Shown: one piece after another, positions 1 through 30,367 of the stretch | Numbering within the stretch: the first letter of the stretch is position 1 | How the letters are laid out: every line of letters begins with the position of its first letter | NCBI GenBank assembly: GCA_900320925.1 | Contig: ONUD01000069.1 | Coordinates: 1-30,367 of the forward strand | Source: an uncultured Eubacteriales bacterium | GTDB taxonomy: Bacteria > Bacillota > Clostridia > Oscillospirales > Acutalibacteraceae | DNA: 30,367 bases | Direction: 5' to 3' | The notes under the pieces: model-generated | What the model was told of the DNA's origin: nothing | Database searches by the model: none | What the model saw: the letters and a program-made list of their open reading frames with translations, nothing else | Made by a program: the position numbers and the translations under genes

Positions 1-1865
1 GTACACAAGGCAGGAATCCCCTCCAGTTCGATCATTCTGACTCCCTGCATGAACGGAAAGACATTTTTCATACGGACGCTTGTCATACAAGTGCTGATGT
101 AGTCCGAAAACTTGCCGTACAATTCTTCACGGTCATCAATAATCAGATACTTCACAGAATTGTCTATCAATTCCCGTTCAATGGCGGCGGCTTTTTCCAC
201 CAGTTCCTCATCAGCAGTATCAAACAGTGTTTCATCACTCACATTGCCGTACATAGCCTCCCTGCCAAGCATCAGGTTCTCGCTTTGAAGCAGTGATTTC
301 TCACATTCCGTGAAGTCATAGCCGCCCAGTGTAAACACTTCCACCGTTGTAGGAACATTTCTTTGTATTTTGTTAATGATATCAAAAAAATCAAATCCGT
401 TGATAAAAGAACAGATTCGATAATTGTCAGTGTCAATCCCCGTGGCATGAAACTCCTGCTCCAGCAGGGCAGTTTCTTCTTCATAGCGTGCCGTCATATA
501 GCTGCCAGATATTTTCAGCCGAGATTTTTCCATAAAATCCTTTTCAACAAAATAGCCGTTGACCAGTCCTGTCAGGATCAAAATACTGCAAATCGTATAG
601 ACGGCTTTGATAACACGTTTCTTTTGCACCCGTTTCAGGAAAAAGGCTGTCGGTACCATGCACAGCGGCAAAAAGACGAAATATCCCTTGAACATATACC
701 GTAAATTCCGAAAGACGGGCAGGCAGCTCAGAATCCGTGCAGTCGTTCCTCCCGTCATCATGGAAAAGAAAAAGAAAATTGCTGTCAATACACCAATCAA
801 AAACGCTCGCCTGTCACTCTGATGGAACAGTCCTTTCAGCATCCGTTTGGTTTCCTCATCACTTTGCTTCCTGACAGAGGGGTACCACTTGACGAACCAC
901 TGTATCCCTAAAAACAGCAGTCCGTAACCGCAAAAGGCAAATGCACCCGCATACAGGATAAGGGAAGCATCCCTTTCCTGCAAAGTAGCAGACGATGAAA
1001 ATACCGCCGTAAGCCCCCATTCCTCAAGCAGTTTTTTCGGCAGTAAACTCCCCAAAATCAGTTCCCGCCCTTGAAGGATATTATACGCAATATTATCTTT
1101 CACTTGGCTGTATGTTGCGGAACGGGCAGAAGACTGCATGAGCAGGACAAGCTGCGGCAGGCTCAAAAACACCCCTGTCAGGCAATTGGTCAACCCCTTG
1201 AGCAGATTCTTTTTTTTGCCGAAAATGCCCATGCACAGAACAATCATGGCATACAGGCAATACTGATAAATCGTATACTGCACATTGCCCAGAAGCAGAC
1301 TGAATGCCAGTATCACACCGCAGGCAATGTAGGATAATCGGGATTCTTTCAGCCTGAGAACGGTGTACAAAATCAGCGGAATGATGAAATAATTGTTGAA
1401 AATATAATACCAATAGCCAAACATATAGAATGCCGAACAGGAGGAATATGCCAACACCAACAACACGGATTTGTGTTCCGACAATCCCAGTTCCCTGCCG
1501 ACCAGAAATGCCATGCTATTGCCCAGTACCACCATGAGGATGATATAAAAGGAAATCGTTGCTCCCCAGCTTTTCCAAAATACAAAACGGTACACGATGT
1601 AAGACAGCAGCATCAGAGGATTGTTCAGACCGTAATACCCTTCATCGGCAATTTCCAGTCCCTTGCTCTGGAAAAAATCATAGTTAGGCATGATACCCGT
1701 GGAAAAGAACTGTTCGTATGCCTTGTCCATAATCGGCATCCACTGATTGCGGTTGTCATCGTACAAAAACATTTCGCTGCTGAATCCCGTGATACACAGC
1801 AGGAGCAGTATTGAAAAAACGGCAATGCCCAAAAGCCACAACCACTGTGTACGTCCGTTTTTCAC
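1..1865 (-). CDS. Polytopic membrane protein, GT-C-fold (YfhO-like) glycosyltransferase; 3'-truncated by the window edge
   Basis: Not in the ORF track because it has no stop inside the window. Translated by hand: open frame from GTG at 1865 (GTGA overlap with the upstream stop, GGAGGAGG RBS) to position 1, about 621 codons. Begins MKNGRTQWLWLLGIAVFSILLLCITGFSSEMFLYDDNRNQWMPIMDKAYEQFFSTGIMPNYDFFQSKG...GYYGLNNPLMLL. An acidic DD follows TM1, then many TM helices and a C-terminal soluble domain, as in YfhO/GT-C enzymes. Confidence 0.75.
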   Translation of the reverse strand, partial: MKNGRTQWLWLLGIAVFSILLLLCITGFSSEMFLYDDNRNQWMPIMDKAYEQFFSTGIMPNYDFFQSKGLEIADEGYYGLNNPLMLLSYIVYRFVFWKSWGATISFYIILMVVLGNSMAFLVGRELGLSEHKSVLLVLAYSSCSAFYMFGYWYYIFNNYFIIPLILYTVLRLKESRLSYIACGVILAFSLLLGNVQYTIYQYCLYAMIVLCMGIFGKKKNLLKGLTNCLTGVFLSLPQLVLLMQSSARSATYSQVKDNIAYNILQGRELILGSLLPKKLLEEWGLTAVFSSSATLQERDASLILYAGAFAFCGYGLLFLGIQWFVKWYPSVRKQSDEETKRMLKGLFHQSDRRAFLIGVLTAIFFFFSMMTGGTTARILSCLPVFRNLRYMFKGYFVFLPLCMVPTAFFLKRVQKKRVIKAVYTICSILILTGLVNGYFVEKDFMEKSRLKISGSYMTARYEEETALLEQEFHATGIDTDNYRICSFINGFDFFDIINKIQRNVPTTVEVFTLGGYDFTECEKSLLQSENLMLGREAMYGNVSDETLFDTADEELVEKAAAIERELIDNSVKYLIIDDREELYGKFSDYISTCMTSVRMKNVFPFMQGVRMIELEGIPALC

Positions 1866-2470
1866 TCCAAGAGCCTCCTCCATAAAGCGATATTCCTGTA
1901 TTTGCAGCAGACAGCATCAATTTGGATATGGTTTTCCTTGATAAAACGTGCATACGCAGTGATTTTTTCCTCCTGCCCCTGCAACTCGGGCGATACAATG
2001 CAAATACGATAGTCCATAGAATGCATTTCCTCTGCGGTTTGTCTGTCAAGGGGAAACTGCGTGAAACAGTCGACCCATACCCATTTTGCCCTGCCCTGCA
2101 TATGGCGGACAGTATCCATGCCCTCGTATTCCGAAAACCTGACAGCAATGTTATGTTCTCCCCTGTCCGAGAGCAGTTTCAGCATGGGAAATGTACTGTC
2201 AAGAAAAAAATAATCCTTTATCGGATACCGTTCCAGCAATTCTTTGATTTTCAGTTCGATTCGTTCACTCTTGACATTGATAATCATCGTGCCGCAGTGG
2301 TAGGCTTTCAGGTATTCTTCAAAGTCCTCGCCGTCTTTGAAAGGATCATGCTCCATGTAGAGCCTGCCGCCAAGGTCGTCCCTGACATCCAGTTCTACGC
2401 CGATTTCATCAGGCGTGGCAAGCATATCACTTTTTTTGTTTACTCTATGAGAAATGTATTCAATCATCAT
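1862..2470 (-). CDS. PLC-like/GDPD-family phosphodiesterase (short TIM barrel)
   Basis: Motifs SHRVN, GVELDVRD, HDPF and IINVK match the GDPD-type H-R / E-x-D / H-D / N-x-K pattern. ATGA overlap with the GT2 stop. Confidence 0.7.
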   Translation of the reverse strand: MMIEYISHRVNKKSDMLATPDEIGVELDVRDDLGGRLYMEHDPFKDGEDFEEYLKAYHCGTMIINVKSERIELKIKELLERYPIKDYFFLDSTFPMLKLLSDRGEHNIAVRFSEYEGMDTVRHMQGRAKWVWVDCFTQFPLDRQTAEEMHSMDYRICIVSPELQGQEEKITAYARFIKENHIQIDAVCCKYRNIALWRRLLE

Positions 2471-3165
2471 TTAATCCCTGCCTTTTTCAGTTTTTTAGAG
2501 AAGTCCAGCGTTCTTTTAATAAATTTCATTTTGGAACGGAAGCCCGTATTCCAATGGGACTGTCCGTGGATCCTTTCGGGAAACAGGACATCAAATCGTA
2601 TGATTTCCAGATTCTTCACGTTTGCCATGGACAGGGCATACAAGTCCAGTGCGAAATCATAGGGCGGTTCTTGCCATTCCTCAAAGAAGCTTCTCGGAAA
2701 AATATTCGGCTGTGCATTGATGTCATAGAGCTTCTGGTGGAGCAGGAGTGTTTCATAGACGCCCATGCCAAAGGTGAAAAAACGGTCAGAAAGCGGACGG
2801 TTTTTGCGTCTGCCCTTGATATAGAGGTTCGTCTGCTGTTTTTCACAGAGAATCTCAAAGCCTTTCAGCACATCTTTCGGGTCGGTCTGCATATCCGCAT
2901 GCGTCCAGCCGATATAGTCACTTTTGGCACTTTTCAGCCCTTGCAGGATTCCGTAACCGTAGCCCTGATTTTTCTCCACCGTCACCACCCTTGCGAATGG
3001 GTACTGCGGTACTAATTCGTCCATGACGGCACGGGAATTGTCGGTAGAGCCGTTGTTGACCAGCACCACCTCTACATTCGGTTTCATGCACGCACCAAAC
3101 CGTTCCAGAATCAGCGGAATATTCTCCGCTTCATTGTAGCATGGGATAATAATGGAAAGTGTCAC
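2467..3165 (-). CDS. GT2 glycosyltransferase, DPM1/GtrB-like polyprenyl-phosphate glycosyltransferase without C-terminal TM helices
   Basis: IIIPCYNEAENI, VNNGSTD, NQGYG, HADMQTDP and a C-terminal ERIHGQSHW; 232 aa; GTG start with AAGGA RBS; adjacent to gtrA. Confidence 0.85.
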   Translation of the reverse strand: MTLSIIIPCYNEAENIPLILERFGACMKPNVEVVLVNNGSTDNSRAVMDELVPQYPFARVVTVEKNQGYGYGILQGLKSAKSDYIGWTHADMQTDPKDVLKGFEILCEKQQTNLYIKGRRKNRPLSDRFFTFGMGVYETLLLHQKLYDINAQPNIFPRSFFEEWQEPPYDFALDLYALSMANVKNLEIIRFDVLFPERIHGQSHWNTGFRSKMKFIKRTLDFSKKLKKAGIK

Positions 3166-3218
3166 TGTTATTCGTCCTTTCTATCAGAGTGAAGTGTGAA
3201 GAGTGGAGCAGTAAGTCA

Positions 3219-3611
3219 CTACTGCTTTGCTTTTCTGAAAACAAAGAATTTCTGCCCGAAGAAGTTCAGGACAGTACTCACACCGGTTGCACACAAAAAG
3301 CCAAGAAGCTGTATATTGATGAAGTACAGCACCGCAGAATTGACAGCGGTATTGATGAGAGCCGTGCAGGCATACAGGATGGCATACTTGATGATTTCCG
3401 TAAAAGAAAATCGTTTGGCTTCAAATGTCCATAATTTATTGATGATAAATCCGACAATGGAACCGCAGATGAAAGAAATCGCTTTTGCCACTGCCAGATC
3501 CATGCCGAGGAACTGCAGGAGCCAGTACATCCCTGCATCAGTCAGCACGGCACTGCCGCCCCCGACAAGAAATTTCAGTATCTCTTTGATGTTAAAGTCC
3601 GATCGTTTCAA
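3219..3611 (-). CDS. GtrA-family flippase-like protein (4 TM)
   Basis: ILKFLVGGGSAVLTD...ISFICGSIVGFIINKLWTF...VLNFFGQKFFVF is the classic GtrA pattern. Likely TTG start at 3611 after AGGGGA (the ORF track extends to 3650); overlaps the HAD 3' end. Confidence 0.9.
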   Translation of the reverse strand: MKRSDFNIKEILKFLVGGGSAVLTDAGMYWLLQFLGMDLAVAKAISFICGSIVGFIINKLWTFEAKRFSFTEIIKYAILYACTALINTAVNSAVLYFINIQLLGFLCATGVSTVLNFFGQKFFVFRKAKQ

Positions 3612-4275
3612 AATATCCCCTGATTTCTCTGTAATTTGAACAGCACACACAGTGGTCGGCCGTTTGATTGGAAAGGTAAATCGCTTTCATGCCTGCACGA
3701 GAAGCTCCAACAATATCTCGCTGATAGTCGTCACCAATGTAAACACACTCTGCGGGCAGGACACCCAATTTTTGGAGTGTCATCTGATACATGACAGCAG
3801 ACGGTTTTTCTGCCCCCGCCTCTTCACTGGACACCATGCAATCAATTTTGTGTTCAATACCGAGCCGCAGAATTTTCCGGAACTGGATATGAGCCGTCAT
3901 GTCGGTACAAATGGCGGTGCGGATATTTTTTTGCTTGAGAGAATCCAGCAATGCTCCTGCACCATCGTACAGTTCCATTTTTTCAAGGAAGTGTGTCCAG
4001 TAAGCATCATACATCGGCAGGGCATGACTAAACGGATGGATGTCCAGCAGTTCGGCACATCGCTGACAATACAGGATACGATTATGCCGTGCCGCACAGT
4101 CATAGGGAAGATGGTGTTTGATGTCTTCTCTCGCCTGTGCAAAAGCCTGTGCAAAGCGACTTGCCTCAATTCCCAAAGAACATACATACTCTTTCAGTTT
4201 TTCATAACCGTATTGATGGCACGGGTCATAAGGGTACAGGGTGTTGTCAAGGTCAAATATCACAGCTTTGAGCAT
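3592..4275 (-). CDS. HAD-superfamily (IA) phosphatase
   Basis: Motif I DLDNT, motif II ICTD, motif III EKP and motif IV GDDYQRD are all intact; the start directly abuts the upstream TGA. Confidence 0.9.
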   Translation of the reverse strand: MLKAVIFDLDNTLYPYDPCHQYGYEKLKEYVCSLGIEASRFAQAFAQAREDIKHHLPYDCAARHNRILYCQRCAELLDIHPFSHALPMYDAYWTHFLEKMELYDGAGALLDSLKQKNIRTAICTDMTAHIQFRKILRLGIEHKIDCMVSSEEAGAEKPSAVMYQMTLQKLGVLPAECVYIGDDYQRDIVGASRAGMKAIYLSNQTADHCVCCSNYREIRGYFETIGL

Positions 4276-6342
4276 TCAATTTCCACCTTCCGTAATTTTA
4301 TGGATCACCATCAGGAGAATGATTTGCAGGATACGGTTATGCACACTGCCGCAGTCCGAGAAATCTCCGTACAACTCCTCAAAATCCGTAATGAGATTTT
4401 CGGCAATATGTCGGAAAGGAATGGATTGTTGTGTATTGGTGGTAGAGCCGTCAACAATAATCGTCTGCATATCGGGGTCACTGCAAAAATCAAAATCCGT
4501 CTTGATACCGTACTGTTCCAGAATGGTCAGGAACGGTTCAATGTTGATGGCAGAGCTTAAAGTGATTTTCATGCTGATCTGTTCTTCATGGTCAGCCTCA
4601 AAATCATCGGTCAGTCCGCTGTCATAGTACTCGATAATGAGATTGGCGTAGTCTTTCTGGGGCAGGATATATTTGACAAAATCTCCTCGTCTTTGTTCGA
4701 TTTGTCGGCGGATACCGTCCATCGAATAGCCCCGCTTGCCAATATCCCGCCGGCACTTCCAGAATACCCGCAGTCTGTCATCGGTATGGAGGAAGATTTT
4801 TAAATCGAGATTTTTCCGCATTTGCGGCAGATACAGAGAATGCAGACCGGAAATGACAATAAACCGTTCGGGTTTGATAGTATGGCTGGGCGTAAAGGTA
4901 CCCGTATTATGGTCATAGTCCACACGCTGGACATTTTCGCCGTTTCTCAGCGTGGCAATATCATGTGCCTGCCGATAGAGGAAATTGGCTTTAGGATTGA
5001 GGTGGGTATACTTTTCCCAGTGTTTTTCCCCACGCTCCCATTTGTGGTCGCCGTCACCTTCAATCAGGAGAATATTTTTCTGTCCGAGTGTGGCTGTGAG
5101 AATGTCATTCAAAGAGGATTTGCCTGTACCGCTGTCACCGGAAATTCCAATGGTAAAAGGAATCTTCCTGCGTTTGTACAGGGCATTGCTGCTGATACCG
5201 TACTGGTAGATGGCGGCAATCACAAACAGCATAGCGGCAGACATGACCGTAAACACAAGATTGACAACCGTGGCATTGCCGATTTTCAGGAAATCCAGGG
5301 AGTATCCCATAAAGTAAATATCCACATAGTTGGCACGGTGGCAGAAAATGAAGAACAGCAGGTACATGGCATTCATCACATAATACAGTGCCAGCTTGCT
5401 CTTTTTATGCTTCTGCCCGACAAAGATTGCCGATGTGAACGGCACAATCCACACAAACCACCCCGGCATGGGGGAAACGAATATCAGAAAGACGGCAAAT
5501 AAAATGCCGCAGAAGCTGAATGTCAGATCCCGTCCGATTCTTGTCACGGTAAAGATGTGGATATAGATAGCCGCTACCGTGAATACGGCCAGATACAGCT
5601 TTACATCGCCAAAGGACAGGTAGACGTTCATGGCAGAGTTCTGCACCTTGTTCATCAGCACCGTATAGAAAAAGGCTTCTCCCATGAAAGGAGCAATAAT
5701 CGCCGTGGAGAGAGCCAGAAACAGCATGACCAGCAAAATGGTGCGAACCGACTTTTTTCTTCGGAAACAGTAGTAAAACAGCAGCGGTACCACGGCAAGC
5801 ATACTTTGTTTGCTCATGACGGAGAGCGTCAGGAACACCACAAAGCGAATATCAGCATATTTTTGCTGCCCGAAGAGGTAGTACAGTGATACGGTCAGCA
5901 ATCCGACAGGAATGATGTCAAGCTGCCCATGCATATACACGGCATACAGAATAACAGGCGAGCTGTAATATACGTAAGTCAACAGTTTTTTTTGCTGTGG
6001 GAACATTTTCACCAGAAACAACAGTGTCACTCCGTCAAACACCAGCAAAGGCAGTTTAAATAGGACGTTTTGTAAAAAAATACTCCCGAATGACAGGTAT
6101 TTTGACAGTACCCCTCCTGCACTCATGATGAACAGCATCACAGGAGGATACGGGAAGGCATCCGTGATTCCTCTCTCGTAAAACAAATTGTAGGGGTTAA
6201 AATTATCGTTGGTAAATTCCCTGATAAACGGCATGAACAATTCATTCTGGTAATCAGAGGAAAACAGTCCCAATAAAACGATCTTCACCACTGTCAGTGC
6301 AGCGATAAAAATCAGTATTGATCGATTTTTTTTCATATCCAT
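4276..6342 (-). CDS. Fusion: N-terminal GT-C-type (GT87/PIG-M-like) polytopic glycosyltransferase + C-terminal phosphoribulokinase/uridine-kinase family domain
   Basis: The N-terminal ~390 aa are hydrophobic, with SSDY, PYPP, FKLPLLVFD, HGQLDIIP and SVMSKQ motifs. Walker A GDSGTGKS lies at residues 402-409 (nt 5116-5139), followed by THLNPKAN, YDHNTG, GLHSLY, FWKCRRDIGKRG and YILPQKDYA, which parallel the plant/cyanobacterial PRK motifs. Confidence 0.8.
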   Translation of the reverse strand: MDMKKNRSILIFIAALTVVKIVLLGLFSSDYQNELFMPFIREFTNDNFNPYNLFYERGITDAFPYPPVMLFIMSAGGVLSKYLSFGSIFLQNVLFKLPLLVFDGVTLLFLVKMFPQQKKLLTYVYYSSPVILYAVYMHGQLDIIPVGLLTVSLYYLFGQQKYADIRFVVFLTLSVMSKQSMLAVVPLLFYYCFRRKKSVRTILLVMLFLALSTAIIAPFMGEAFFYTVLMNKVQNSAMNVYLSFGDVKLYLAVFTVAAIYIHIFTVTRIGRDLTFSFCGILFAVFLIFVSPMPGWFVWIVPFTSAIFVGQKHKKSKLALYYVMNAMYLLFFIFCHRANYVDIYFMGYSLDFLKIGNATVVNLVFTVMSAAMLFVIAAIYQYGISSNALYKRRKIPFTIGISGDSGTGKSSLNDILTATLGQKNILLIEGDGDHKWERGEKHWEKYTHLNPKANFLYRQAHDIATLRNGENVQRVDYDHNTGTFTPSHTIKPERFIVISGLHSLYLPQMRKNLDLKIFLHTDDRLRVFWKCRRDIGKRGYSMDGIRRQIEQRRGDFVKYILPQKDYANLIIEYYDSGLTDDFEADHEEQISMKITLSSAINIEPFLTILEQYGIKTDFDFCSDPDMQTIIVDGSTTNTQQSIPFRHIAENLITDFEELYGDFSDCGSVHNRILQIILLMVIHKITEGGN

Positions 6343-7908
6343 TTATCCCAAAAAAGCGTCACTTTCGGCAAACTCCCGCCAATACTTCATACAGTTTTCA
6401 TAGTACTCGTATTCTCCCGGTGTTCCCCAGCCGATATATCTTTCTATTTCAAAGACCTTGGTTTTCAGCCCGTTTAAAACAGCATATTTCACCACTTGGT
6501 CAGCATAAAATTCGTTGTTGATACGGTCATTGGCTCGTATCATCTGCTCCGCACAGGATACAAAATCCCGTCCGTGACGGAACCAGAAGGTGGCAACCAC
6601 GGCATGATCCTTCATCGGTGTGTCGGAAATCGGCTTCTTGACCGATACATCCGTCACATTGTCATCCCCGTCCACAGCAATCCAGCCGTACGCATTCGGA
6701 TTGTCCAGCACTCTCGGGTCATGCCGATAGGTAAATACAAGCACCTCGCTTTCCTCCATAACCTTTTGCAATTTCACGGCATTATACACCATCCCGTTGT
6801 CACAGCCGGCAATCAGGAGCGGACGGTCATTGTCAATGAACTGCTTTGCCATTAAACAGGTACTTGCCTGTCCTTCTGTCAGTCTGTCCAGTGTGAGGAA
6901 ACGTGCAAGAGGGAAATTCTCCCGAATGACCGCTTCGGTGCCGTCAGCCTTGTGGAAATCCCTGTCCACGAAAATGACATTGCTGCCGTCCGCTTTCACA
7001 AACGGAACATCGCTGACCGCTTCCACCACCATCGGACGCTTCAAACCATCTCTGTGGCTTGTAGTGGGAATGGCGGGCTTGCTGACAGAATAGCCTGCTT
7101 CGGCAAAACGTTTTCCTTCTCCTGCCATTGGTATCAGTATATTGGTATCCTGCTTCACACAGTCAAGCCAAAATACATACTCTCTCATATCCTCGGGTGT
7201 CCCCCACTGGCAGAACTTCTCCACATTGGCAGGTACCCAGACTTGCAAGCCGTCCCTGACAAGAAAATTATAAATCAGGCTGGCATAAAATTCCCCGTTG
7301 ATGGTCTGATGGCTCTTCATCAGTTCCCGTGCATAGTACTTCATGGTTTTGCCGCTTTTGAAATAGTACACCCCGGGGGAGTGAAGGGCATTGTATTTGT
7401 TTTCTGCAAATGAATACTTTTCCCTGATTTCTATCAGGTTGTCGTTTTCATCCGTCAGACAGGAGGCATATACATTCTGTTTCGGGGCAAGGTTCGGGTG
7501 GAATCCCGTATAGCACGGCACAGCACCGTCACAGTCTCTTTCGACAGCTTGACGGCAAAAAGCGGCATAGTCCCATGTCATGTAAAAATCACAGTAGTTG
7601 ATGATACACGGCTCATCATCCGCAATGACAGACTCTGCACGCAGCACATCTGCCACAGGTCCCTGCTTTGTCCAGTCCCGCACAGCAAAGATCGTTCCCA
7701 TTCTCTCCAGCAAGGGACGCATTTCGGGGATGGTCTGCAAATGCTCTTCCCTGCAAATAAACAGAAATTCATCCTTTTCCGTATACATCCCCTTGACGAT
7801 CCATTCGATCATCGGCTTTCCGTTGACTCTGATAAGGGGTTTCAGTGTTTTGTAGCCTGCTGCCACAAATCTGGAACCATATCCTGTCATAGGAATGATA
7901 ATTTTCAT
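6343..7908 (-). CDS. Tandem (two-domain) sugar-phosphate nucleotidyltransferase, GT-A fold
   Basis: Two NTP-transferase N-terminal motifs (IIIPMTGYGSRFVAAGY..KP and ILIPMAGEGKRFAEAGY..KP), each domain ending in WGTP-x-D/E. ATG at 7908 after AAGGTG (track start GTG 7917). Confidence 0.85.
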   Translation of the reverse strand: MKIIIPMTGYGSRFVAAGYKTLKPLIRVNGKPMIEWIVKGMYTEKDEFLFICREEHLQTIPEMRPLLERMGTIFAVRDWTKQGPVADVLRAESVIADDEPCIINYCDFYMTWDYAAFCRQAVERDCDGAVPCYTGFHPNLAPKQNVYASCLTDENDNLIEIREKYSFAENKYNALHSPGVYYFKSGKTMKYYARELMKSHQTINGEFYASLIYNFLVRDGLQVWVPANVEKFCQWGTPEDMREYVFWLDCVKQDTNILIPMAGEGKRFAEAGYSVSKPAIPTTSHRDGLKRPMVVEAVSDVPFVKADGSNVIFVDRDFHKADGTEAVIRENFPLARFLTLDRLTEGQASTCLMAKQFIDNDRPLLIAGCDNGMVYNAVKLQKVMEESEVLVFTYRHDPRVLDNPNAYGWIAVDGDDNVTDVSVKKPISDTPMKDHAVVATFWFRHGRDFVSCAEQMIRANDRINNEFYADQVVKYAVLNGLKTKVFEIERYIGWGTPGEYEYYENCMKYWREFAESDAFLG

Positions 7909-7918
7909 GTTATTCACC

Positions 7919-8911
7919 TTATTTCATTTGTTTTCTGTATTTTTCGGCATCCCAATTGGTCAGAAAGGACTGTTCCCTGCCGGAGATGGGAAGGATTTCC
8001 CTGCTGCCGGCAGACAGGCTGACTTTGGCACTGAATGACAGGACACTTTCTATATCGACAGCTTTCTTGATGTCGGGTGCAAGGATATAAACTTCCCCTC
8101 CCGCCAATACAACGCTTGGCAGAGGATTCGGCAATTCTATACTATTTGTAATATCCGGAATAGTTTCACCGCCGTATACAATGCAGTCCGGACAGAAATC
8201 ATACTGCCACATCCTGCCCTTTTCCAAAGCCTGACAAATATATTTGTTTTCGGAATGATAGACAATTCCCTGAAAATCAGGGTGCTGCTGCCGGATTCCT
8301 TTATAAATGCAAGAGGTCATTTTGTCAGCCTGTTCCGAAATGCCGAGAGAACGGCTGATTTTGTCAAGCACCGCTTGTGTTTTGTCAAGGACATAGACCG
8401 CACTGTCACCGCTGACAATCATGCCGTGGTTCTGCAAAAAGATTATTTCAGGCGGCTCAGACCTTTCTTTATACGCATTGTATAATTCAATTCCCAGCTG
8501 TAAACCCGGAGTATGATATCCAATCAGGAGTGCCTGAGGGAAGAGTGCCTGCAATTCGTCCATGCCGCCTTTTGTGGAAAGGAGGACATTGGCGGCGACG
8601 GGGTGTGTATGCAGGGTATAGGTTCCTGTAAAGGAGTGCAGGAAGGTTTCAATTGACGGTCTTGCACCGCTGACTAATGCTTTTTGCAGAATATCATTTT
8701 CAGAGCATCCTGTCTGAAGCAGTTCTGTAATGATACGATAATTGACAACAGACATCCCGCTGTTTTCCGTCACCTCGGCAAGCCTGACCCCTGATGATTT
8801 GATATACATGAGGGTGTCGGAAATTTTCACAGAGGTATTGCCGCCCGCTGCCTGGATCCAGTCCGCTCTCATACCCGCAAATACCGACAAATAGGCAAAA
8901 TCTTTTAACAT
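7919..8911 (-). CDS. Class II aldolase/adducin-family metalloenzyme (RhaD-bifunctional N-terminal type)
   Basis: AGGNTSVK, IKSSG, RPSIETFLH, LHTHP and LQNHG provide the Zn-binding His triad and the catalytic Glu. Start 8911 is preferred (GGTGA RBS); 8923 is the alternative. Confidence 0.85.
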   Translation of the reverse strand: MLKDFAYLSVFAGMRADWIQAAGGNTSVKISDTLMYIKSSGVRLAEVTENSGMSVVNYRIITELLQTGCSENDILQKALVSGARPSIETFLHSFTGTYTLHTHPVAANVLLSTKGGMDELQALFPQALLIGYHTPGLQLGIELYNAYKERSEPPEIIFLQNHGMIVSGDSAVYVLDKTQAVLDKISRSLGISEQADKMTSCIYKGIRQQHPDFQGIVYHSENKYICQALEKGRMWQYDFCPDCIVYGGETIPDITNSIELPNPLPSVVLAGGEVYILAPDIKKAVDIESVLSFSAKVSLSAGSREILPISGREQSFLTNWDAEKYRKQMK

Positions 8912-8944
8912 CTTCATCACCATTCTGTATAAAATTCATTTTTT

Positions 8945-8973
8945 ATCATACCATATCTCTTCCCAAAAATCAA
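8945..8973 (-). promoter_or_regulatory. sigma-A promoter for the glycosylation operon
   Basis: Minus strand TTGATT-17 nt-TATGAT with an extended TG. Confidence 0.65.
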
Positions 8974-9000
8974 TCATGCCTGTCAGAATTTTTACCAATC

Positions 9001-9030
9001 AAAAAAACTGCCACCTCAAAGAGATGGCAG
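9001..9030 (-). terminator. Intrinsic terminator after trpS
   Basis: Minus strand CTGCCATCTC-TTT-GAGGTGGCAG stem (one G.U) followed by T7, 6 nt after the trpS stop. Confidence 0.8.
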
Positions 9031-9036
9031 GAAATC

Positions 9037-10041
9037 TTATTTGGCAAGGAAACCGATTTTTTTCATCGCCTTGTCAAGGGTACGTTGGGAGAGGTGCAGG
9101 GCAAAGTCTGCCCCCTTGCGGTACTGCTCGACAAGGGAATCTTTATGGCGGATATAGTCGTTAAAGCGTTCTTGAATGGGGCGAAGCTCCTCGATGACCG
9201 CTTCGGCAACGGCGGTTTTAAAATCCCCGTAGCCCTTGCCCTCAAACTCCACGGCAATCTCCTCAGCGGTCTTGCCCGTCACGGCACTCATAATGCCAAT
9301 GAGGTTGTTAATGCCGTCCTTGCCCTCACCGACACGCACCACGGCTTCGGAGTCAGTGACAGCTCTCTTGAATTTCCTCATGATGACATCGGGGGAATCC
9401 AGTACTGCCACCCATGCATTGACGTTTTCATCGGACTTGGACATTTTTTTAGTGGGATCCTGCAGGGACATGACTCTTGCCCCGACCTGTGAAATATACG
9501 GATCAGGCACGGTAAAGACATTGCCGTAAATGCCGTTGAAACGTTCGGCAATATTGCGGGAGAGTTCCAAGTGCTGTTTCTGGTCAGCCCCCACGGGAAC
9601 CATGTCTGCCTGATACAACAGAATATCTGCCGCCATGAGGGACGGATAGGCAAACAAGCCGGCATTCACATTGTCAGCGTGTTTCAGGGACTTGTCCTTA
9701 AACTGCGTCATGCGGGAGAGTTCCCCGAACTGGGTATAGCAGTTCAGAATCCATGCCAGTTCCGCATGGGTATGGACATGGCTCTGGATAAAGAACGGAC
9801 TTTTTGCCGTATCAATGCCGCAGGCAAGAAGCAGGGCATAGGCATTCAGGATATTCTGACGGAATTTCTGAGGCTCCTGCCTGACGGTGATGGCATGGAG
9901 GTCAGCCACGGCAAAAATGCAGTGGTAATCGTCCTGCAACTTGACCCAGTTCCGCAAAGCACCCAGATAATTGCCGAGTGTAATGGTGCCGCTGGGCTGG
10001 ATGGCACTGAAAATAACCTTTTTCTTTTCGGAAGCTTCCAT
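9037..10041 (-). CDS. trpS: Tryptophan--tRNA ligase
   Basis: FSAIQPSG-TLGNYLGAL (HIGH equivalent), YPSLMAADILLY, VPVGADQKQHLEL and KMSKS; TAATG overlap with the upstream gene. Confidence 0.97.
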   Translation of the reverse strand: MEASEKKKVIFSAIQPSGTITLGNYLGALRNWVKLQDDYHCIFAVADLHAITVRQEPQKFRQNILNAYALLLACGIDTAKSPFFIQSHVHTHAELAWILNCYTQFGELSRMTQFKDKSLKHADNVNAGLFAYPSLMAADILLYQADMVPVGADQKQHLELSRNIAERFNGIYGNVFTVPDPYISQVGARVMSLQDPTKKMSKSDENVNAWVAVLDSPDVIMRKFKRAVTDSEAVVRVGEGKDGINNLIGIMSAVTGKTAEEIAVEFEGKGYGDFKTAVAEAVIEELRPIQERFNDYIRHKDSLVEQYRKGADFALHLSQRTLDKAMKKIGFLAK

Positions 10042-11231
10042 TACAGTACCTCCTTGGCAAGTTCACCGAGAATTTTGATCCCCTTTTCCAACTGTTCATC
10101 GGTAGGAGTGGAGAAGTTGATACGGAAGGAACTGCACTGCTCGCTTTCATCGGTAAGGAACGCATTTCCGGGTACAACGCATACTTTGCGGAGAACTGCC
10201 TGCTTGCAGAAATCCACCATGTCCACACCCTCCGGCAGTTTACACCAGATAAACAGACCGCCTTCAATTTTCTGGTAGGTAATCTTATTGGGAACCAGGT
10301 AACGGTCTAACAGTTCCATGCAGAAATCAGCCTTTTTGCGGTAGATTTCACGCAGATTTTCCAGATGTGCCTTAAAGTCGTATTCCGTCATAAATTTGCA
10401 GGCAACCATCTGTGACCAGATGTTGGTATGCACGTCCTCGCCCTGCTTGCAAACAATCATTTTCTGGACAATTTCTTTCGGTGCAATGACATAGCCCACA
10501 CGCATACCCGGGGACAGGATTTTCGAGAAGGAACCGACATAAGCCACAATGCCGTCCTCGTCAAAGGACTTGATCGGCGGGATATTTTCGCCGCTGATCC
10601 GCAGTTCACCATAGGGGTTATCCTCTAAAATCATCACGCCGTACTGCTTGGCAAGTGCATAAATTTGTTTTCTTTTTGCAAGGCTGGTCGTCACGCCTGA
10701 GGGATTCTGGAAGTTGGCAATAATGTAGATAAAACGGACATTTTTTTCGGTTTGGAGAGCCTTTTCCAGTGCTTCTATATTCATGCCGTCATGCTCTAGC
10801 GGGATACCGCACAGGCGTGCATTGTACGAACGGAACGAATTGAGGGAACCGATAAAGCTTGGTGCTTCACAAATCACGGTATCTCCCTCATTGACCATGG
10901 ATTTTGTAATCAAATCCATGACCTGCTGTGCCCCTGATGTAATAATCAGGTCATCGAAATCTCTGCCCACATGGTAATGCTCTTTCATATAGTCACCGAC
11001 CGCTTTTCTCAGGGGAGCATATCCCTCTGTCACACTGTACTGGAGGGCAGCAATGGGGTTGTCCCGAAAGATATTGGCGGAGATTTCGGCAATTTCCTTG
11101 ACAGGGAATGCTTCCGGGGCAGGGTTGCCTGCGGAGAGGGATACCACCGTAGGATCGGCGGCATATTTAAAAATTTCTCTGATTGCAGAGGGTTTCAGGG
11201 TCTTTACCCTCTCAGAAAGGATATATTCCAT
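10041..11231 (-). CDS. PLP-dependent aminotransferase class I/II (2-aminoadipate/aromatic aminotransferase, LysN-like)
   Basis: PSAIREIFK, NFQNPSG, EDNPY, GSFSKILSPGMRVG (PLP lysine) and FRINFS. True start MEYILSER at 11231 (the track ORF to 11342 runs through the promoter). Confidence 0.9.
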   Translation of the reverse strand: MEYILSERVKTLKPSAIREIFKYAADPTVVSLSAGNPAPEAFPVKEIAEISANIFRDNPIAALQYSVTEGYAPLRKAVGDYMKEHYHVGRDFDDLIITSGAQQVMDLITKSMVNEGDTVICEAPSFIGSLNSFRSYNARLCGIPLEHDGMNIEALEKALQTEKNVRFIYIIANFQNPSGVTTSLAKRKQIYALAKQYGVMILEDNPYGELRISGENIPPIKSFDEDGIVAYVGSFSKILSPGMRVGYVIAPKEIVQKMIVCKQGEDVHTNIWSQMVACKFMTEYDFKAHLENLREIYRKKADFCMELLDRYLVPNKITYQKIEGGLFIWCKLPEGVDMVDFCKQAVLRKVCVVPGNAFLTDESEQCSSFRINFSTPTDEQLEKGIKILGELAKEVL

Positions 11232-11265
11232 CAAAAACAACTTCTTTCTCTTTAAGATACTTCCC

Positions 11266-11294
11266 ATTTTATCACATCTTTCCCCATCTTGCAA
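11266..11294 (-). promoter_or_regulatory. sigma-A promoter for aminotransferase-trpS
   Basis: TTGCAA-17 nt-TAAAAT with an extended TG, 34 nt upstream of the ATG at 11231. Confidence 0.7.
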
Positions 11295-11404
11295 GAACTT
11301 TATCTTTCTTATGGGAACCGCATAAAACAATCCATAAGCCAATCTGAAAATGGCACAAAGGGATACGTTTGCCCGCTGTTTGACATTGCAGGAAAGTTAC
11401 TGTC

Positions 11405-11538
11405 TTGCCGCCACGCTCCCTCCGTCAAAAACCGTTGTAACTTCATTACGTGAGATACGTTCTATCGGTTCTCAAAGTTAATTACAATTATCACTCCGTT
11501 TGTACGGTTTTTGCCACCTCCCTCACGGGGGGAGGCTT
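11405..11538 (-). repeat. REP-like palindromic element, copy A
   Basis: Its ends match copy B in inverted orientation: 26/26 nt at 11405-11430 and 28/30 nt at 11509-11538. Internal 10-bp stem 11426-11435/11504-11513. Confidence 0.8.
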
Positions 11539-11589
11539 GCGTTACTTTATCCCTTGCCAAAATTTCTGCCAAAGTGGTAAGCAGTAGAT

Positions 11590-11721
11590 AAGCCTCCCTC
11601 TGTGAGGGAGGTGGCAAAAGCTGGTAATTTATCTTCCGAAATGCCATAGTTTTCTTCACACAATGAAGTGATGGAACAACAGGAAGTTGTCCAGCTTTTG
11701 ACGGAGGGAGCGTGGCGGCAA
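11590..11721 (+). repeat. REP-like palindromic element, copy B
   Basis: AAGCCTCCCTCTGTGAGGGAGGTGGCAAAA...TTTTGACGGAGGGAGCGTGGCGGCAA; internal 10-bp stem 11615-11624/11691-11700. Confidence 0.8.
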
Positions 11722-11803
11722 AGCAGTATCCATTGTCATATCTTTCAGCGGGAAAATGAATTGGTGCATTTTCGCAATACTTTCTTAAATTTGCTCATTG
11801 ACA

Positions 11804-11833
11804 GTATAAAAGCTTGTTGTGCTGTCCACAATG
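11804..11833 (+). promoter_or_regulatory. Putative sigma-F (forespore) promoter of spoIIR
   Basis: GTATA-15 nt-GTCCACAATG against the sigF consensus GYATA-15-GGNNANAHTR (one mismatch). spoIIR is a known sigF target in Bacillus and Clostridium. Confidence 0.65.
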
Positions 11834-11862
11834 AGGGTAGGAAATCAAAGGAGGTTACATAG

Positions 11863-12456
11863 ATGAAATTACTGGTCAAAGCGGTTCTGTGCGGCTATTT
11901 CATTGCATGTCTGCTGTCCATGACGGGATTTTGCAGTATTTGCGGAAAGATACGGGAAGATGTGTTCCGCCTGCACATTATTGCCAACTCCGACAGTGCG
12001 GCGGATCAGGCACTGAAATACAAGGTGCGTGACGGCTTGCTGGCCTATACGTCAGTCCTGTTCCAAGACTGCCGTACCAGAGAGGAAGCCGTTGCCGCCG
12101 CCAAAAACAATACGGACAAGCTGCGTGCTTATGCACAGGAGCTTGTCCGTGAAAACGGTTCAGAGGATACGGTGGATGCCTATGTCACCGCCATGCCGTT
12201 CACGACACGGGTCTATGAAGAGTTCACCCTGCCGGCAGGAACCTATGATGCCCTGCGTATCGTCATCGGCAGGGGAGAGGGACACAACTGGTGGTGTGTC
12301 TTATATCCTGCCTTGTGCATTCCCACTGCACAGGGAAATCCGCTGGAAACACTCGACAGTTGTGAAACCGATGTCATGACCAACAGTGACGAATACGAAG
12401 TGAAGTTCAAGGTAGCCGAATTATGGGAAAGCCTTTGTTCATGGTTCCGACACTGA
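11863..12456 (+). CDS. spoIIR: Stage II sporulation protein R
   Basis: N-terminal signal, RLHIIANSDS..DQALKYKVRD, LPAGTYDALRIVIGRGEGHNWWCVLYPALC; AAGGAGG RBS. Confidence 0.95.
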   Translation: MKLLVKAVLCGYFIACLLSMTGFCSICGKIREDVFRLHIIANSDSAADQALKYKVRDGLLAYTSVLFQDCRTREEAVAAAKNNTDKLRAYAQELVRENGSEDTVDAYVTAMPFTTRVYEEFTLPAGTYDALRIVIGRGEGHNWWCVLYPALCIPTAQGNPLETLDSCETDVMTNSDEYEVKFKVAELWESLCSWFRH

Positions 12457-15400
12457 GCTGTCCCAGACACTGTAATTGGATTTTTGGTTTTTCTTGACGG
12501 CATAGAGTTTTGTATCGGCGTGCTTGAGGGCGATGTTCATAGAATCCTGATTATAGCTTGGTTCAGAAGCAATGCCAATCGAGCAGGAAACACGGTGGTT
12601 TTCGGGGATGTCAATTTTTTCTCCGACAGCGGACTGTATTTCCGCAATAAAGTGGTTGCTTTCGTCAATCGCCTTGTAGATGGCTTTGGCCAGTGCCACA
12701 CCTTCCTCGGTAGTATGCTCCGGCATGACAATCAGAAATTCATCGCCCCCGTAGCGGACAATGTAACCCTTGTTGGCAGTCACACGCTCGAACATTCTGG
12801 AAAAGGCAATCAATATTTCATCCCCCACATCATGGCCGAATGTATCATTGCAGAACTTGAAATTATCAAGGTCAATGTACAGCAGAGTGAAGCATACATC
12901 ACTGCGTTTGCCTTTCTGCACCATGCTGTCGTAATCATCAATCTTTTTGGCAAAGCCCTGCCGGTTCAGCAGGCCTGTCAGCAGGTCAGTTACCGCACTT
13001 TGCTGGAGTTTTTTGTTCATCTGGCTGATTTCGTCACGGGCTTTAAGACGGTAGAGCGTATCTGTCATCTGGCGGAGGGCAAACTTGAAGATGGTCAGGT
13101 CGTTCCTGTCAAGGAAGATAATGCCGCCTGTCATATTCTCGTGCATTTCGATGGAGGCAATCATGAAACCTGTCAGTTCATCGCCCTGTGAGAGCGGCAC
13201 GCAGGCAAAAGAAACAATATTGTTGACGCCAAACAAAGATAAAATAGAGGTATATTCATAGAATTCCCTGTCAAAGCGGTTAGCAACCACTTCTTTTTTA
13301 TGCTTGGTAAAGTAGGAGGTGATGTCCTCGAGCATTTCCTCATCAATGACCAGATCACTGCTGTTGTAGCGGATCACGGGCTTGCGGCGGACGACCTCCA
13401 CGTACAGAATGCTGTCAATATTGTAGTTGTTCTGCATAGTGGCCATGGAATTTTCGATAATATCATGAGCCGTTGCATTTTCCTTGTTCAGCAGTTCCTG
13501 CCATGCCACAAGGAAGTCAATGCCCTTGTTTCTGTCGGCAAGCATCATTTTCATTTCGGACTGCTGAGCCAGATCCTCGATCTGGTACTTGCTCACGGTT
13601 TTCAGCGGAAGAGGGATATGCTTTAAGATCAGGGACTGCTTGTGGAGCTTGGCAAACAGCATTTCCTCCTTATGCTTATAGCCGTTTTTATTGCAGAACT
13701 CCATGCAGGCTTCCAGCACTTCTTTTGCCATTTCGGGCTTGTTCTGGAGTTCATAGAGTTCCGCCTGTTCTGCGGCGAACATGGCATAGACAAAGAACAG
13801 CAAACCATCACTGCGGAACATATGGTATCTTGCCTTGTCAAAGTATTCCTGTGCTTTTTCAATGCTTTCGGACTTTTCAAGCAGTCCGCTGACAAAGTAG
13901 TAGAAAAACATATCATCGTCCCACAGGAAAAAGCGGTTTTCCGCATCGGAATGGATAATATGGTAAATAACCCGTTCCATCTTGTTGAGGTAGAAGTGGG
14001 CGTTGTATTCGATTCCCATGCGATAGCTGCAATAAACGATCATGCCGTACAGCTTAGAGAGGTTGCAGACTCTCATTCTCTGCTGTTTGATGGAGCGGAG
14101 CAGCTTGATGCAGTAAATCAGATAGTGGTAAGCGGTTTCACAGTTATCAGCCAGAATGGCATTCGTTGCCATATTATAGAGAGTTTCCGCCACGTAATAG
14201 GTATTTTTCTGCTGATAGAACAGGTCAAGAGCCTTGTTGAAGTAGTCGTTGGCAATAACGAACTGTTCACTTACAATGCGGTTGAAGCCCAGACCGTTGT
14301 AAATAGAAGCTTCTTCGGCAATATTGTTCTGCCCCTCAATAATCTCCAGACATTTTTTATAGTAATAGTCCACATAGCCGAAACAGCCGTAGCCCTGTGC
14401 CAGAAAGACATTTTTCATCCAAGCGGCAATCATCAGCCGTTCATTTTTCAGCATTTTCGCAATGCCCATCGCTTTTTTGAAGCTTTCCTGATCCTCGCAT
14501 TTAGCGGCATCGTCCATGAAATTTTCTTTCGCATTGCAGCAGCCGAACAGCAGGGTATGGGCTAAATGGTTGTACATTTTGTACTCCAACGCCTTTTTGA
14601 TAAAATCCTCGAGTTTTTCTCCCTCTGCGGTTCTGTCCCAGCGGTAGGAATTTGTCCAGCCGTCCAGCTTGCAGATATATTTCAGGAGCTGTGCCGTAAA
14701 GATATACCGCTGGGCACCGCTCTTCTGGGCGATTTTCATGCACTTCTCGGAATTTTTCTTGGCAAGGTTCGGCTGTCCGCCGTACACCTCGCACAGCGTC
14801 AGCAGATAGTGATAACGGAAGGTATAAATCATATTGGGGTGCTTGTTGTTGACATTCTTGAGTTTATCGCACATCATCAGTGCTGTTGTCAGGCTCATAT
14901 CATAGAGTGCCGCCGTGGCATAGAGGATATAGAACTTCGCACAGCTCTTGGCACTGAGATGGACTTTTTCGGTAATAATCTTGGTATAGACGATTTTCAG
15001 ATAATACATTGCCTGCTTGATGGCAAGTGTCTGGATCATGTTGTTAATCAGCAGGAGGTAGTGCGGGAACTCTGCCGCAAGGGGTTCAAAGCTCTCGGTA
15101 AGGTTGGCAGTTGTCTGGGCGTCCTGCATATTCCAGTCCAGCATATAGTTAAGATCCTCAATCTTTCTCACCAATTTTGTCCAGGTATCCGCCGTGTAGG
15201 AGGTCACGGAATAGGCTTCGTTGTAATTGGCAAGCAGGGAGATATTGGTATAATTTTTCTGGATAAATTCCAGCAGGAAATTCAGGGTAGAATTTTCGGC
15301 AATATGCAGTCGGTTCAGAACCAGCAAAAGGGTATGTTCTCTGGAGATATAGGAGAAAGTCTTGGCGAGGGAATCGGCAAACTGCTTTTTTTCGTATTCT

Positions 15401-15780
15401 GCTTCCACCACGATAATATCCTCACTGCGTCTGCATTCTCCCGTCATGATATAGCTTTCGATGGCAGAACGGCTCTGATAGTAGACATCCGCCTGTTCCA
15501 GAAAATCAGCGGCAGGCATCTTGAGGTAAAACTTGAAATAAAGCTGCTTGATCCAGCCCAGAAACGGTTCATAGGCTTCCTGCATACGGCTGGCACCGAA
15601 CTCATGGTACAGCAGTTCAATTTTACTGCTGCTCTGTGCAACAGCCGCCTGAATATCCTCTACAGGCACATTCAGGGTATTGTAATGCTTCACAAAGAGG
15701 ATACTGCTGTGTTTTTGTTCCAGACCGTGTATGATAGAATCCACGATTTTTCTGGTATACAGTTGCGAACAAGACTCCAT
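12439..15780 (-). CDS. Large diguanylate cyclase: degenerate STAND/AAA_16-like N-terminus, TPR region, GAF-like region, GGDEF domain
   Basis: C-terminal IDLDNFKFCNDTFGHDVGD and RYGGDEF are intact. TPR-like helices (YNGLGFNRI..FVIANDYFNKALDL..AETLYNMA). AGGAGG RBS. Confidence 0.85.
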   Translation of the reverse strand: MESCSQLYTRKIVDSIIHGLEQKHSSILFVKHYNTLNVPVEDIQAAVAQSSSKIELLYHEFGASRMQEAYEPFLGWIKQLYFKFYLKMPAADFLEQADVYYQSRSAIESYIMTGECRRSEDIIVVEAEYEKKQFADSLAKTFSYISREHTLLLVLNRLHIAENSTLNFLLEFIQKNYTNISLLANYNEAYSVTSYTADTWTKLVRKIEDLNYMLDWNMQDAQTTANLTESFEPLAAEFPHYLLLINNMIQTLAIKQAMYYLKIVYTKIITEKVHLSAKSCAKFYILYATAALYDMSLTTALMMCDKLKNVNNKHPNMIYTFRYHYLLTLCEVYGGQPNLAKKNSEKCMKIAQKSGAQRYIFTAQLLKYICKLDGWTNSYRWDRTAEGEKLEDFIKKALEYKMYNHLAHTLLFGCCNAKENFMDDAAKCEDQESFKKAMGIAKMLKNERLMIAAWMKNVFLAQGYGCFGYVDYYYKKCLEIIEGQNNIAEEASIYNGLGFNRIVSEQFVIANDYFNKALDLFYQQKNTYYVAETLYNMATNAILADNCETAYHYLIYCIKLLRSIKQQRMRVCNLSKLYGMIVYCSYRMGIEYNAHFYLNKMERVIYHIIHSDAENRFFLWDDDMFFYYFVSGLLEKSESIEKAQEYFDKARYHMFRSDGLLFFVYAMFAAEQAELYELQNKPEMAKEVLEACMEFCNKNGYKHKEEMLFAKLHKQSLILKHIPLPLKTVSKYQIEDLAQQSEMKMMLADRNKGIDFLVAWQELLNKENATAHDIIENSMATMQNNYNIDSILYVEVVRRKPVIRYNSSDLVIDEEMLEDITSYFTKHKKEVVANRFDREFYEYTSILSLFGVNNIVSFACVPLSQGDELTGFMIASIEMHENMTGGIIFLDRNDLTIFKFALRQMTDTLYRLKARDEISQMNKKLQQSAVTDLLTGLLNRQGFAKKIDDYDSMVQKGKRSDVCFTLLYIDLDNFKFCNDTFGHDVGDEILIAFSRMFERVTANKGYIVRYGGDEFLIVMPEHTTEEGVALAKAIYKAIDESNHFIAEIQSAVGEKIDIPENHRVSCSIGIASEPSYNQDSMNIALKHADTKLYAVKKNQKSNYSVWDSSVSEP

Positions 15781-15886
15781 TCTATCTGCCTCCTAACAGC
15801 ATGGGTAAATTTCGACCCTATCTTATTTATACTATCACAAGTTTCTATGTTTGAAATGACTTCTTTGTTAATTTTGTATGTATAAA

Positions 15887-16690
15887 TTATGAACGGTCAT
15901 AATTGGTATAGTGTCCGTATTCCCCTTTCAGGGCAAAATCTGCAATAAAAAATTCTTTCCCCTCCACGGAAAAATAATAGTACTGCACAGGGGTATCGTT
16001 CGTATAGGGTTCCTCTCCGATATAGACATTCACCTCTGACGGGTCAAGTCCTGTATCGGCAAACCGCTTTTTTTCCTTACGGAGATAGACGGCTTTGCGG
16101 TTCAGGCTTTTTCCTTCATTGATGTAGAATTCGTCATATTCATCATCCGCATCCACCCATTTTTGCTGGTGTATTTGATATCTGCCCAGCCGTTTTCCCT
16201 GACGGTCATAAAAGCCGAGATGGGAGTCCTTGAAGTATTGTCTGCTGTCAAAGTCGGCGATGATGGCTGACAGTTTCTCGGCAATGGTACGGGCATCGTT
16301 GGCTTCACACGTGACGTTGATGAAGTCAAAACTGTCCCCGTCATCTCTTTGGGCATGATACTCGCTGATGACATTGTCCAGTGCCGTGCGGCAGTGCTTG
16401 TACATTTCCTGTTTATATTGTGTACCGAAATCGCTTTTGGTATCCTCGACACTGCCGAAATCACTGCCGTCAATGAGGATCTTGTCCATCTCGCTGGCAA
16501 CATAGTAGGTAAAGCCGTATTCTTTGTCACGGAAGGTACACTTCCGCCCTGCCGACACTTCCTCTTCTGACAATAACTCACACGCTCCAAACTGCTGTTG
16601 TGCATAGCGGACGATTTGCTGTTCCGACTTCACTCTGCACGAACACAGGCATACCGCACATAACAGCAGTATCCACCATTTTTTCATCAT
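15887..16690 (-). CDS. Lipoprotein of unknown function
   Basis: MMKKWWILLLCAVCLCSC has a basic N-region, a hydrophobic H-region and lipobox L-C-S-C; GGAGG RBS before the ATG at 16690. Confidence 0.8.
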   Translation of the reverse strand: MMKKWWILLLCAVCLCSCRVKSEQQIVRYAQQQFGACELLSEEEVSAGRKCTFRDKEYGFTYYVASEMDKILIDGSDFGSVEDTKSDFGTQYKQEMYKHCRTALDNVISEYHAQRDDGDSFDFINVTCEANDARTIAEKLSAIIADFDSRQYFKDSHLGFYDRQGKRLGRYQIHQQKWVDADDEYDEFYINEGKSLNRKAVYLRKEKKRFADTGLDPSEVNVYIGEEPYTNDTPVQYYYFSVEGKEFFIADFALKGEYGHYTNYDRS

Positions 16691-16920
16691 ATGCACCTCC
16701 TGACTCTATTGTAATCTACTTCCATTGGTTTTGCAACCGTTGATTGCTCAAAAAAAAACTCCGTGTCCTGATTTTTGGCACGGAGTTTCTTTCTGTTGTA
16801 GGCTTTGGCATTTTTAGTGCATTTCGTGATGGGACTGATGTCCCACAAATGCCGTCGTGACTTGTTGAGCTGTTTTTGTTGTTTCTTGGAGAGCTTCTCA
16901 AAGGGAACAAATTTTTCCAT
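16687..16920 (-). CDS. Small Lys/Arg-rich protein; candidate ArfA/BrfA-like alternative ribosome rescue factor expressed from a non-stop mRNA
   Basis: MEKFVPFEKLSKKQQKQLNKSRRHLWDISPITKCTKNAKAYNRKK...; own consensus promoter, GAGG RBS and in-frame terminator. Coding status is well supported; the function is inference. Confidence 0.65.
   Translation of the reverse strand: MEKFVPFEKLSKKQQKQLNKSRRHLWDISPITKCTKNAKAYNRKKLRAKNQDTEFFFEQSTVAKPMEVDYNRVRRCI
16708..16736 (-). promoter_or_regulatory. sigma-A promoter for the lipoprotein gene, lying inside the 3' end of the 77-codon ORF
   Basis: TTGCAA-17 nt-TACAAT, followed by GGAGG and the ATG at 16690. Confidence 0.7.
16750..16788 (-). terminator. Intrinsic terminator located inside the coding sequence of the 77-aa ORF
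   Basis: Minus strand AAACTCCGTG-CCAAAAATCAGGA-CACGGAGTTT followed by a T run (T9 in total, 16758-16750); spans codons 45-57. Confidence 0.85.
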
Positions 16921-16953
16921 GCAATAACCTCTTTTCTTTTGAGTGATAAGAGC

Positions 16954-16981
16954 ATTATAGCACGATAGACGGGTTTGTCAA
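16954..16981 (-). promoter_or_regulatory. Consensus sigma-A promoter for the 77-aa ORF
   Basis: TTGACA-16 nt-TATAAT with an extended TG, starting immediately after the accA stop. Confidence 0.8.
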
Positions 16982-16982
16982 G

Positions 16983-17753
16983 TCAGAATTTACGGAAACG
17001 CTCATACCGCATTTCCACCAGTCTGTCAATCGGGATTCCTGCTTTTTTGGCAAAGGTCTGGGCAATGAGATTTTTCAGGCTGTCAAACAGCTTGCTGTCC
17101 ACGTCCTTGGGTTCACGGATGATTCTCTCAATCACGCCCATCTTGAACAGATCCTGTGAAGTGAGCTTCAGGCATTCCGAAGCTTCCGCGGTACGGCTGG
17201 CGTCTTTCCAGAGGATACTGGCACAGCCCTCGGGAGAAATGACCGAGTAGACGGCATTTTCCAGCATCCCTACTTCGTCAGCAACCGCCAGTGCCAATGC
17301 ACCGCCGCTGCCGCCCTCTCCGATGAAAATGGAGAGAACAGGAGTCTTGAGCGTCATCATTTCCATGAGATTCTCGGCAATTGCCTGTCCCTGTCCACGC
17401 TCCTCTGCACCGATCCCGCAGTAAGCTCCCGATGTATCCACAAAGCAGATGACAGGTCTGTGGAATTTTTCCGCCTGCTTCATCAGACGCAGGGCTTTGC
17501 GGTAGCCTTCGGGATGGGCAGAGCCGAAATTTCTTGCCATGCGTTCTTTCAGATTTCTTCCCTTTTCCAGGGCTATCACCGTCACAGCCATTCCATTCAG
17601 TTCCGCAATGCCGCCAATCACGGCCTTGTCATCGGAAAAACGCCTGTCACCGTGCAGTTCAAAGAAGCTGTCCCCGAAAATACGGGCAATATAGTCTACA
17701 GCCGTCGGTCTGTCATTGGCTCTTGCCGCCATGACGCAGTCATAGGCACTCAT
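16983..17753 (-). CDS. accA: Acetyl-CoA carboxylase carboxyltransferase alpha subunit
   Basis: ELHGDRRFSDD, PEGYRKALRLM, GEGGSGGALA, YSVISPEGCASILWK; start MSAYDCV at 17753. Confidence 0.95.
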   Translation of the reverse strand: MSAYDCVMAARANDRPTAVDYIARIFGDSFFELHGDRRFSDDKAVIGGIAELNGMAVTVIALEKGRNLKERMARNFGSAHPEGYRKALRLMKQAEKFHRPVICFVDTSGAYCGIGAEERGQGQAIAENLMEMMTLKTPVLSIFIGEGGSGGALALAVADEVGMLENAVYSVISPEGCASILWKDASRTAEASECLKLTSQDLFKMGVIERIIREPKDVDSKLFDSLKNLIAQTFAKKAGIPIDRLVEMRYERFRKF

Positions 17754-18633
17754 CACTGTCCGCCTCGCTTTCTGCATGAAGTTTCAGGAGTTTTGCCAGA
17801 GTATGCTTCATTTCGGCTCTGGGGACGACCGCATCAATGAATCCCTTTTCCAGCAAAAATTCTGCGGATTGGAAGTCTTTTGGCAGCTTCTGACGAATGG
17901 TCTGTTCAATGACCCTCGGACCCGCAAAGCCGATAAGAGCATGAGGCTCGGCAAGAATGATATCCCCCTCCATGGCAAAGCTGGCTGTCACGCCGCCCGT
18001 GGTGGGGTCCGTCAGAACGGTGATGTAGAGCAGTCCGCAGTCACTGTGAAGTTTGACGGCACCGCTGGTTTTCGCCATCTGCATCAGCGACAGGATTCCC
18101 TCCTGCATTCTGGCACCGCCTGAAACCGTGAAAATAATGACCGGCAGTCTGTGTTCTGCGGCATATTCAAAGGCACGGGTAATTTTCTCTCCCGTGACGG
18201 TTCCCATGGAACCCATCATAAACTGGGAATTCATCACGGCAATCACCGTTGTTTGGCCTTCAATTTGGGCTTTTCCCGTAATGACGGATTCATTTTCGCC
18301 GCTGTTGATTCTGGCATTCCGGAGTTTACGGGTATAATCCGGAAAATCAATGAGATTGGAGGAGGTCATGTCGGCATCAAATTCTTCAAACGTTCCCTTG
18401 TCCACCGTCATGTCGATACGCTGTCTGGCAGGGATACGGAAGTGATAGCTGCATTTCGGGCAGACCTTATAGTTGTCTGCCAAATCCGAGGACAGCACCA
18501 CATTCTTGCAGACGGGACATTTTACCCACAATTCATCAGGGATATACGGTTTATTGTCTTTTGCCTGTTCCTGACCCTCGAGTTCATTTTTAGGTTTCAG
18601 AAAGTTAAATAGATCTTTATTCAATGCCCCCAC
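17740..18633 (-). CDS. accD: Acetyl-CoA carboxylase carboxyltransferase beta subunit
   Basis: Zn finger CPVC...CPKC, MGSMG, SGGARMQEG, TTGGVTASFA, GFAGPRVIEQT. Start GTG 18633 (TTG 18624 alternative). Confidence 0.95.
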   Translation of the reverse strand: MGALNKDLFNFLKPKNELEGQEQAKDNKPYIPDELWVKCPVCKNVVLSSDLADNYKVCPKCSYHFRIPARQRIDMTVDKGTFEEFDADMTSSNLIDFPDYTRKLRNARINSGENESVITGKAQIEGQTTVIAVMNSQFMMGSMGTVTGEKITRAFEYAAEHRLPVIIFTVSGGARMQEGILSLMQMAKTSGAVKLHSDCGLLYITVLTDPTTGGVTASFAMEGDIILAEPHALIGFAGPRVIEQTIRQKLPKDFQSAEFLLEKGFIDAVVPRAEMKHTLAKLLKLHAESEADSDECL

Positions 18634-18636
18634 CCC

Positions 18637-19986
18637 TTACTGATGATTTTTTTCCTTGCGTTCTGCCATGAAGCCTGTTGTATAAGTACCCGACACAAAA
18701 GCAGGGTCGGAAAGAATGTCGATATGCAGGTCACGGTTATGCTTGATACCGTTGATGGTCAGTTCGCTGAGTGCCATTTTCATTTTACGGATAGCAAGCT
18801 CTCTGGAACGAGCCTGCACAATCAGCTTGCCAATCATGGAGTCATAGTAGGGAGGAATTTCATAATCCTGATAGATTGCGGTGTCGAACCGTACACAAGG
18901 GCCTCCGGGGACGTGAATAAACTCGATTCTGCCGCAGCCCGGGCGGAAGTCATTGTCAGGATCCTCGGCATTGATACGGCATTCAATGGCATTGCCGTGC
19001 ATAAAGACCCTGTCTTGCGTAATGGTCAGCTTGGAGCCGGAGGCAATGCGAATCTGCCACTGTACAATGTCCAGTCCCGTCACCATTTCTGTCACAGGAT
19101 GTTCCACCTGCAAACGGGTATTCATTTCCATAAAGTAAAAATTCTTATCTGCATCCAATAAAAACTCCACCGTACCCGCATTTTCATAATTGACAGCTTT
19201 GGCAGCCTTGACGGCCGCTTCCATCATTTTTTTCCGAATATCAGGGGTAATGGCAGGAGAGGGACTTTCTTCTATCAGCTTCTGATTTTTCCGCTGCACC
19301 GAGCATTCCCGTTCCCCCAGACATACGACATTGCCGTATTTATCTGCAAGGAGCTGCATTTCGATATGCTTCACGGGAGACAGAAATTTTTCCATATACA
19401 CTGCCCCATCACCGAACGCACTTTGTGCTTCCGCCTTGGCAGAGAGGAAGGCATTGTCAAAGTCCTCGATTTTGTCCACCCGTCTGATGCCTCTGCCGCC
19501 GCCGCCGGAGCGTGCCTTCACAAGCAGCGGAAAGCCGATTTCTGCCGCCTTTTCTCTGGCACTGTCGATATCATCAATGACATCACTGCCCGGGGTCACG
19601 GGTACACCGGCTTCACGCATGGTTTTTCTTGCTTCATCCTTGTCGCCCAGCCGCTCGATCATACGGGAGGACGGACCGATAAATTCGATATTGCACTGCT
19701 CACACAAAGAAACAAACTTGGCATTTTCCGATAATAATCCATATCCCGGGTGAATGGCCTGAGCCCCCGAAACCACTGCCACCTCTAAGATTGCTGCCAT
19801 ATTCAGATAGCTGTCAGCGACCTGAGCCCCCCCGATGCAGTAGCTTTCATCTGCCATGCTGACGTGCAGGGCATTTTTATCTGCCTGTGAGTAGACCGCA
19901 ACGGTCGCAATGCCCATCTCACGGCAGGCACGGATGATTCTGACAGCGATTTCTCCACGATTGGCGATCAATATCTTTGAAAACAT
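18637..19986 (-). CDS. accC: Biotin carboxylase
   Basis: ILIANRGEIAVR, HPGYGLLSEN, GGGGRG, EMNTRLQVEHPVTE; start MFSKIL at 19986. Confidence 0.96.
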   Translation of the reverse strand: MFSKILIANRGEIAVRIIRACREMGIATVAVYSQADKNALHVSMADESYCIGGAQVADSYLNMAAILEVAVVSGAQAIHPGYGLLSENAKFVSLCEQCNIEFIGPSSRMIERLGDKDEARKTMREAGVPVTPGSDVIDDIDSAREKAAEIGFPLLVKARSGGGGRGIRRVDKIEDFDNAFLSAKAEAQSAFGDGAVYMEKFLSPVKHIEMQLLADKYGNVVCLGERECSVQRKNQKLIEESPSPAITPDIRKKMMEAAVKAAKAVNYENAGTVEFLLDADKNFYFMEMNTRLQVEHPVTEMVTGLDIVQWQIRIASGSKLTITQDRVFMHGNAIECRINAEDPDNDFRPGCGRIEFIHVPGGPCVRFDTAIYQDYEIPPYYDSMIGKLIVQARSRELAIRKMKMALSELTINGIKHNRDLHIDILSDPAFVSGTYTTGFMAERKEKNHQ

Positions 19987-19991
19987 GGCCT

Positions 19992-20423
19992 TCAACCTTT
20001 CTGCTCTCTCGGAAGGAGTGCAAAGGAAAATTCTGCCGATACCGCCAGTTTGCCGTTGACATAGCCCTTGCCGGTGATGAAGTAGAAGCGTTCACGGCGG
20101 ATGTCTGTCAGTTCACACTTGATATCCAGTGTATCCCCAGGCAGCACCTTGCTTTTGAATTTGGCTTTTTCAATGCCCGTAAAGTAGGGGGTGCTGACGG
20201 CAGATACCTCTGCAATAATGACAGAGCTTGCCTGTGCCATCATTTCGCACAAAATAACGCCCGGTACCACGGGATTGCCGGGGAAATGTCCGTCCAGGAA
20301 CCACTCGTCCCCTTTGATATATTTTTTTCCCTCACAGGTTTTCTCGGAGGTTTTGGTTGCTTCGTCAATCAGAAGCATGGAATTTCTGTGGGGAATGACA
20401 TTTTTCAGTTCTTCTTTGTTCAT
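19992..20423 (-). CDS. fabZ: 3-hydroxyacyl-ACP dehydratase
   Basis: IPHR..MLLID and GHFPGNPVVPGVILCEMMAQ (catalytic His/Glu). Confidence 0.92.
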   Translation of the reverse strand: MNKEELKNVIPHRNSMLLIDEATKTSEKTCEGKKYIKGDEWFLDGHFPGNPVVPGVILCEMMAQASSVIIAEVSAVSTPYFTGIEKAKFKSKVLPGDTLDIKCELTDIRRERFYFITGKGYVNGKLAVSAEFSFALLPREQKG

Positions 20424-20436
20424 GGTATGTCCTCCC

Positions 20437-20895
20437 TTACTGAATCAGGAACAGCGGCTGACCGTATTCCACCACTTGACCGTTTTCAACGCAAACTTCT
20501 ACAATGTCACCGCTTTTTTCTGCCGTGACCTCGTTCATCAGCTTCATTGCTTCGATCAGGCACAGGACATCGCCCTTTTCCACCCTTGTGCCGACAGAAA
20601 CATACGGTTCTTTGTCGGGGGCAGGAGCGGCATAAAACACCCCTACCATCGGGGAAGTAACGGGAGTTCCCTCTTTTTTGGTAACAGATTTCGGTCTTAC
20701 TTCCGTTTCTGCCGAGTCAGCTTCCTCTGCCGGAGGGACTGCCATGACCATTTTTTCCGCAGCGGCAGGTTTTGTCTGCTGTTGGGAAAAGGTGATCTGC
20801 TGACCGTCCTCGGTCTTGATTTCCAGTTTGGTTGCCTTGGATTCATCAAAGGCTTTCAGAAGCTCCTTGATTTCGTCTACACGATACATTGCCAT
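20437..20895 (-). CDS. accB: Biotin carboxyl carrier protein
   Basis: SPMVGVFY and EAMKLMNE biotinylation motif. Confidence 0.96.
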   Translation of the reverse strand: MAMYRVDEIKELLKAFDESKATKLEIKTEDGQQITFSQQQTKPAAAEKMVMAVPPAEEADSAETEVRPKSVTKKEGTPVTSPMVGVFYAAPAPDKEPYVSVGTRVEKGDVLCLIEAMKLMNEVTAEKSGDIVEVCVENGQVVEYGQPLFLIQ

Positions 20896-20908
20896 CTGCT
20901 CCTTTCCG

Positions 20909-22126
20909 TCATTTTTTCAGCACAATGCAGGCATTGTGTCCGCCAAAGCCGAAAGTCGTGGACAGTGCCATATCCACCTCTGCCTGTACCGCCTTGTTCG
21001 GCGTATAGTCAAGGTCACATTCGGGATCCGGTTCCTTGTAGCCGATGGTCGGAGGAATCACGCCCTCTTTCAGTGCCAGCGTAGCGGCAATGGCTTCCAC
21101 CGCCCCTGTTGCCCCCAGCATATGACCCGTCATCGACTTGGTCGAGCTGATATGTGCCTTGTAAGCCCTGTCGCCCAGAGCAATCTTGAATGCTCTTGTT
21201 TCGGTGACATCATTCATCGGGGTACTGGTACCGTGGGCATTGATGTACAGTTCTTCGTCCCCCTTGTAGCCGGCTTCCTTCAGTGCGATGGCAATACATT
21301 GGGAAGCCCCTGATGCATCGGGAGCGGGAGCCGTAATATGATGGGCATCACAGGTGTTGCCGTAGCCGCAGATTTCTGCATAGATGGTTGCCCCTCTTGC
21401 CACAGCGTGTTCATACTCTTCCAGCACCAAAATACCTGCTCCTTCGCCCAGTACAAAGCCGTTTCTTCTTTTGTCAAACGGGATAGAAGCGTTGGCAGGG
21501 TCATCACTCATGGTCAAAGCCTTGCAGCTGGTAAAGCCTTTCATGGTCAGCGGATGGACAGCGGCCTCCGAGCCTCCTGCAATAATGGCATCAGCCAGTC
21601 CGTACTTGATGGCATGGAACGCTTCTCCGACAGCATGGGTCGAAGTGGAGCAAGCCGTTACCACGGGCAGGCATGGTCCTTTGGCATTGTATTTGATGGC
21701 AACATTGCCCGAAGCGATGTTGGCGATCATCATCGGAATAAAAAACGGTGAAATATTCTTGTCGTTGAACATATTTTCACACTGCTCATAAAACGTGATA
21801 ATGCCGCCGACACCCGAACCGATATAGACACCCAGCCGTTCCGGTTCAATACTGCCGGCAATTTTGCTGTCCTCCATTGCCTGTGCCGCAGCGGCAAGGG
21901 CATACTGACAGAACAGATCCAGTTTTCTGCACTCTCTTTTTTCAATGTATTGTGTCGGGTCAAAGTTTTTGACCTCGGCAGCCACCTTGGCTTTGGTCAT
22001 AGCAGGGTCATAACGTGTGATGATATTGATACCGCAGACGCCGTTTTTCAGGGAATTCCACATGGTCGGGACATCATTGCCGACAGGTGTGACCGCACCC
22101 ATGCCTGTTATTACAACTCTTCTCAT
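20909..22126 (-). CDS. fabF: 3-oxoacyl-ACP synthase II
   Basis: RRVVITGMG, TACST, HGTST and GHMLG (Cys-His-His triad). Confidence 0.96.
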   Translation of the reverse strand: MRRVVITGMGAVTPVGNDVPTMWNSLKNGVCGINIITRYDPAMTKAKVAAEVKNFDPTQYIEKRECRKLDLFCQYALAAAAQAMEDSKIAGSIEPERLGVYIGSGVGGIITFYEQCENMFNDKNISPFFIPMMIANIASGNVAIKYNAKGPCLPVVTACSTSTHAVGEAFHAIKYGLADAIIAGGSEAAVHPLTMKGFTSCKALTMSDDPANASIPFDKRRNGFVLGEGAGILVLEEYEHAVARGATIYAEICGYGNTCDAHHITAPAPDASGASQCIAIALKEAGYKGDEELYINAHGTSTPMNDVTETRAFKIALGDRAYKAHISSTKSMTGHMLGATGAVEAIAATLALKEGVIPPTIGYKEPDPECDLDYTPNKAVQAEVDMALSTTFGFGGHNACIVLKK

Positions 22127-22158
22127 TTATGTCAGCCCTTTCTTTCAATTCAGTCGTT

Positions 22159-22905
22159 TTAGATTGCCATGCCTCCATCTACTTTGATGACCTCACCCGT
22201 GACATAGGCGGCCTCATCGGAAGCAAGGAACAAAGCTGTATTGGCAATATCGTCCACCTGTCCGGCACGCTTCATCGGAATGGAAGCAATCGCCGCTTCC
22301 CTTGCCTTTTCGGGCATGGAGGCCGTCATATCGGTGGCAATGAAGCCCGGTGCAATGGCATTGACCGTCACGTTGCGGGAAGCCAGCTCCTTGGCAACGG
22401 ATTTGGTCATGCCGATAATGCCCGCCTTGGCACTGGCATAGTTGGACTGTCCCGCATTGCCGTTAATGCCGACAACTGATGCCATATTGATAATTCTTCC
22501 TCTGCGTTTTTTCATAAAGTGCTGATAGACACTCTTTGTCATATTGAAAGTACCCTTGAGGTTCACGCTGATAACCCTGTCAAAGTCCTCCTCTTTCATG
22601 GAAAGCATGAGTCCGTCACGGATAATGCCGGCATTGTTGACAAGGATATGCACCTCGCCAAATTCTTTAATCACGTCCTCGACCAGTGCTTTGGCAGCGT
22701 TGAAGTCGGAAACGTCACATTCATAGCCTTTTGCCTTGATGCCCATGGCATTCAGTTCCTGTTCGGTCTGTGCGGCATTCTCGCCGTCACCGAAATGCAG
22801 AAAGGCAATATTGGCTCCCTGTCCTGCAAACTTCATGGCAATGGCCTTGCCGATTCCTCTGGAAGCACCTGTAATGATAGCGGTTTTACCTGTGAGTTCA
22901 AACAT
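22159..22905 (-). CDS. fabG: 3-oxoacyl-ACP reductase
   Basis: TGASRGIG, NNAG, YASAK and NAIAPG SDR motifs; start MFELTGK at 22905. Confidence 0.96.
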   Translation of the reverse strand: MFELTGKTAIITGASRGIGKAIAMKFAGQGANIAFLHFGDGENAAQTEQELNAMGIKAKGYECDVSDFNAAKALVEDVIKEFGEVHILVNNAGIIRDGLMLSMKEEDFDRVISVNLKGTFNMTKSVYQHFMKKRRGRIINMASVVGINGNAGQSNYASAKAGIIGMTKSVAKELASRNVTVNAIAPGFIATDMTASMPEKAREAAIASIPMKRAGQVDDIANTALFLASDEAAYVTGEVIKVDGGMAI

Positions 22906-22924
22906 CGTATTGCCCCGATACTCT

Positions 22925-23815
22925 TCAGAGAGTATCAAGTCCCTCCTTATTTTCTATATTTACAGCTTTTACATCTGCATTGATTTTTTTGATAAGCCCT
23001 GTCAGCGTTTTGCCGACACCGACCTCGATAAAGGTATCCGTACCGTTTTGTATCATGTTTTCAACGGACTTCTGCCATCTGACGGGATGGTTGACCTGTG
23101 CCGCAATCAGGGTCTTGTAATTGCCTGCATACGGCTCGGCGGTGCAGTTGGCATACACGGGCATTTTCGGTTCCGACAGAACAATGCCTTTCAGATACTC
23201 CGAAAGACCGGCGGCCGCCTCATCCATAAACGGGGAGTGGAAGGCACCGCTGACAGCTAACTTTACGGCCTTGCCCTTTGCTTCCTTTACTTTGTCACAA
23301 AGAGCGTCAATTTCCTCCCGTGCCGCCGCTACAACGGTTTGGGCAGGACTGTTGTAGTTTACGGGATAAGCTTTCTCGAACTGTGAGCAGATTTCTTCCG
23401 TCATTTCGGGGGAAATCTTCATCACAGCCGCCATTGCTCCGGGGTGTTCTTTTGCCGCCTTGTCCATCAGTTCCGCCCGCTTGCAAACCAGACGAAAGGC
23501 TTCTTCATACGACAACATTCCTGCAAAGGCAATCGCCGCAATTTCTCCCAAAGAAAACCCTGCCACGCAGTCAATTTTGATCCCCTTTTCGGCAACTGCC
23601 GCAGCGGCGGCAAGGTCGGTGATGAATACGCAGGGCTGTGTATTGATTGTCACGGACAGTTCTTCTTTGGTTCCCTCAAAGCACTGTCTGAGGGTATCGG
23701 GGCGAATCTGTTCCGCCATATCAAATACGTTTCTTGCGGCGGGGGAACATTCATACAGTTCCTTTCCCATGCCGGGATACTGGGCACCCTGTCCCGAAAA
23801 AACCAATGCGGTCAT
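22925..23815 (-). CDS. fabD: Malonyl-CoA:ACP transacylase
   Basis: FSGQGAQYPGMG, TQP, GFSLG nucleophile elbow, SGAFHS; start at 23815 with an ATGA overlap to the fabH stop. Confidence 0.95.
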   Translation of the reverse strand: MTALVFSGQGAQYPGMGKELYECSPAARNVFDMAEQIRPDTLRQCFEGTKEELSVTINTQPCVFITDLAAAAAVAEKGIKIDCVAGFSLGEIAAIAFAGMLSYEEAFRLVCKRAELMDKAAKEHPGAMAAVMKISPEMTEEICSQFEKAYPVNYNSPAQTVVAAAREEIDALCDKVKEAKGKAVKLAVSGAFHSPFMDEAAAGLSEYLKGIVLSEPKMPVYANCTAEPYAGNYKTLIAAQVNHPVRWQKSVENMIQNGTDTFIEVGVGKTLTGLIKKINADVKAVNIENKEGLDTL

Positions 23816-24783
23816 TTTTCTTCCCCCTTGTTCCAGCGAATGACACAGCTGCCCGTGGTAAGTCCTGCCCCGAACGCACACATGGCAATGATGTCACCCT
23901 TTTTCAGCACGCCTGAACGGTTAGCTTCATCCAGTGCAATCGGCACACTGCCTGAGGACGTATTCCCGTAGTGCATGACATTGCAGAAAAACTTTTCTTT
24001 CGGAATGTCCAGATTCTTGGCAGAAGCATTGATAATGCGGATATTGGCTTGGTGAGGGATCACGCAGTCCACCTCTTTCATTTCCAGCCCTGCATCTGCC
24101 ACGGATTTTTTAATGCCGGTTGCCATGGCATTGACGGCAAATTTGTAAACCTCATTGCCCTCCATGTGCAGTACGGCACGTTCCTCGTCATGCTCATAAA
24201 ATGGAGAGGAATTCGTACCGTGGGGAATCCGCAGAACCTTGTCATTGCCGACAGCCGTGAGGTTGATGGACAGCAGGTCATCCCCTTCCCCCAGCACGGC
24301 CGCTGCACCGCCGTCACCGAACAGCACACAGGTAGCACGGTCTTTCCAGTCAATGATATTGGAGAGGTTGTCCATGGACACAATCAGCACATACCTGACC
24401 TTTTTTCTGACAAAATAGCCGTCGGCAATGTCCAGTGCATAGATAAATCCCGAACAGGCGGCATTGACATCAAATGCCGGACAGGTCGCACCAATCTCCT
24501 TTTGAATGACACAGGCCTGTGAGGGAGTGATGTTTTCCCCCCTCATGGTCGAGCAGATAATCAGATCCAACTGTTCGGGAGAGACACCTGCATTTTCCAA
24601 AGCGGCATTGGCTGCTTTCACGGTCAGTTCCGTCAGTGTTTCGGACTTGCAGATATGCCGTTCCTGTATGCCGGTTCTGGTGCGTATCCACTCGTCATTC
24701 GTTTCGACCATCGTGGACAGTTCCTCATTGGTCAAAACATATTCAGGTACGGCTTTGCCTGTACCCAAGATACTGAAGCTCAT
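23812..24783 (-). CDS. fabH: 3-oxoacyl-ACP synthase III
   Basis: AACSG, PHQAN and GNTSS (Cys-His-Asn triad); start MSFSILG at 24783 after GGAGG. Confidence 0.96.
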   Translation of the reverse strand: MSFSILGTGKAVPEYVLTNEELSTMVETNDEWIRTRTGIQERHICKSETLTELTVKAANAALENAGVSPEQLDLIICSTMRGENITPSQACVIQKEIGATCPAFDVNAACSGFIYALDIADGYFVRKKVRYVLIVSMDNLSNIIDWKDRATCVLFGDGGAAAVLGEGDDLLSINLTAVGNDKVLRIPHGTNSSPFYEHDEERAVLHMEGNEVYKFAVNAMATGIKKSVADAGLEMKEVDCVIPHQANIRIINASAKNLDIPKEKFFCNVMHYGNTSSGSVPIALDEANRSGVLKKGDIIAMCAFGAGLTTGSCVIRWNKGEEK

Positions 24784-24860
24784 AACCATATTCCTCCATT
24801 TTTCATTTAATATGCAAAATCTCACTTTATGTTATATTTTTAGGAATCACTTATCACTTT

Positions 24861-24889
24861 ATTTTATAATAAATTCCCTCTTTTGTCAA
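24861..24889 (-). promoter_or_regulatory. sigma-A promoter of the fab/acc operon
   Basis: TTGACA-17 nt-TAAAAT. Confidence 0.75.
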
Positions 24890-24955
24890 GGAGCTATGAA
24901 ACGGCAAACAAATGAAAAATCAGGCGGAATTTGCGTGACTGCCTGCAAGAAACTC

Positions 24956-24985
24956 TTGATTTCCGGATAGAGAGTGTGATACAAT
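24956..24985 (+). promoter_or_regulatory. Divergent sigma-A-like promoter for the acidic surface protein
   Basis: TTGATT-18 nt-TACAAT with an extended TG; its position argues the start codon is 25029, not 24987. Confidence 0.55.
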
Positions 24986-25028
24986 CATGGGGAAGTATCA
25001 AAACATCTTTACGGAAGGATATTTGGTT

Positions 25029-25808
25029 ATGAGGAATCCAAAAAGCTTGCTCCGTTTTGCAGTATGGACGTTGGTGCTGGCAGGGATGATGGGCTGTTCT
25101 GTGCCGGTACTGGCGGAAGAGGAACTTTCAGAGCTGTCCGAGCCGTCCGCCGTGCAGGAAAGCAGCATAGAAGAAGTGTCTGAGCCGCCTTTGGAATCAT
25201 CGGACAGCAGCATGGAGGAAGAACCCTCTTATGAAGAGGTTTCACAGCCGTCCGAGGAAGAGGAATCGTTTGCCGATACCGAGCCGTCTTATGAACCCGA
25301 ATGGGAACCGTCCTATGAGGAAGAATCGAGTACCGTGGAAGAAGAAGATCCGTTTCCATGGGCAAGAGAACCCGAAGAATCCTATTCCTACTATGACAGC
25401 AGCCAGATGGAATACAGCGAGGAGGAGAGCATCGTTTCCTATATAGAGGAAACCGTGTCTGACGAGGAACCCACAGAGTCCTATCAGGAGGAAGAGGAAA
25501 GCTCTGAACCTTCCGTGACCTTTCAGGAAACCTCCGTTGACAACTCCGAACTGACCCAAAAAGACTGGGAAAAGCTGAAAGATCATCTCAATTCGGAAAT
25601 GAAACTCCACAATCACGACAGCAAAAGTACCGATACCGCCGTCAGAGACATCAAAGACAACGATGCTGCCGGCAATGATGCGGTTGCTTATCTGATATGG
25701 GGACTGATTCTGATCGGTCTGGGAGTGGCCGTGATCGTGTTTGTCATCACCTATACGATGCACGTCAAACGCAGCACGGAAACATCGGCAGCAAAAAAAT
25801 CGGAATAA
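25029..25808 (+). CDS. Secreted, C-terminally membrane-anchored acidic Glu/Ser/Pro-rich low-complexity protein
   Basis: Signal peptide MRNPKSLLRFAVWTLVLAGMMGCSVPVLA|EE, long acidic stalk with three EPSYE repeats, TM segment YLIWGLILIGLGVAVIVFVITY, short basic tail; GAAGGA RBS. Confidence 0.8.
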   Translation: MRNPKSLLRFAVWTLVLAGMMGCSVPVLAEEELSELSEPSAVQESSIEEVSEPPLESSDSSMEEEPSYEEVSQPSEEEESFADTEPSYEPEWEPSYEEESSTVEEEDPFPWAREPEESYSYYDSSQMEYSEEESIVSYIEETVSDEEPTESYQEEEESSEPSVTFQETSVDNSELTQKDWEKLKDHLNSEMKLHNHDSKSTDTAVRDIKDNDAAGNDAVAYLIWGLILIGLGVAVIVFVITYTMHVKRSTETSAAKKSE

Positions 25809-25823
25809 AAAATAACTTGTCGA

Positions 25824-25852
25824 TTGCATTTTACTTTTTTGTGTGTTATAAT
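25824..25852 (+). promoter_or_regulatory. sigma-A promoter for the transketolase genes
   Basis: TTGCAT-17 nt-TATAAT with an extended TG. Confidence 0.75.
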
Positions 25853-25901
25853 TGGAGCGGATGGCAATTTGTTATCATGCAATGGGAGGAATGGTAAAAA
25901 C

Positions 25902-26744
25902 ATGAATCATCAAGAATTTTTGGAAATGCAGAAGCTCGCCTGTCAGGTGCGTATCTGGACGGTGGAGGGCGTGTTTCACGCAAAATCGGGACATCCCGGC
26001 GGTTCTCTTTCGGCTGCTGATATGATGACCTACCTCTACTTTAAAGAGATGAATGTCAATCCCGACAATCCGCAAGACCCTGACCGTGACCGTTTCGTGC
26101 TGTCAAAGGGTCACTGCTGTCCCGCACTGTATGCGGTACTGGCTCTCAAGGGCTATTTCCCTACAGACGAAATCAAGTCCCTGCGTCATATCGGTGCCAT
26201 GCTCCAAGGACATCCCGATATGAAAAGAACCCCCGGCGTGGATATGAGTTCCGGCTCTCTGGGGCAGGGAATCTCTGCGGCGTGCGGTATGGCACTGGCC
26301 GCCAAATATGATCAGAAAGATTATCGTGTCTACACCATGCTCGGCGACGGGGAATGCGAAGAAGGGCAGGTCTGGGAAGCCGCTATGTTTGCTTCCCATA
26401 TGAAGCTGGACAACCTCTGCGTCATCGTGGACTTCAACGGACTTCAGATTGATGGCCATGTGAATGAGGTGGCAGGTCTGGAACCTCTCGATAAAAAATT
26501 TGAGGGCTTTGGCTTTGAGGTTCTCCACATGGACGGCAACAACTTCGAGGAAATAGAAGCTGCCTTTGAAAAAGCTAAAACCATCAAGGGCAAACCGACT
26601 GCCATCATTGCCCGTACCGTCAAAGGAAAAGGCGTCTCCTATATGGAAAATCAGGTCGGCTGGCACGGCAAAGCACCCAATGCCGAACAATATGAGACTG
26701 CCATCAAGGAACTGACGGCACAGTTGAAAGCACTGGAGGGCTAA
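25902..26744 (+). CDS. tkt: Transketolase, N-terminal (TPP-binding) subunit
   Basis: SGHPGGSLS, DRFVLSKGH, GSLGQG and GDGE...N TPP motif; start MNHQEF at 25902 after GGGAGG. Confidence 0.93.
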   Translation: MNHQEFLEMQKLACQVRIWTVEGVFHAKSGHPGGSLSAADMMTYLYFKEMNVNPDNPQDPDRDRFVLSKGHCCPALYAVLALKGYFPTDEIKSLRHIGAMLQGHPDMKRTPGVDMSSGSLGQGISAACGMALAAKYDQKDYRVYTMLGDGECEEGQVWEAAMFASHMKLDNLCVIVDFNGLQIDGHVNEVAGLEPLDKKFEGFGFEVLHMDGNNFEEIEAAFEKAKTIKGKPTAIIARTVKGKGVSYMENQVGWHGKAPNAEQYETAIKELTAQLKALEG

Positions 26745-26748
26745 TATC

Positions 26749-27678
26749 ATGAAAATTGCAACGAGAGAAAGCTTCGGTCTGGCACTTTGCGAGCTGGCAA
26801 AGGAGCATCCTGAAATTGTGGTGCTGGATGCAGACTTGGCAGCCGCTACCAAGACCGATATATTCAAAAAAGCATACCCCGACCGGTTCTTTGACTGCGG
26901 CATTGCAGAAGGCAATATGATCGGTGTGGCAGCCGGTCTTGCTGCCTGCGGAAAAGTACCATTTGCGGCATCGTTTGCCATGTTCGCCACAGGGCGTGCC
27001 TACGAACAAATCAGAAATTCCGTGGGCTATCCGCACCTGAATGTCAAAATTGCCGGCTCCCATGCAGGCATCTCTGTCGGTGAGGACGGTGCCACCCATC
27101 AGTGCTGTGAGGATCTTGCCCTGATGAGAACCATCCCCGGCATGGTCATCCTGAACCCTGCCGACCATTACGAAATGACGGAAGCGGTCAAGGCTGCTTA
27201 TGCTTACCATGGACCTGTTTACATCCGACTCGGCAGGCTGGCTATTGATACCTTCAACGACCCCGACCACTATCAGTTTGCAATCGGCAAGGGCATCACC
27301 CTGAAAGACGGCAGTGATGTGACCGTCATTGCAACGGGGCTGGTCGTCAATGAAGCACTGAAAGCCGTGAATGCTCTCGAAGCAAAGGGGATTCATGCAC
27401 GACTCATCAATATGCATACCATTAAACCCATTGACAAGGAGATCATCATCAAGGCCGCAAAGGAAACAGGCAAAATCATCACCGTTGAGGAACACAGTAT
27501 TATCGGCGGTCTGGGGGAAGCCGTATGCTCTGTGACAGCAGAGTATTGCCCTGTTCCCGTCAAGCGGATTGGTATCAAGGATATTTACGGCCACAGCGGT
27601 CCTGCACTTGGTCTGCTTTCCGAGTTCGGACTGGATGCAGAGGGGCTGGAAAAGTCCATTGCGGAAATTATGCAGTAA
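26749..27678 (+). CDS. tkt: Transketolase, C-terminal (pyrimidine-binding + C-terminal) subunit
   Basis: GIAEGNMIGVAAGLA, FATGRAYEQIR, GEDGATHQ, TVEEH; own GGAGG RBS. Confidence 0.93.
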   Translation: MKIATRESFGLALCELAKEHPEIVVLDADLAAATKTDIFKKAYPDRFFDCGIAEGNMIGVAAGLAACGKVPFAASFAMFATGRAYEQIRNSVGYPHLNVKIAGSHAGISVGEDGATHQCCEDLALMRTIPGMVILNPADHYEMTEAVKAAYAYHGPVYIRLGRLAIDTFNDPDHYQFAIGKGITLKDGSDVTVIATGLVVNEALKAVNALEAKGIHARLINMHTIKPIDKEIIIKAAKETGKIITVEEHSIIGGLGEAVCSVTAEYCPVPVKRIGIKDIYGHSGPALGLLSEFGLDAEGLEKSIAEIMQ

Positions 27679-27713
27679 AAAAACAAGCAGGCATCAGGCC
27701 TGCTTGTTTTTTT
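27677..27713. terminator. Bidirectional intrinsic terminator between tkt and the ABC permease
   Basis: AAAAAAACAAGCAGGC-ATCAG-GCCTGCTTGTTTTTTT is a perfect 16-bp stem with A7/T7 ends, touching both stop codons. Confidence 0.9.
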
Positions 27714-28980
27714 ATGCATTTTTTTGCAGCTTCTTATTTTTGTGCTGTTCCTTGAGGAGCTTGATGATTTCAGGGAATTTCGGGGGATTGCCGTACATCA
27801 GGACGCCAATTCGGTAGATGGCGGCTGCCAGCATTCCCAACAGGTAAATGGAAATCAGCTGTATGGCAATGGACAGGATGATTTCATAAAAGGCAACGTC
27901 TGCCAATGTAATGCGTGCAAACATGACCAGAGGTGCCGTGAACGGGATGTATGAACAGACGACCATGAAAGGACTGTTGATGGCATCGCTCGTCATGCCC
28001 ATGATCACAATCATAAACGAAATGACAAACACCATCATGACAGGGGTTGTCAGGGTATTCAGATCTTCGCTGCGGGAGGCAAGGGAGGACAATGCTCCCA
28101 GAAGGAACGAGTAAATGAAATAGGCCGTCAGGAAGAAAATCAGGGCATAGATGACATGGGTGACAGAGAAACTGAACATGGATGTCAAATCGACAGGCAG
28201 TGACTGCGAGGAAATCGTCCCTACAGAAGCCAGTGCCACTCCGGTAATCAGCACCATTTGTGTCAGTCCTGCCAGCCCGGAACCGATAACCTTTCCGAAC
28301 ATGAGGTGCGTCGGCTTGGCACAGGTGATGAGCATTTCCATCGCTCGGGTATTTTTCTCTGTCACAACGCTTTGGGATACCATCTGTCCGTACAGGACAA
28401 TCGCCATATACATAATCATAATCAAAATATAGGCTGACAGATAGTTTTTGGTCTGGTCGGTACCCGTTGTGATGGTTTCGGCAGTGATGGGAGCATTCAT
28501 GATGGTGACAACGTCCTCTTCACTGATATGGTACTGCTTGGTAAACACAGCGGTACGGTATACCGACTGCACGGCAGCACCGAGGGTGTCGGTTTCCGTA
28601 CTCATCAGGGCATTGTTTTTCGTGACGTAGATAAATTTCAGCGGTTCCTCCAGAACAACACCAAACACATAATCTTCCCTGTCCACTCCGGCTTTCAGGT
28701 TCTCCATATTGTCGGAAAACGCCAGTTCATAGTCCGGATAGAACAGGCGGAACTGGCTTTGGAGTATGTCATTGTCCTCGTAAGCCGTGTTGATGATACC
28801 AATGACAGGCTTCTCTCCGACAGCGGTAGGCTCTTTCGATTCCTGGATGCCTGCAATGATGACGGGTACCAGTGACATTCCCAGTATCAGCACCATGATG
28901 ATAATGGTTGTAATGATAAACGCCTTGTTTTTGATGCAGTTGAGATATTCAAACTTGAATACTTGCCATATATGTTTCAT
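27712..28980 (-). CDS. ABC-2 type exporter permease (NatB/YhaP-like)
   Basis: N-terminal TM, large extracellular loop, VTEKNTRAMEMLI..AKPTHLMFGK, and C-terminal TM bundle; start MKHIWQ at 28980. Confidence 0.88.
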   Translation of the reverse strand: MKHIWQVFKFEYLNCIKNKAFIITTIIIMVLILGMSLVPVIIAGIQESKEPTAVGEKPVIGIINTAYEDNDILQSQFRLFYPDYELAFSDNMENLKAGVDREDYVFGVVLEEPLKFIYVTKNNALMSTETDTLGAAVQSVYRTAVFTKQYHISEEDVVTIMNAPITAETITTGTDQTKNYLSAYILIMIMYMAIVLYGQMVSQSVVTEKNTRAMEMLITCAKPTHLMFGKVIGSGLAGLTQMVLITGVALASVGTISSQSLPVDLTSMFSFSVTHVIYALIFFLTAYFIYSFLLGALSSLASRSEDLNTLTTPVMMVFVISFMIVIMGMTSDAINSPFMVVCSYIPFTAPLVMFARITLADVAFYEIILSIAIQLISIYLLGMLAAAIYRIGVLMYGNPPKFPEIIKLLKEQHKNKKLQKNA

Positions 28981-29897
28981 ATTCCGCCCTCCGTGTATTG
29001 AACGAAGATATCGTTCAGTGATGGTTCGCATACCCTGAAACAGTCAATGTCAAACTGCTGTTCAGACAGCTCTGCCAGCATTCGGGTTTTGAAAGCAGGG
29101 TCTTTTAATCTGACAATGACCGTATTTGAATCCTGTTCATCGGACTGTACATCGGTAACATGACTGCTCATGTTTTGCAGGATGAAGGGGGCAATTGTTT
29201 CATGCTGAGGCGAGGTAACGGCAATCCTGTCACGGGGATAGCTGCGTTTGATATCGGCGATTTTGCCGCTGACCGTCACCTTCCCACCGTTGAGAATGGC
29301 GATTTTTTCACAAAATTCCTCTATGTAGTTCATCTGGTGGCTGGAGAACAGCACCACTGCACCGTCTGCCATCATCTCCTTGATGACGTCCTTGAGCAGC
29401 ATGGCATTCACCGGGTCAAGCCCTGAAAAAGGTTCATCCAGTATGACGATTTGCGGATGGCACATCAGTGTAGCAATTAACTGTATTTTTTGTTGGTTGC
29501 CCTTGCTGAGGGTTTCCAGCTTTTTGGTTTTGTACTCGCTCATGGAAAGCCGTTCCAGCCATTGGTCGCACGCTGTGAGGGCATCTTTTTTGGACATTCC
29601 CCTCAGTTGTGCCAGATAGACCAACTGGTCGCAGATTTTGATTTTCGGGTACAGCCCCCTCTCTTCGGGCATATAGCCGATACGGATCTTATCTCTGTTG
29701 ATAGGCTTGCCGTCAATGGAGATACTGCCCTTGTCAGGGAAAAAGACTCCCATGATAATGCGTATGGTGGTAGTTTTGCCTGCCCCGTTCCTGCCCAGCA
29801 GTCCCAGTGCGGTACCGCTTTGTGCTTCAAAGGAAACATCTCTCAGGACCTCCTTTTCACCAAAGCTTTTGAAAATATTTTCCGCTTTCAGTTCCAT
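28977..29897 (-). CDS. ABC exporter ATP-binding subunit (NatA/YhaQ-like)
   Basis: Walker A GRNGAGKT, YMPEERGLYP, LSKGNQQK signature, ILDEPFSGLD, SSH; ATGA overlap with the permease start. Confidence 0.92.
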   Translation of the reverse strand: MELKAENIFKSFGEKEVLRDVSFEAQSGTALGLLGRNGAGKTTTIRIIMGVFFPDKGSISIDGKPINRDKIRIGYMPEERGLYPKIKICDQLVYLAQLRGMSKKDALTACDQWLERLSMSEYKTKKLETLSKGNQQKIQLIATLMCHPQIVILDEPFSGLDPVNAMLLKDVIKEMMADGAVVLFSSHQMNYIEEFCEKIAILNGGKVTVSGKIADIKRSYPRDRIAVTSPQHETIAPFILQNMSSHVTDVQSDEQDSNTVIVRLKDPAFKTRMLAELSEQQFDIDCFRVCEPSLNDIFVQYTEGGI

Positions 29898-29920
29898 ATT
29901 TCAACCTCCGTTTCAATCCC

Positions 29921-29949
29921 ATTATACCGTATTTCTTGTCTGTTTGCAA
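29921..29949 (-). promoter_or_regulatory. sigma-A promoter for the ABC exporter
   Basis: TTGCAA-17 nt-TATAAT upstream of the GGAGG RBS. Confidence 0.75.
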
Positions 29950-30006
29950 CAGAGAAATTACTTTTAAATGGCAATTTATACACTTTTCAAAACGAATCTT
30001 TATGAT

Positions 30007-30047
30007 AAAATCAGCCAAAGATGATGGAGTACATCACCTTTGGCTGA
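30007..30047 (-). terminator. Long hairpin, probable terminator after the small-peptide ORFs
   Basis: Minus strand TCAGCCAAAGGTGATG-TACTC-CATCATCTTTGGCTGA (16 bp, one G.U) followed by TTTTAT. Confidence 0.65.
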
Positions 30048-30073
30048 AAAGTCATTAAGGGTATTTGCGAACA

Positions 30074-30145
30074 TCAATAGACGCTAGTAGGCCAAAGAAT
30101 ACCGATTGCAACAATAATTCCTCCAACAATGATAAATTTCAGCAT
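30074..30145 (-). CDS. 23-aa hydrophobic small protein MLKFIIVGGIIVAIGILWPTSVY
   Basis: Below the ORF-track cutoff; strong RBS AGGAGGTG with 5 nt to the ATG; a single TM-length hydrophobic stretch. Confidence 0.6.
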   Translation of the reverse strand: MLKFIIVGGIIVAIGILWPTSVY

Positions 30146-30221
30146 AATCTCACCTCCTCTCATCGAAACAACCGTCAAAATATATAACCAACTGAGTCAT
30201 AGCAATTATTATCTCGCGTTA

Positions 30222-30284
30222 TCATCGCAAAGTAAGATAATATGCTGCGGCGGCTAAGAGTAAATATACGGGAATCCACTGCAT
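30222..30284 (-). CDS. 20-aa hydrophobic small protein MQWIPVYLLLAAAAYYLTLR
   Basis: RBS-like AAGGAAGTG upstream of the ATG; entirely hydrophobic with a terminal Arg. Confidence 0.5.
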   Translation of the reverse strand: MQWIPVYLLLAAAAYYLTLR

Positions 30285-30324
30285 AAACTTTTCACTTCCT
30301 TTCAGAATTGAAACAAGTATCCTT

Positions 30325-30367
30325 TCAGTTATGTTCAATACAAACGATTACCGCCACAGTAACAACA
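30325..30367 (-). CDS. Possible 3' end of another hydrophobic ORF (...VVTVAVIVCIEHN*), truncated by the window edge
   Basis: Open frame from 30366 to TGA at 30327-30325; hydrophobic; the start is outside the window. Confidence 0.3.
   Translation of the reverse strand, partial: VVTVAVIVCIEHN

Follow-up and report, generated by a model that had tools for sequence, protein, structure and literature searches.

Gene content of the operon

We analyzed a 30,367-nucleotide stretch of DNA (contig ONUD01000069.1; here, the window) from a gut Clostridia bacterium. Eight ORFs (g1 to g8) all lie on its minus strand and abut or overlap (Table 1). The successive junctions from g1 to g8 are a 1-nt gap, two of 0 nt, a 59-nt overlap, a 53-nt gap, a 4-nt overlap, and a 22-nt overlap. 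The upstream trpS gene is closed by a strong terminator (9030 to 9008). A sequence-only reading had proposed an eight-gene operon with one promoter, and the ORFs were confirmed in this arrangement behind a promoter-like site. The claim of a single promoter is less firm: such a site does precede g1, but as a consensus match only.

Table 1. Positions of the operon's genes, domains, and promoter-like site in the window
Feature	Position	Strand	Basis
Promoter-like site TTGATT-17-TG-TATGAT (putative)	8945..8973	-	Consensus scan and sequence; between trpS terminator (9008-9030) and g1 start codon (8923)
g1, class II aldolase-fold Zn enzyme, 334 aa, C-terminal extension of ~130 aa	7919..8923	-	Pfam Aldolase_II, E 2e-14
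g2, tandem sugar-phosphate nucleotidyltransferase NTa-NTb, 524 residues	6343..7917	-	Pfam/NCBIfam NTP_transf_3, twice
NTa, g2 residues 1-255	7153-7917	-	
NTb, g2 residues 256-524	6343-7152	-	
g3, GT-C (GT87-like) membrane domain, cytoplasmic phosphoribulokinase (PRK) domain, C-terminal tail	4276..6342	-	Pfam/NCBIfam for PRK
g3 membrane domain, residues 1-390	5173-6342	-	~10 hydrophobic segments, acidic first outer loop
g3 PRK domain, residues about 395-613	within 4276..6342	-	Pfam PRK, E 8.5e-35; NCBIfam PRK07429, 187.6 bits
g4, HAD-IA phosphatase, proposed ribulose-1,5-bisphosphate (RuBP) 5-phosphatase	3592..4275	-	NCBIfam NF053830
g5, GtrA-family small membrane protein, 143 aa as called	3219..3650	-	Pfam GtrA_DPMS_TM, E 7.6e-21
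g6, soluble GT2, 232 aa, proposed polyprenyl-phosphate glycosyltransferase	2467..3165	-	Pfam Glycos_transf_2, E 8e-25
g7, GDPD/PI-PLC-fold phosphodiesterase (PDE), 202 aa	1862..2470	-	AF2 model and Foldseek
g8, large polytopic membrane protein, YfhO/AftD-like GT-C candidate	3..1883	-	~10 hydrophobic segments; atlas neighbors

Pfam and NCBIfam searches bore out the earlier domain calls of Aldolase_II, NTP_transf_3 (twice), PRK, HAD, GtrA, and GT2. The true start of g5 may lie about 10 codons downstream of the called one. No Pfam or other HMM matched g7. Its AF2 model (pLDDT 95.9) gave GDPDs (1zcc, 7e0v, 1o1z, and 3mz2) as top Foldseek matches, in agreement with the GDPD-like call. Residues H8, R9, E26, D28, and H41 are invariant in the g7 family, and this His/Arg/Glu/Asp/His set looks like the GDPD catalytic motif.

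The two GT-C calls rest on weaker evidence than the others, namely, a homologue match and protein-atlas neighbors. Neither candidate in the window (the g3 membrane domain and g8) matched a GT-C HMM, and g8 matched no HMM of any kind; GT87 was matched by 1 of 24 homologues of the g3 fusion. The atlas neighbors are GT87/MptA/Alg6 for g3 and YfhO, GT-C_AftD, and DUF6311 for g8, which is incomplete at the contig end (627 aa visible versus 764 aa in the orthologue at locus L005).

Distribution of the cassette

The order aldolase-NTa-NTb-membrane::PRK-HAD-(GtrA)-GT2-PDE was conserved in about 80 species loci (78 distinct; 82 related loci were examined). The E. coli IncR plasmid NZ_CP145712 carries sequence matches to all of the g1 to g7 families in a different order, with a 586-aa unannotated protein where g8 would stand. 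Because of this synteny in 78 distinct species loci and the reordering of the same families on the plasmid, the gene set is far beyond a chance association. The most conserved cassette protein is g6 (57 to 79% identity across the 80 related loci holding GT2; 56% to the plasmid copy), and the g3-type fusion protein was found in 219 species genomes. GtrA was detected in only 30 of the 82 loci at an E value of 1e-5. A second large polytopic protein adjoins the cassette in 69 of the 82, and it is g8-like in only 7. In a deltaproteobacterial variant, HAD and aldolase are missing, and the set is reduced to NTb, the fusion, GT2, and g7. The cassette has a patchy, accessory distribution that extends to a plasmid.

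The PDE was also found on 39 IMG/VR contigs, mostly giant-virus MAGs. NTa and NTb were present on 36 of these contigs and the PRK, HAD, and aldolase-fold genes on 25 to 29, while GT2, GtrA, or the membrane domain was present on only 2. Since the giant-virus contigs hold the six soluble enzymes only, often as fusions, the soluble half of the cassette, of which g7 is part, would make a soluble activated sugar, and GT2, GtrA, and GT-C would deliver it outside. The earlier reading had named a lack of co-occurrence as grounds for rejecting its interpretation. That objection fails, because metabolic and glycosylation genes occur together in about 80 species and on the plasmid, and the soluble half recurs in giant viruses.

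Predicted route from Ru5P to an activated sugar

The PRK domain of g3 aligned without gaps to Synechococcus PRK (6hzk) and scored under the NCBI curated cutoff (187.6 versus 236). All seven catalytic and Ru5P-binding residues that were checked (equivalents of CrPRK D57, R64, Y103, H105, R159, D160, and R164) were present, and the seven (Asp/His and Arg/Tyr/Arg/Asp/Arg, respectively) were invariant across 24 g3 homologues. The best NCBIfam model for g4 was RuBP 5-phosphatase (189.5 bits versus 111 for the runner-up, below the cutoff of 330). The same model ranked first for all eight cassette HADs tested, which comprised g4 and seven others of clostridial, E. coli plasmid, and giant-virus origin. 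A haloarchaeal RuBP 5-phosphatase, encoded beside a class II aldolase, was shown to yield ribulose-1-P (Ru1P) (PMC9700705). Together, the conserved PRK residues and the likeness of the HAD to the haloarchaeal enzyme point to conversion of Ru5P to RuBP and then to Ru1P, supporting the pentulose-phosphate origin proposed earlier.

On balance, we favor a self-contained cassette that would take Ru5P to a nucleotide-activated five-carbon sugar, then to a lipid carrier, and finally to an extracytoplasmic glycan. As its conserved catalytic and substrate residues suggest, the cytoplasmic PRK domain would make RuBP. Homology and fusions (a cassette HAD is joined to PRK in P0040) suggest that g4 would then remove the 5-phosphate. 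The resulting Ru1P would be able to close to a furanose, unlike Ru5P. The closest NCBIfam models to g1 are rhamnulose-1-P aldolase N-domains and MtnB, and its family-invariant residues comprise the GGGN phosphate loop, the Zn triad, and the catalytic Glu (E92, H105, H107, and H166). This Zn-dependent enzyme might be a ketose-1-phosphate epimerase or modifier, most plausibly acting by C3 or C4 epimerization of ribulose to xylulose. In viral contigs, g1-type domains are joined to HAD or PRK (HAD::aldolase and PRK::aldolase).

Both halves of g2 keep the G-x-G-x-R...K, C-D, K, E-x-Y, and WGTP motifs, and the nearest PDB entry is 4evw, followed by GalU/GlmU. In many loci, NTa and NTb have a gene each; in others they are fused, as they are in a viral PDE::NTa::NTb protein of ~740 aa. 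We propose that NTa, g7, and NTb would jointly yield the final NDP-sugar. In the chemistry that we favor, which is speculative, NTa would nucleotidylate the 1-phosphate, and g7 would promote attack by the neighboring anomeric 2-OH, so that a 1,2-cyclic phosphate forms and NMP leaves. Ring opening would then leave an anomeric 2-phosphate for NTb to convert to an NDP-ketofuranose. The cyclic-phosphate scheme employs every enzyme. In canonical GDPD/PI-PLC chemistry, the phosphate would go back to O1, and the NTa-g7 pair would then be futile.

Nucleotidylation followed by cyclization occurs in RNA 3′-phosphate cyclase RtcA, and cyclic intermediates are formed by PI-PLC/GDPD enzymes; 2H cyclic phosphodiesterases open ADP-ribose 1″,2″-cyclic phosphate to the anomeric 1″-phosphate. 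The proposed action of NTa and g7 (plus 2H in some lineages) resembles these reactions in NMP activation, displacement of NMP by a vicinal hydroxyl, and opening on the other oxygen. RtcA is nevertheless unrelated to the cassette enzymes, the main cassette has no 2H domain that could open the cyclic phosphate, and we know of no nucleotide-sugar pathway that proceeds in this way. Elsewhere, g7-type domains are joined to NTa-NTb, GT2, GT61, or 2H cyclic phosphodiesterases. The 2H::g7 fusions form three divergent clusters, one of which adjoins an NTb-like gene and a g6-like GT2. The fusions to 2H, GT2, and GT61 fit activation through a sugar cyclic phosphate. Cyanophage S-SM2 has a class II aldolase and a protein whose two halves are orthologous to NTa and NTb, with no detectable g7, so a phosphodiesterase step between the two transferases may be dispensable.

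An aldopentofuranose donor, e.g., NDP-D-arabinofuranose, is an unlikely product of these enzymes. It would be made by a kinase, a distal phosphatase, and a nucleotidyltransferase; the aldolase-fold enzyme would convert between phosphates of ketoses and aldoses, and accessory roles would be left to the second transferase and the phosphodiesterase. Class II aldolases form a C2-C3 enediolate, which would not be the C1-C2 species needed for an aldose-1-phosphate, and the operon has no SIS isomerase by Pfam and NCBIfam. The NDP-heptose analogy of the sequence-only reading (GmhA/HddA/GmhB/HddC) stops at these two points; the kinase/HAD/nucleotidyltransferase logic, established for that pathway, stands, as does the shift of phosphate from distal to proximal before nucleotidylation. 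In favor of such a donor, both g2 halves are nearest to anomeric sugar-1-P transferases (GalU, GlmU, and heptose-1-P guanylyltransferase). The same logic was recently shown for phage UDP-D-arabinofuranose (Araf), made from Ru5P by A5P isomerase, the AfhE kinase/nucleotidyltransferase, and the AfhF HAD (PMC13326640), and three-component systems are known to add Araf, Ribf, and Xylf side chains (PMC11127046). In contrast with both pathways, the cassette kinase is a PRK, not GHMP or APH-like, with the residue set of a kinase acting on C1 of Ru5P and not that of an anomeric kinase. The phosphate would sit on the nonanomeric C1 of a ketose, and the additional phosphodiesterase and the strictly coinherited NTa/NTb pair would be left unexplained by an aldose product.

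Proposed transfer to the surface and comparison with known systems

For the NDP-ketofuranose that we favor, homology suggests that g6 would load polyprenyl phosphate with the sugar and that the GtrA protein g5 would help in translocation. The best PDB matches of g6 are dolichol-P-mannose synthase (DPMS) 5mlz, ArnC, and GtrB. From the analogy with Gtr systems, transfer of the sugar to surface polymers would fall to two GT-Cs, the conserved domain in g3 and the variable g8. The predicted GT2, GtrA, and GT-C-like components are all present, the GT-C-like proteins by the weaker evidence given above. In the tests run here, every element of the earlier interpretation held up. The identities of the sugar and the acceptor are themselves deduced.

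Still less probable is a teichoic acid-like decoration in which the added unit, a pentulose-phosphate or polyol-phosphate-like group, is joined by a phosphodiester. The NDP-1-ketose would then be a phospho-sugar donor, and the GDPD-like enzyme would work on phosphodiester-linked groups, trimming or editing them. In Ru1P, as in ribitol-5-P and glycerol-3-P, which are activated as CDP-alcohols, the phosphate does sit on a primary carbon. The g7 fold is that of glycerophosphodiesterases acting on such linkages, and some g7 homologues are joined directly to GT2 or GT61 glycosyltransferases. However, a DPMS/GtrB-like GT2 with GtrA and GT-C moves glycosyl, not phospho-alcohol, groups; enzymes of the TagF, LicD, or CDP-alcohol phosphotransferase type are absent from the cassette; and g7 is soluble and accompanies cytoplasmic enzymes in viruses without a membrane component.

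It is very improbable that the PRK, HAD, and aldolase merely adjoin an ordinary Gtr-like module using a common donor: although a RuBP source, RuBP 5-phosphatase, and class II aldolase form a proven haloarchaeal catabolic route (PMC9700705), no homologue has the kinase apart from the GT-C membrane domain, viruses lacking central metabolism inherit the triad along with NTa, NTb, and g7, the ATP cost of taking Ru5P to DHAP would be senseless in a glycolytic Clostridium, and g1 is less close to FucA-type Ru1P aldolase than to its models above and has an extra conserved C-terminal domain.

Gtr-type systems (GtrA/GtrB/GtrC of Shigella and Salmonella, CsbB/GtcA/YfhO of Gram-positives, and PpgS/Rv3632/Rv3779 of mycobacteria) likewise combine a DPMS/GtrB/ArnC-related GT2, a GtrA-family protein, and a variable large GT-C-like protein and are also patchy and accessory. 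They use a housekeeping donor (UDP-Glc or UDP-GlcNAc), whereas the cassette has six dedicated soluble enzymes for its own. It also has a second, conserved GT-C joined to the kinase, its GT2 lacks the GtrB C-terminal membrane helices, and GtrA is absent from many copies.

The haloarchaeal non-carboxylating pentose bisphosphate pathway shares RuBP and Ru1P intermediates, a class II aldolase-fold partner, and the nearest curated relative of g4. That pathway is catabolic; its RuBP is supplied by ribose-1,5-bisphosphate isomerase, and its end products are DHAP and glycolaldehyde (PMC9700705). In the cassette, RuBP would instead come from PRK, and the route would continue to nucleotidyl activation and glycosylation by way of a HAD that scores below the family cutoff.

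The earlier reading had recognized no characterized system with these genes; the literature that could be searched likewise yielded none, nor any description of the pathway. The closest published system is the PRPP/MATE/GT136 pentofuranose system (Kelly et al. 2024, PMC11127046), comprising a polyprenyl-phosphoribose synthase, a MATE flippase, and a GT136 GT-C, with an auxiliary epimerase setting the added pentose. As in the case of mycobacterial decaprenyl-P-arabinose, a GT-C adds a five-carbon furanose outside the cytoplasm, after polymerization, and draws it from a polyprenyl-monophosphate donor. Its enzymes differ: a UbiA-like synthase uses PRPP to make the donor, with a 5-phosphatase that works on the lipid. 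The cassette lacks UbiA-like and MATE proteins and has in their place PRK, HAD, an aldolase-fold enzyme, two nucleotidyltransferases, a phosphodiesterase, and GT2, which suggests that the sugar is nucleotide activated before reaching the lipid. The g7 fusions to 2H, GT2, and GT61 in other lineages are a new observation. The cassette is widespread yet unstudied, and it probably makes an unusual activated five-carbon sugar from the common metabolite Ru5P.

Layout, recurrence, and mobility of the operon

Positions 1 to 8973 of the window carry eight minus-strand open reading frames with nearly no intergenic space, and a promoter-like site precedes the first of them. The eight-gene operon claimed by the sequence-only reading is thus borne out, as are its aldolase, tandem nucleotidyltransferase, phosphoribulokinase (PRK), HAD, GtrA, and GT2 calls. 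No RNA element was found with Rfam in positions 1 to 12000. Beyond trpS, a 433-aa aminotransferase-fold protein (10041-11342, minus strand), whose stop overlaps the trpS start, has the MocR-type regulator PdxR as its best model; it matches model positions 88 to 447 only and is apparently without the N-terminal DNA-binding domain.

Features of the operon and its surroundings, with the complete copy found on a plasmid
Feature	Position	Strand	Assignment
g1	7919-8923	minus	class II aldolase-fold protein (Pfam, NCBIfam)
g2	6343-7917	minus	two nucleotidyltransferase domains, NTa and NTb (Pfam, NCBIfam)
g3	4276-6342	minus	PRK domain, residues 398-572, after ~390 hydrophobic residues (Pfam, NCBIfam)
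g4	3592-4275	minus	HAD phosphatase (Pfam, NCBIfam)
g5	3219-3650	minus	GtrA (Pfam, NCBIfam)
g6	2467-3165	minus	GT2 (Pfam, NCBIfam)
g7	1862-2470	minus	GDPD-like fold (AlphaFold model and Foldseek); no HMM match
g8	3-1883	minus	no HMM match; runs off contig
Promoter-like site TTGATT-17-TG-TATGAT	8973-8945		precedes g1
Strong intrinsic terminator	9030-9008		ends trpS
trpS	9037-10041		upstream of operon
Plasmid copy (L085)	6022-14984 of NZ_CP145712		complete cassette; E. coli IncR plasmid, 33 kb

The expectation that these families co-occur was upheld by a gene-neighborhood scan of one genome per species. The g3 fusion protein was found in 219 species; 78 distinct loci were kept and, with four fetched earlier, gave 82 for analysis, some of them truncated. 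The families are syntenic in the 78 loci, where the order aldolase, NTa, NTb, membrane-PRK fusion, HAD, (GtrA), GT2, g7 recurs nearly unchanged. Carriers are mostly gut Lachnospiraceae and Clostridium. Across the 82 loci, truncated ones included, NTa and NTb were each present in 81, GT2 in 80, g7 in 76, HAD in 74, the aldolase in 69, and GtrA in 30. In 69 of the 82, the cassette has a second large polytopic protein as its immediate same-strand neighbor, whereas a g8 homolog was present in 7, so the position of this protein is conserved but its sequence is not. In this it resembles the serotype-specific GtrC of Gtr systems.

The cassette is an accessory, mobile unit, as indicated by its sparse occurrence and by the E. 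coli plasmid copy, which has a different gene order: NT-NT, GtrA, GT2, phosphodiesterase, membrane-PRK, HAD, and aldolase, after which comes an unannotated protein of 586 aa. The plasmid proteins are 23% to 56% identical to those of the window, and IS26, IS66, and IS903B flank the cassette. Two of 5,426 complete E. coli genomes carry it, both on this same small plasmid; the second copy is identical and belongs to a strain from a bullfrog. The closest relatives of the plasmid protein are found in environmental Betaproteobacteria (Orrella, Crenobacter). Within the bacterial order to which the window belongs, the fusion occurs in 2 of 301 sampled genomes.

A reduced variant was seen in a Deltaproteobacteria MAG (JAISBT010000027; loci L004/L017). 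It consists of NTb only, membrane-PRK, a 174-aa unassigned protein, GT2, and g7, with no HAD or aldolase. Upstream are inositol-monophosphatase-like, 2-hydroxyacid dehydrogenase, SIS, CTP_transf_3-SIS fusion, DUF386, and UDP-galactopyranose mutase genes.

A soluble half shared with viruses and a bacterial membrane half

Scanning IMG/VR with a g7 profile recovered 39 contigs, mostly low-GC giant-virus MAGs, one of which carries an NCLDV capsid gene. NTa and NTb adjoin g7 in 36 of the 39, and PRK, HAD, and the aldolase-fold gene are additionally present in 25 to 29. GT2, GtrA, or a membrane domain occurs in only two, both with bacterial GC content. The viral enzymes are often fused, as g7-NTa-NTb in one protein of ~740 residues, HAD-aldolase (~550 residues), and PRK-aldolase. 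Since the viral contigs nearly lack the membrane half, the six soluble enzymes (aldolase-fold, NTa, NTb, PRK, HAD, and g7) presumably make something usable by soluble viral glycosyltransferases, most simply a nucleotide sugar, and delivery in bacteria falls to the GT2, GtrA, and putative GT-C proteins. Because g7 travels with the soluble viral enzymes, this division places it in donor synthesis and not in lipid or wall turnover. In four giant-virus MAG contigs (L094, L099, L102, and L104), PRK proteins of ~460 aa have an N-terminal domain of ~215 residues that has no Pfam match and occupies the place of the bacterial GT-C domain. Another viral contig, L121, is high in GC.

Of all cassette proteins, the GT2 g6 (Pfam E = 8e-25) shows the highest conservation. 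Its closest PDB relatives are the Pyrococcus dolichol-P-mannose synthase (DPMS 5mlz), ArnC, and GtrB, and it lacks the C-terminal transmembrane helices found in GtrB. The g5 protein belongs to the GtrA family (PF04138, E = 7.6e-21, 74.9 bits versus a cutoff of 26.1). The two GT-C candidates are the conserved g3 N-domain, joined to PRK, and the variable g8; their GT-C labels are less secure. Neither gave a match in HMM searches (g8 even at E of 10), and 1 of 24 g3 homologs matched GT87 (E = 2.4e-6). Atlas neighbors of the g3 N-domain are the GT87, MptA/B, and Alg6/8 families; those of g8 are YfhO, GT-C_AftD, and DUF6311. The N terminus of g3 is basic, and the acidic first loop after TM1 carries a family-conserved SSDYQN motif, which would fit a GT-C active site facing outward and a kinase in the cytoplasm.

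In the closest relative (L005, fusion protein 76% identical), the g8 ortholog has 764 residues and is followed by an unrelated copper ATPase gene, so the operon ends there with g8. At least three further g8-like copies or fragments were seen in the window's genome, on contigs C29 (4-897 and 908-2662, in tandem) and C63 (3-386), corresponding to loci L128 and L127; both contigs break inside g8-like genes. The window's g8 does not continue on C63, since the overlapping residues differ and C63 holds another paralog. The multiple copies suggest several acceptor-specific transferases sharing one donor, and the operon may extend into an array of them.

Enzymes of the soluble half

The PRK domain of g3 aligns without gaps to Synechococcus PRK 6hzk (E = 5e-35). 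In Chlamydomonas PRK, D57 and H105 are the catalytic base and its partner, R64 and Y103 bind the phosphate of ribulose 5-phosphate (Ru5P), and R159, D160, and R164 serve Ru5P binding and catalysis. The g3 equivalents of these residues (D428, H476, R435, Y474, R530, D531, and R535, respectively) are invariant in the family (24 homologs), and the P-loop, the Asp-His dyad, and the Ru5P-binding Arg, Tyr, and Arg-Asp-Arg are all present. The domain passes the Pfam PRK cutoff (120.8 versus 22). Its score against NCBIfam PRK07429, 187.6 bits, is below the cutoff of 236; the match covers model positions 5 to 222 of 326, the C-terminal dimerization part being replaced. Despite this score, the conserved residues point to a true Ru5P 1-kinase.

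For g4, the top NCBIfam model was NF053830, the haloarchaeal ribulose-1,5-bisphosphate (RuBP) 5-phosphatase (189.5 bits, against 111 for the runner-up), which was also the top model for the other seven cassette HADs tested, from Clostridia, the E. coli plasmid, and giant viruses. With a score below the equivalog cutoff of 330 bits, g4 is a putative member of this family, predicted to work like it. The archaeal phosphatase is strictly RuBP specific and yields ribulose-1-phosphate (Ru1P), and its gene shares an operon with that of a class II aldolase (PMC9700705). PRK-HAD fusions exist in some Clostridia and, together with the PRK residues, the HAD model, and the HAD-aldolase fusions, make conversion of Ru5P to RuBP, then to Ru1P, then use by g1 the most economical reading. 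Up to Ru1P, the route is reminiscent of the pentose bisphosphate pathway of haloarchaea (PMC9700705). The purpose of such a detour may lie in the 5-OH, which is free in Ru1P but not in Ru5P and makes a furanose possible; cyclized Ru1P was seen in the archaeal study, in support of furanose formation (PMC9700705).

The g1 protein matches class II aldolases in Pfam (E = 2.2e-14) and carries an additional conserved C-terminal domain. Its Zn ligands (H105, H107, and H166), catalytic Glu (E92), and phosphate loop (GGGN, 26-29) are the same in all 16 sequences compared, so that the three His ligands, the Glu, and the Gly-rich loop of class II (Zn) aldolases, epimerases, and dehydratases are all present. 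The closest NCBIfam models are rhamnulose-1-P aldolase N-domains and MtnB, both of which bind ketose-1-phosphates. Chemistry in this superfamily proceeds through a metal-stabilized C2-C3 enediolate, which makes C3/C4 epimerization or dehydration possible and offers no ready path to an aldose-1-phosphate; on these grounds, we favor g1 as a predicted ribulose-to-xylulose epimerase. The idea that the aldolase is dispensable was rejected: three of five genomes with a seemingly aldolase-less locus have an aldolase nearby or on another contig, which marks g1 as a core gene.

Both halves of g2 keep the G-x-G-x-R...K motif, the C-D metal site, a conserved Lys, E-x-Y, and WGTP, and both are closest to 4evw, followed by GalU, GlmU, and heptose-1-P guanylyltransferase. 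Cyanophages S-SM2 and Bellamy carry the tandem at 38% (over 98% of g2) and 36.5% identity, each half of the S-SM2 tandem being orthologous to the corresponding half of g2; the pair predates the split of the cyanophage and Clostridia copies. Given the kept motifs, old divergence, and nearest relatives, NTa and NTb each look catalytically competent and distinct from the other. The S-SM2 tandem (L083, NC_015279 154113-157421) adjoins a 370-aa unassigned protein and a short class II aldolase and belongs to a large island of sugar genes, among them transketolase, heptose-pathway, and GT genes; RuBP is supplied by the host.

For g7, the GDPD-like call held at the level of fold; at the level of sequence, no Pfam match was found even at E of 10, PF03009 included. 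Its profile had no match among PDB sequences, nor did g7 in the phage collection. An AlphaFold model (21 homologs, pLDDT 95.9) gave the glycerophosphodiesterases 1zcc, 7e0v, 1o1z, and 3mz2 as best Foldseek hits (E of 3e-6 to 2e-5, TM of 0.60 to 0.72), consistent with a GDPD TIM barrel. All family members share H8-R9, E26-x-D28, and H41, and this His/Arg, Glu/Asp/His set, mapped by motif and not by superposition, resembles the GDPD catalytic pattern.

A library-wide search with g7 (E ≤ 1e-30) gave 268 clusters at 50% identity. Fusion partners among the best 150 were NT-NT, GT61, a g6-type GT2, and, in three divergent clusters, an N-terminal phosphoesterase of the 2H (cyclic phosphodiesterase) family. 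The 2H assignment comes from a Pfam match in one cluster (E = 5.5e-7), from alignment of the two H-x-T/S motifs in each of the three, and from weak PDB matches to 2H phosphodiesterases only. A variant cassette with such a fusion was seen in L125 (6120-11385; Logan SRR24035577), in the order 836-aa protein, 2H-g7, NTb-like gene (37.5%), and g6-like GT2 (50%); an RNA 3'-phosphate cyclase gene a few kilobases upstream is probably unrelated. The 836-aa protein joins GtrA, a ribulose-phosphate-3-epimerase-like part, a weak Pol-beta NT match, and a histidine phosphatase. It adjoins 2H-g7 and occupies the place of PRK, HAD, and aldolase, and its epimerase-like part lends weak support to epimerization by g1.

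A proposed route to a ketofuranose donor

The operon had been read as a pathway for lipid-linked pentose glycosylation. The PRK and HAD likenesses, the pairing of GT2 with GtrA, and the separation into soluble and membrane halves speak, by inference, for extracytoplasmic glycosylation through a lipid carrier, supplied by a sugar-activation pathway that has not been described. The membrane half would work in the manner of Gtr/CsbB-type three-component systems, and a housekeeping nucleotide sugar as its donor is argued against by the six dedicated soluble enzymes. The likeness to NDP-heptose synthesis stood in part: the overall kinase-phosphatase-NT logic is similar, as it is to the phage UDP-Araf route (PMC13326640), but Pfam and NCBIfam found no SIS-domain ketose/aldose phosphate isomerase in the eight proteins. 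The closest published functional analog is the PPPRS/MATE/GT136 pentofuranose system described by Kelly et al. (2024), which attaches alpha-Ribf or Xylf with the help of a MATE flippase and GT136; its polyprenyl-P donor is built from PRPP by a UbiA-like synthase (PMC11127046). The same databases detected no UbiA-like polyprenyl-phosphoribose synthase, MATE flippase, or GT136 in the operon. In the literature that could be searched, we found no description of this gene set, of a PRK-glycosylation link, or of NDP-xylulose or NDP-ribulose synthesis, in agreement with the earlier statement that no characterized system was recognized in these genes.

In the proposed pathway, PRK and HAD would together relocate the Ru5P phosphate to C1, and g1 would epimerize ribulose to xylulose. 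NTa would nucleotidylate the ketose 1-phosphate; g7 would then cyclize the 1-phosphate onto the anomeric 2-OH with loss of NMP, forming a 1,2-cyclic phosphate, to be opened to the anomeric 2-phosphate, with 2H help in some lineages. Nucleotidylation of this 2-phosphate by NTb would give an NDP-ketofuranose. By homology, g6 would transfer its sugar to polyprenyl phosphate, and the lipid-linked product would then cross the membrane to serve GT-C enzymes.

The cyclic-phosphate part of this scheme, from NTa to NTb, is plausible because it uses every enzyme and explains the g7-NTa-NTb fusion, and the 2H-g7 fusions fit it, since cyclic phosphates arise from GDPD/PI-PLC action and are the substrates that 2H enzymes open. 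We nevertheless regard it as somewhat doubtful. The main cassette has no 2H domain, and canonical ring opening would restore the 1-phosphate. The deltaproteobacterial variant has NTb only, and S-SM2 has NTa-NTb without detectable g7: none was detected in the complete S-SM2 and S-CAM9 genomes, and hhalign revealed no hidden g7 domain in cyanophage proteins beside the NT genes. It is only tentatively that we propose the soluble half, common to bacteria, archaea, phages, and giant viruses, as a new anomeric activation of ketopentoses via a 1,2-cyclic phosphate and as the missing D-xylulofuranose or ribulofuranose donor pathway.

Bearers of xylulose include Y. enterocolitica O:5,27, C. jejuni RM1221, and chloroviruses MT325/TN603; a search for a tie to such bacteria found no Yersinia or Campylobacter among relatives of the plasmid protein. 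D-Xylulofuranose residues have been reported in E. coli O95/O97 O antigens, a 2019 review of E. coli O antigens states that no donor genes are known for D-Xulf, and xylulofuranose of unexplained origin occurs in chlorovirus N-glycans. If our proposal is true, it would provide the missing donor route for the xylulofuranose (or ribulofuranose) of E. coli O95/O97 and chloroviruses, making the long-open origin of these donors directly testable, and would give glycobiology a new nucleotide sugar and possibly a new activation chemistry. Thousands of genes in Lachnospiraceae and Clostridium genomes that are now annotated as "uridine kinase" or "hypothetical protein" would likewise be accounted for. 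The portability of the cassette (plasmid, patchy distribution, viral copies) and its variable GT-C partners make it a probable source of variation in surface antigens and phage receptors among gut commensals. If the reading holds, the Calvin-cycle PRK and RuBP serve cell-surface sugar synthesis in nonphotosynthetic gut bacteria and many giant viruses, a role so far undescribed for phosphoribulokinase.

Follow-up and report, generated by a model that had tools for sequence, protein, structure and literature searches.

The open reading frame under study joins a GT-C-fold polytopic membrane domain to a complete phosphoribulokinase (PRK)-type kinase. The fusion is real and recurs as a membrane protein in many bacteria. 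Its gene lies in a conserved cassette whose probable role is to convert a five-carbon sugar phosphate into a sugar carried on a lipid, for decoration of the cell surface. On balance, we lean slightly towards the reading that the kinase phosphorylates a pentulose phosphate and would thereby start nucleotide-sugar synthesis for Gtr-type extracytoplasmic glycosylation. Both folds, the catalytic residues of the kinase and the conservation of the fusion and the cassette were observed directly, and RuBisCO was not found in the carrier genomes searched.

The fusion is encoded by one intact frame in many species

An earlier note on the window, the whole stretch of 30,367 nucleotides that was analysed, had proposed that a single 688-aa frame spans both domains. 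Translation of the window bore this out: the frame is uninterrupted on the minus strand. The public gene call (P0002) is 686 aa long, with a start two codons later. The AlphaFold model of the protein has a pLDDT of 83.8 and a pTM of 0.76.

More than 1000 full-length homologues of the fusion were found, each of 690–700 aa, and the fusion is encoded in 213 species genomes. It is therefore not unique to this assembly, the outcome that would have told against the earlier note, and an assembly artefact is ruled out as its source, since more than 200 species genomes encode it. When the membrane domain was used as the query, 745 representative clusters matched; among the 150 matches listed, nearly all are 670–710 aa long. 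A membrane domain without the kinase is almost never seen, and the fusion is obligate.

The kinase domain is PRK-like and forms a separate clade

Pfam PF00485 matches residues 398–572 (120.8 bits, E 8.5e-35; gathering cut-off 22 bits), as the earlier note had anticipated, and also matches all 32 aligned homologues. Every PRK motif quoted in that note is present in the translation: GDSGTGKS, THLNPKAN, YDHNTG, GLHSLY, WKCRRDIGKRG and YILPQK align without gaps to GDSGCGKS, TALDPRAN, YNHETG, GLHPLY, WKIQRDMAERG and YIEPQR of Synechococcus PRK (6hzk), with approximately 40% identity over 181 residues (E 8.6e-35). Structure searching with residues 393–688 aligned 269 residues with 9qko (Z 23.5) and 5b3f (Z 22.9), and the full 300-residue PRK architecture is present, including the C-terminal part, which is missing from uridine kinases; solved uridine kinases, in contrast, align over only 186 residues (Z 15.4).

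The P-loop of the kinase is G402–K408. By the ungapped 6hzk alignment, D430 and H478 correspond to the Asp57/His105 dyad of CrPRK, and R437, Y476 and H478 to its Ru5P phosphate site (Arg64, Tyr103 and His105), with K440 in place of CrPRK Arg67; the roles of the dyad and of the Ru5P-site residues have been described for PRK (PMC9978339; 10.1101/422709). D430, H478, R437 and Y476 are invariant in 38 sequences at 26–44% identity. The plant-type redox cysteines are missing, and T406 and E428 occupy those positions.

The NCBIfam PRK model NF005655 scored 187.6 bits, under its curated cut-off of 236; relatives score 172–184 bits, as against 403.6 bits for a bona fide PRK from a cbb operon. The uridine kinase models TIGR00235 and NF004018 scored 73.6 and 83.7 bits against cut-offs of 220 and 180. 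Phylogenetic analysis split off the udk clade (support 100/100, branch length 2.5), grouped the canonical PRKs in one clade (87/85) and the fused and viral kinases in another (85/77), and left the kinase outside the Calvin-cycle PRKs, with a deep node that lacks firm resolution. In the tree, the kinase clade is a sister of the Calvin-cycle PRKs and stands well apart from the uridine kinases. The 187.6 versus 83.7 bits, the whole PRK fold and the 100/100 udk split uphold the view that the kinase is PRK-like rather than uridine-kinase-like, and in the tree it does not cluster with uridine kinases. The further suggestion that a Calvin-cycle PRK had been "repurposed" does not follow: the kinase sits in a separate sister clade, below the NCBI cut-off, and the direction of evolution is not established.

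A search for the RuBisCO large subunit (PF00016) found none in the 82%-complete genome that the window comes from, nor in five other fusion-carrying genomes. The earlier note had called for an rbcL check of the genome; this search covered six carriers in all.

The membrane domain has a PIG-M-like GT-C fold

Residues 2–390 of the model matched PIG-M (GPI mannosyltransferase I; Z 27.3), ALG3 (Z 27.1), ALG6 (Z 24.9), PIG-U (Z 23.5), ArnT (Z 19.6) and PimE/GT87 (Z 18.5) in the structure search, a polytopic fold with the conserved core of the GT-C class. A Pfam search with the N-terminal 395 residues returned no match even at E 10, and the GT87 model PF09594 (gathering cut-off 25 bits) likewise did not match the fusion protein at that threshold. 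Pfam GT87 is passed by one of 32 close homologues and by two of three GtrA-fused relatives (P0251, 32.6 bits; P0202, 26.5 bits). Since some relatives pass and the fusion itself does not, the family is best placed on the margin of GT87. The GT87/PIG-M-like label of the earlier note thus holds in part: the fold confirms a PIG-M-like GT-C despite the missing Pfam match, and GT87 applies at the family periphery only.

Approximately 12 transmembrane helices were counted in the membrane domain, and the N-terminus and the KRRK linker of the fusion carry positive charge. Read together, these features predict that the N-terminus and the kinase are cytoplasmic, in agreement with the cytoplasmic placement of the kinase proposed earlier.

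Across the family, F63, P64, P129, D142, K178, W295 and W298 of the membrane domain are invariant, and the polar residues D103, H138 and Q140 are nearly so; by the same topology reading, D142, K178, D103, H138 and Q140 would face the outer side. PimE D58 and the corresponding ALG6 Asp are acidic catalytic residues in the first extracytoplasmic loop, JM1, and PimE pairs an Asp base with a phosphate-binding Lys (10.1101/2024.09.17.613550). The invariant D142/K178 of the fusion resemble this pair. No such constancy is seen for the canonical first-loop catalytic Asp in the 38 family sequences: D30, its putative counterpart, is at least 90% conserved in close homologues, but position 30 in the wider family is D in 11, G in 6, E in 5 and H in 5 of the 38. 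From this conservation pattern, D142, K178 and D103 may take over the catalytic role.

The fusion gene lies in a glycosylation-type cassette

The fusion gene is part of an operon whose features are listed in Table 1.

Table 1. Features of the fusion gene and its cassette in the window
Feature	Position	Strand	Basis
Second large polytopic membrane protein, truncated by window end (at least 627 aa)	3..1883	(-)	Atlas features YfhO, GT-C_AftD
GDPD/PI-PLC-like phosphodiesterase-family protein, 202 aa	1862..2470	(-)	Sequence, cluster and product names
Soluble GT2 domain, 232 aa, polyprenyl-phosphate glycosyltransferase type (DPMS/ArnC/GtrB)	2467..3165	(-)	PF00535
GtrA/DPMS-type four-helix membrane protein, predicted GT2 partner/flippase	3219..3650	(-)	PF04138
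HAD-family phosphatase, 227 aa	3592..4275	(-)	NF053830 as best family
Bifunctional 688-aa protein, GT-C membrane domain and PRK-like kinase	4276..6342 (stop codon included)	(-)	Open frame, AlphaFold model
Complete PRK-type kinase, residues 393-688	4279..5166	(-)	PF00485, NF005655, 6hzk alignment, structure match, tree
Sugar-phosphate site of kinase	R437/K440/Y476		Alignment to 6hzk
GT-C-fold polytopic membrane domain, residues 1-390	5173..6342	(-)	Structure match, helices, charge distribution, conservation
Tandem double nucleotidyltransferase, 524 aa, two NTP-transferase domains	6343..7917	(-)	NTP_transf_3
Class II aldolase/epimerase-family protein, 334 aa, first operon gene	7919..8923	(-)	PF00596, E 2.2e-14
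Promoter-like site, TTGATT-17-TATGAT with TG extension	8945..8973	(-)	Consensus match only
Intrinsic terminator after trpS, 10-bp stem then T run	9008..9030	(-)	Sequence

The aldolase-like protein keeps an intact metal motif (PSIE...LHTHP...NHG) and has an extra C-terminal region of approximately 130 aa; it matches a RhaD/YuxG-type domain, and its matches also include the AraD model. Both halves of the nucleotidyltransferase gave GlmU- and RmlA-like matches and form an internal repeat. In Clostridium butyricum this protein is encoded by two genes (259 and 268 aa), and the giant-virus version is 37% identical to it. The GDPD-like protein carries the motifs SHR...ELDVR...EHD; its Atlas clusters are named PI-PLC/GDPD, and NCBI product names of homologues agree. 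The nearest solved relatives of the GT2 domain are Pyrococcus Dol-P-Man synthase (5mlz, E 2.8e-10) and ArnC. GtrA matches PF04138 over residues 26–138 (E 7.6e-21). With the listed GTG as its start, the frame overlaps the HAD gene, and the true start is therefore probably further downstream.

The best family for the HAD protein is NF053830, the haloarchaeal RuBP 5-phosphatase, at 189.5 bits against a cut-off of 330, with the next family at 111 bits. Its homologues score 166–182 bits, and the families rank in the same way for the C. butyricum and Azospirillum proteins and for the HAD domain fused in P0041. The characterised ribulose-1,5-bisphosphate 5-phosphatase is strictly RuBP-specific (PMC9700705). 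As both the kinase and the HAD protein score below curated cut-offs (187.6 < 236; 189.5 < 330), their substrates may differ from those of the named families.

The truncated polytopic protein at the window end resembles YfhO/AftD-type GT-Cs and is the variable component of the system. By these domain assignments, the window operon co-encodes the three Gtr-type components GT2, GtrA and GT-C. The predicted promoter lies directly upstream of the first cassette gene, and the terminator after trpS marks the upstream boundary of the transcription unit; trpS and the aminotransferase accompany the cassette at none of 80 loci elsewhere.

The cassette is conserved and mobile, and its soluble part recurs in giant viruses

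Gene order and strand are conserved over 80 loci: the nucleotidyltransferase is present in 79, GT2 in 77, HAD in 73, the GDPD-like gene in 73 and the class II aldolase-like gene in 68. GtrA occurs in 30 of 81 loci and is absent from the other 51, where GT2 is still soluble (approximately 233 aa). Homologues of the polytopic protein at 3–1883 occur in only 7 of the 80 loci; some large polytopic protein flanks the cassette in 70, with sampled examples matching PMT_2 or YfhO, and the remaining 10 have no second polytopic protein nearby. Further gene fusions include GT-C+PRK+HAD (P0041), GT-C+PRK+AldolaseII (P0222), PRK+AldolaseII (P0343) and GtrA+GT-C+PRK (P0251, P0212 and P0202). Fusion of the kinase to an aldolase-like domain in P0343 and P0222 suggests consecutive steps.

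The cassette is found on an Azospirillum O-antigen plasmid and on an E. coli IncR plasmid, and its distribution is patchy: one of 200 other genomes of the same order carries it. It is a horizontally mobile, self-contained accessory cassette placed in glycan loci. In giant-virus contigs, a soluble set (kinase, mini-HAD, class II aldolase-like protein, mini-GDPD and twin nucleotidyltransferase) lies beside Leloir glycosyltransferases without GT-C or other membrane parts, and this module occurs in more than 140 IMG/VR contigs, many of them named giant-virus MAGs. This arrangement argues that the kinase serves nucleotide-sugar synthesis. Together with the bacterial neighbours (nucleotidyltransferase, HAD, GT2, GtrA and GT-C) and the outcome of the RuBisCO search, it supports the glycan-donor context that had been proposed for the kinase. 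Our literature search found no paper on the cassette.

A proposed pathway from pentulose phosphate to surface glycan

We infer the kinase substrate, every later chemical step, the acceptor and the reason why the two domains are joined, as follows. The fusion would be a bifunctional inner-membrane protein of a cassette that glycosylates a surface glycan. Its cytoplasmic kinase would carry out the committed step, the ATP-dependent C1 phosphorylation of a ketopentose 5-phosphate to a pentulose 1,5-bisphosphate; the likeliest substrates are ribulose 5-phosphate and an epimer of it that the class II aldolase/epimerase-like enzyme would supply. The HAD phosphatase would then take off the 5-phosphate, and the aldolase-like, GDPD/PI-PLC-like and twin nucleotidyltransferase proteins would build a nucleotide-activated sugar from the pentulose 1-phosphate. 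The DPMS-like GT2 with GtrA would place the sugar on polyprenyl phosphate, and the lipid-linked product would be flipped across the membrane. Transfer to the acceptor on the outer face could be performed by the N-terminal domain of the fusion, by the variable second GT-C, or by both in turn. Joining the first and last enzymes would fix a 1:1 ratio and site donor synthesis at the membrane.

The C1 phosphate of a ketose is not anomeric, and a donor for GT2 and GT-C therefore cannot be made by simple kinase–phosphatase–nucleotidyltransferase logic; extra chemistry has to be assumed. One specific and rather speculative solution, which we think unlikely, is that the cassette is the missing route by which 2-ketopentofuranoses (xylulose or ribulose) are activated as glycosyl donors. 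The PRK-like kinase would phosphorylate C1; removal of the 5-phosphate by the HAD enzyme would allow furanose closure; the first nucleotidyltransferase domain would form an NDP-1-ketose; the PI-PLC/GDPD-like enzyme would shift the phosphate to the anomeric C2 via a 1,2-cyclic phosphate; and the second nucleotidyltransferase domain would yield a true NDP-ketofuranose donor.

Alternative readings

The earlier note had made the fused GT-C domain the consumer of the final donor, a role that stays putative: a second, variable polytopic protein accompanies the cassette in 70 of 80 loci (some of PMT_2/YfhO type; 3–1883 here), and the typical first-loop Asp is not conserved in the family. The kinase could serve donor synthesis while the fused GT-C fold acts as a lipid-carrier-binding scaffold, a flippase or a membrane dock for GT2, with the second GT-C performing transfer, a reading that we judge improbable. 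In Gtr systems it is the serotype-specific GtrC that does the transfer, and PIG-U, among the top structure matches here (Z 23.5), is a non-catalytic, lipid-binding subunit with a GT-C fold; the absence of GtrA from 51 of 81 loci, where GT2 is soluble, points the same way. However, the catalytic PIG-M, ALG3 and ALG6 all outscore PIG-U in Z, the invariant D142/K178 and near-invariant D103/H138/Q140 give a predicted outer-side, PimE-like set, and 10 of 80 loci offer no nearby second polytopic protein to do the work. Somewhat less probable again is that the kinase acts on something other than ribulose 5-phosphate, such as xylulose 5-phosphate, an L-ribulose 5-phosphate made by the AraD-like protein, or a longer ketose phosphate, in which case the final sugar would not simply derive from ribulose. 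One member of the class II aldolase family is AraD, the L-ribulose-5-P 4-epimerase, whose model is among the family matches, and in P0343 and P0222 the aldolase-like domain is directly joined to the kinase; the kinases themselves form a clade apart from the Calvin-cycle PRKs and score below the PRK cut-off. Chlorovirus glycans contain xylulofuranose of unknown origin (PMC9614988), and the module is common in giant-virus contigs. Against a different substrate, the catalytic dyad of PRK and its 5-phosphate-binding residues are all kept, and the HAD protein is most similar to a strictly RuBP-specific enzyme; no evidence here separates C3/C4 epimers.

Two further readings seem to us very improbable. 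Many homologues are named uridine kinase by NCBI and JGI, and PF00485 spans both enzyme types, which would fit a uridine/cytidine kinase whose nucleoside salvage feeds the nucleotidyltransferase. This conflicts with udk models at 74–84 bits (cut-offs 180–220) beside 187.6 for the PRK model, with a 186-residue alignment (Z 15.4) where PRKs give 269 residues (Z 23) including the C-terminal extension, with the separate udk clade (100/100, branch 2.5), and with a co-conserved, sometimes fused HAD that is RuBP-phosphatase-like and not a nucleotidase. Similarly remote is a catabolic, non-carboxylating shunt in which kinase, HAD and aldolase run from RuBP via Ru1P to DHAP and glycolaldehyde, with the glycosylation neighbours incidental; the HAD is indeed nearest to the haloarchaeal RuBP phosphatase, and the operon holds a class II aldolase-family gene, as in PMC9700705. 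Converting Ru5P to RuBP, however, costs ATP and gains nothing beyond the pentose phosphate pathway; the genes are order-locked with the nucleotidyltransferase, GT2 and GDPD-like genes in 68–79 of 80 loci; shunt genes are fused with GT-C and GtrA; the same set lies among glycosyltransferases in giant viruses; and the aldolase-like protein is of the RhaD/YuxG type with an extra C-terminal region, not of the haloarchaeal FucA type.

Implications

PRK is regarded as a hallmark of the Calvin cycle, and surveys of genomes and viromes take its homologues for carbon-fixation genes. One virome survey, for example, counts PRK in large phages as a "carbon fixation" auxiliary gene (PMC10732071). The kinase described here is of PRK type, has all catalytic residues and is an obligate member of a putative surface-glycan cassette; homologues of this kind would be wrongly annotated as serving carbon fixation or as "uridine kinase". 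If the proposed biochemistry is true, it would constitute a new nucleotide-sugar pathway from a pentose-phosphate-pathway intermediate and may explain how ketopentoses enter glycans; were the ketofuranose route true, the soluble module of giant viruses would explain the xylulofuranose on chlorovirus capsid glycans, and the cassette would likewise explain why certain bacterial O-antigens and capsules contain pentuloses. To our knowledge, a single polypeptide that unites the first cytoplasmic and an extracytoplasmic step of one pathway would be rare. The carriers, more than 200 bacterial species, are mostly from gut and rumen, and a mobile, patchy cassette is the pattern typical of surface-antigen variation, which bears on phage and host interactions in the gut.

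Comparison with known systems

Like type II PRKs (Synechococcus 6hzk, Chlamydomonas 6h7g and Methanospirillum 5b3f), the kinase shows the complete fold down to the C-terminal sheet extension, and it shares with them the P-loop, the Asp/His dyad and the Arg/Tyr/His 5-phosphate site, at a core identity of approximately 40%. Unlike them, it belongs to a separate clade, falls below the family cut-off, is missing the redox cysteine pair, has no RuBisCO partner in the six carrier genomes searched and is tethered by a linker of approximately 10 residues to a 12-helix membrane domain. PIG-M, ALG3, ALG6 and PimE are GT-C enzymes with polyprenyl-phosphate sugar donors. Nearly the whole membrane domain aligns with PIG-M/Gpi14 (GT50), ALG3 (GT58), ALG6 (GT57) and PimE (GT87) over 327–358 residues at Z 18–27, whereas identity is 9–13%, there is no Pfam match, and D142 and K178, but not the first-loop Asp, are invariant.

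As in Gtr-type systems (GtrA/GtrB/GtrC of Shigella and Salmonella, CsbB/GtcA/YfhO of Firmicutes, ArnC/ArnT and the pentofuranose systems of Citrobacter youngae, PMC11127046), a DPMS/ArnC-type GT2, GtrA and a GT-C are co-encoded, and the cassette is accessory, patchy and located within glycan loci. It differs in carrying its own five-enzyme donor-synthesis module rather than drawing on a housekeeping nucleotide sugar or PRPP, in the covalent joining of its first enzyme to the GT-C domain, and in usually having two GT-C-like proteins, with GtrA absent at most loci. The haloarchaeal non-carboxylating pentose bisphosphate pathway uses RuBP 5-phosphatase and Ru1P aldolase (PMC9700705). The cassette similarly encodes a HAD protein whose best family is RuBP 5-phosphatase together with a class II aldolase-family protein; in contrast to that pathway, its RuBP would come from the PRK-like kinase rather than from R15P isomerase, its HAD scores below the family cut-off, its aldolase-like protein is of another subtype, and its context (nucleotidyltransferase, GT2 and GT-C) is anabolic.

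The NDP-heptose pathway (GmhA, the HldE/HddA kinase, the GmhB HAD phosphatase and the HldC/HddC nucleotidyltransferase) follows the same logic as the cassette: a second site is phosphorylated, a HAD enzyme removes the original phosphate, and the nucleotide is then added. The heptose kinase phosphorylates the anomeric position, whereas the target of a PRK-type kinase is C1 of a ketose, which is not anomeric. This difference may explain the conservation of a GDPD-like enzyme and of a second nucleotidyltransferase domain in the cassette.

The fusion is a single, widely conserved protein

The fusion gene is an uninterrupted frame of 688 codons on the minus strand (4276-6342), and reading this frame in the window bore out the earlier note's claim that one protein carries both a GT-C membrane domain and a kinase domain. 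The public gene call is 686 aa long, with its start two codons downstream. All the phosphoribulokinase (PRK) motifs that the earlier note had quoted were found in the translation, and they align with Synechococcus PRK (6hzk) without gaps. Searching with the full protein returned more than 1000 homologs that are 42-48% identical to it and 690-700 aa long; their sources are Clostridium butyricum, C. botulinum, Paenibacillus, numerous gut MAGs and one deltaproteobacterial MAG, and their commonest public name is "uridine kinase". The membrane domain alone retrieved 745 representative clusters, and since almost every one of the 150 listed has a length of 670-710 aa, this domain practically never occurs without the kinase. 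The two domains are likewise fused, not split, in 213 species-representative genomes, mostly of Lachnospiraceae, Oscillospiraceae and Clostridium, with Selenomonadaceae, Treponema and others also represented. Retention in more than 200 species excludes an assembly artefact, and the fusion is not unique to one assembly. Its distribution is very patchy: of 200 other genomes from the same order one is a carrier, and of 10 from the same family none is.

The RuBisCO large-subunit family (rbcL) was found neither in the 82%-complete genome of the window nor in five other carrier genomes, including a single-chromosome Butyricicoccus MAG and isolates.

The kinase domain resembles PRK rather than uridine kinase

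Pfam recognized the expected PRK domain (PF00485) at residues 398-572 (E 8.5e-35), and the kinase shares approximately 40% identity with 6hzk over 181 residues without gaps (E 8.6e-35). Residues 575-688 gave no Pfam match up to E 10, as did the 202-aa and 627-aa neighbors of the fusion, and such Pfam-blank regions were handled by fold and Atlas searches. An AlphaFold model built from 32 homologs (pLDDT 83.8, pTM 0.76) was searched against the full set of representative PDB chains. In this model, residues 393-688 fold like whole PRKs (9qko, Z 23.5; Methanospirillum 5b3f, Z 22.9; 269 residues each), with weaker matches to the Chlamydomonas (Z 20.2) and Rhodobacter (Z 17.3) PRKs, and uridine kinase is matched over 186 residues only (Z 15.4).

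Catalytic positions are preserved. By alignment with 6hzk and the published residue roles (PMC9978339; 10.1101/422709), the catalytic dyad Asp57/His105 corresponds to D430 and H478, and the 5-phosphate site Arg64, Arg67 and Tyr103 to R437, K440 and Y476. D430, H433, R437, Y476, H478, R532, D533 and R537 are invariant in a wide alignment of 38 sequences at 26-44% identity, and T406 and E428 occupy the positions of the two redox cysteines found in plant-type PRK.

A maximum-likelihood tree was built from 17 fused kinases, 14 other relatives, one cbb-operon PRK, 10 cyanobacterial-type PRKs pulled from metagenomes via a motif pattern, one type I PRK and three annotated uridine kinase (udk) genes; a second PF00485 protein (contig C137) and the truncated locus L106 were left out. 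Support of 100/100 sets the udk clade apart on a long branch, the canonical PRKs form one clade (87/85), and the fused kinases form another with a family of 470-aa proteins (85/77). The type I PRK (Bradyrhizobium) has a branch length of 5-6 and is uninformative. The deepest node leaves PRK, udk and the fused clade unordered, and we therefore name no ancestral kinase type among them. In the NCBIfam ranking the plant/cyanobacterial PRK subfamily came top with 187.6 bits, short of its 236-bit cut-off; models for uridine kinase reached 74-84 bits, and a PRK from a RuBisCO operon on an Allomeiothermus plasmid scored 403.6 bits with the same PRK model. Judged by its sequence, the kinase is PRK-like and not a uridine kinase, and would work like a PRK; it differs from PRK proper in its sub-cut-off score and its separate clade. 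The earlier note's Calvin-type kinase is accordingly to be narrowed: the separation from uridine kinases holds, but the family is placed as a sister of the Calvin-cycle PRKs, outside their clade.

The window's genome also holds a second, distant PF00485 member (C137:641-1228, minus strand, locus L003; E 5.8e-15), an open frame of 328 aa that scores only 9 bits with the cassette-kinase profile. An exact look-up of a stand-alone kinase (P0321) gave no match.

The fusion gene belongs to a conserved cassette

The fusion gene lies within a translationally coupled minus-strand operon. The terminator after trpS and the promoter-like site that follows it indicate that the cassette forms a separate unit of transcription that was inserted behind a housekeeping gene. 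The aldolase-like protein has an intact His-x-His...His metal site and Glu, and the HAD protein scores 189.5 bits with its best family (cut-off 330) against 111 for the next.

Features of the cassette in the window
Feature	Position	Strand	Order in transcription or location	Evidence or best match
Intrinsic terminator, strong	9030-9008	-	directly after trpS	
Promoter-like site, TG-extended	8973-8945	-	~35 nt downstream of terminator; precedes first cassette gene	
Class II aldolase/epimerase-family protein	7919-8923	-	first	Pfam
Tandem double nucleotidyltransferase	6343-7917	-	second	Pfam, NCBIfam
GT-C/PRK fusion	4276-6342	-	third	open frame, Pfam, fold comparison
HAD phosphatase	3592-4275	-	fourth	NCBIfam best: haloarchaeal RuBP 5-phosphatase
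GtrA/DPMS-TM protein	3219-3650	-	fifth	Pfam
Soluble GT2	2467-3165	-	sixth	closest relatives with solved structures: Pyrococcus Dol-P-Man synthase and ArnC
GDPD/PI-PLC-like protein, 202 aa	1862-2470	-	seventh	sequence and Atlas clusters
Second large membrane protein, at least 627 aa	3-1883	-	eighth	Atlas: YfhO/AftD-like features

Gene order and strand are conserved over 80 other loci, which contain the nucleotidyltransferase (79), GT2 (77), HAD (73), GDPD-like (73) and aldolase-like (68) genes; trpS and the aminotransferase were beside the cassette in none of the 80. Just 30 of 81 loci have GtrA, the GT2 still being soluble and approximately 233 aa long. In the other 51 loci (L039-L084, mainly Lachnospiraceae), no GtrA-like gene lies within 10 kb.

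The aminotransferase-fold frame in the window (10041-11342, minus strand, 433 aa) scores best, though below the cut-off, with MocR/PdxR-type regulators (260.9 bits). That match covers the aminotransferase part only, and the listed frame showed no N-terminal HTH; its start codon may be mis-set, or it may encode a plain aminotransferase.

The cassette set lies inside a rhamnose-type polysaccharide locus in C. butyricum, and on Azospirillum brasilense plasmid p5 it adjoins O-antigen-type ABC transporter genes, gmd and GT1 genes. A compact, complete eight-gene version (nucleotidyltransferase, GtrA, GT2, GDPD-like, fusion, HAD, aldolase-like and a 586-aa hypothetical protein) lies beside IS26 on a 33-kb IncR plasmid of an E. 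coli human stool isolate (NZ_CP145712.1, 6022-14984; L293), offering a tractable system for experiments. Natural gene fusions tie the parts to one another: GT-C+PRK+HAD (P0041), GT-C+PRK+AldolaseII (P0222), PRK+AldolaseII (P0343) and GtrA+GT-C+PRK (P0251, P0212 and P0202, two of which exceed the Pfam GT87 cut-off).

The membrane domain has a PIG-M-like fold

The N-terminal 395 residues of the fusion had no Pfam match up to E 10. In the AlphaFold model, residues 2-390 match GPI mannosyltransferase I/PIG-M (Z 27.3 over 345 residues), followed by ALG3 (27.1), ALG6 (24.9), PIG-U (23.5), ArnT (19.6) and PimE/GT87 (18.5). The description of this domain as GT87/PIG-M-like therefore stands for the PIG-M fold but finds no Pfam counterpart in this protein. 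Charge distribution and model helices point to 12 TM helices, with the start and end of the domain in the cytoplasm, in keeping with the predicted location of the kinase on the cytoplasmic face; the kinase begins approximately 10 residues past the last helix, after a KRRK stretch.

D30 in the first outer loop was considered as the GT-C catalytic base and rejected: it is near-invariant in the alignment of close homologs, yet variable in the wide alignment. The wide alignment retains F63, P64, P129, D142, K178, W295 and W298 as invariant and D103, H138 and Q140 as near-invariant, all predicted by the topology to lie on the outer side. These residues are reminiscent of PimE, which uses an Asp base and a phosphate-binding Lys (10.1101/2024.09.17.613550).

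A second large polytopic protein of variable sequence directly flanks the cassette in 70 of 80 loci (3-1883 in the window, equivalent positions in L001-L084); sampled members match PMT_2 or YfhO, and others belong to no family. It may be likened to the serotype-specific GtrC of Gtr systems. Because this protein is common, GtrA is often absent and D30 is not conserved, the fused domain may be the transferase itself or share that role with a second one, or it may be the lipid-binding partner of GT2. The last of these, a non-catalytic GT-C fold binding the carrier lipid for GT2, we consider unlikely.

Viral contigs carry the soluble part of the cassette

The kinase family occurs in 141 IMG/VR contigs, many of them named giant-virus MAGs, as proteins of approximately 470 aa (IMG/VR contigs L213-L292, and L004, L005, L211 and L212). 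Among the 80 viral loci kept for counting, 73 have the aldolase-like gene, 58 the twin nucleotidyltransferase, 61 a 97-aa mini-HAD (DIDET motif) and 61 a 155-aa mini-GDPD (SHRGN...VEVDLR...GHD). The fusion query matched these loci via its kinase part alone, the GT2 query matched once and the GtrA query not at all. Leloir, eukaryote-type glycosyltransferases (GT10, GT11, GT25, Fringe, GT61) are neighbors of the module. The N-terminal approximately 200 aa of the 474-aa viral kinase (P0378 residues 1-215; L211:8001-8645) matched no Pfam family and, by BLAST, resembled neither the HAD nor the GDPD-like protein.

The recurrence of five soluble genes without the membrane parts argues that the five soluble enzymes are a unit making a cytoplasmic sugar donor, to which the bacterial cassette would add lipid-carrier and GT-C steps. 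Genes for such viral PRK-like kinases will probably be mistaken for carbon-fixation genes.

Proposed pathway

From the observed parts list and its conservation, we infer a chemical pathway that would begin with the kinase placing a phosphate on C1 of a pentulose 5-phosphate. The HAD enzyme would then strip the 5-phosphate; the characterized haloarchaeal HAD strictly converts RuBP to ribulose 1-phosphate, which cyclizes (PMC9700705). The aldolase-family enzyme would set or alter stereochemistry, and the GDPD-like enzyme with the two nucleotidyltransferase domains would yield an NDP-sugar. GT2, with GtrA, could convert this to a polyprenyl-phosphate sugar, and a GT-C would transfer the sugar outside the membrane.

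NDP-heptose synthesis follows a kinase-phosphatase-nucleotidyltransferase logic, which would be insufficient here because the C1 phosphate of a ketose is non-anomeric. The PI-PLC/GDPD-like enzyme and the second nucleotidyltransferase domain are strictly co-conserved, a pattern consistent with a putative migration of the phosphate to C2 via a cyclic phosphate. Chloroviruses MT325 and TN603 carry xylulofuranose, and there are Yersinia and Campylobacter serotypes that bear pentuloses. On a speculative and rather unlikely reading, the cassette would be the missing route by which ketopentoses are activated, the xylulofuranose in chlorovirus glycans being one example (PMC9614988).

Comparison with known systems

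Literature on PRK with glycan, nucleotide-sugar and giant-virus topics yielded background papers only, and no published account of the fusion or cassette was found. By analogy, the cassette would work like Gtr-type three-component glycosylation and like the pentofuranose systems (PMC11127046). It differs from both: it brings a donor pathway of its own, and the first enzyme of that pathway is fused to a GT-C.

Follow-up and report, generated by a model that had tools for sequence, protein, structure and literature searches.

A small gene on the minus strand of the window (the whole 30,367-nucleotide stretch of DNA analysed here) is a strong candidate for a new back-up ribosome rescue factor which, by analogy with ArfA and BrfA, would be made only when tmRNA fails. 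An intrinsic terminator is located inside its reading frame, so that the main mRNA should carry no stop codon, and this non-stop layout, seen in the window, recurs in relatives from ~100 other genomes. These genes form a family that is large, uncatalogued and found in abundant Clostridia of gut and rumen; like arfA and brfA, it has a programmed non-stop architecture. Trans-translation is nearly universal and a drug target. For its back-up beyond proteobacteria and Bacillus, the new family offers a concrete and easily tested candidate. Firmicutes lack ArfB, and ArfA and BrfA are limited to proteobacteria and ~10 Bacillus species (PMC11633108, PMC6514570).

The small gene is a stand-alone unit of promoter, RBS, ORF and in-ORF terminator (Table 1). 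As claimed in an earlier note made from the DNA sequence, a consensus promoter and an RBS stand ahead of a 77-codon ORF (16920..16687, minus strand): the promoter consists of TTGACA (16981..16976), a 16-nt spacer with TG (16962..16961) and TATAAT (16959..16954), scoring 12/12, and AAGAGG lies 7 nt before the ATG. Sixteen of the first 50 residues of the protein are K or R, which agrees with the very Lys/Arg-rich N-terminal ~50 aa noticed before. In the terminator stem, CTCCGTG (16785..16779) pairs with CACGGAG (16765..16759) and is followed by T9 (16758..16750), translated as F55-F57; the hairpin and U9 proper occupy codons 45-57. Including the A/U pairs on its flanks, the fold reaches -26.2 kcal/mol (z = -8.9), a value equalled by 0 of 200 shuffles; a simple terminator scanner did not call this hairpin because of its loop and bulge limits. 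The stop codon of the ORF (TGA, 16689..16687) lies 20 codons past F57 and overlaps the ATG of the next gene. The proposal of a strong intrinsic terminator ~20 codons before the stop was therefore borne out, and the part of the ORF beyond the terminator is probably missing from most transcripts.

Table 1. Features of the small gene and its neighbours in the window.
Feature	Position	Strand	Remarks
Sigma-70-type promoter	16954..16981	-	12/12 match, TG in spacer; begins 2 nt past the accA stop codon
Shine-Dalgarno AAGAGG	16928..16933	-	7 nt ahead of the ATG at 16920
Conserved coding part, codons 1-45 (MEKFVPFEKLSKK...NAKAYNRKK)	16786..16920	-	Presumed functional core
Intrinsic terminator within the ORF, codons 42-57	16749..16795	-	GC stem, A/U-pair extension, U9; -26.2 kcal/mol, z -8.9
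ORF tail after the terminator, codons 58-77 + TGA	16687..16748	-	Tail identity 0.08 across loci
Putative lipoprotein gene, downstream	15887..16696	-	Signal peptide ending LLLCAVCLCSC; start overlaps the stop of the small ORF; outside the unit
accA (acetyl-CoA carboxylase carboxyltransferase alpha), upstream	16983..17777	-	PF03255, E 1e-111

Rumen metatranscriptome contigs from four runs in three studies, which are low-depth assemblies that give neither the strand nor exact 3' ends, stop at 16799-16868, i.e., 14-83 nt upstream of the GC core of the hairpin, and in these four runs no contig covered 16455-16795. RNA contigs are continuous from accA into the small ORF, and accA transcripts may also extend into it. 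Two weak promoter-like sites, at 16736..16708 and 16715..16686, belong to the downstream lipoprotein gene itself.

On sequence evidence the family is real and protein-coding. Its matches comprise 49 clusters at 90% identity, 2,234 clusters at 50% identity and 323 species genomes; a sample of 401 Oscillospirales genomes contained 46 carriers, and in other Clostridia the family was rare. Among its cultured carriers are Oscillibacter ruminantium GH1, Vescimonas sanitatis MH37-1, Oscillibacter sp. GMB15532 and Clostridiaceae bacterium NSJ-31. The conserved core covers the first ~45-46 aa, carries a net charge of ~+11 and includes nine invariant residues (M1, F4, K9, R23, W26, P30, Y41, R43 and K45). 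Entropy over the three codon positions of the core was 0.59/0.47/1.21, the third position being twice as variable as positions 1 and 2. Pairwise identity fell from 0.71-0.73 in the core to 0.30 in the hairpin-encoded part and 0.08 in the tail. Tails range from 0 to >370 codons with identity at the random level, the ORF length to the first stop varies from 57 to 432 aa among loci, and past the hairpin the ORF frame closes no slower than the other frames. In the AF2 model (pLDDT 70) one helix is predicted with confidence (residues 12-23) and the remainder is disordered.

Searches for known relatives were negative: i) the window protein and 44 members matched no Pfam family at E<=1; ii) no NCBIfam match was obtained at E<=10, and the PHROGs scan likewise yielded no family; iii) the sole Rfam match, FuFi-1, was sub-threshold (E 0.59) and was taken as noise; iv) the only PDB match of the profile at E<=10 was EMC10 (E 0.08), taken as chance, and the AF2 model had no match in the PDB by Foldseek; v) a search of the ESM atlas returned unnamed clusters only. 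A link to DUF7230 (PF23876), prompted by a low atlas match, was rejected, as 0 family members matched its profile; a DUF7230 search of 300 Clostridia genomes found none, and the same search was silent in control genomes too. Phage and plasmid collections searched with the 58-aa core gave no match, so the in-ORF-terminator type is not obviously mobile.

The in-ORF terminator is shared by the relatives. An in-ORF hairpin occurs in each of the 81 nearest loci and in 24-28 of 33 loci sampled independently; among the former its end falls at a median of nt 173 from the ATG (IQR 171-176), i.e., at codon ~58, and the fold z is below -3 in 78/81. Judged from this recurrence at the same codon in 81/81 nearest loci, the arrangement is far beyond chance. 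At least six T within 8 nt after the stem were found in 63/81 loci, U-tracts being interrupted in ~1/5. None of the 81 has a stop before the hairpin and 66 have it more than 15 nt past the hairpin; in 15 the stop is within 15 nt of the stem, and in the seven where it is merely 2-9 nt past the stem the transcript may include the stop. In the third reading frame, by contrast, stops precede the hairpin in 67 of 103 loci. The stem shows covariation with compensatory changes across many families of Oscillospirales: in pair tables built on the reading frame, the 5'-arm positions were paired in 73-80 of 81 loci, and each showed several kinds of Watson-Crick pair. A MAFFT-based RNAalifold consensus gave only seven pairs, owing to the differing loop lengths. 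L089, L090 and L092, distant members that belong to other orders, retain an in-ORF terminator with unrelated stem sequences. Upstream, a promoter of at least 9/12 was present 25-45 nt before the ATG in 56/81 homologous loci, and GGAGG or AGGAG at the RBS position in nearly all. Thus the expectation that homologues keep an in-frame terminator at a similar codon while the tail varies was confirmed (codon ~58 in 81/81 nearest loci; tail identity 0.08).

A divergent subfamily, on the other hand, ends in an ordinary stop at 52-61 aa, the size of the predicted run-off product, and has no internal terminator. It resides in a prophage-like cassette, where its neighbours are an XRE-type regulator and virus-like genes of no known function. 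The earlier note had regarded homologues with a stop before the hairpin as evidence against its proposal, and on this point the outcome was divided, since there were none in the 81 nearest loci but an ordinary stop without internal terminator in the divergent subfamily. The non-stop design therefore characterises the major clade and not the whole superfamily, and given the stop-bearing cassette subfamily the biochemical role of the superfamily need not be rescue.

The genome encodes tmRNA (tag DNNQFVALAA), SmpB, RF1, RF2 and RqcH. ArfB was not found, the only RF-1-domain ORFs of the genome being of 367 and 381 aa, and the small protein itself has no match in Pfam to the RF-1 domain, which carries the peptidyl-hydrolase GGQ of ArfB. 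With these components, the following circuit can be proposed. The gene's own strong promoter would drive a ~210-nt transcript that ends at the in-frame terminator around codon 58, and ribosomes would reach the 3' end of this stop-less mRNA and stall. While trans-translation works, tmRNA-SmpB would tag the ~58-60-aa nascent peptide with DNNQFVALAA for proteolysis and so keep the protein scarce; once this system is overloaded or lost, the basic peptide would build up untagged. By analogy with ArfA and BrfA, it might then bind the vacant mRNA channel and the A site of non-stop ribosomes through its C-terminal half, which is rich in Lys and Arg (NPKAYNRKKARKW), and make another contact through its N-terminal helix, and recruit a class I release factor for peptidyl-tRNA hydrolysis. 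In this circuit we presume that termination is efficient in vivo, that the peptide is tagged and turned over, and that it binds the ribosome and recruits a release factor. That expression is tmRNA-gated and non-stop we consider highly probable. It is from two features only, the non-stop design and the basic composition, that we infer a function in ribosome rescue, for which we rate the chances as slightly below even. The patchy range (46/401 genomes) and the presence of RqcH in carriers make the need for a back-up factor not obvious.

Among known rescue factors, BrfA (YqkK, B. subtilis; RF2-dependent; PDB 6SZS; PMC6881298) offers the closest parallels: i) like the new family it is a small basic protein of a Firmicute encoded by a stand-alone gene; ii) both have a rho-independent terminator in the CDS, after 62 of 71 codons in brfA, whose product is visible only in an smpB mutant (PMC6881298), and at ~58-60 of 77 in the window gene; iii) both combine an N-terminal helix with a basic disordered C-terminal half; iv) both have a narrow, patchy range and occur alongside tmRNA and RqcH. 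Unlike BrfA, which is confined to Bacillus, the new family belongs to Oscillospirales of the class Clostridia, is much larger (~2,200 clusters) and has stop-bearing paralogues. No BrfA chain appeared in the PDB profile search (E<=10), although the PDB contains 6SZS, and the Lys-His motif common to ArfA and BrfA (K49-H50 of BrfA, a protein that also has a conserved Arg25) is absent, the new family having no conserved His.

ArfA (YhdL, PF03889, E. coli; RF2-dependent) is likewise made from non-stop mRNA via an in-ORF hairpin, its active form being truncated at ~55 aa with a dispensable tail and regulated by tmRNA tagging. ArfA and BrfA are characterised by a hairpin or terminator inside the coding region, and by sequence the window gene and all of its 81 nearest loci have one too. 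The two families also resemble each other in a basic C-terminal tail of the form K-x-Y-x-R-K (KGSYMRKGK in ArfA, PKAYNRKKA in the new family), and the ArfA motif KGKGSYMRK had been quoted correctly, as comparison with the ArfA sequence showed. However, arfA truncation is partly by RNase III cleavage, whereas most loci of the new family have a canonical terminator hairpin; moreover ArfA is proteobacterial and has no structured N-terminal helix, while the clostridial family has a predicted one. Alignment of the family profile with E. coli ArfA by hhalign gave a probability of 0.8%, PF03889 was not matched at E<=1 by the window protein and 44 members, and no ArfA chain appeared in the PDB profile search (E<=10). 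ArfT (KGG-repeat family, Francisella tularensis) is a small charged helical protein which brings RF1 or RF2 to non-stop ribosomes (PMC6514570); it is unrelated, the new family has no KGG-repeat Pfam match (E<=1), and a programmed non-stop mRNA has not been described for ArfT. Thus profile and structure comparison with ArfA, BrfA and ArfT, which the earlier note had suggested, revealed no similarity (PDB at E<=10, hhalign, Pfam and NCBIfam). Of its proposal of a new ArfA/BrfA-type rescue factor, the structural and regulatory half stood, with the in-ORF terminator, its covariation and tmRNA/SmpB; the functional half, recruitment of a release factor, is so far an analogy. A possible reading, somewhat less likely than not, is an independently evolved RF-recruiting rescue family of gut Clostridia, after ArfA, BrfA and ArfT, in which the major clade is tmRNA-gated and the stop-bearing paralogues would be the mobile elements' own rescue factor.

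The non-stop architecture would fit equally well if the tmRNA-gated design were real and the peptide acted otherwise, for example as a ribosome-silencing or hibernation-like factor, a stress regulator that binds RNA or DNA, or a toxin-like peptide that arrests growth. Such a function, which we regard as unlikely, is consistent with the missing homology to ArfA and BrfA and the missing KH motif, with RqcH already serving carriers as a back-up, and with the stop-bearing paralogues beside an XRE-type regulator and virus-like genes, which hint at a role in mobile elements. Yet programmed non-stop mRNAs are known to encode only rescue factors (PMC6881298, PMC8012679), a back-up rescue factor best suits the logic of the feedback, and the peptide resembles ArfA and BrfA in size, charge and disorder and, in its short K-x-Y-x-R-K stretch, the ArfA tail.

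The design itself might also be fortuitous, with the terminator having slid into the dispensable 3' end of an ordinary small basic protein; read-through, or suppression of the hairpin by coupled translation, would then give enough stop-containing mRNA, and the terminator position would have no regulatory meaning. Relatives with normal stops at about equal length, the 15/81 loci with a stop within 15 nt of the stem and the interrupted U-tracts in ~1/5 of loci fit this improbable scenario; however, a stop before the hairpin occurs in 0/81 loci when the third frame stops there in 67/103, many families of the order share the fixed position at codon ~58, the stem showing compensatory changes, and RNA contigs past the hairpin numbered 0 in four runs. 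Moreover the tails (0 to >370 codons) are at random-level identity, so a read-through product would differ in every species. Finally, pyrBI-type translation-coupled attenuators likewise have an ORF that extends across a terminator, and in the window the next gene begins before the ORF has ended, as might be expected of a leader peptide or attenuator for that gene; a non-coding or dual-function small RNA with an incidental ORF is a related reading. The leader peptide or attenuator was rejected because neighbours are not conserved: the downstream genes are unrelated, the same neighbour recurs in at most 5/81 loci, and the 138 neighbours, housekeeping genes, span 112 Pfam families. The conserved 46-aa sequence with its clear codon-position signature, the missing Rfam family match and the promoter-like sites of the downstream gene's own further argue against this group of readings, which we consider highly improbable.

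If the rescue reading is true, the family would represent a further independent invention of the tmRNA feedback circuit and a new ribosome-binding peptide for structural study, and would validate purely sequence-based discovery via a conserved ORF running into a conserved terminator. As a side observation, gene callers assign these genes arbitrary C-termini (57-432 aa), sometimes fusing them to the next gene, and such annotated ends should be read with caution.

The earlier note's account of the gene itself was correct in every sequence statement: a promoter and ribosome-binding site precede a 77-codon frame, an in-frame stem is followed by a U9 tract read as F55-F57, and the stop codon comes 20 codons later. 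The start of the next gene, lipoprotein-like, overlaps this stop. With its flanking A/U pairs the hairpin reached -26.2 kcal/mol (z = -8.9; RNA fold), which none of 200 shuffles equalled; a simple scanner did not call it because of that scanner's loop limit. The promoter starts 2 nt from the accA stop. Thus with a strong promoter and an in-frame terminator, most mRNAs of this monocistronic unit (~210 nt) should lack a stop codon.

Features of the small ORF, its upstream cluster and a stop-bearing relative
Feature	Position	Strand	Remark
Promoter, sigma-70	TTGACA 16981..16976; 16-nt spacer with TG 16962..16961; TATAAT 16959..16954	-	12/12 match
Shine-Dalgarno AAGAGG	16933..16928	-	7 nt 5' of ATG 16920
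Small ORF, 77 codons	16920..16687	-	ATG 16920, TGA 16689..16687
Hairpin stem CTCCGTG / CACGGAG	16785..16779 / 16765..16759	-	codons 45-54
T9 tract directly 3' of stem	16758..16750	-	translated as F55-F57
Acetyl-CoA carboxylase cluster (16983-19995)	accC 18637..19995; accD 17740..18633; accA 16983..17777	-	
Stop-bearing relative	L110:3525-3701	-	equivalent places in L111-L122

Past the terminator and ahead of the lipoprotein-like gene, 16708-16736 and 16686-16715 (-) hold weak promoter-like sites (9/12); that gene is probably transcribed from a promoter of its own located in the small ORF's unused tail. Downstream of it, 12439-15780 (-) encodes a putative diguanylate cyclase of 1113 aa, which has a long repeat-like region at the N-terminus and a GGDEF motif (RYGGDEFLIV) at the C-terminus.

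The hairpin was surveyed in the 80 best homologous loci plus the window. All 81 carry a strong one, whose end lies at nt 173 (median; IQR 171-176) counted from the ATG, i.e., codon ~58, with a fold z < -3 against shuffles in 78; an in-frame stop 5' of the last G-C pair was found in none, and the stop came >15 nt (66 loci), 10-15 nt (8) or 2-9 nt (7) beyond that pair. The 8-nt window directly after the stem held at least six T in 63 loci and at least five in 74. With the 5' arm aligned by reading frame alone and numbered from the invariant Tyr codon, pairing held at positions 12-21 in 73-80 of the 81 loci; each position showed two to five kinds of Watson-Crick pair (G-C in 49 and A-U in 24 at one, for instance; A-U in 57, C-G in 13 and G-C in 7 at another), and double changes also appeared in the RNAalifold table. 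Moreover, three distant loci from other orders (L089, L090 and L092) have the terminator at the same place with unrelated stem sequences. A long, strong in-ORF hairpin with an interrupted or weak U-tract was seen in L106 (G298:C40) and the L020-L026 group, where truncation might be by a nuclease such as RNase III instead of termination; RNase III has a part in the truncation of E. coli arfA.

Protein identity was 0.71-0.73 in the core, 0.30 in the hairpin-encoded part and 0.08 (the random level) in the tail. Both points of the check proposed in the earlier note, a terminator kept at a similar codon and a varying tail, thus hold in these loci. The first stop closes the ORF after 57 to 432 aa, and the longest versions extend into adjacent genes. 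Past the hairpin the median distance to a stop was 31 nt in the ORF frame and 80 and 42 nt in the others; closing as fast as they do, the ORF frame thus behaves there as untranslated sequence. Without a nearby stop, gene callers therefore assign arbitrary C-termini and chimeric products: the frame stays open for 432, 212 and 353 codons in L041, L061 and L070, and there, as in L023 and L075, it continues in frame into the sequence or genes next to it.

The first ~46 residues are conserved as MEKF[VI]P[FY]EKLSKKxQRELNxxKRxxWGxxNPVTRxPENPKAYNRKKA with nine invariant columns, and net charge is about +11 over the first ~58. Codon-position entropy (0.59/0.47/1.21) places the variation at third positions; therefore the protein, not only the RNA, is under purifying selection. 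AlphaFold2 predicted one confident helix (residues 12-23), the rest being modelled as disordered. Scans of Pfam, NCBIfam and PHROG gave no family match.

Contigs assembled from four rumen or bovine-gut metatranscriptomes of three studies, which agree with the window at >=99%, read from accA across the promoter and enter the small ORF; acc read-through transcripts may therefore share the same terminator. They end at 16799, 16806, 16820 and 16868, i.e., 14-83 nt 5' of the GC core (16785..16759) and 4-73 nt 5' of the extended-stem foot (16795). No RNA contig from the four covers 16455-16795, and one run resumes only at 16300-16445, within the next gene. Coverage normally decays toward 3' ends, and hairpins are poorly read. 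Contig ends like these would be expected from termination at the hairpin, a modest support from low-depth contigs that carry neither strand nor exact 3' ends.

Ribosomes would then stall at the 3' end of the non-stop mRNA and tmRNA-SmpB would tag the peptide for degradation, so that a basic peptide of ~58-60 aa would accumulate once trans-translation is saturated or lost. Such tmRNA-gated, non-stop expression is probable; that the peptide is itself a rescue factor is a tentative reading, to which we give slightly less than an even chance. The same gating might serve another effector function, which is possible if doubtful. An ordinary small protein behind a leaky terminator is unlikely; the tail has random-level identity, so that read-through would give each species a different product. 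A leader peptide or small RNA is very improbable, as the third-position variation marks a protein under selection and flanking genes are not conserved, the commonest flanking family occurring in at most 5 of 81 loci. A promoter match of >=9/12 lies 25-45 nt 5' of the ATG in 56 of the 81 loci and a GGAGG-type RBS in nearly all. The leader peptide of a particular operon was rejected on these own signals in most loci and the unconserved neighbours. Pfam sorts the 138 nearest neighbours into 112 families, ordinary housekeeping genes that include no integrase and no enriched partner, and the core had no match in phage and plasmid collections.

A terminator inside the ORF is a design principle known from arfA and brfA, and it is this part of the proposed ArfA/BrfA-type assignment that stood; homology to either protein was not found. 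Searching every PDB chain with the family profile (E<=10) returned neither, hhalign of the family against E. coli ArfA gave a probability of 0.8%, and Foldseek with the predicted structure found no match. The ArfA motif that the earlier note cites in support, KGKGSYMRK, is present in E. coli ArfA, and the likeness is limited to a short basic motif around Tyr (KGSYMRKGK in ArfA, PKAYNRKKA in the family). The Lys-His motif common to ArfA and BrfA (PMC6881298) is absent from the family. New are the protein family itself, its size and the lineage that carries it; its function is only proposed.

The host genome, a MAG 82% complete, has the parts that the proposed circuit requires: a tmRNA (tag peptide DNNQFVALAA) adjoining smpB, RqcH, one family copy and two RF-1-domain ORFs (367 and 381 aa), RF1 and RF2; none of ArfB size was found in this 82% complete MAG. 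Firmicutes lack ArfB, ArfA/BrfA are restricted to some proteobacteria and about ten B. subtilis-group species, and RqcH occurs in >90% of Firmicutes (PMC11633108, PMC6514570). The literature searched makes no mention of such a rescue factor in Clostridia.

Not every member of the superfamily has the non-stop design. Among matches sampled independently (order search), the hairpin lies inside the ORF in 24-28 of 33 stronger matches and only 4 of 19 weaker ones. A poorly resolved tree, built on only 46 columns ahead of the hairpin, showed the trait as clustered (6 changes vs 17.8 in shuffles; 0/500 shuffles as low). Stop-bearing relatives, whose typical sequence is M.Q.VPLxKxSKKAQREYHAKQRGSW.G..PVTR.V...KxYDRxR..., close at an ordinary stop after 52-61 aa; in some a normal terminator follows. 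Homologues stopping before the hairpin had been named as evidence against the proposal: the 81 nearest loci, with none, favour it, and this divergent subfamily goes partly against it. Members of the subfamily are as long as the run-off product predicted for the non-stop type, which supports a functional protein of ~58 aa; as such, the protein does not depend on non-stop expression.

The stop-bearing gene (52-60 aa here, no internal terminator) sits in a conserved cassette at 13 loci (L110-L122; genomes G176, G228, G311, G329, G297, G324, G209, G375, G084 and G121). In 10 of them an HTH_3 (XRE/Cro-type) regulator is transcribed divergently; on the gene's own strand lie a 128-aa ORF upstream and a 125-149-aa ORF downstream. 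Most cassette neighbours have no Pfam family; language-model look-alikes (ESM atlas) of the 125-aa ORF are viral hypothetical proteins. The cassette is probably a prophage or other mobile element, and none of its genes was found beside the non-stop type.

In three independent searches, relatives of the small ORF formed 49 clusters at 90% identity, occurred in 323 species genomes (GTDB set) and, in a set of 1.8 billion representatives, made up 2,234 clusters at 50% identity, of which 1,248 reached E<=1e-10; the 2,234 are probably inflated by arbitrary tails. By record titles, the best loci belong to Oscillospiraceae, Acutalibacteraceae and Ruminococcaceae, chiefly rumen or gut MAGs and a few isolates. 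Even sampling of genomes found the family in 46 of 401 from the window's order (15 of 26 families) and in only 4 of ~380 from other orders of the class. G209 has three copies and G353, G375, G176 and G228 two each; JAEEZZ (L020/L050), JAZUFU (L022/L061), JAZUHE (L056/L069) and CACYLY (L031/L068) are also multi-copy, and both types coexist in G209 and G375. Typical members L030, L039 and L063 lie on MAG contigs titled Terriglobales, Candidatus Acidoferrum or Selenomonadales (Acidobacteriota or Selenomonadales), likely mis-binned contigs or naming conflicts rather than gene transfer; L125 (G242), which the genome search assigns to the window's order, has a protein identical to that of L030.
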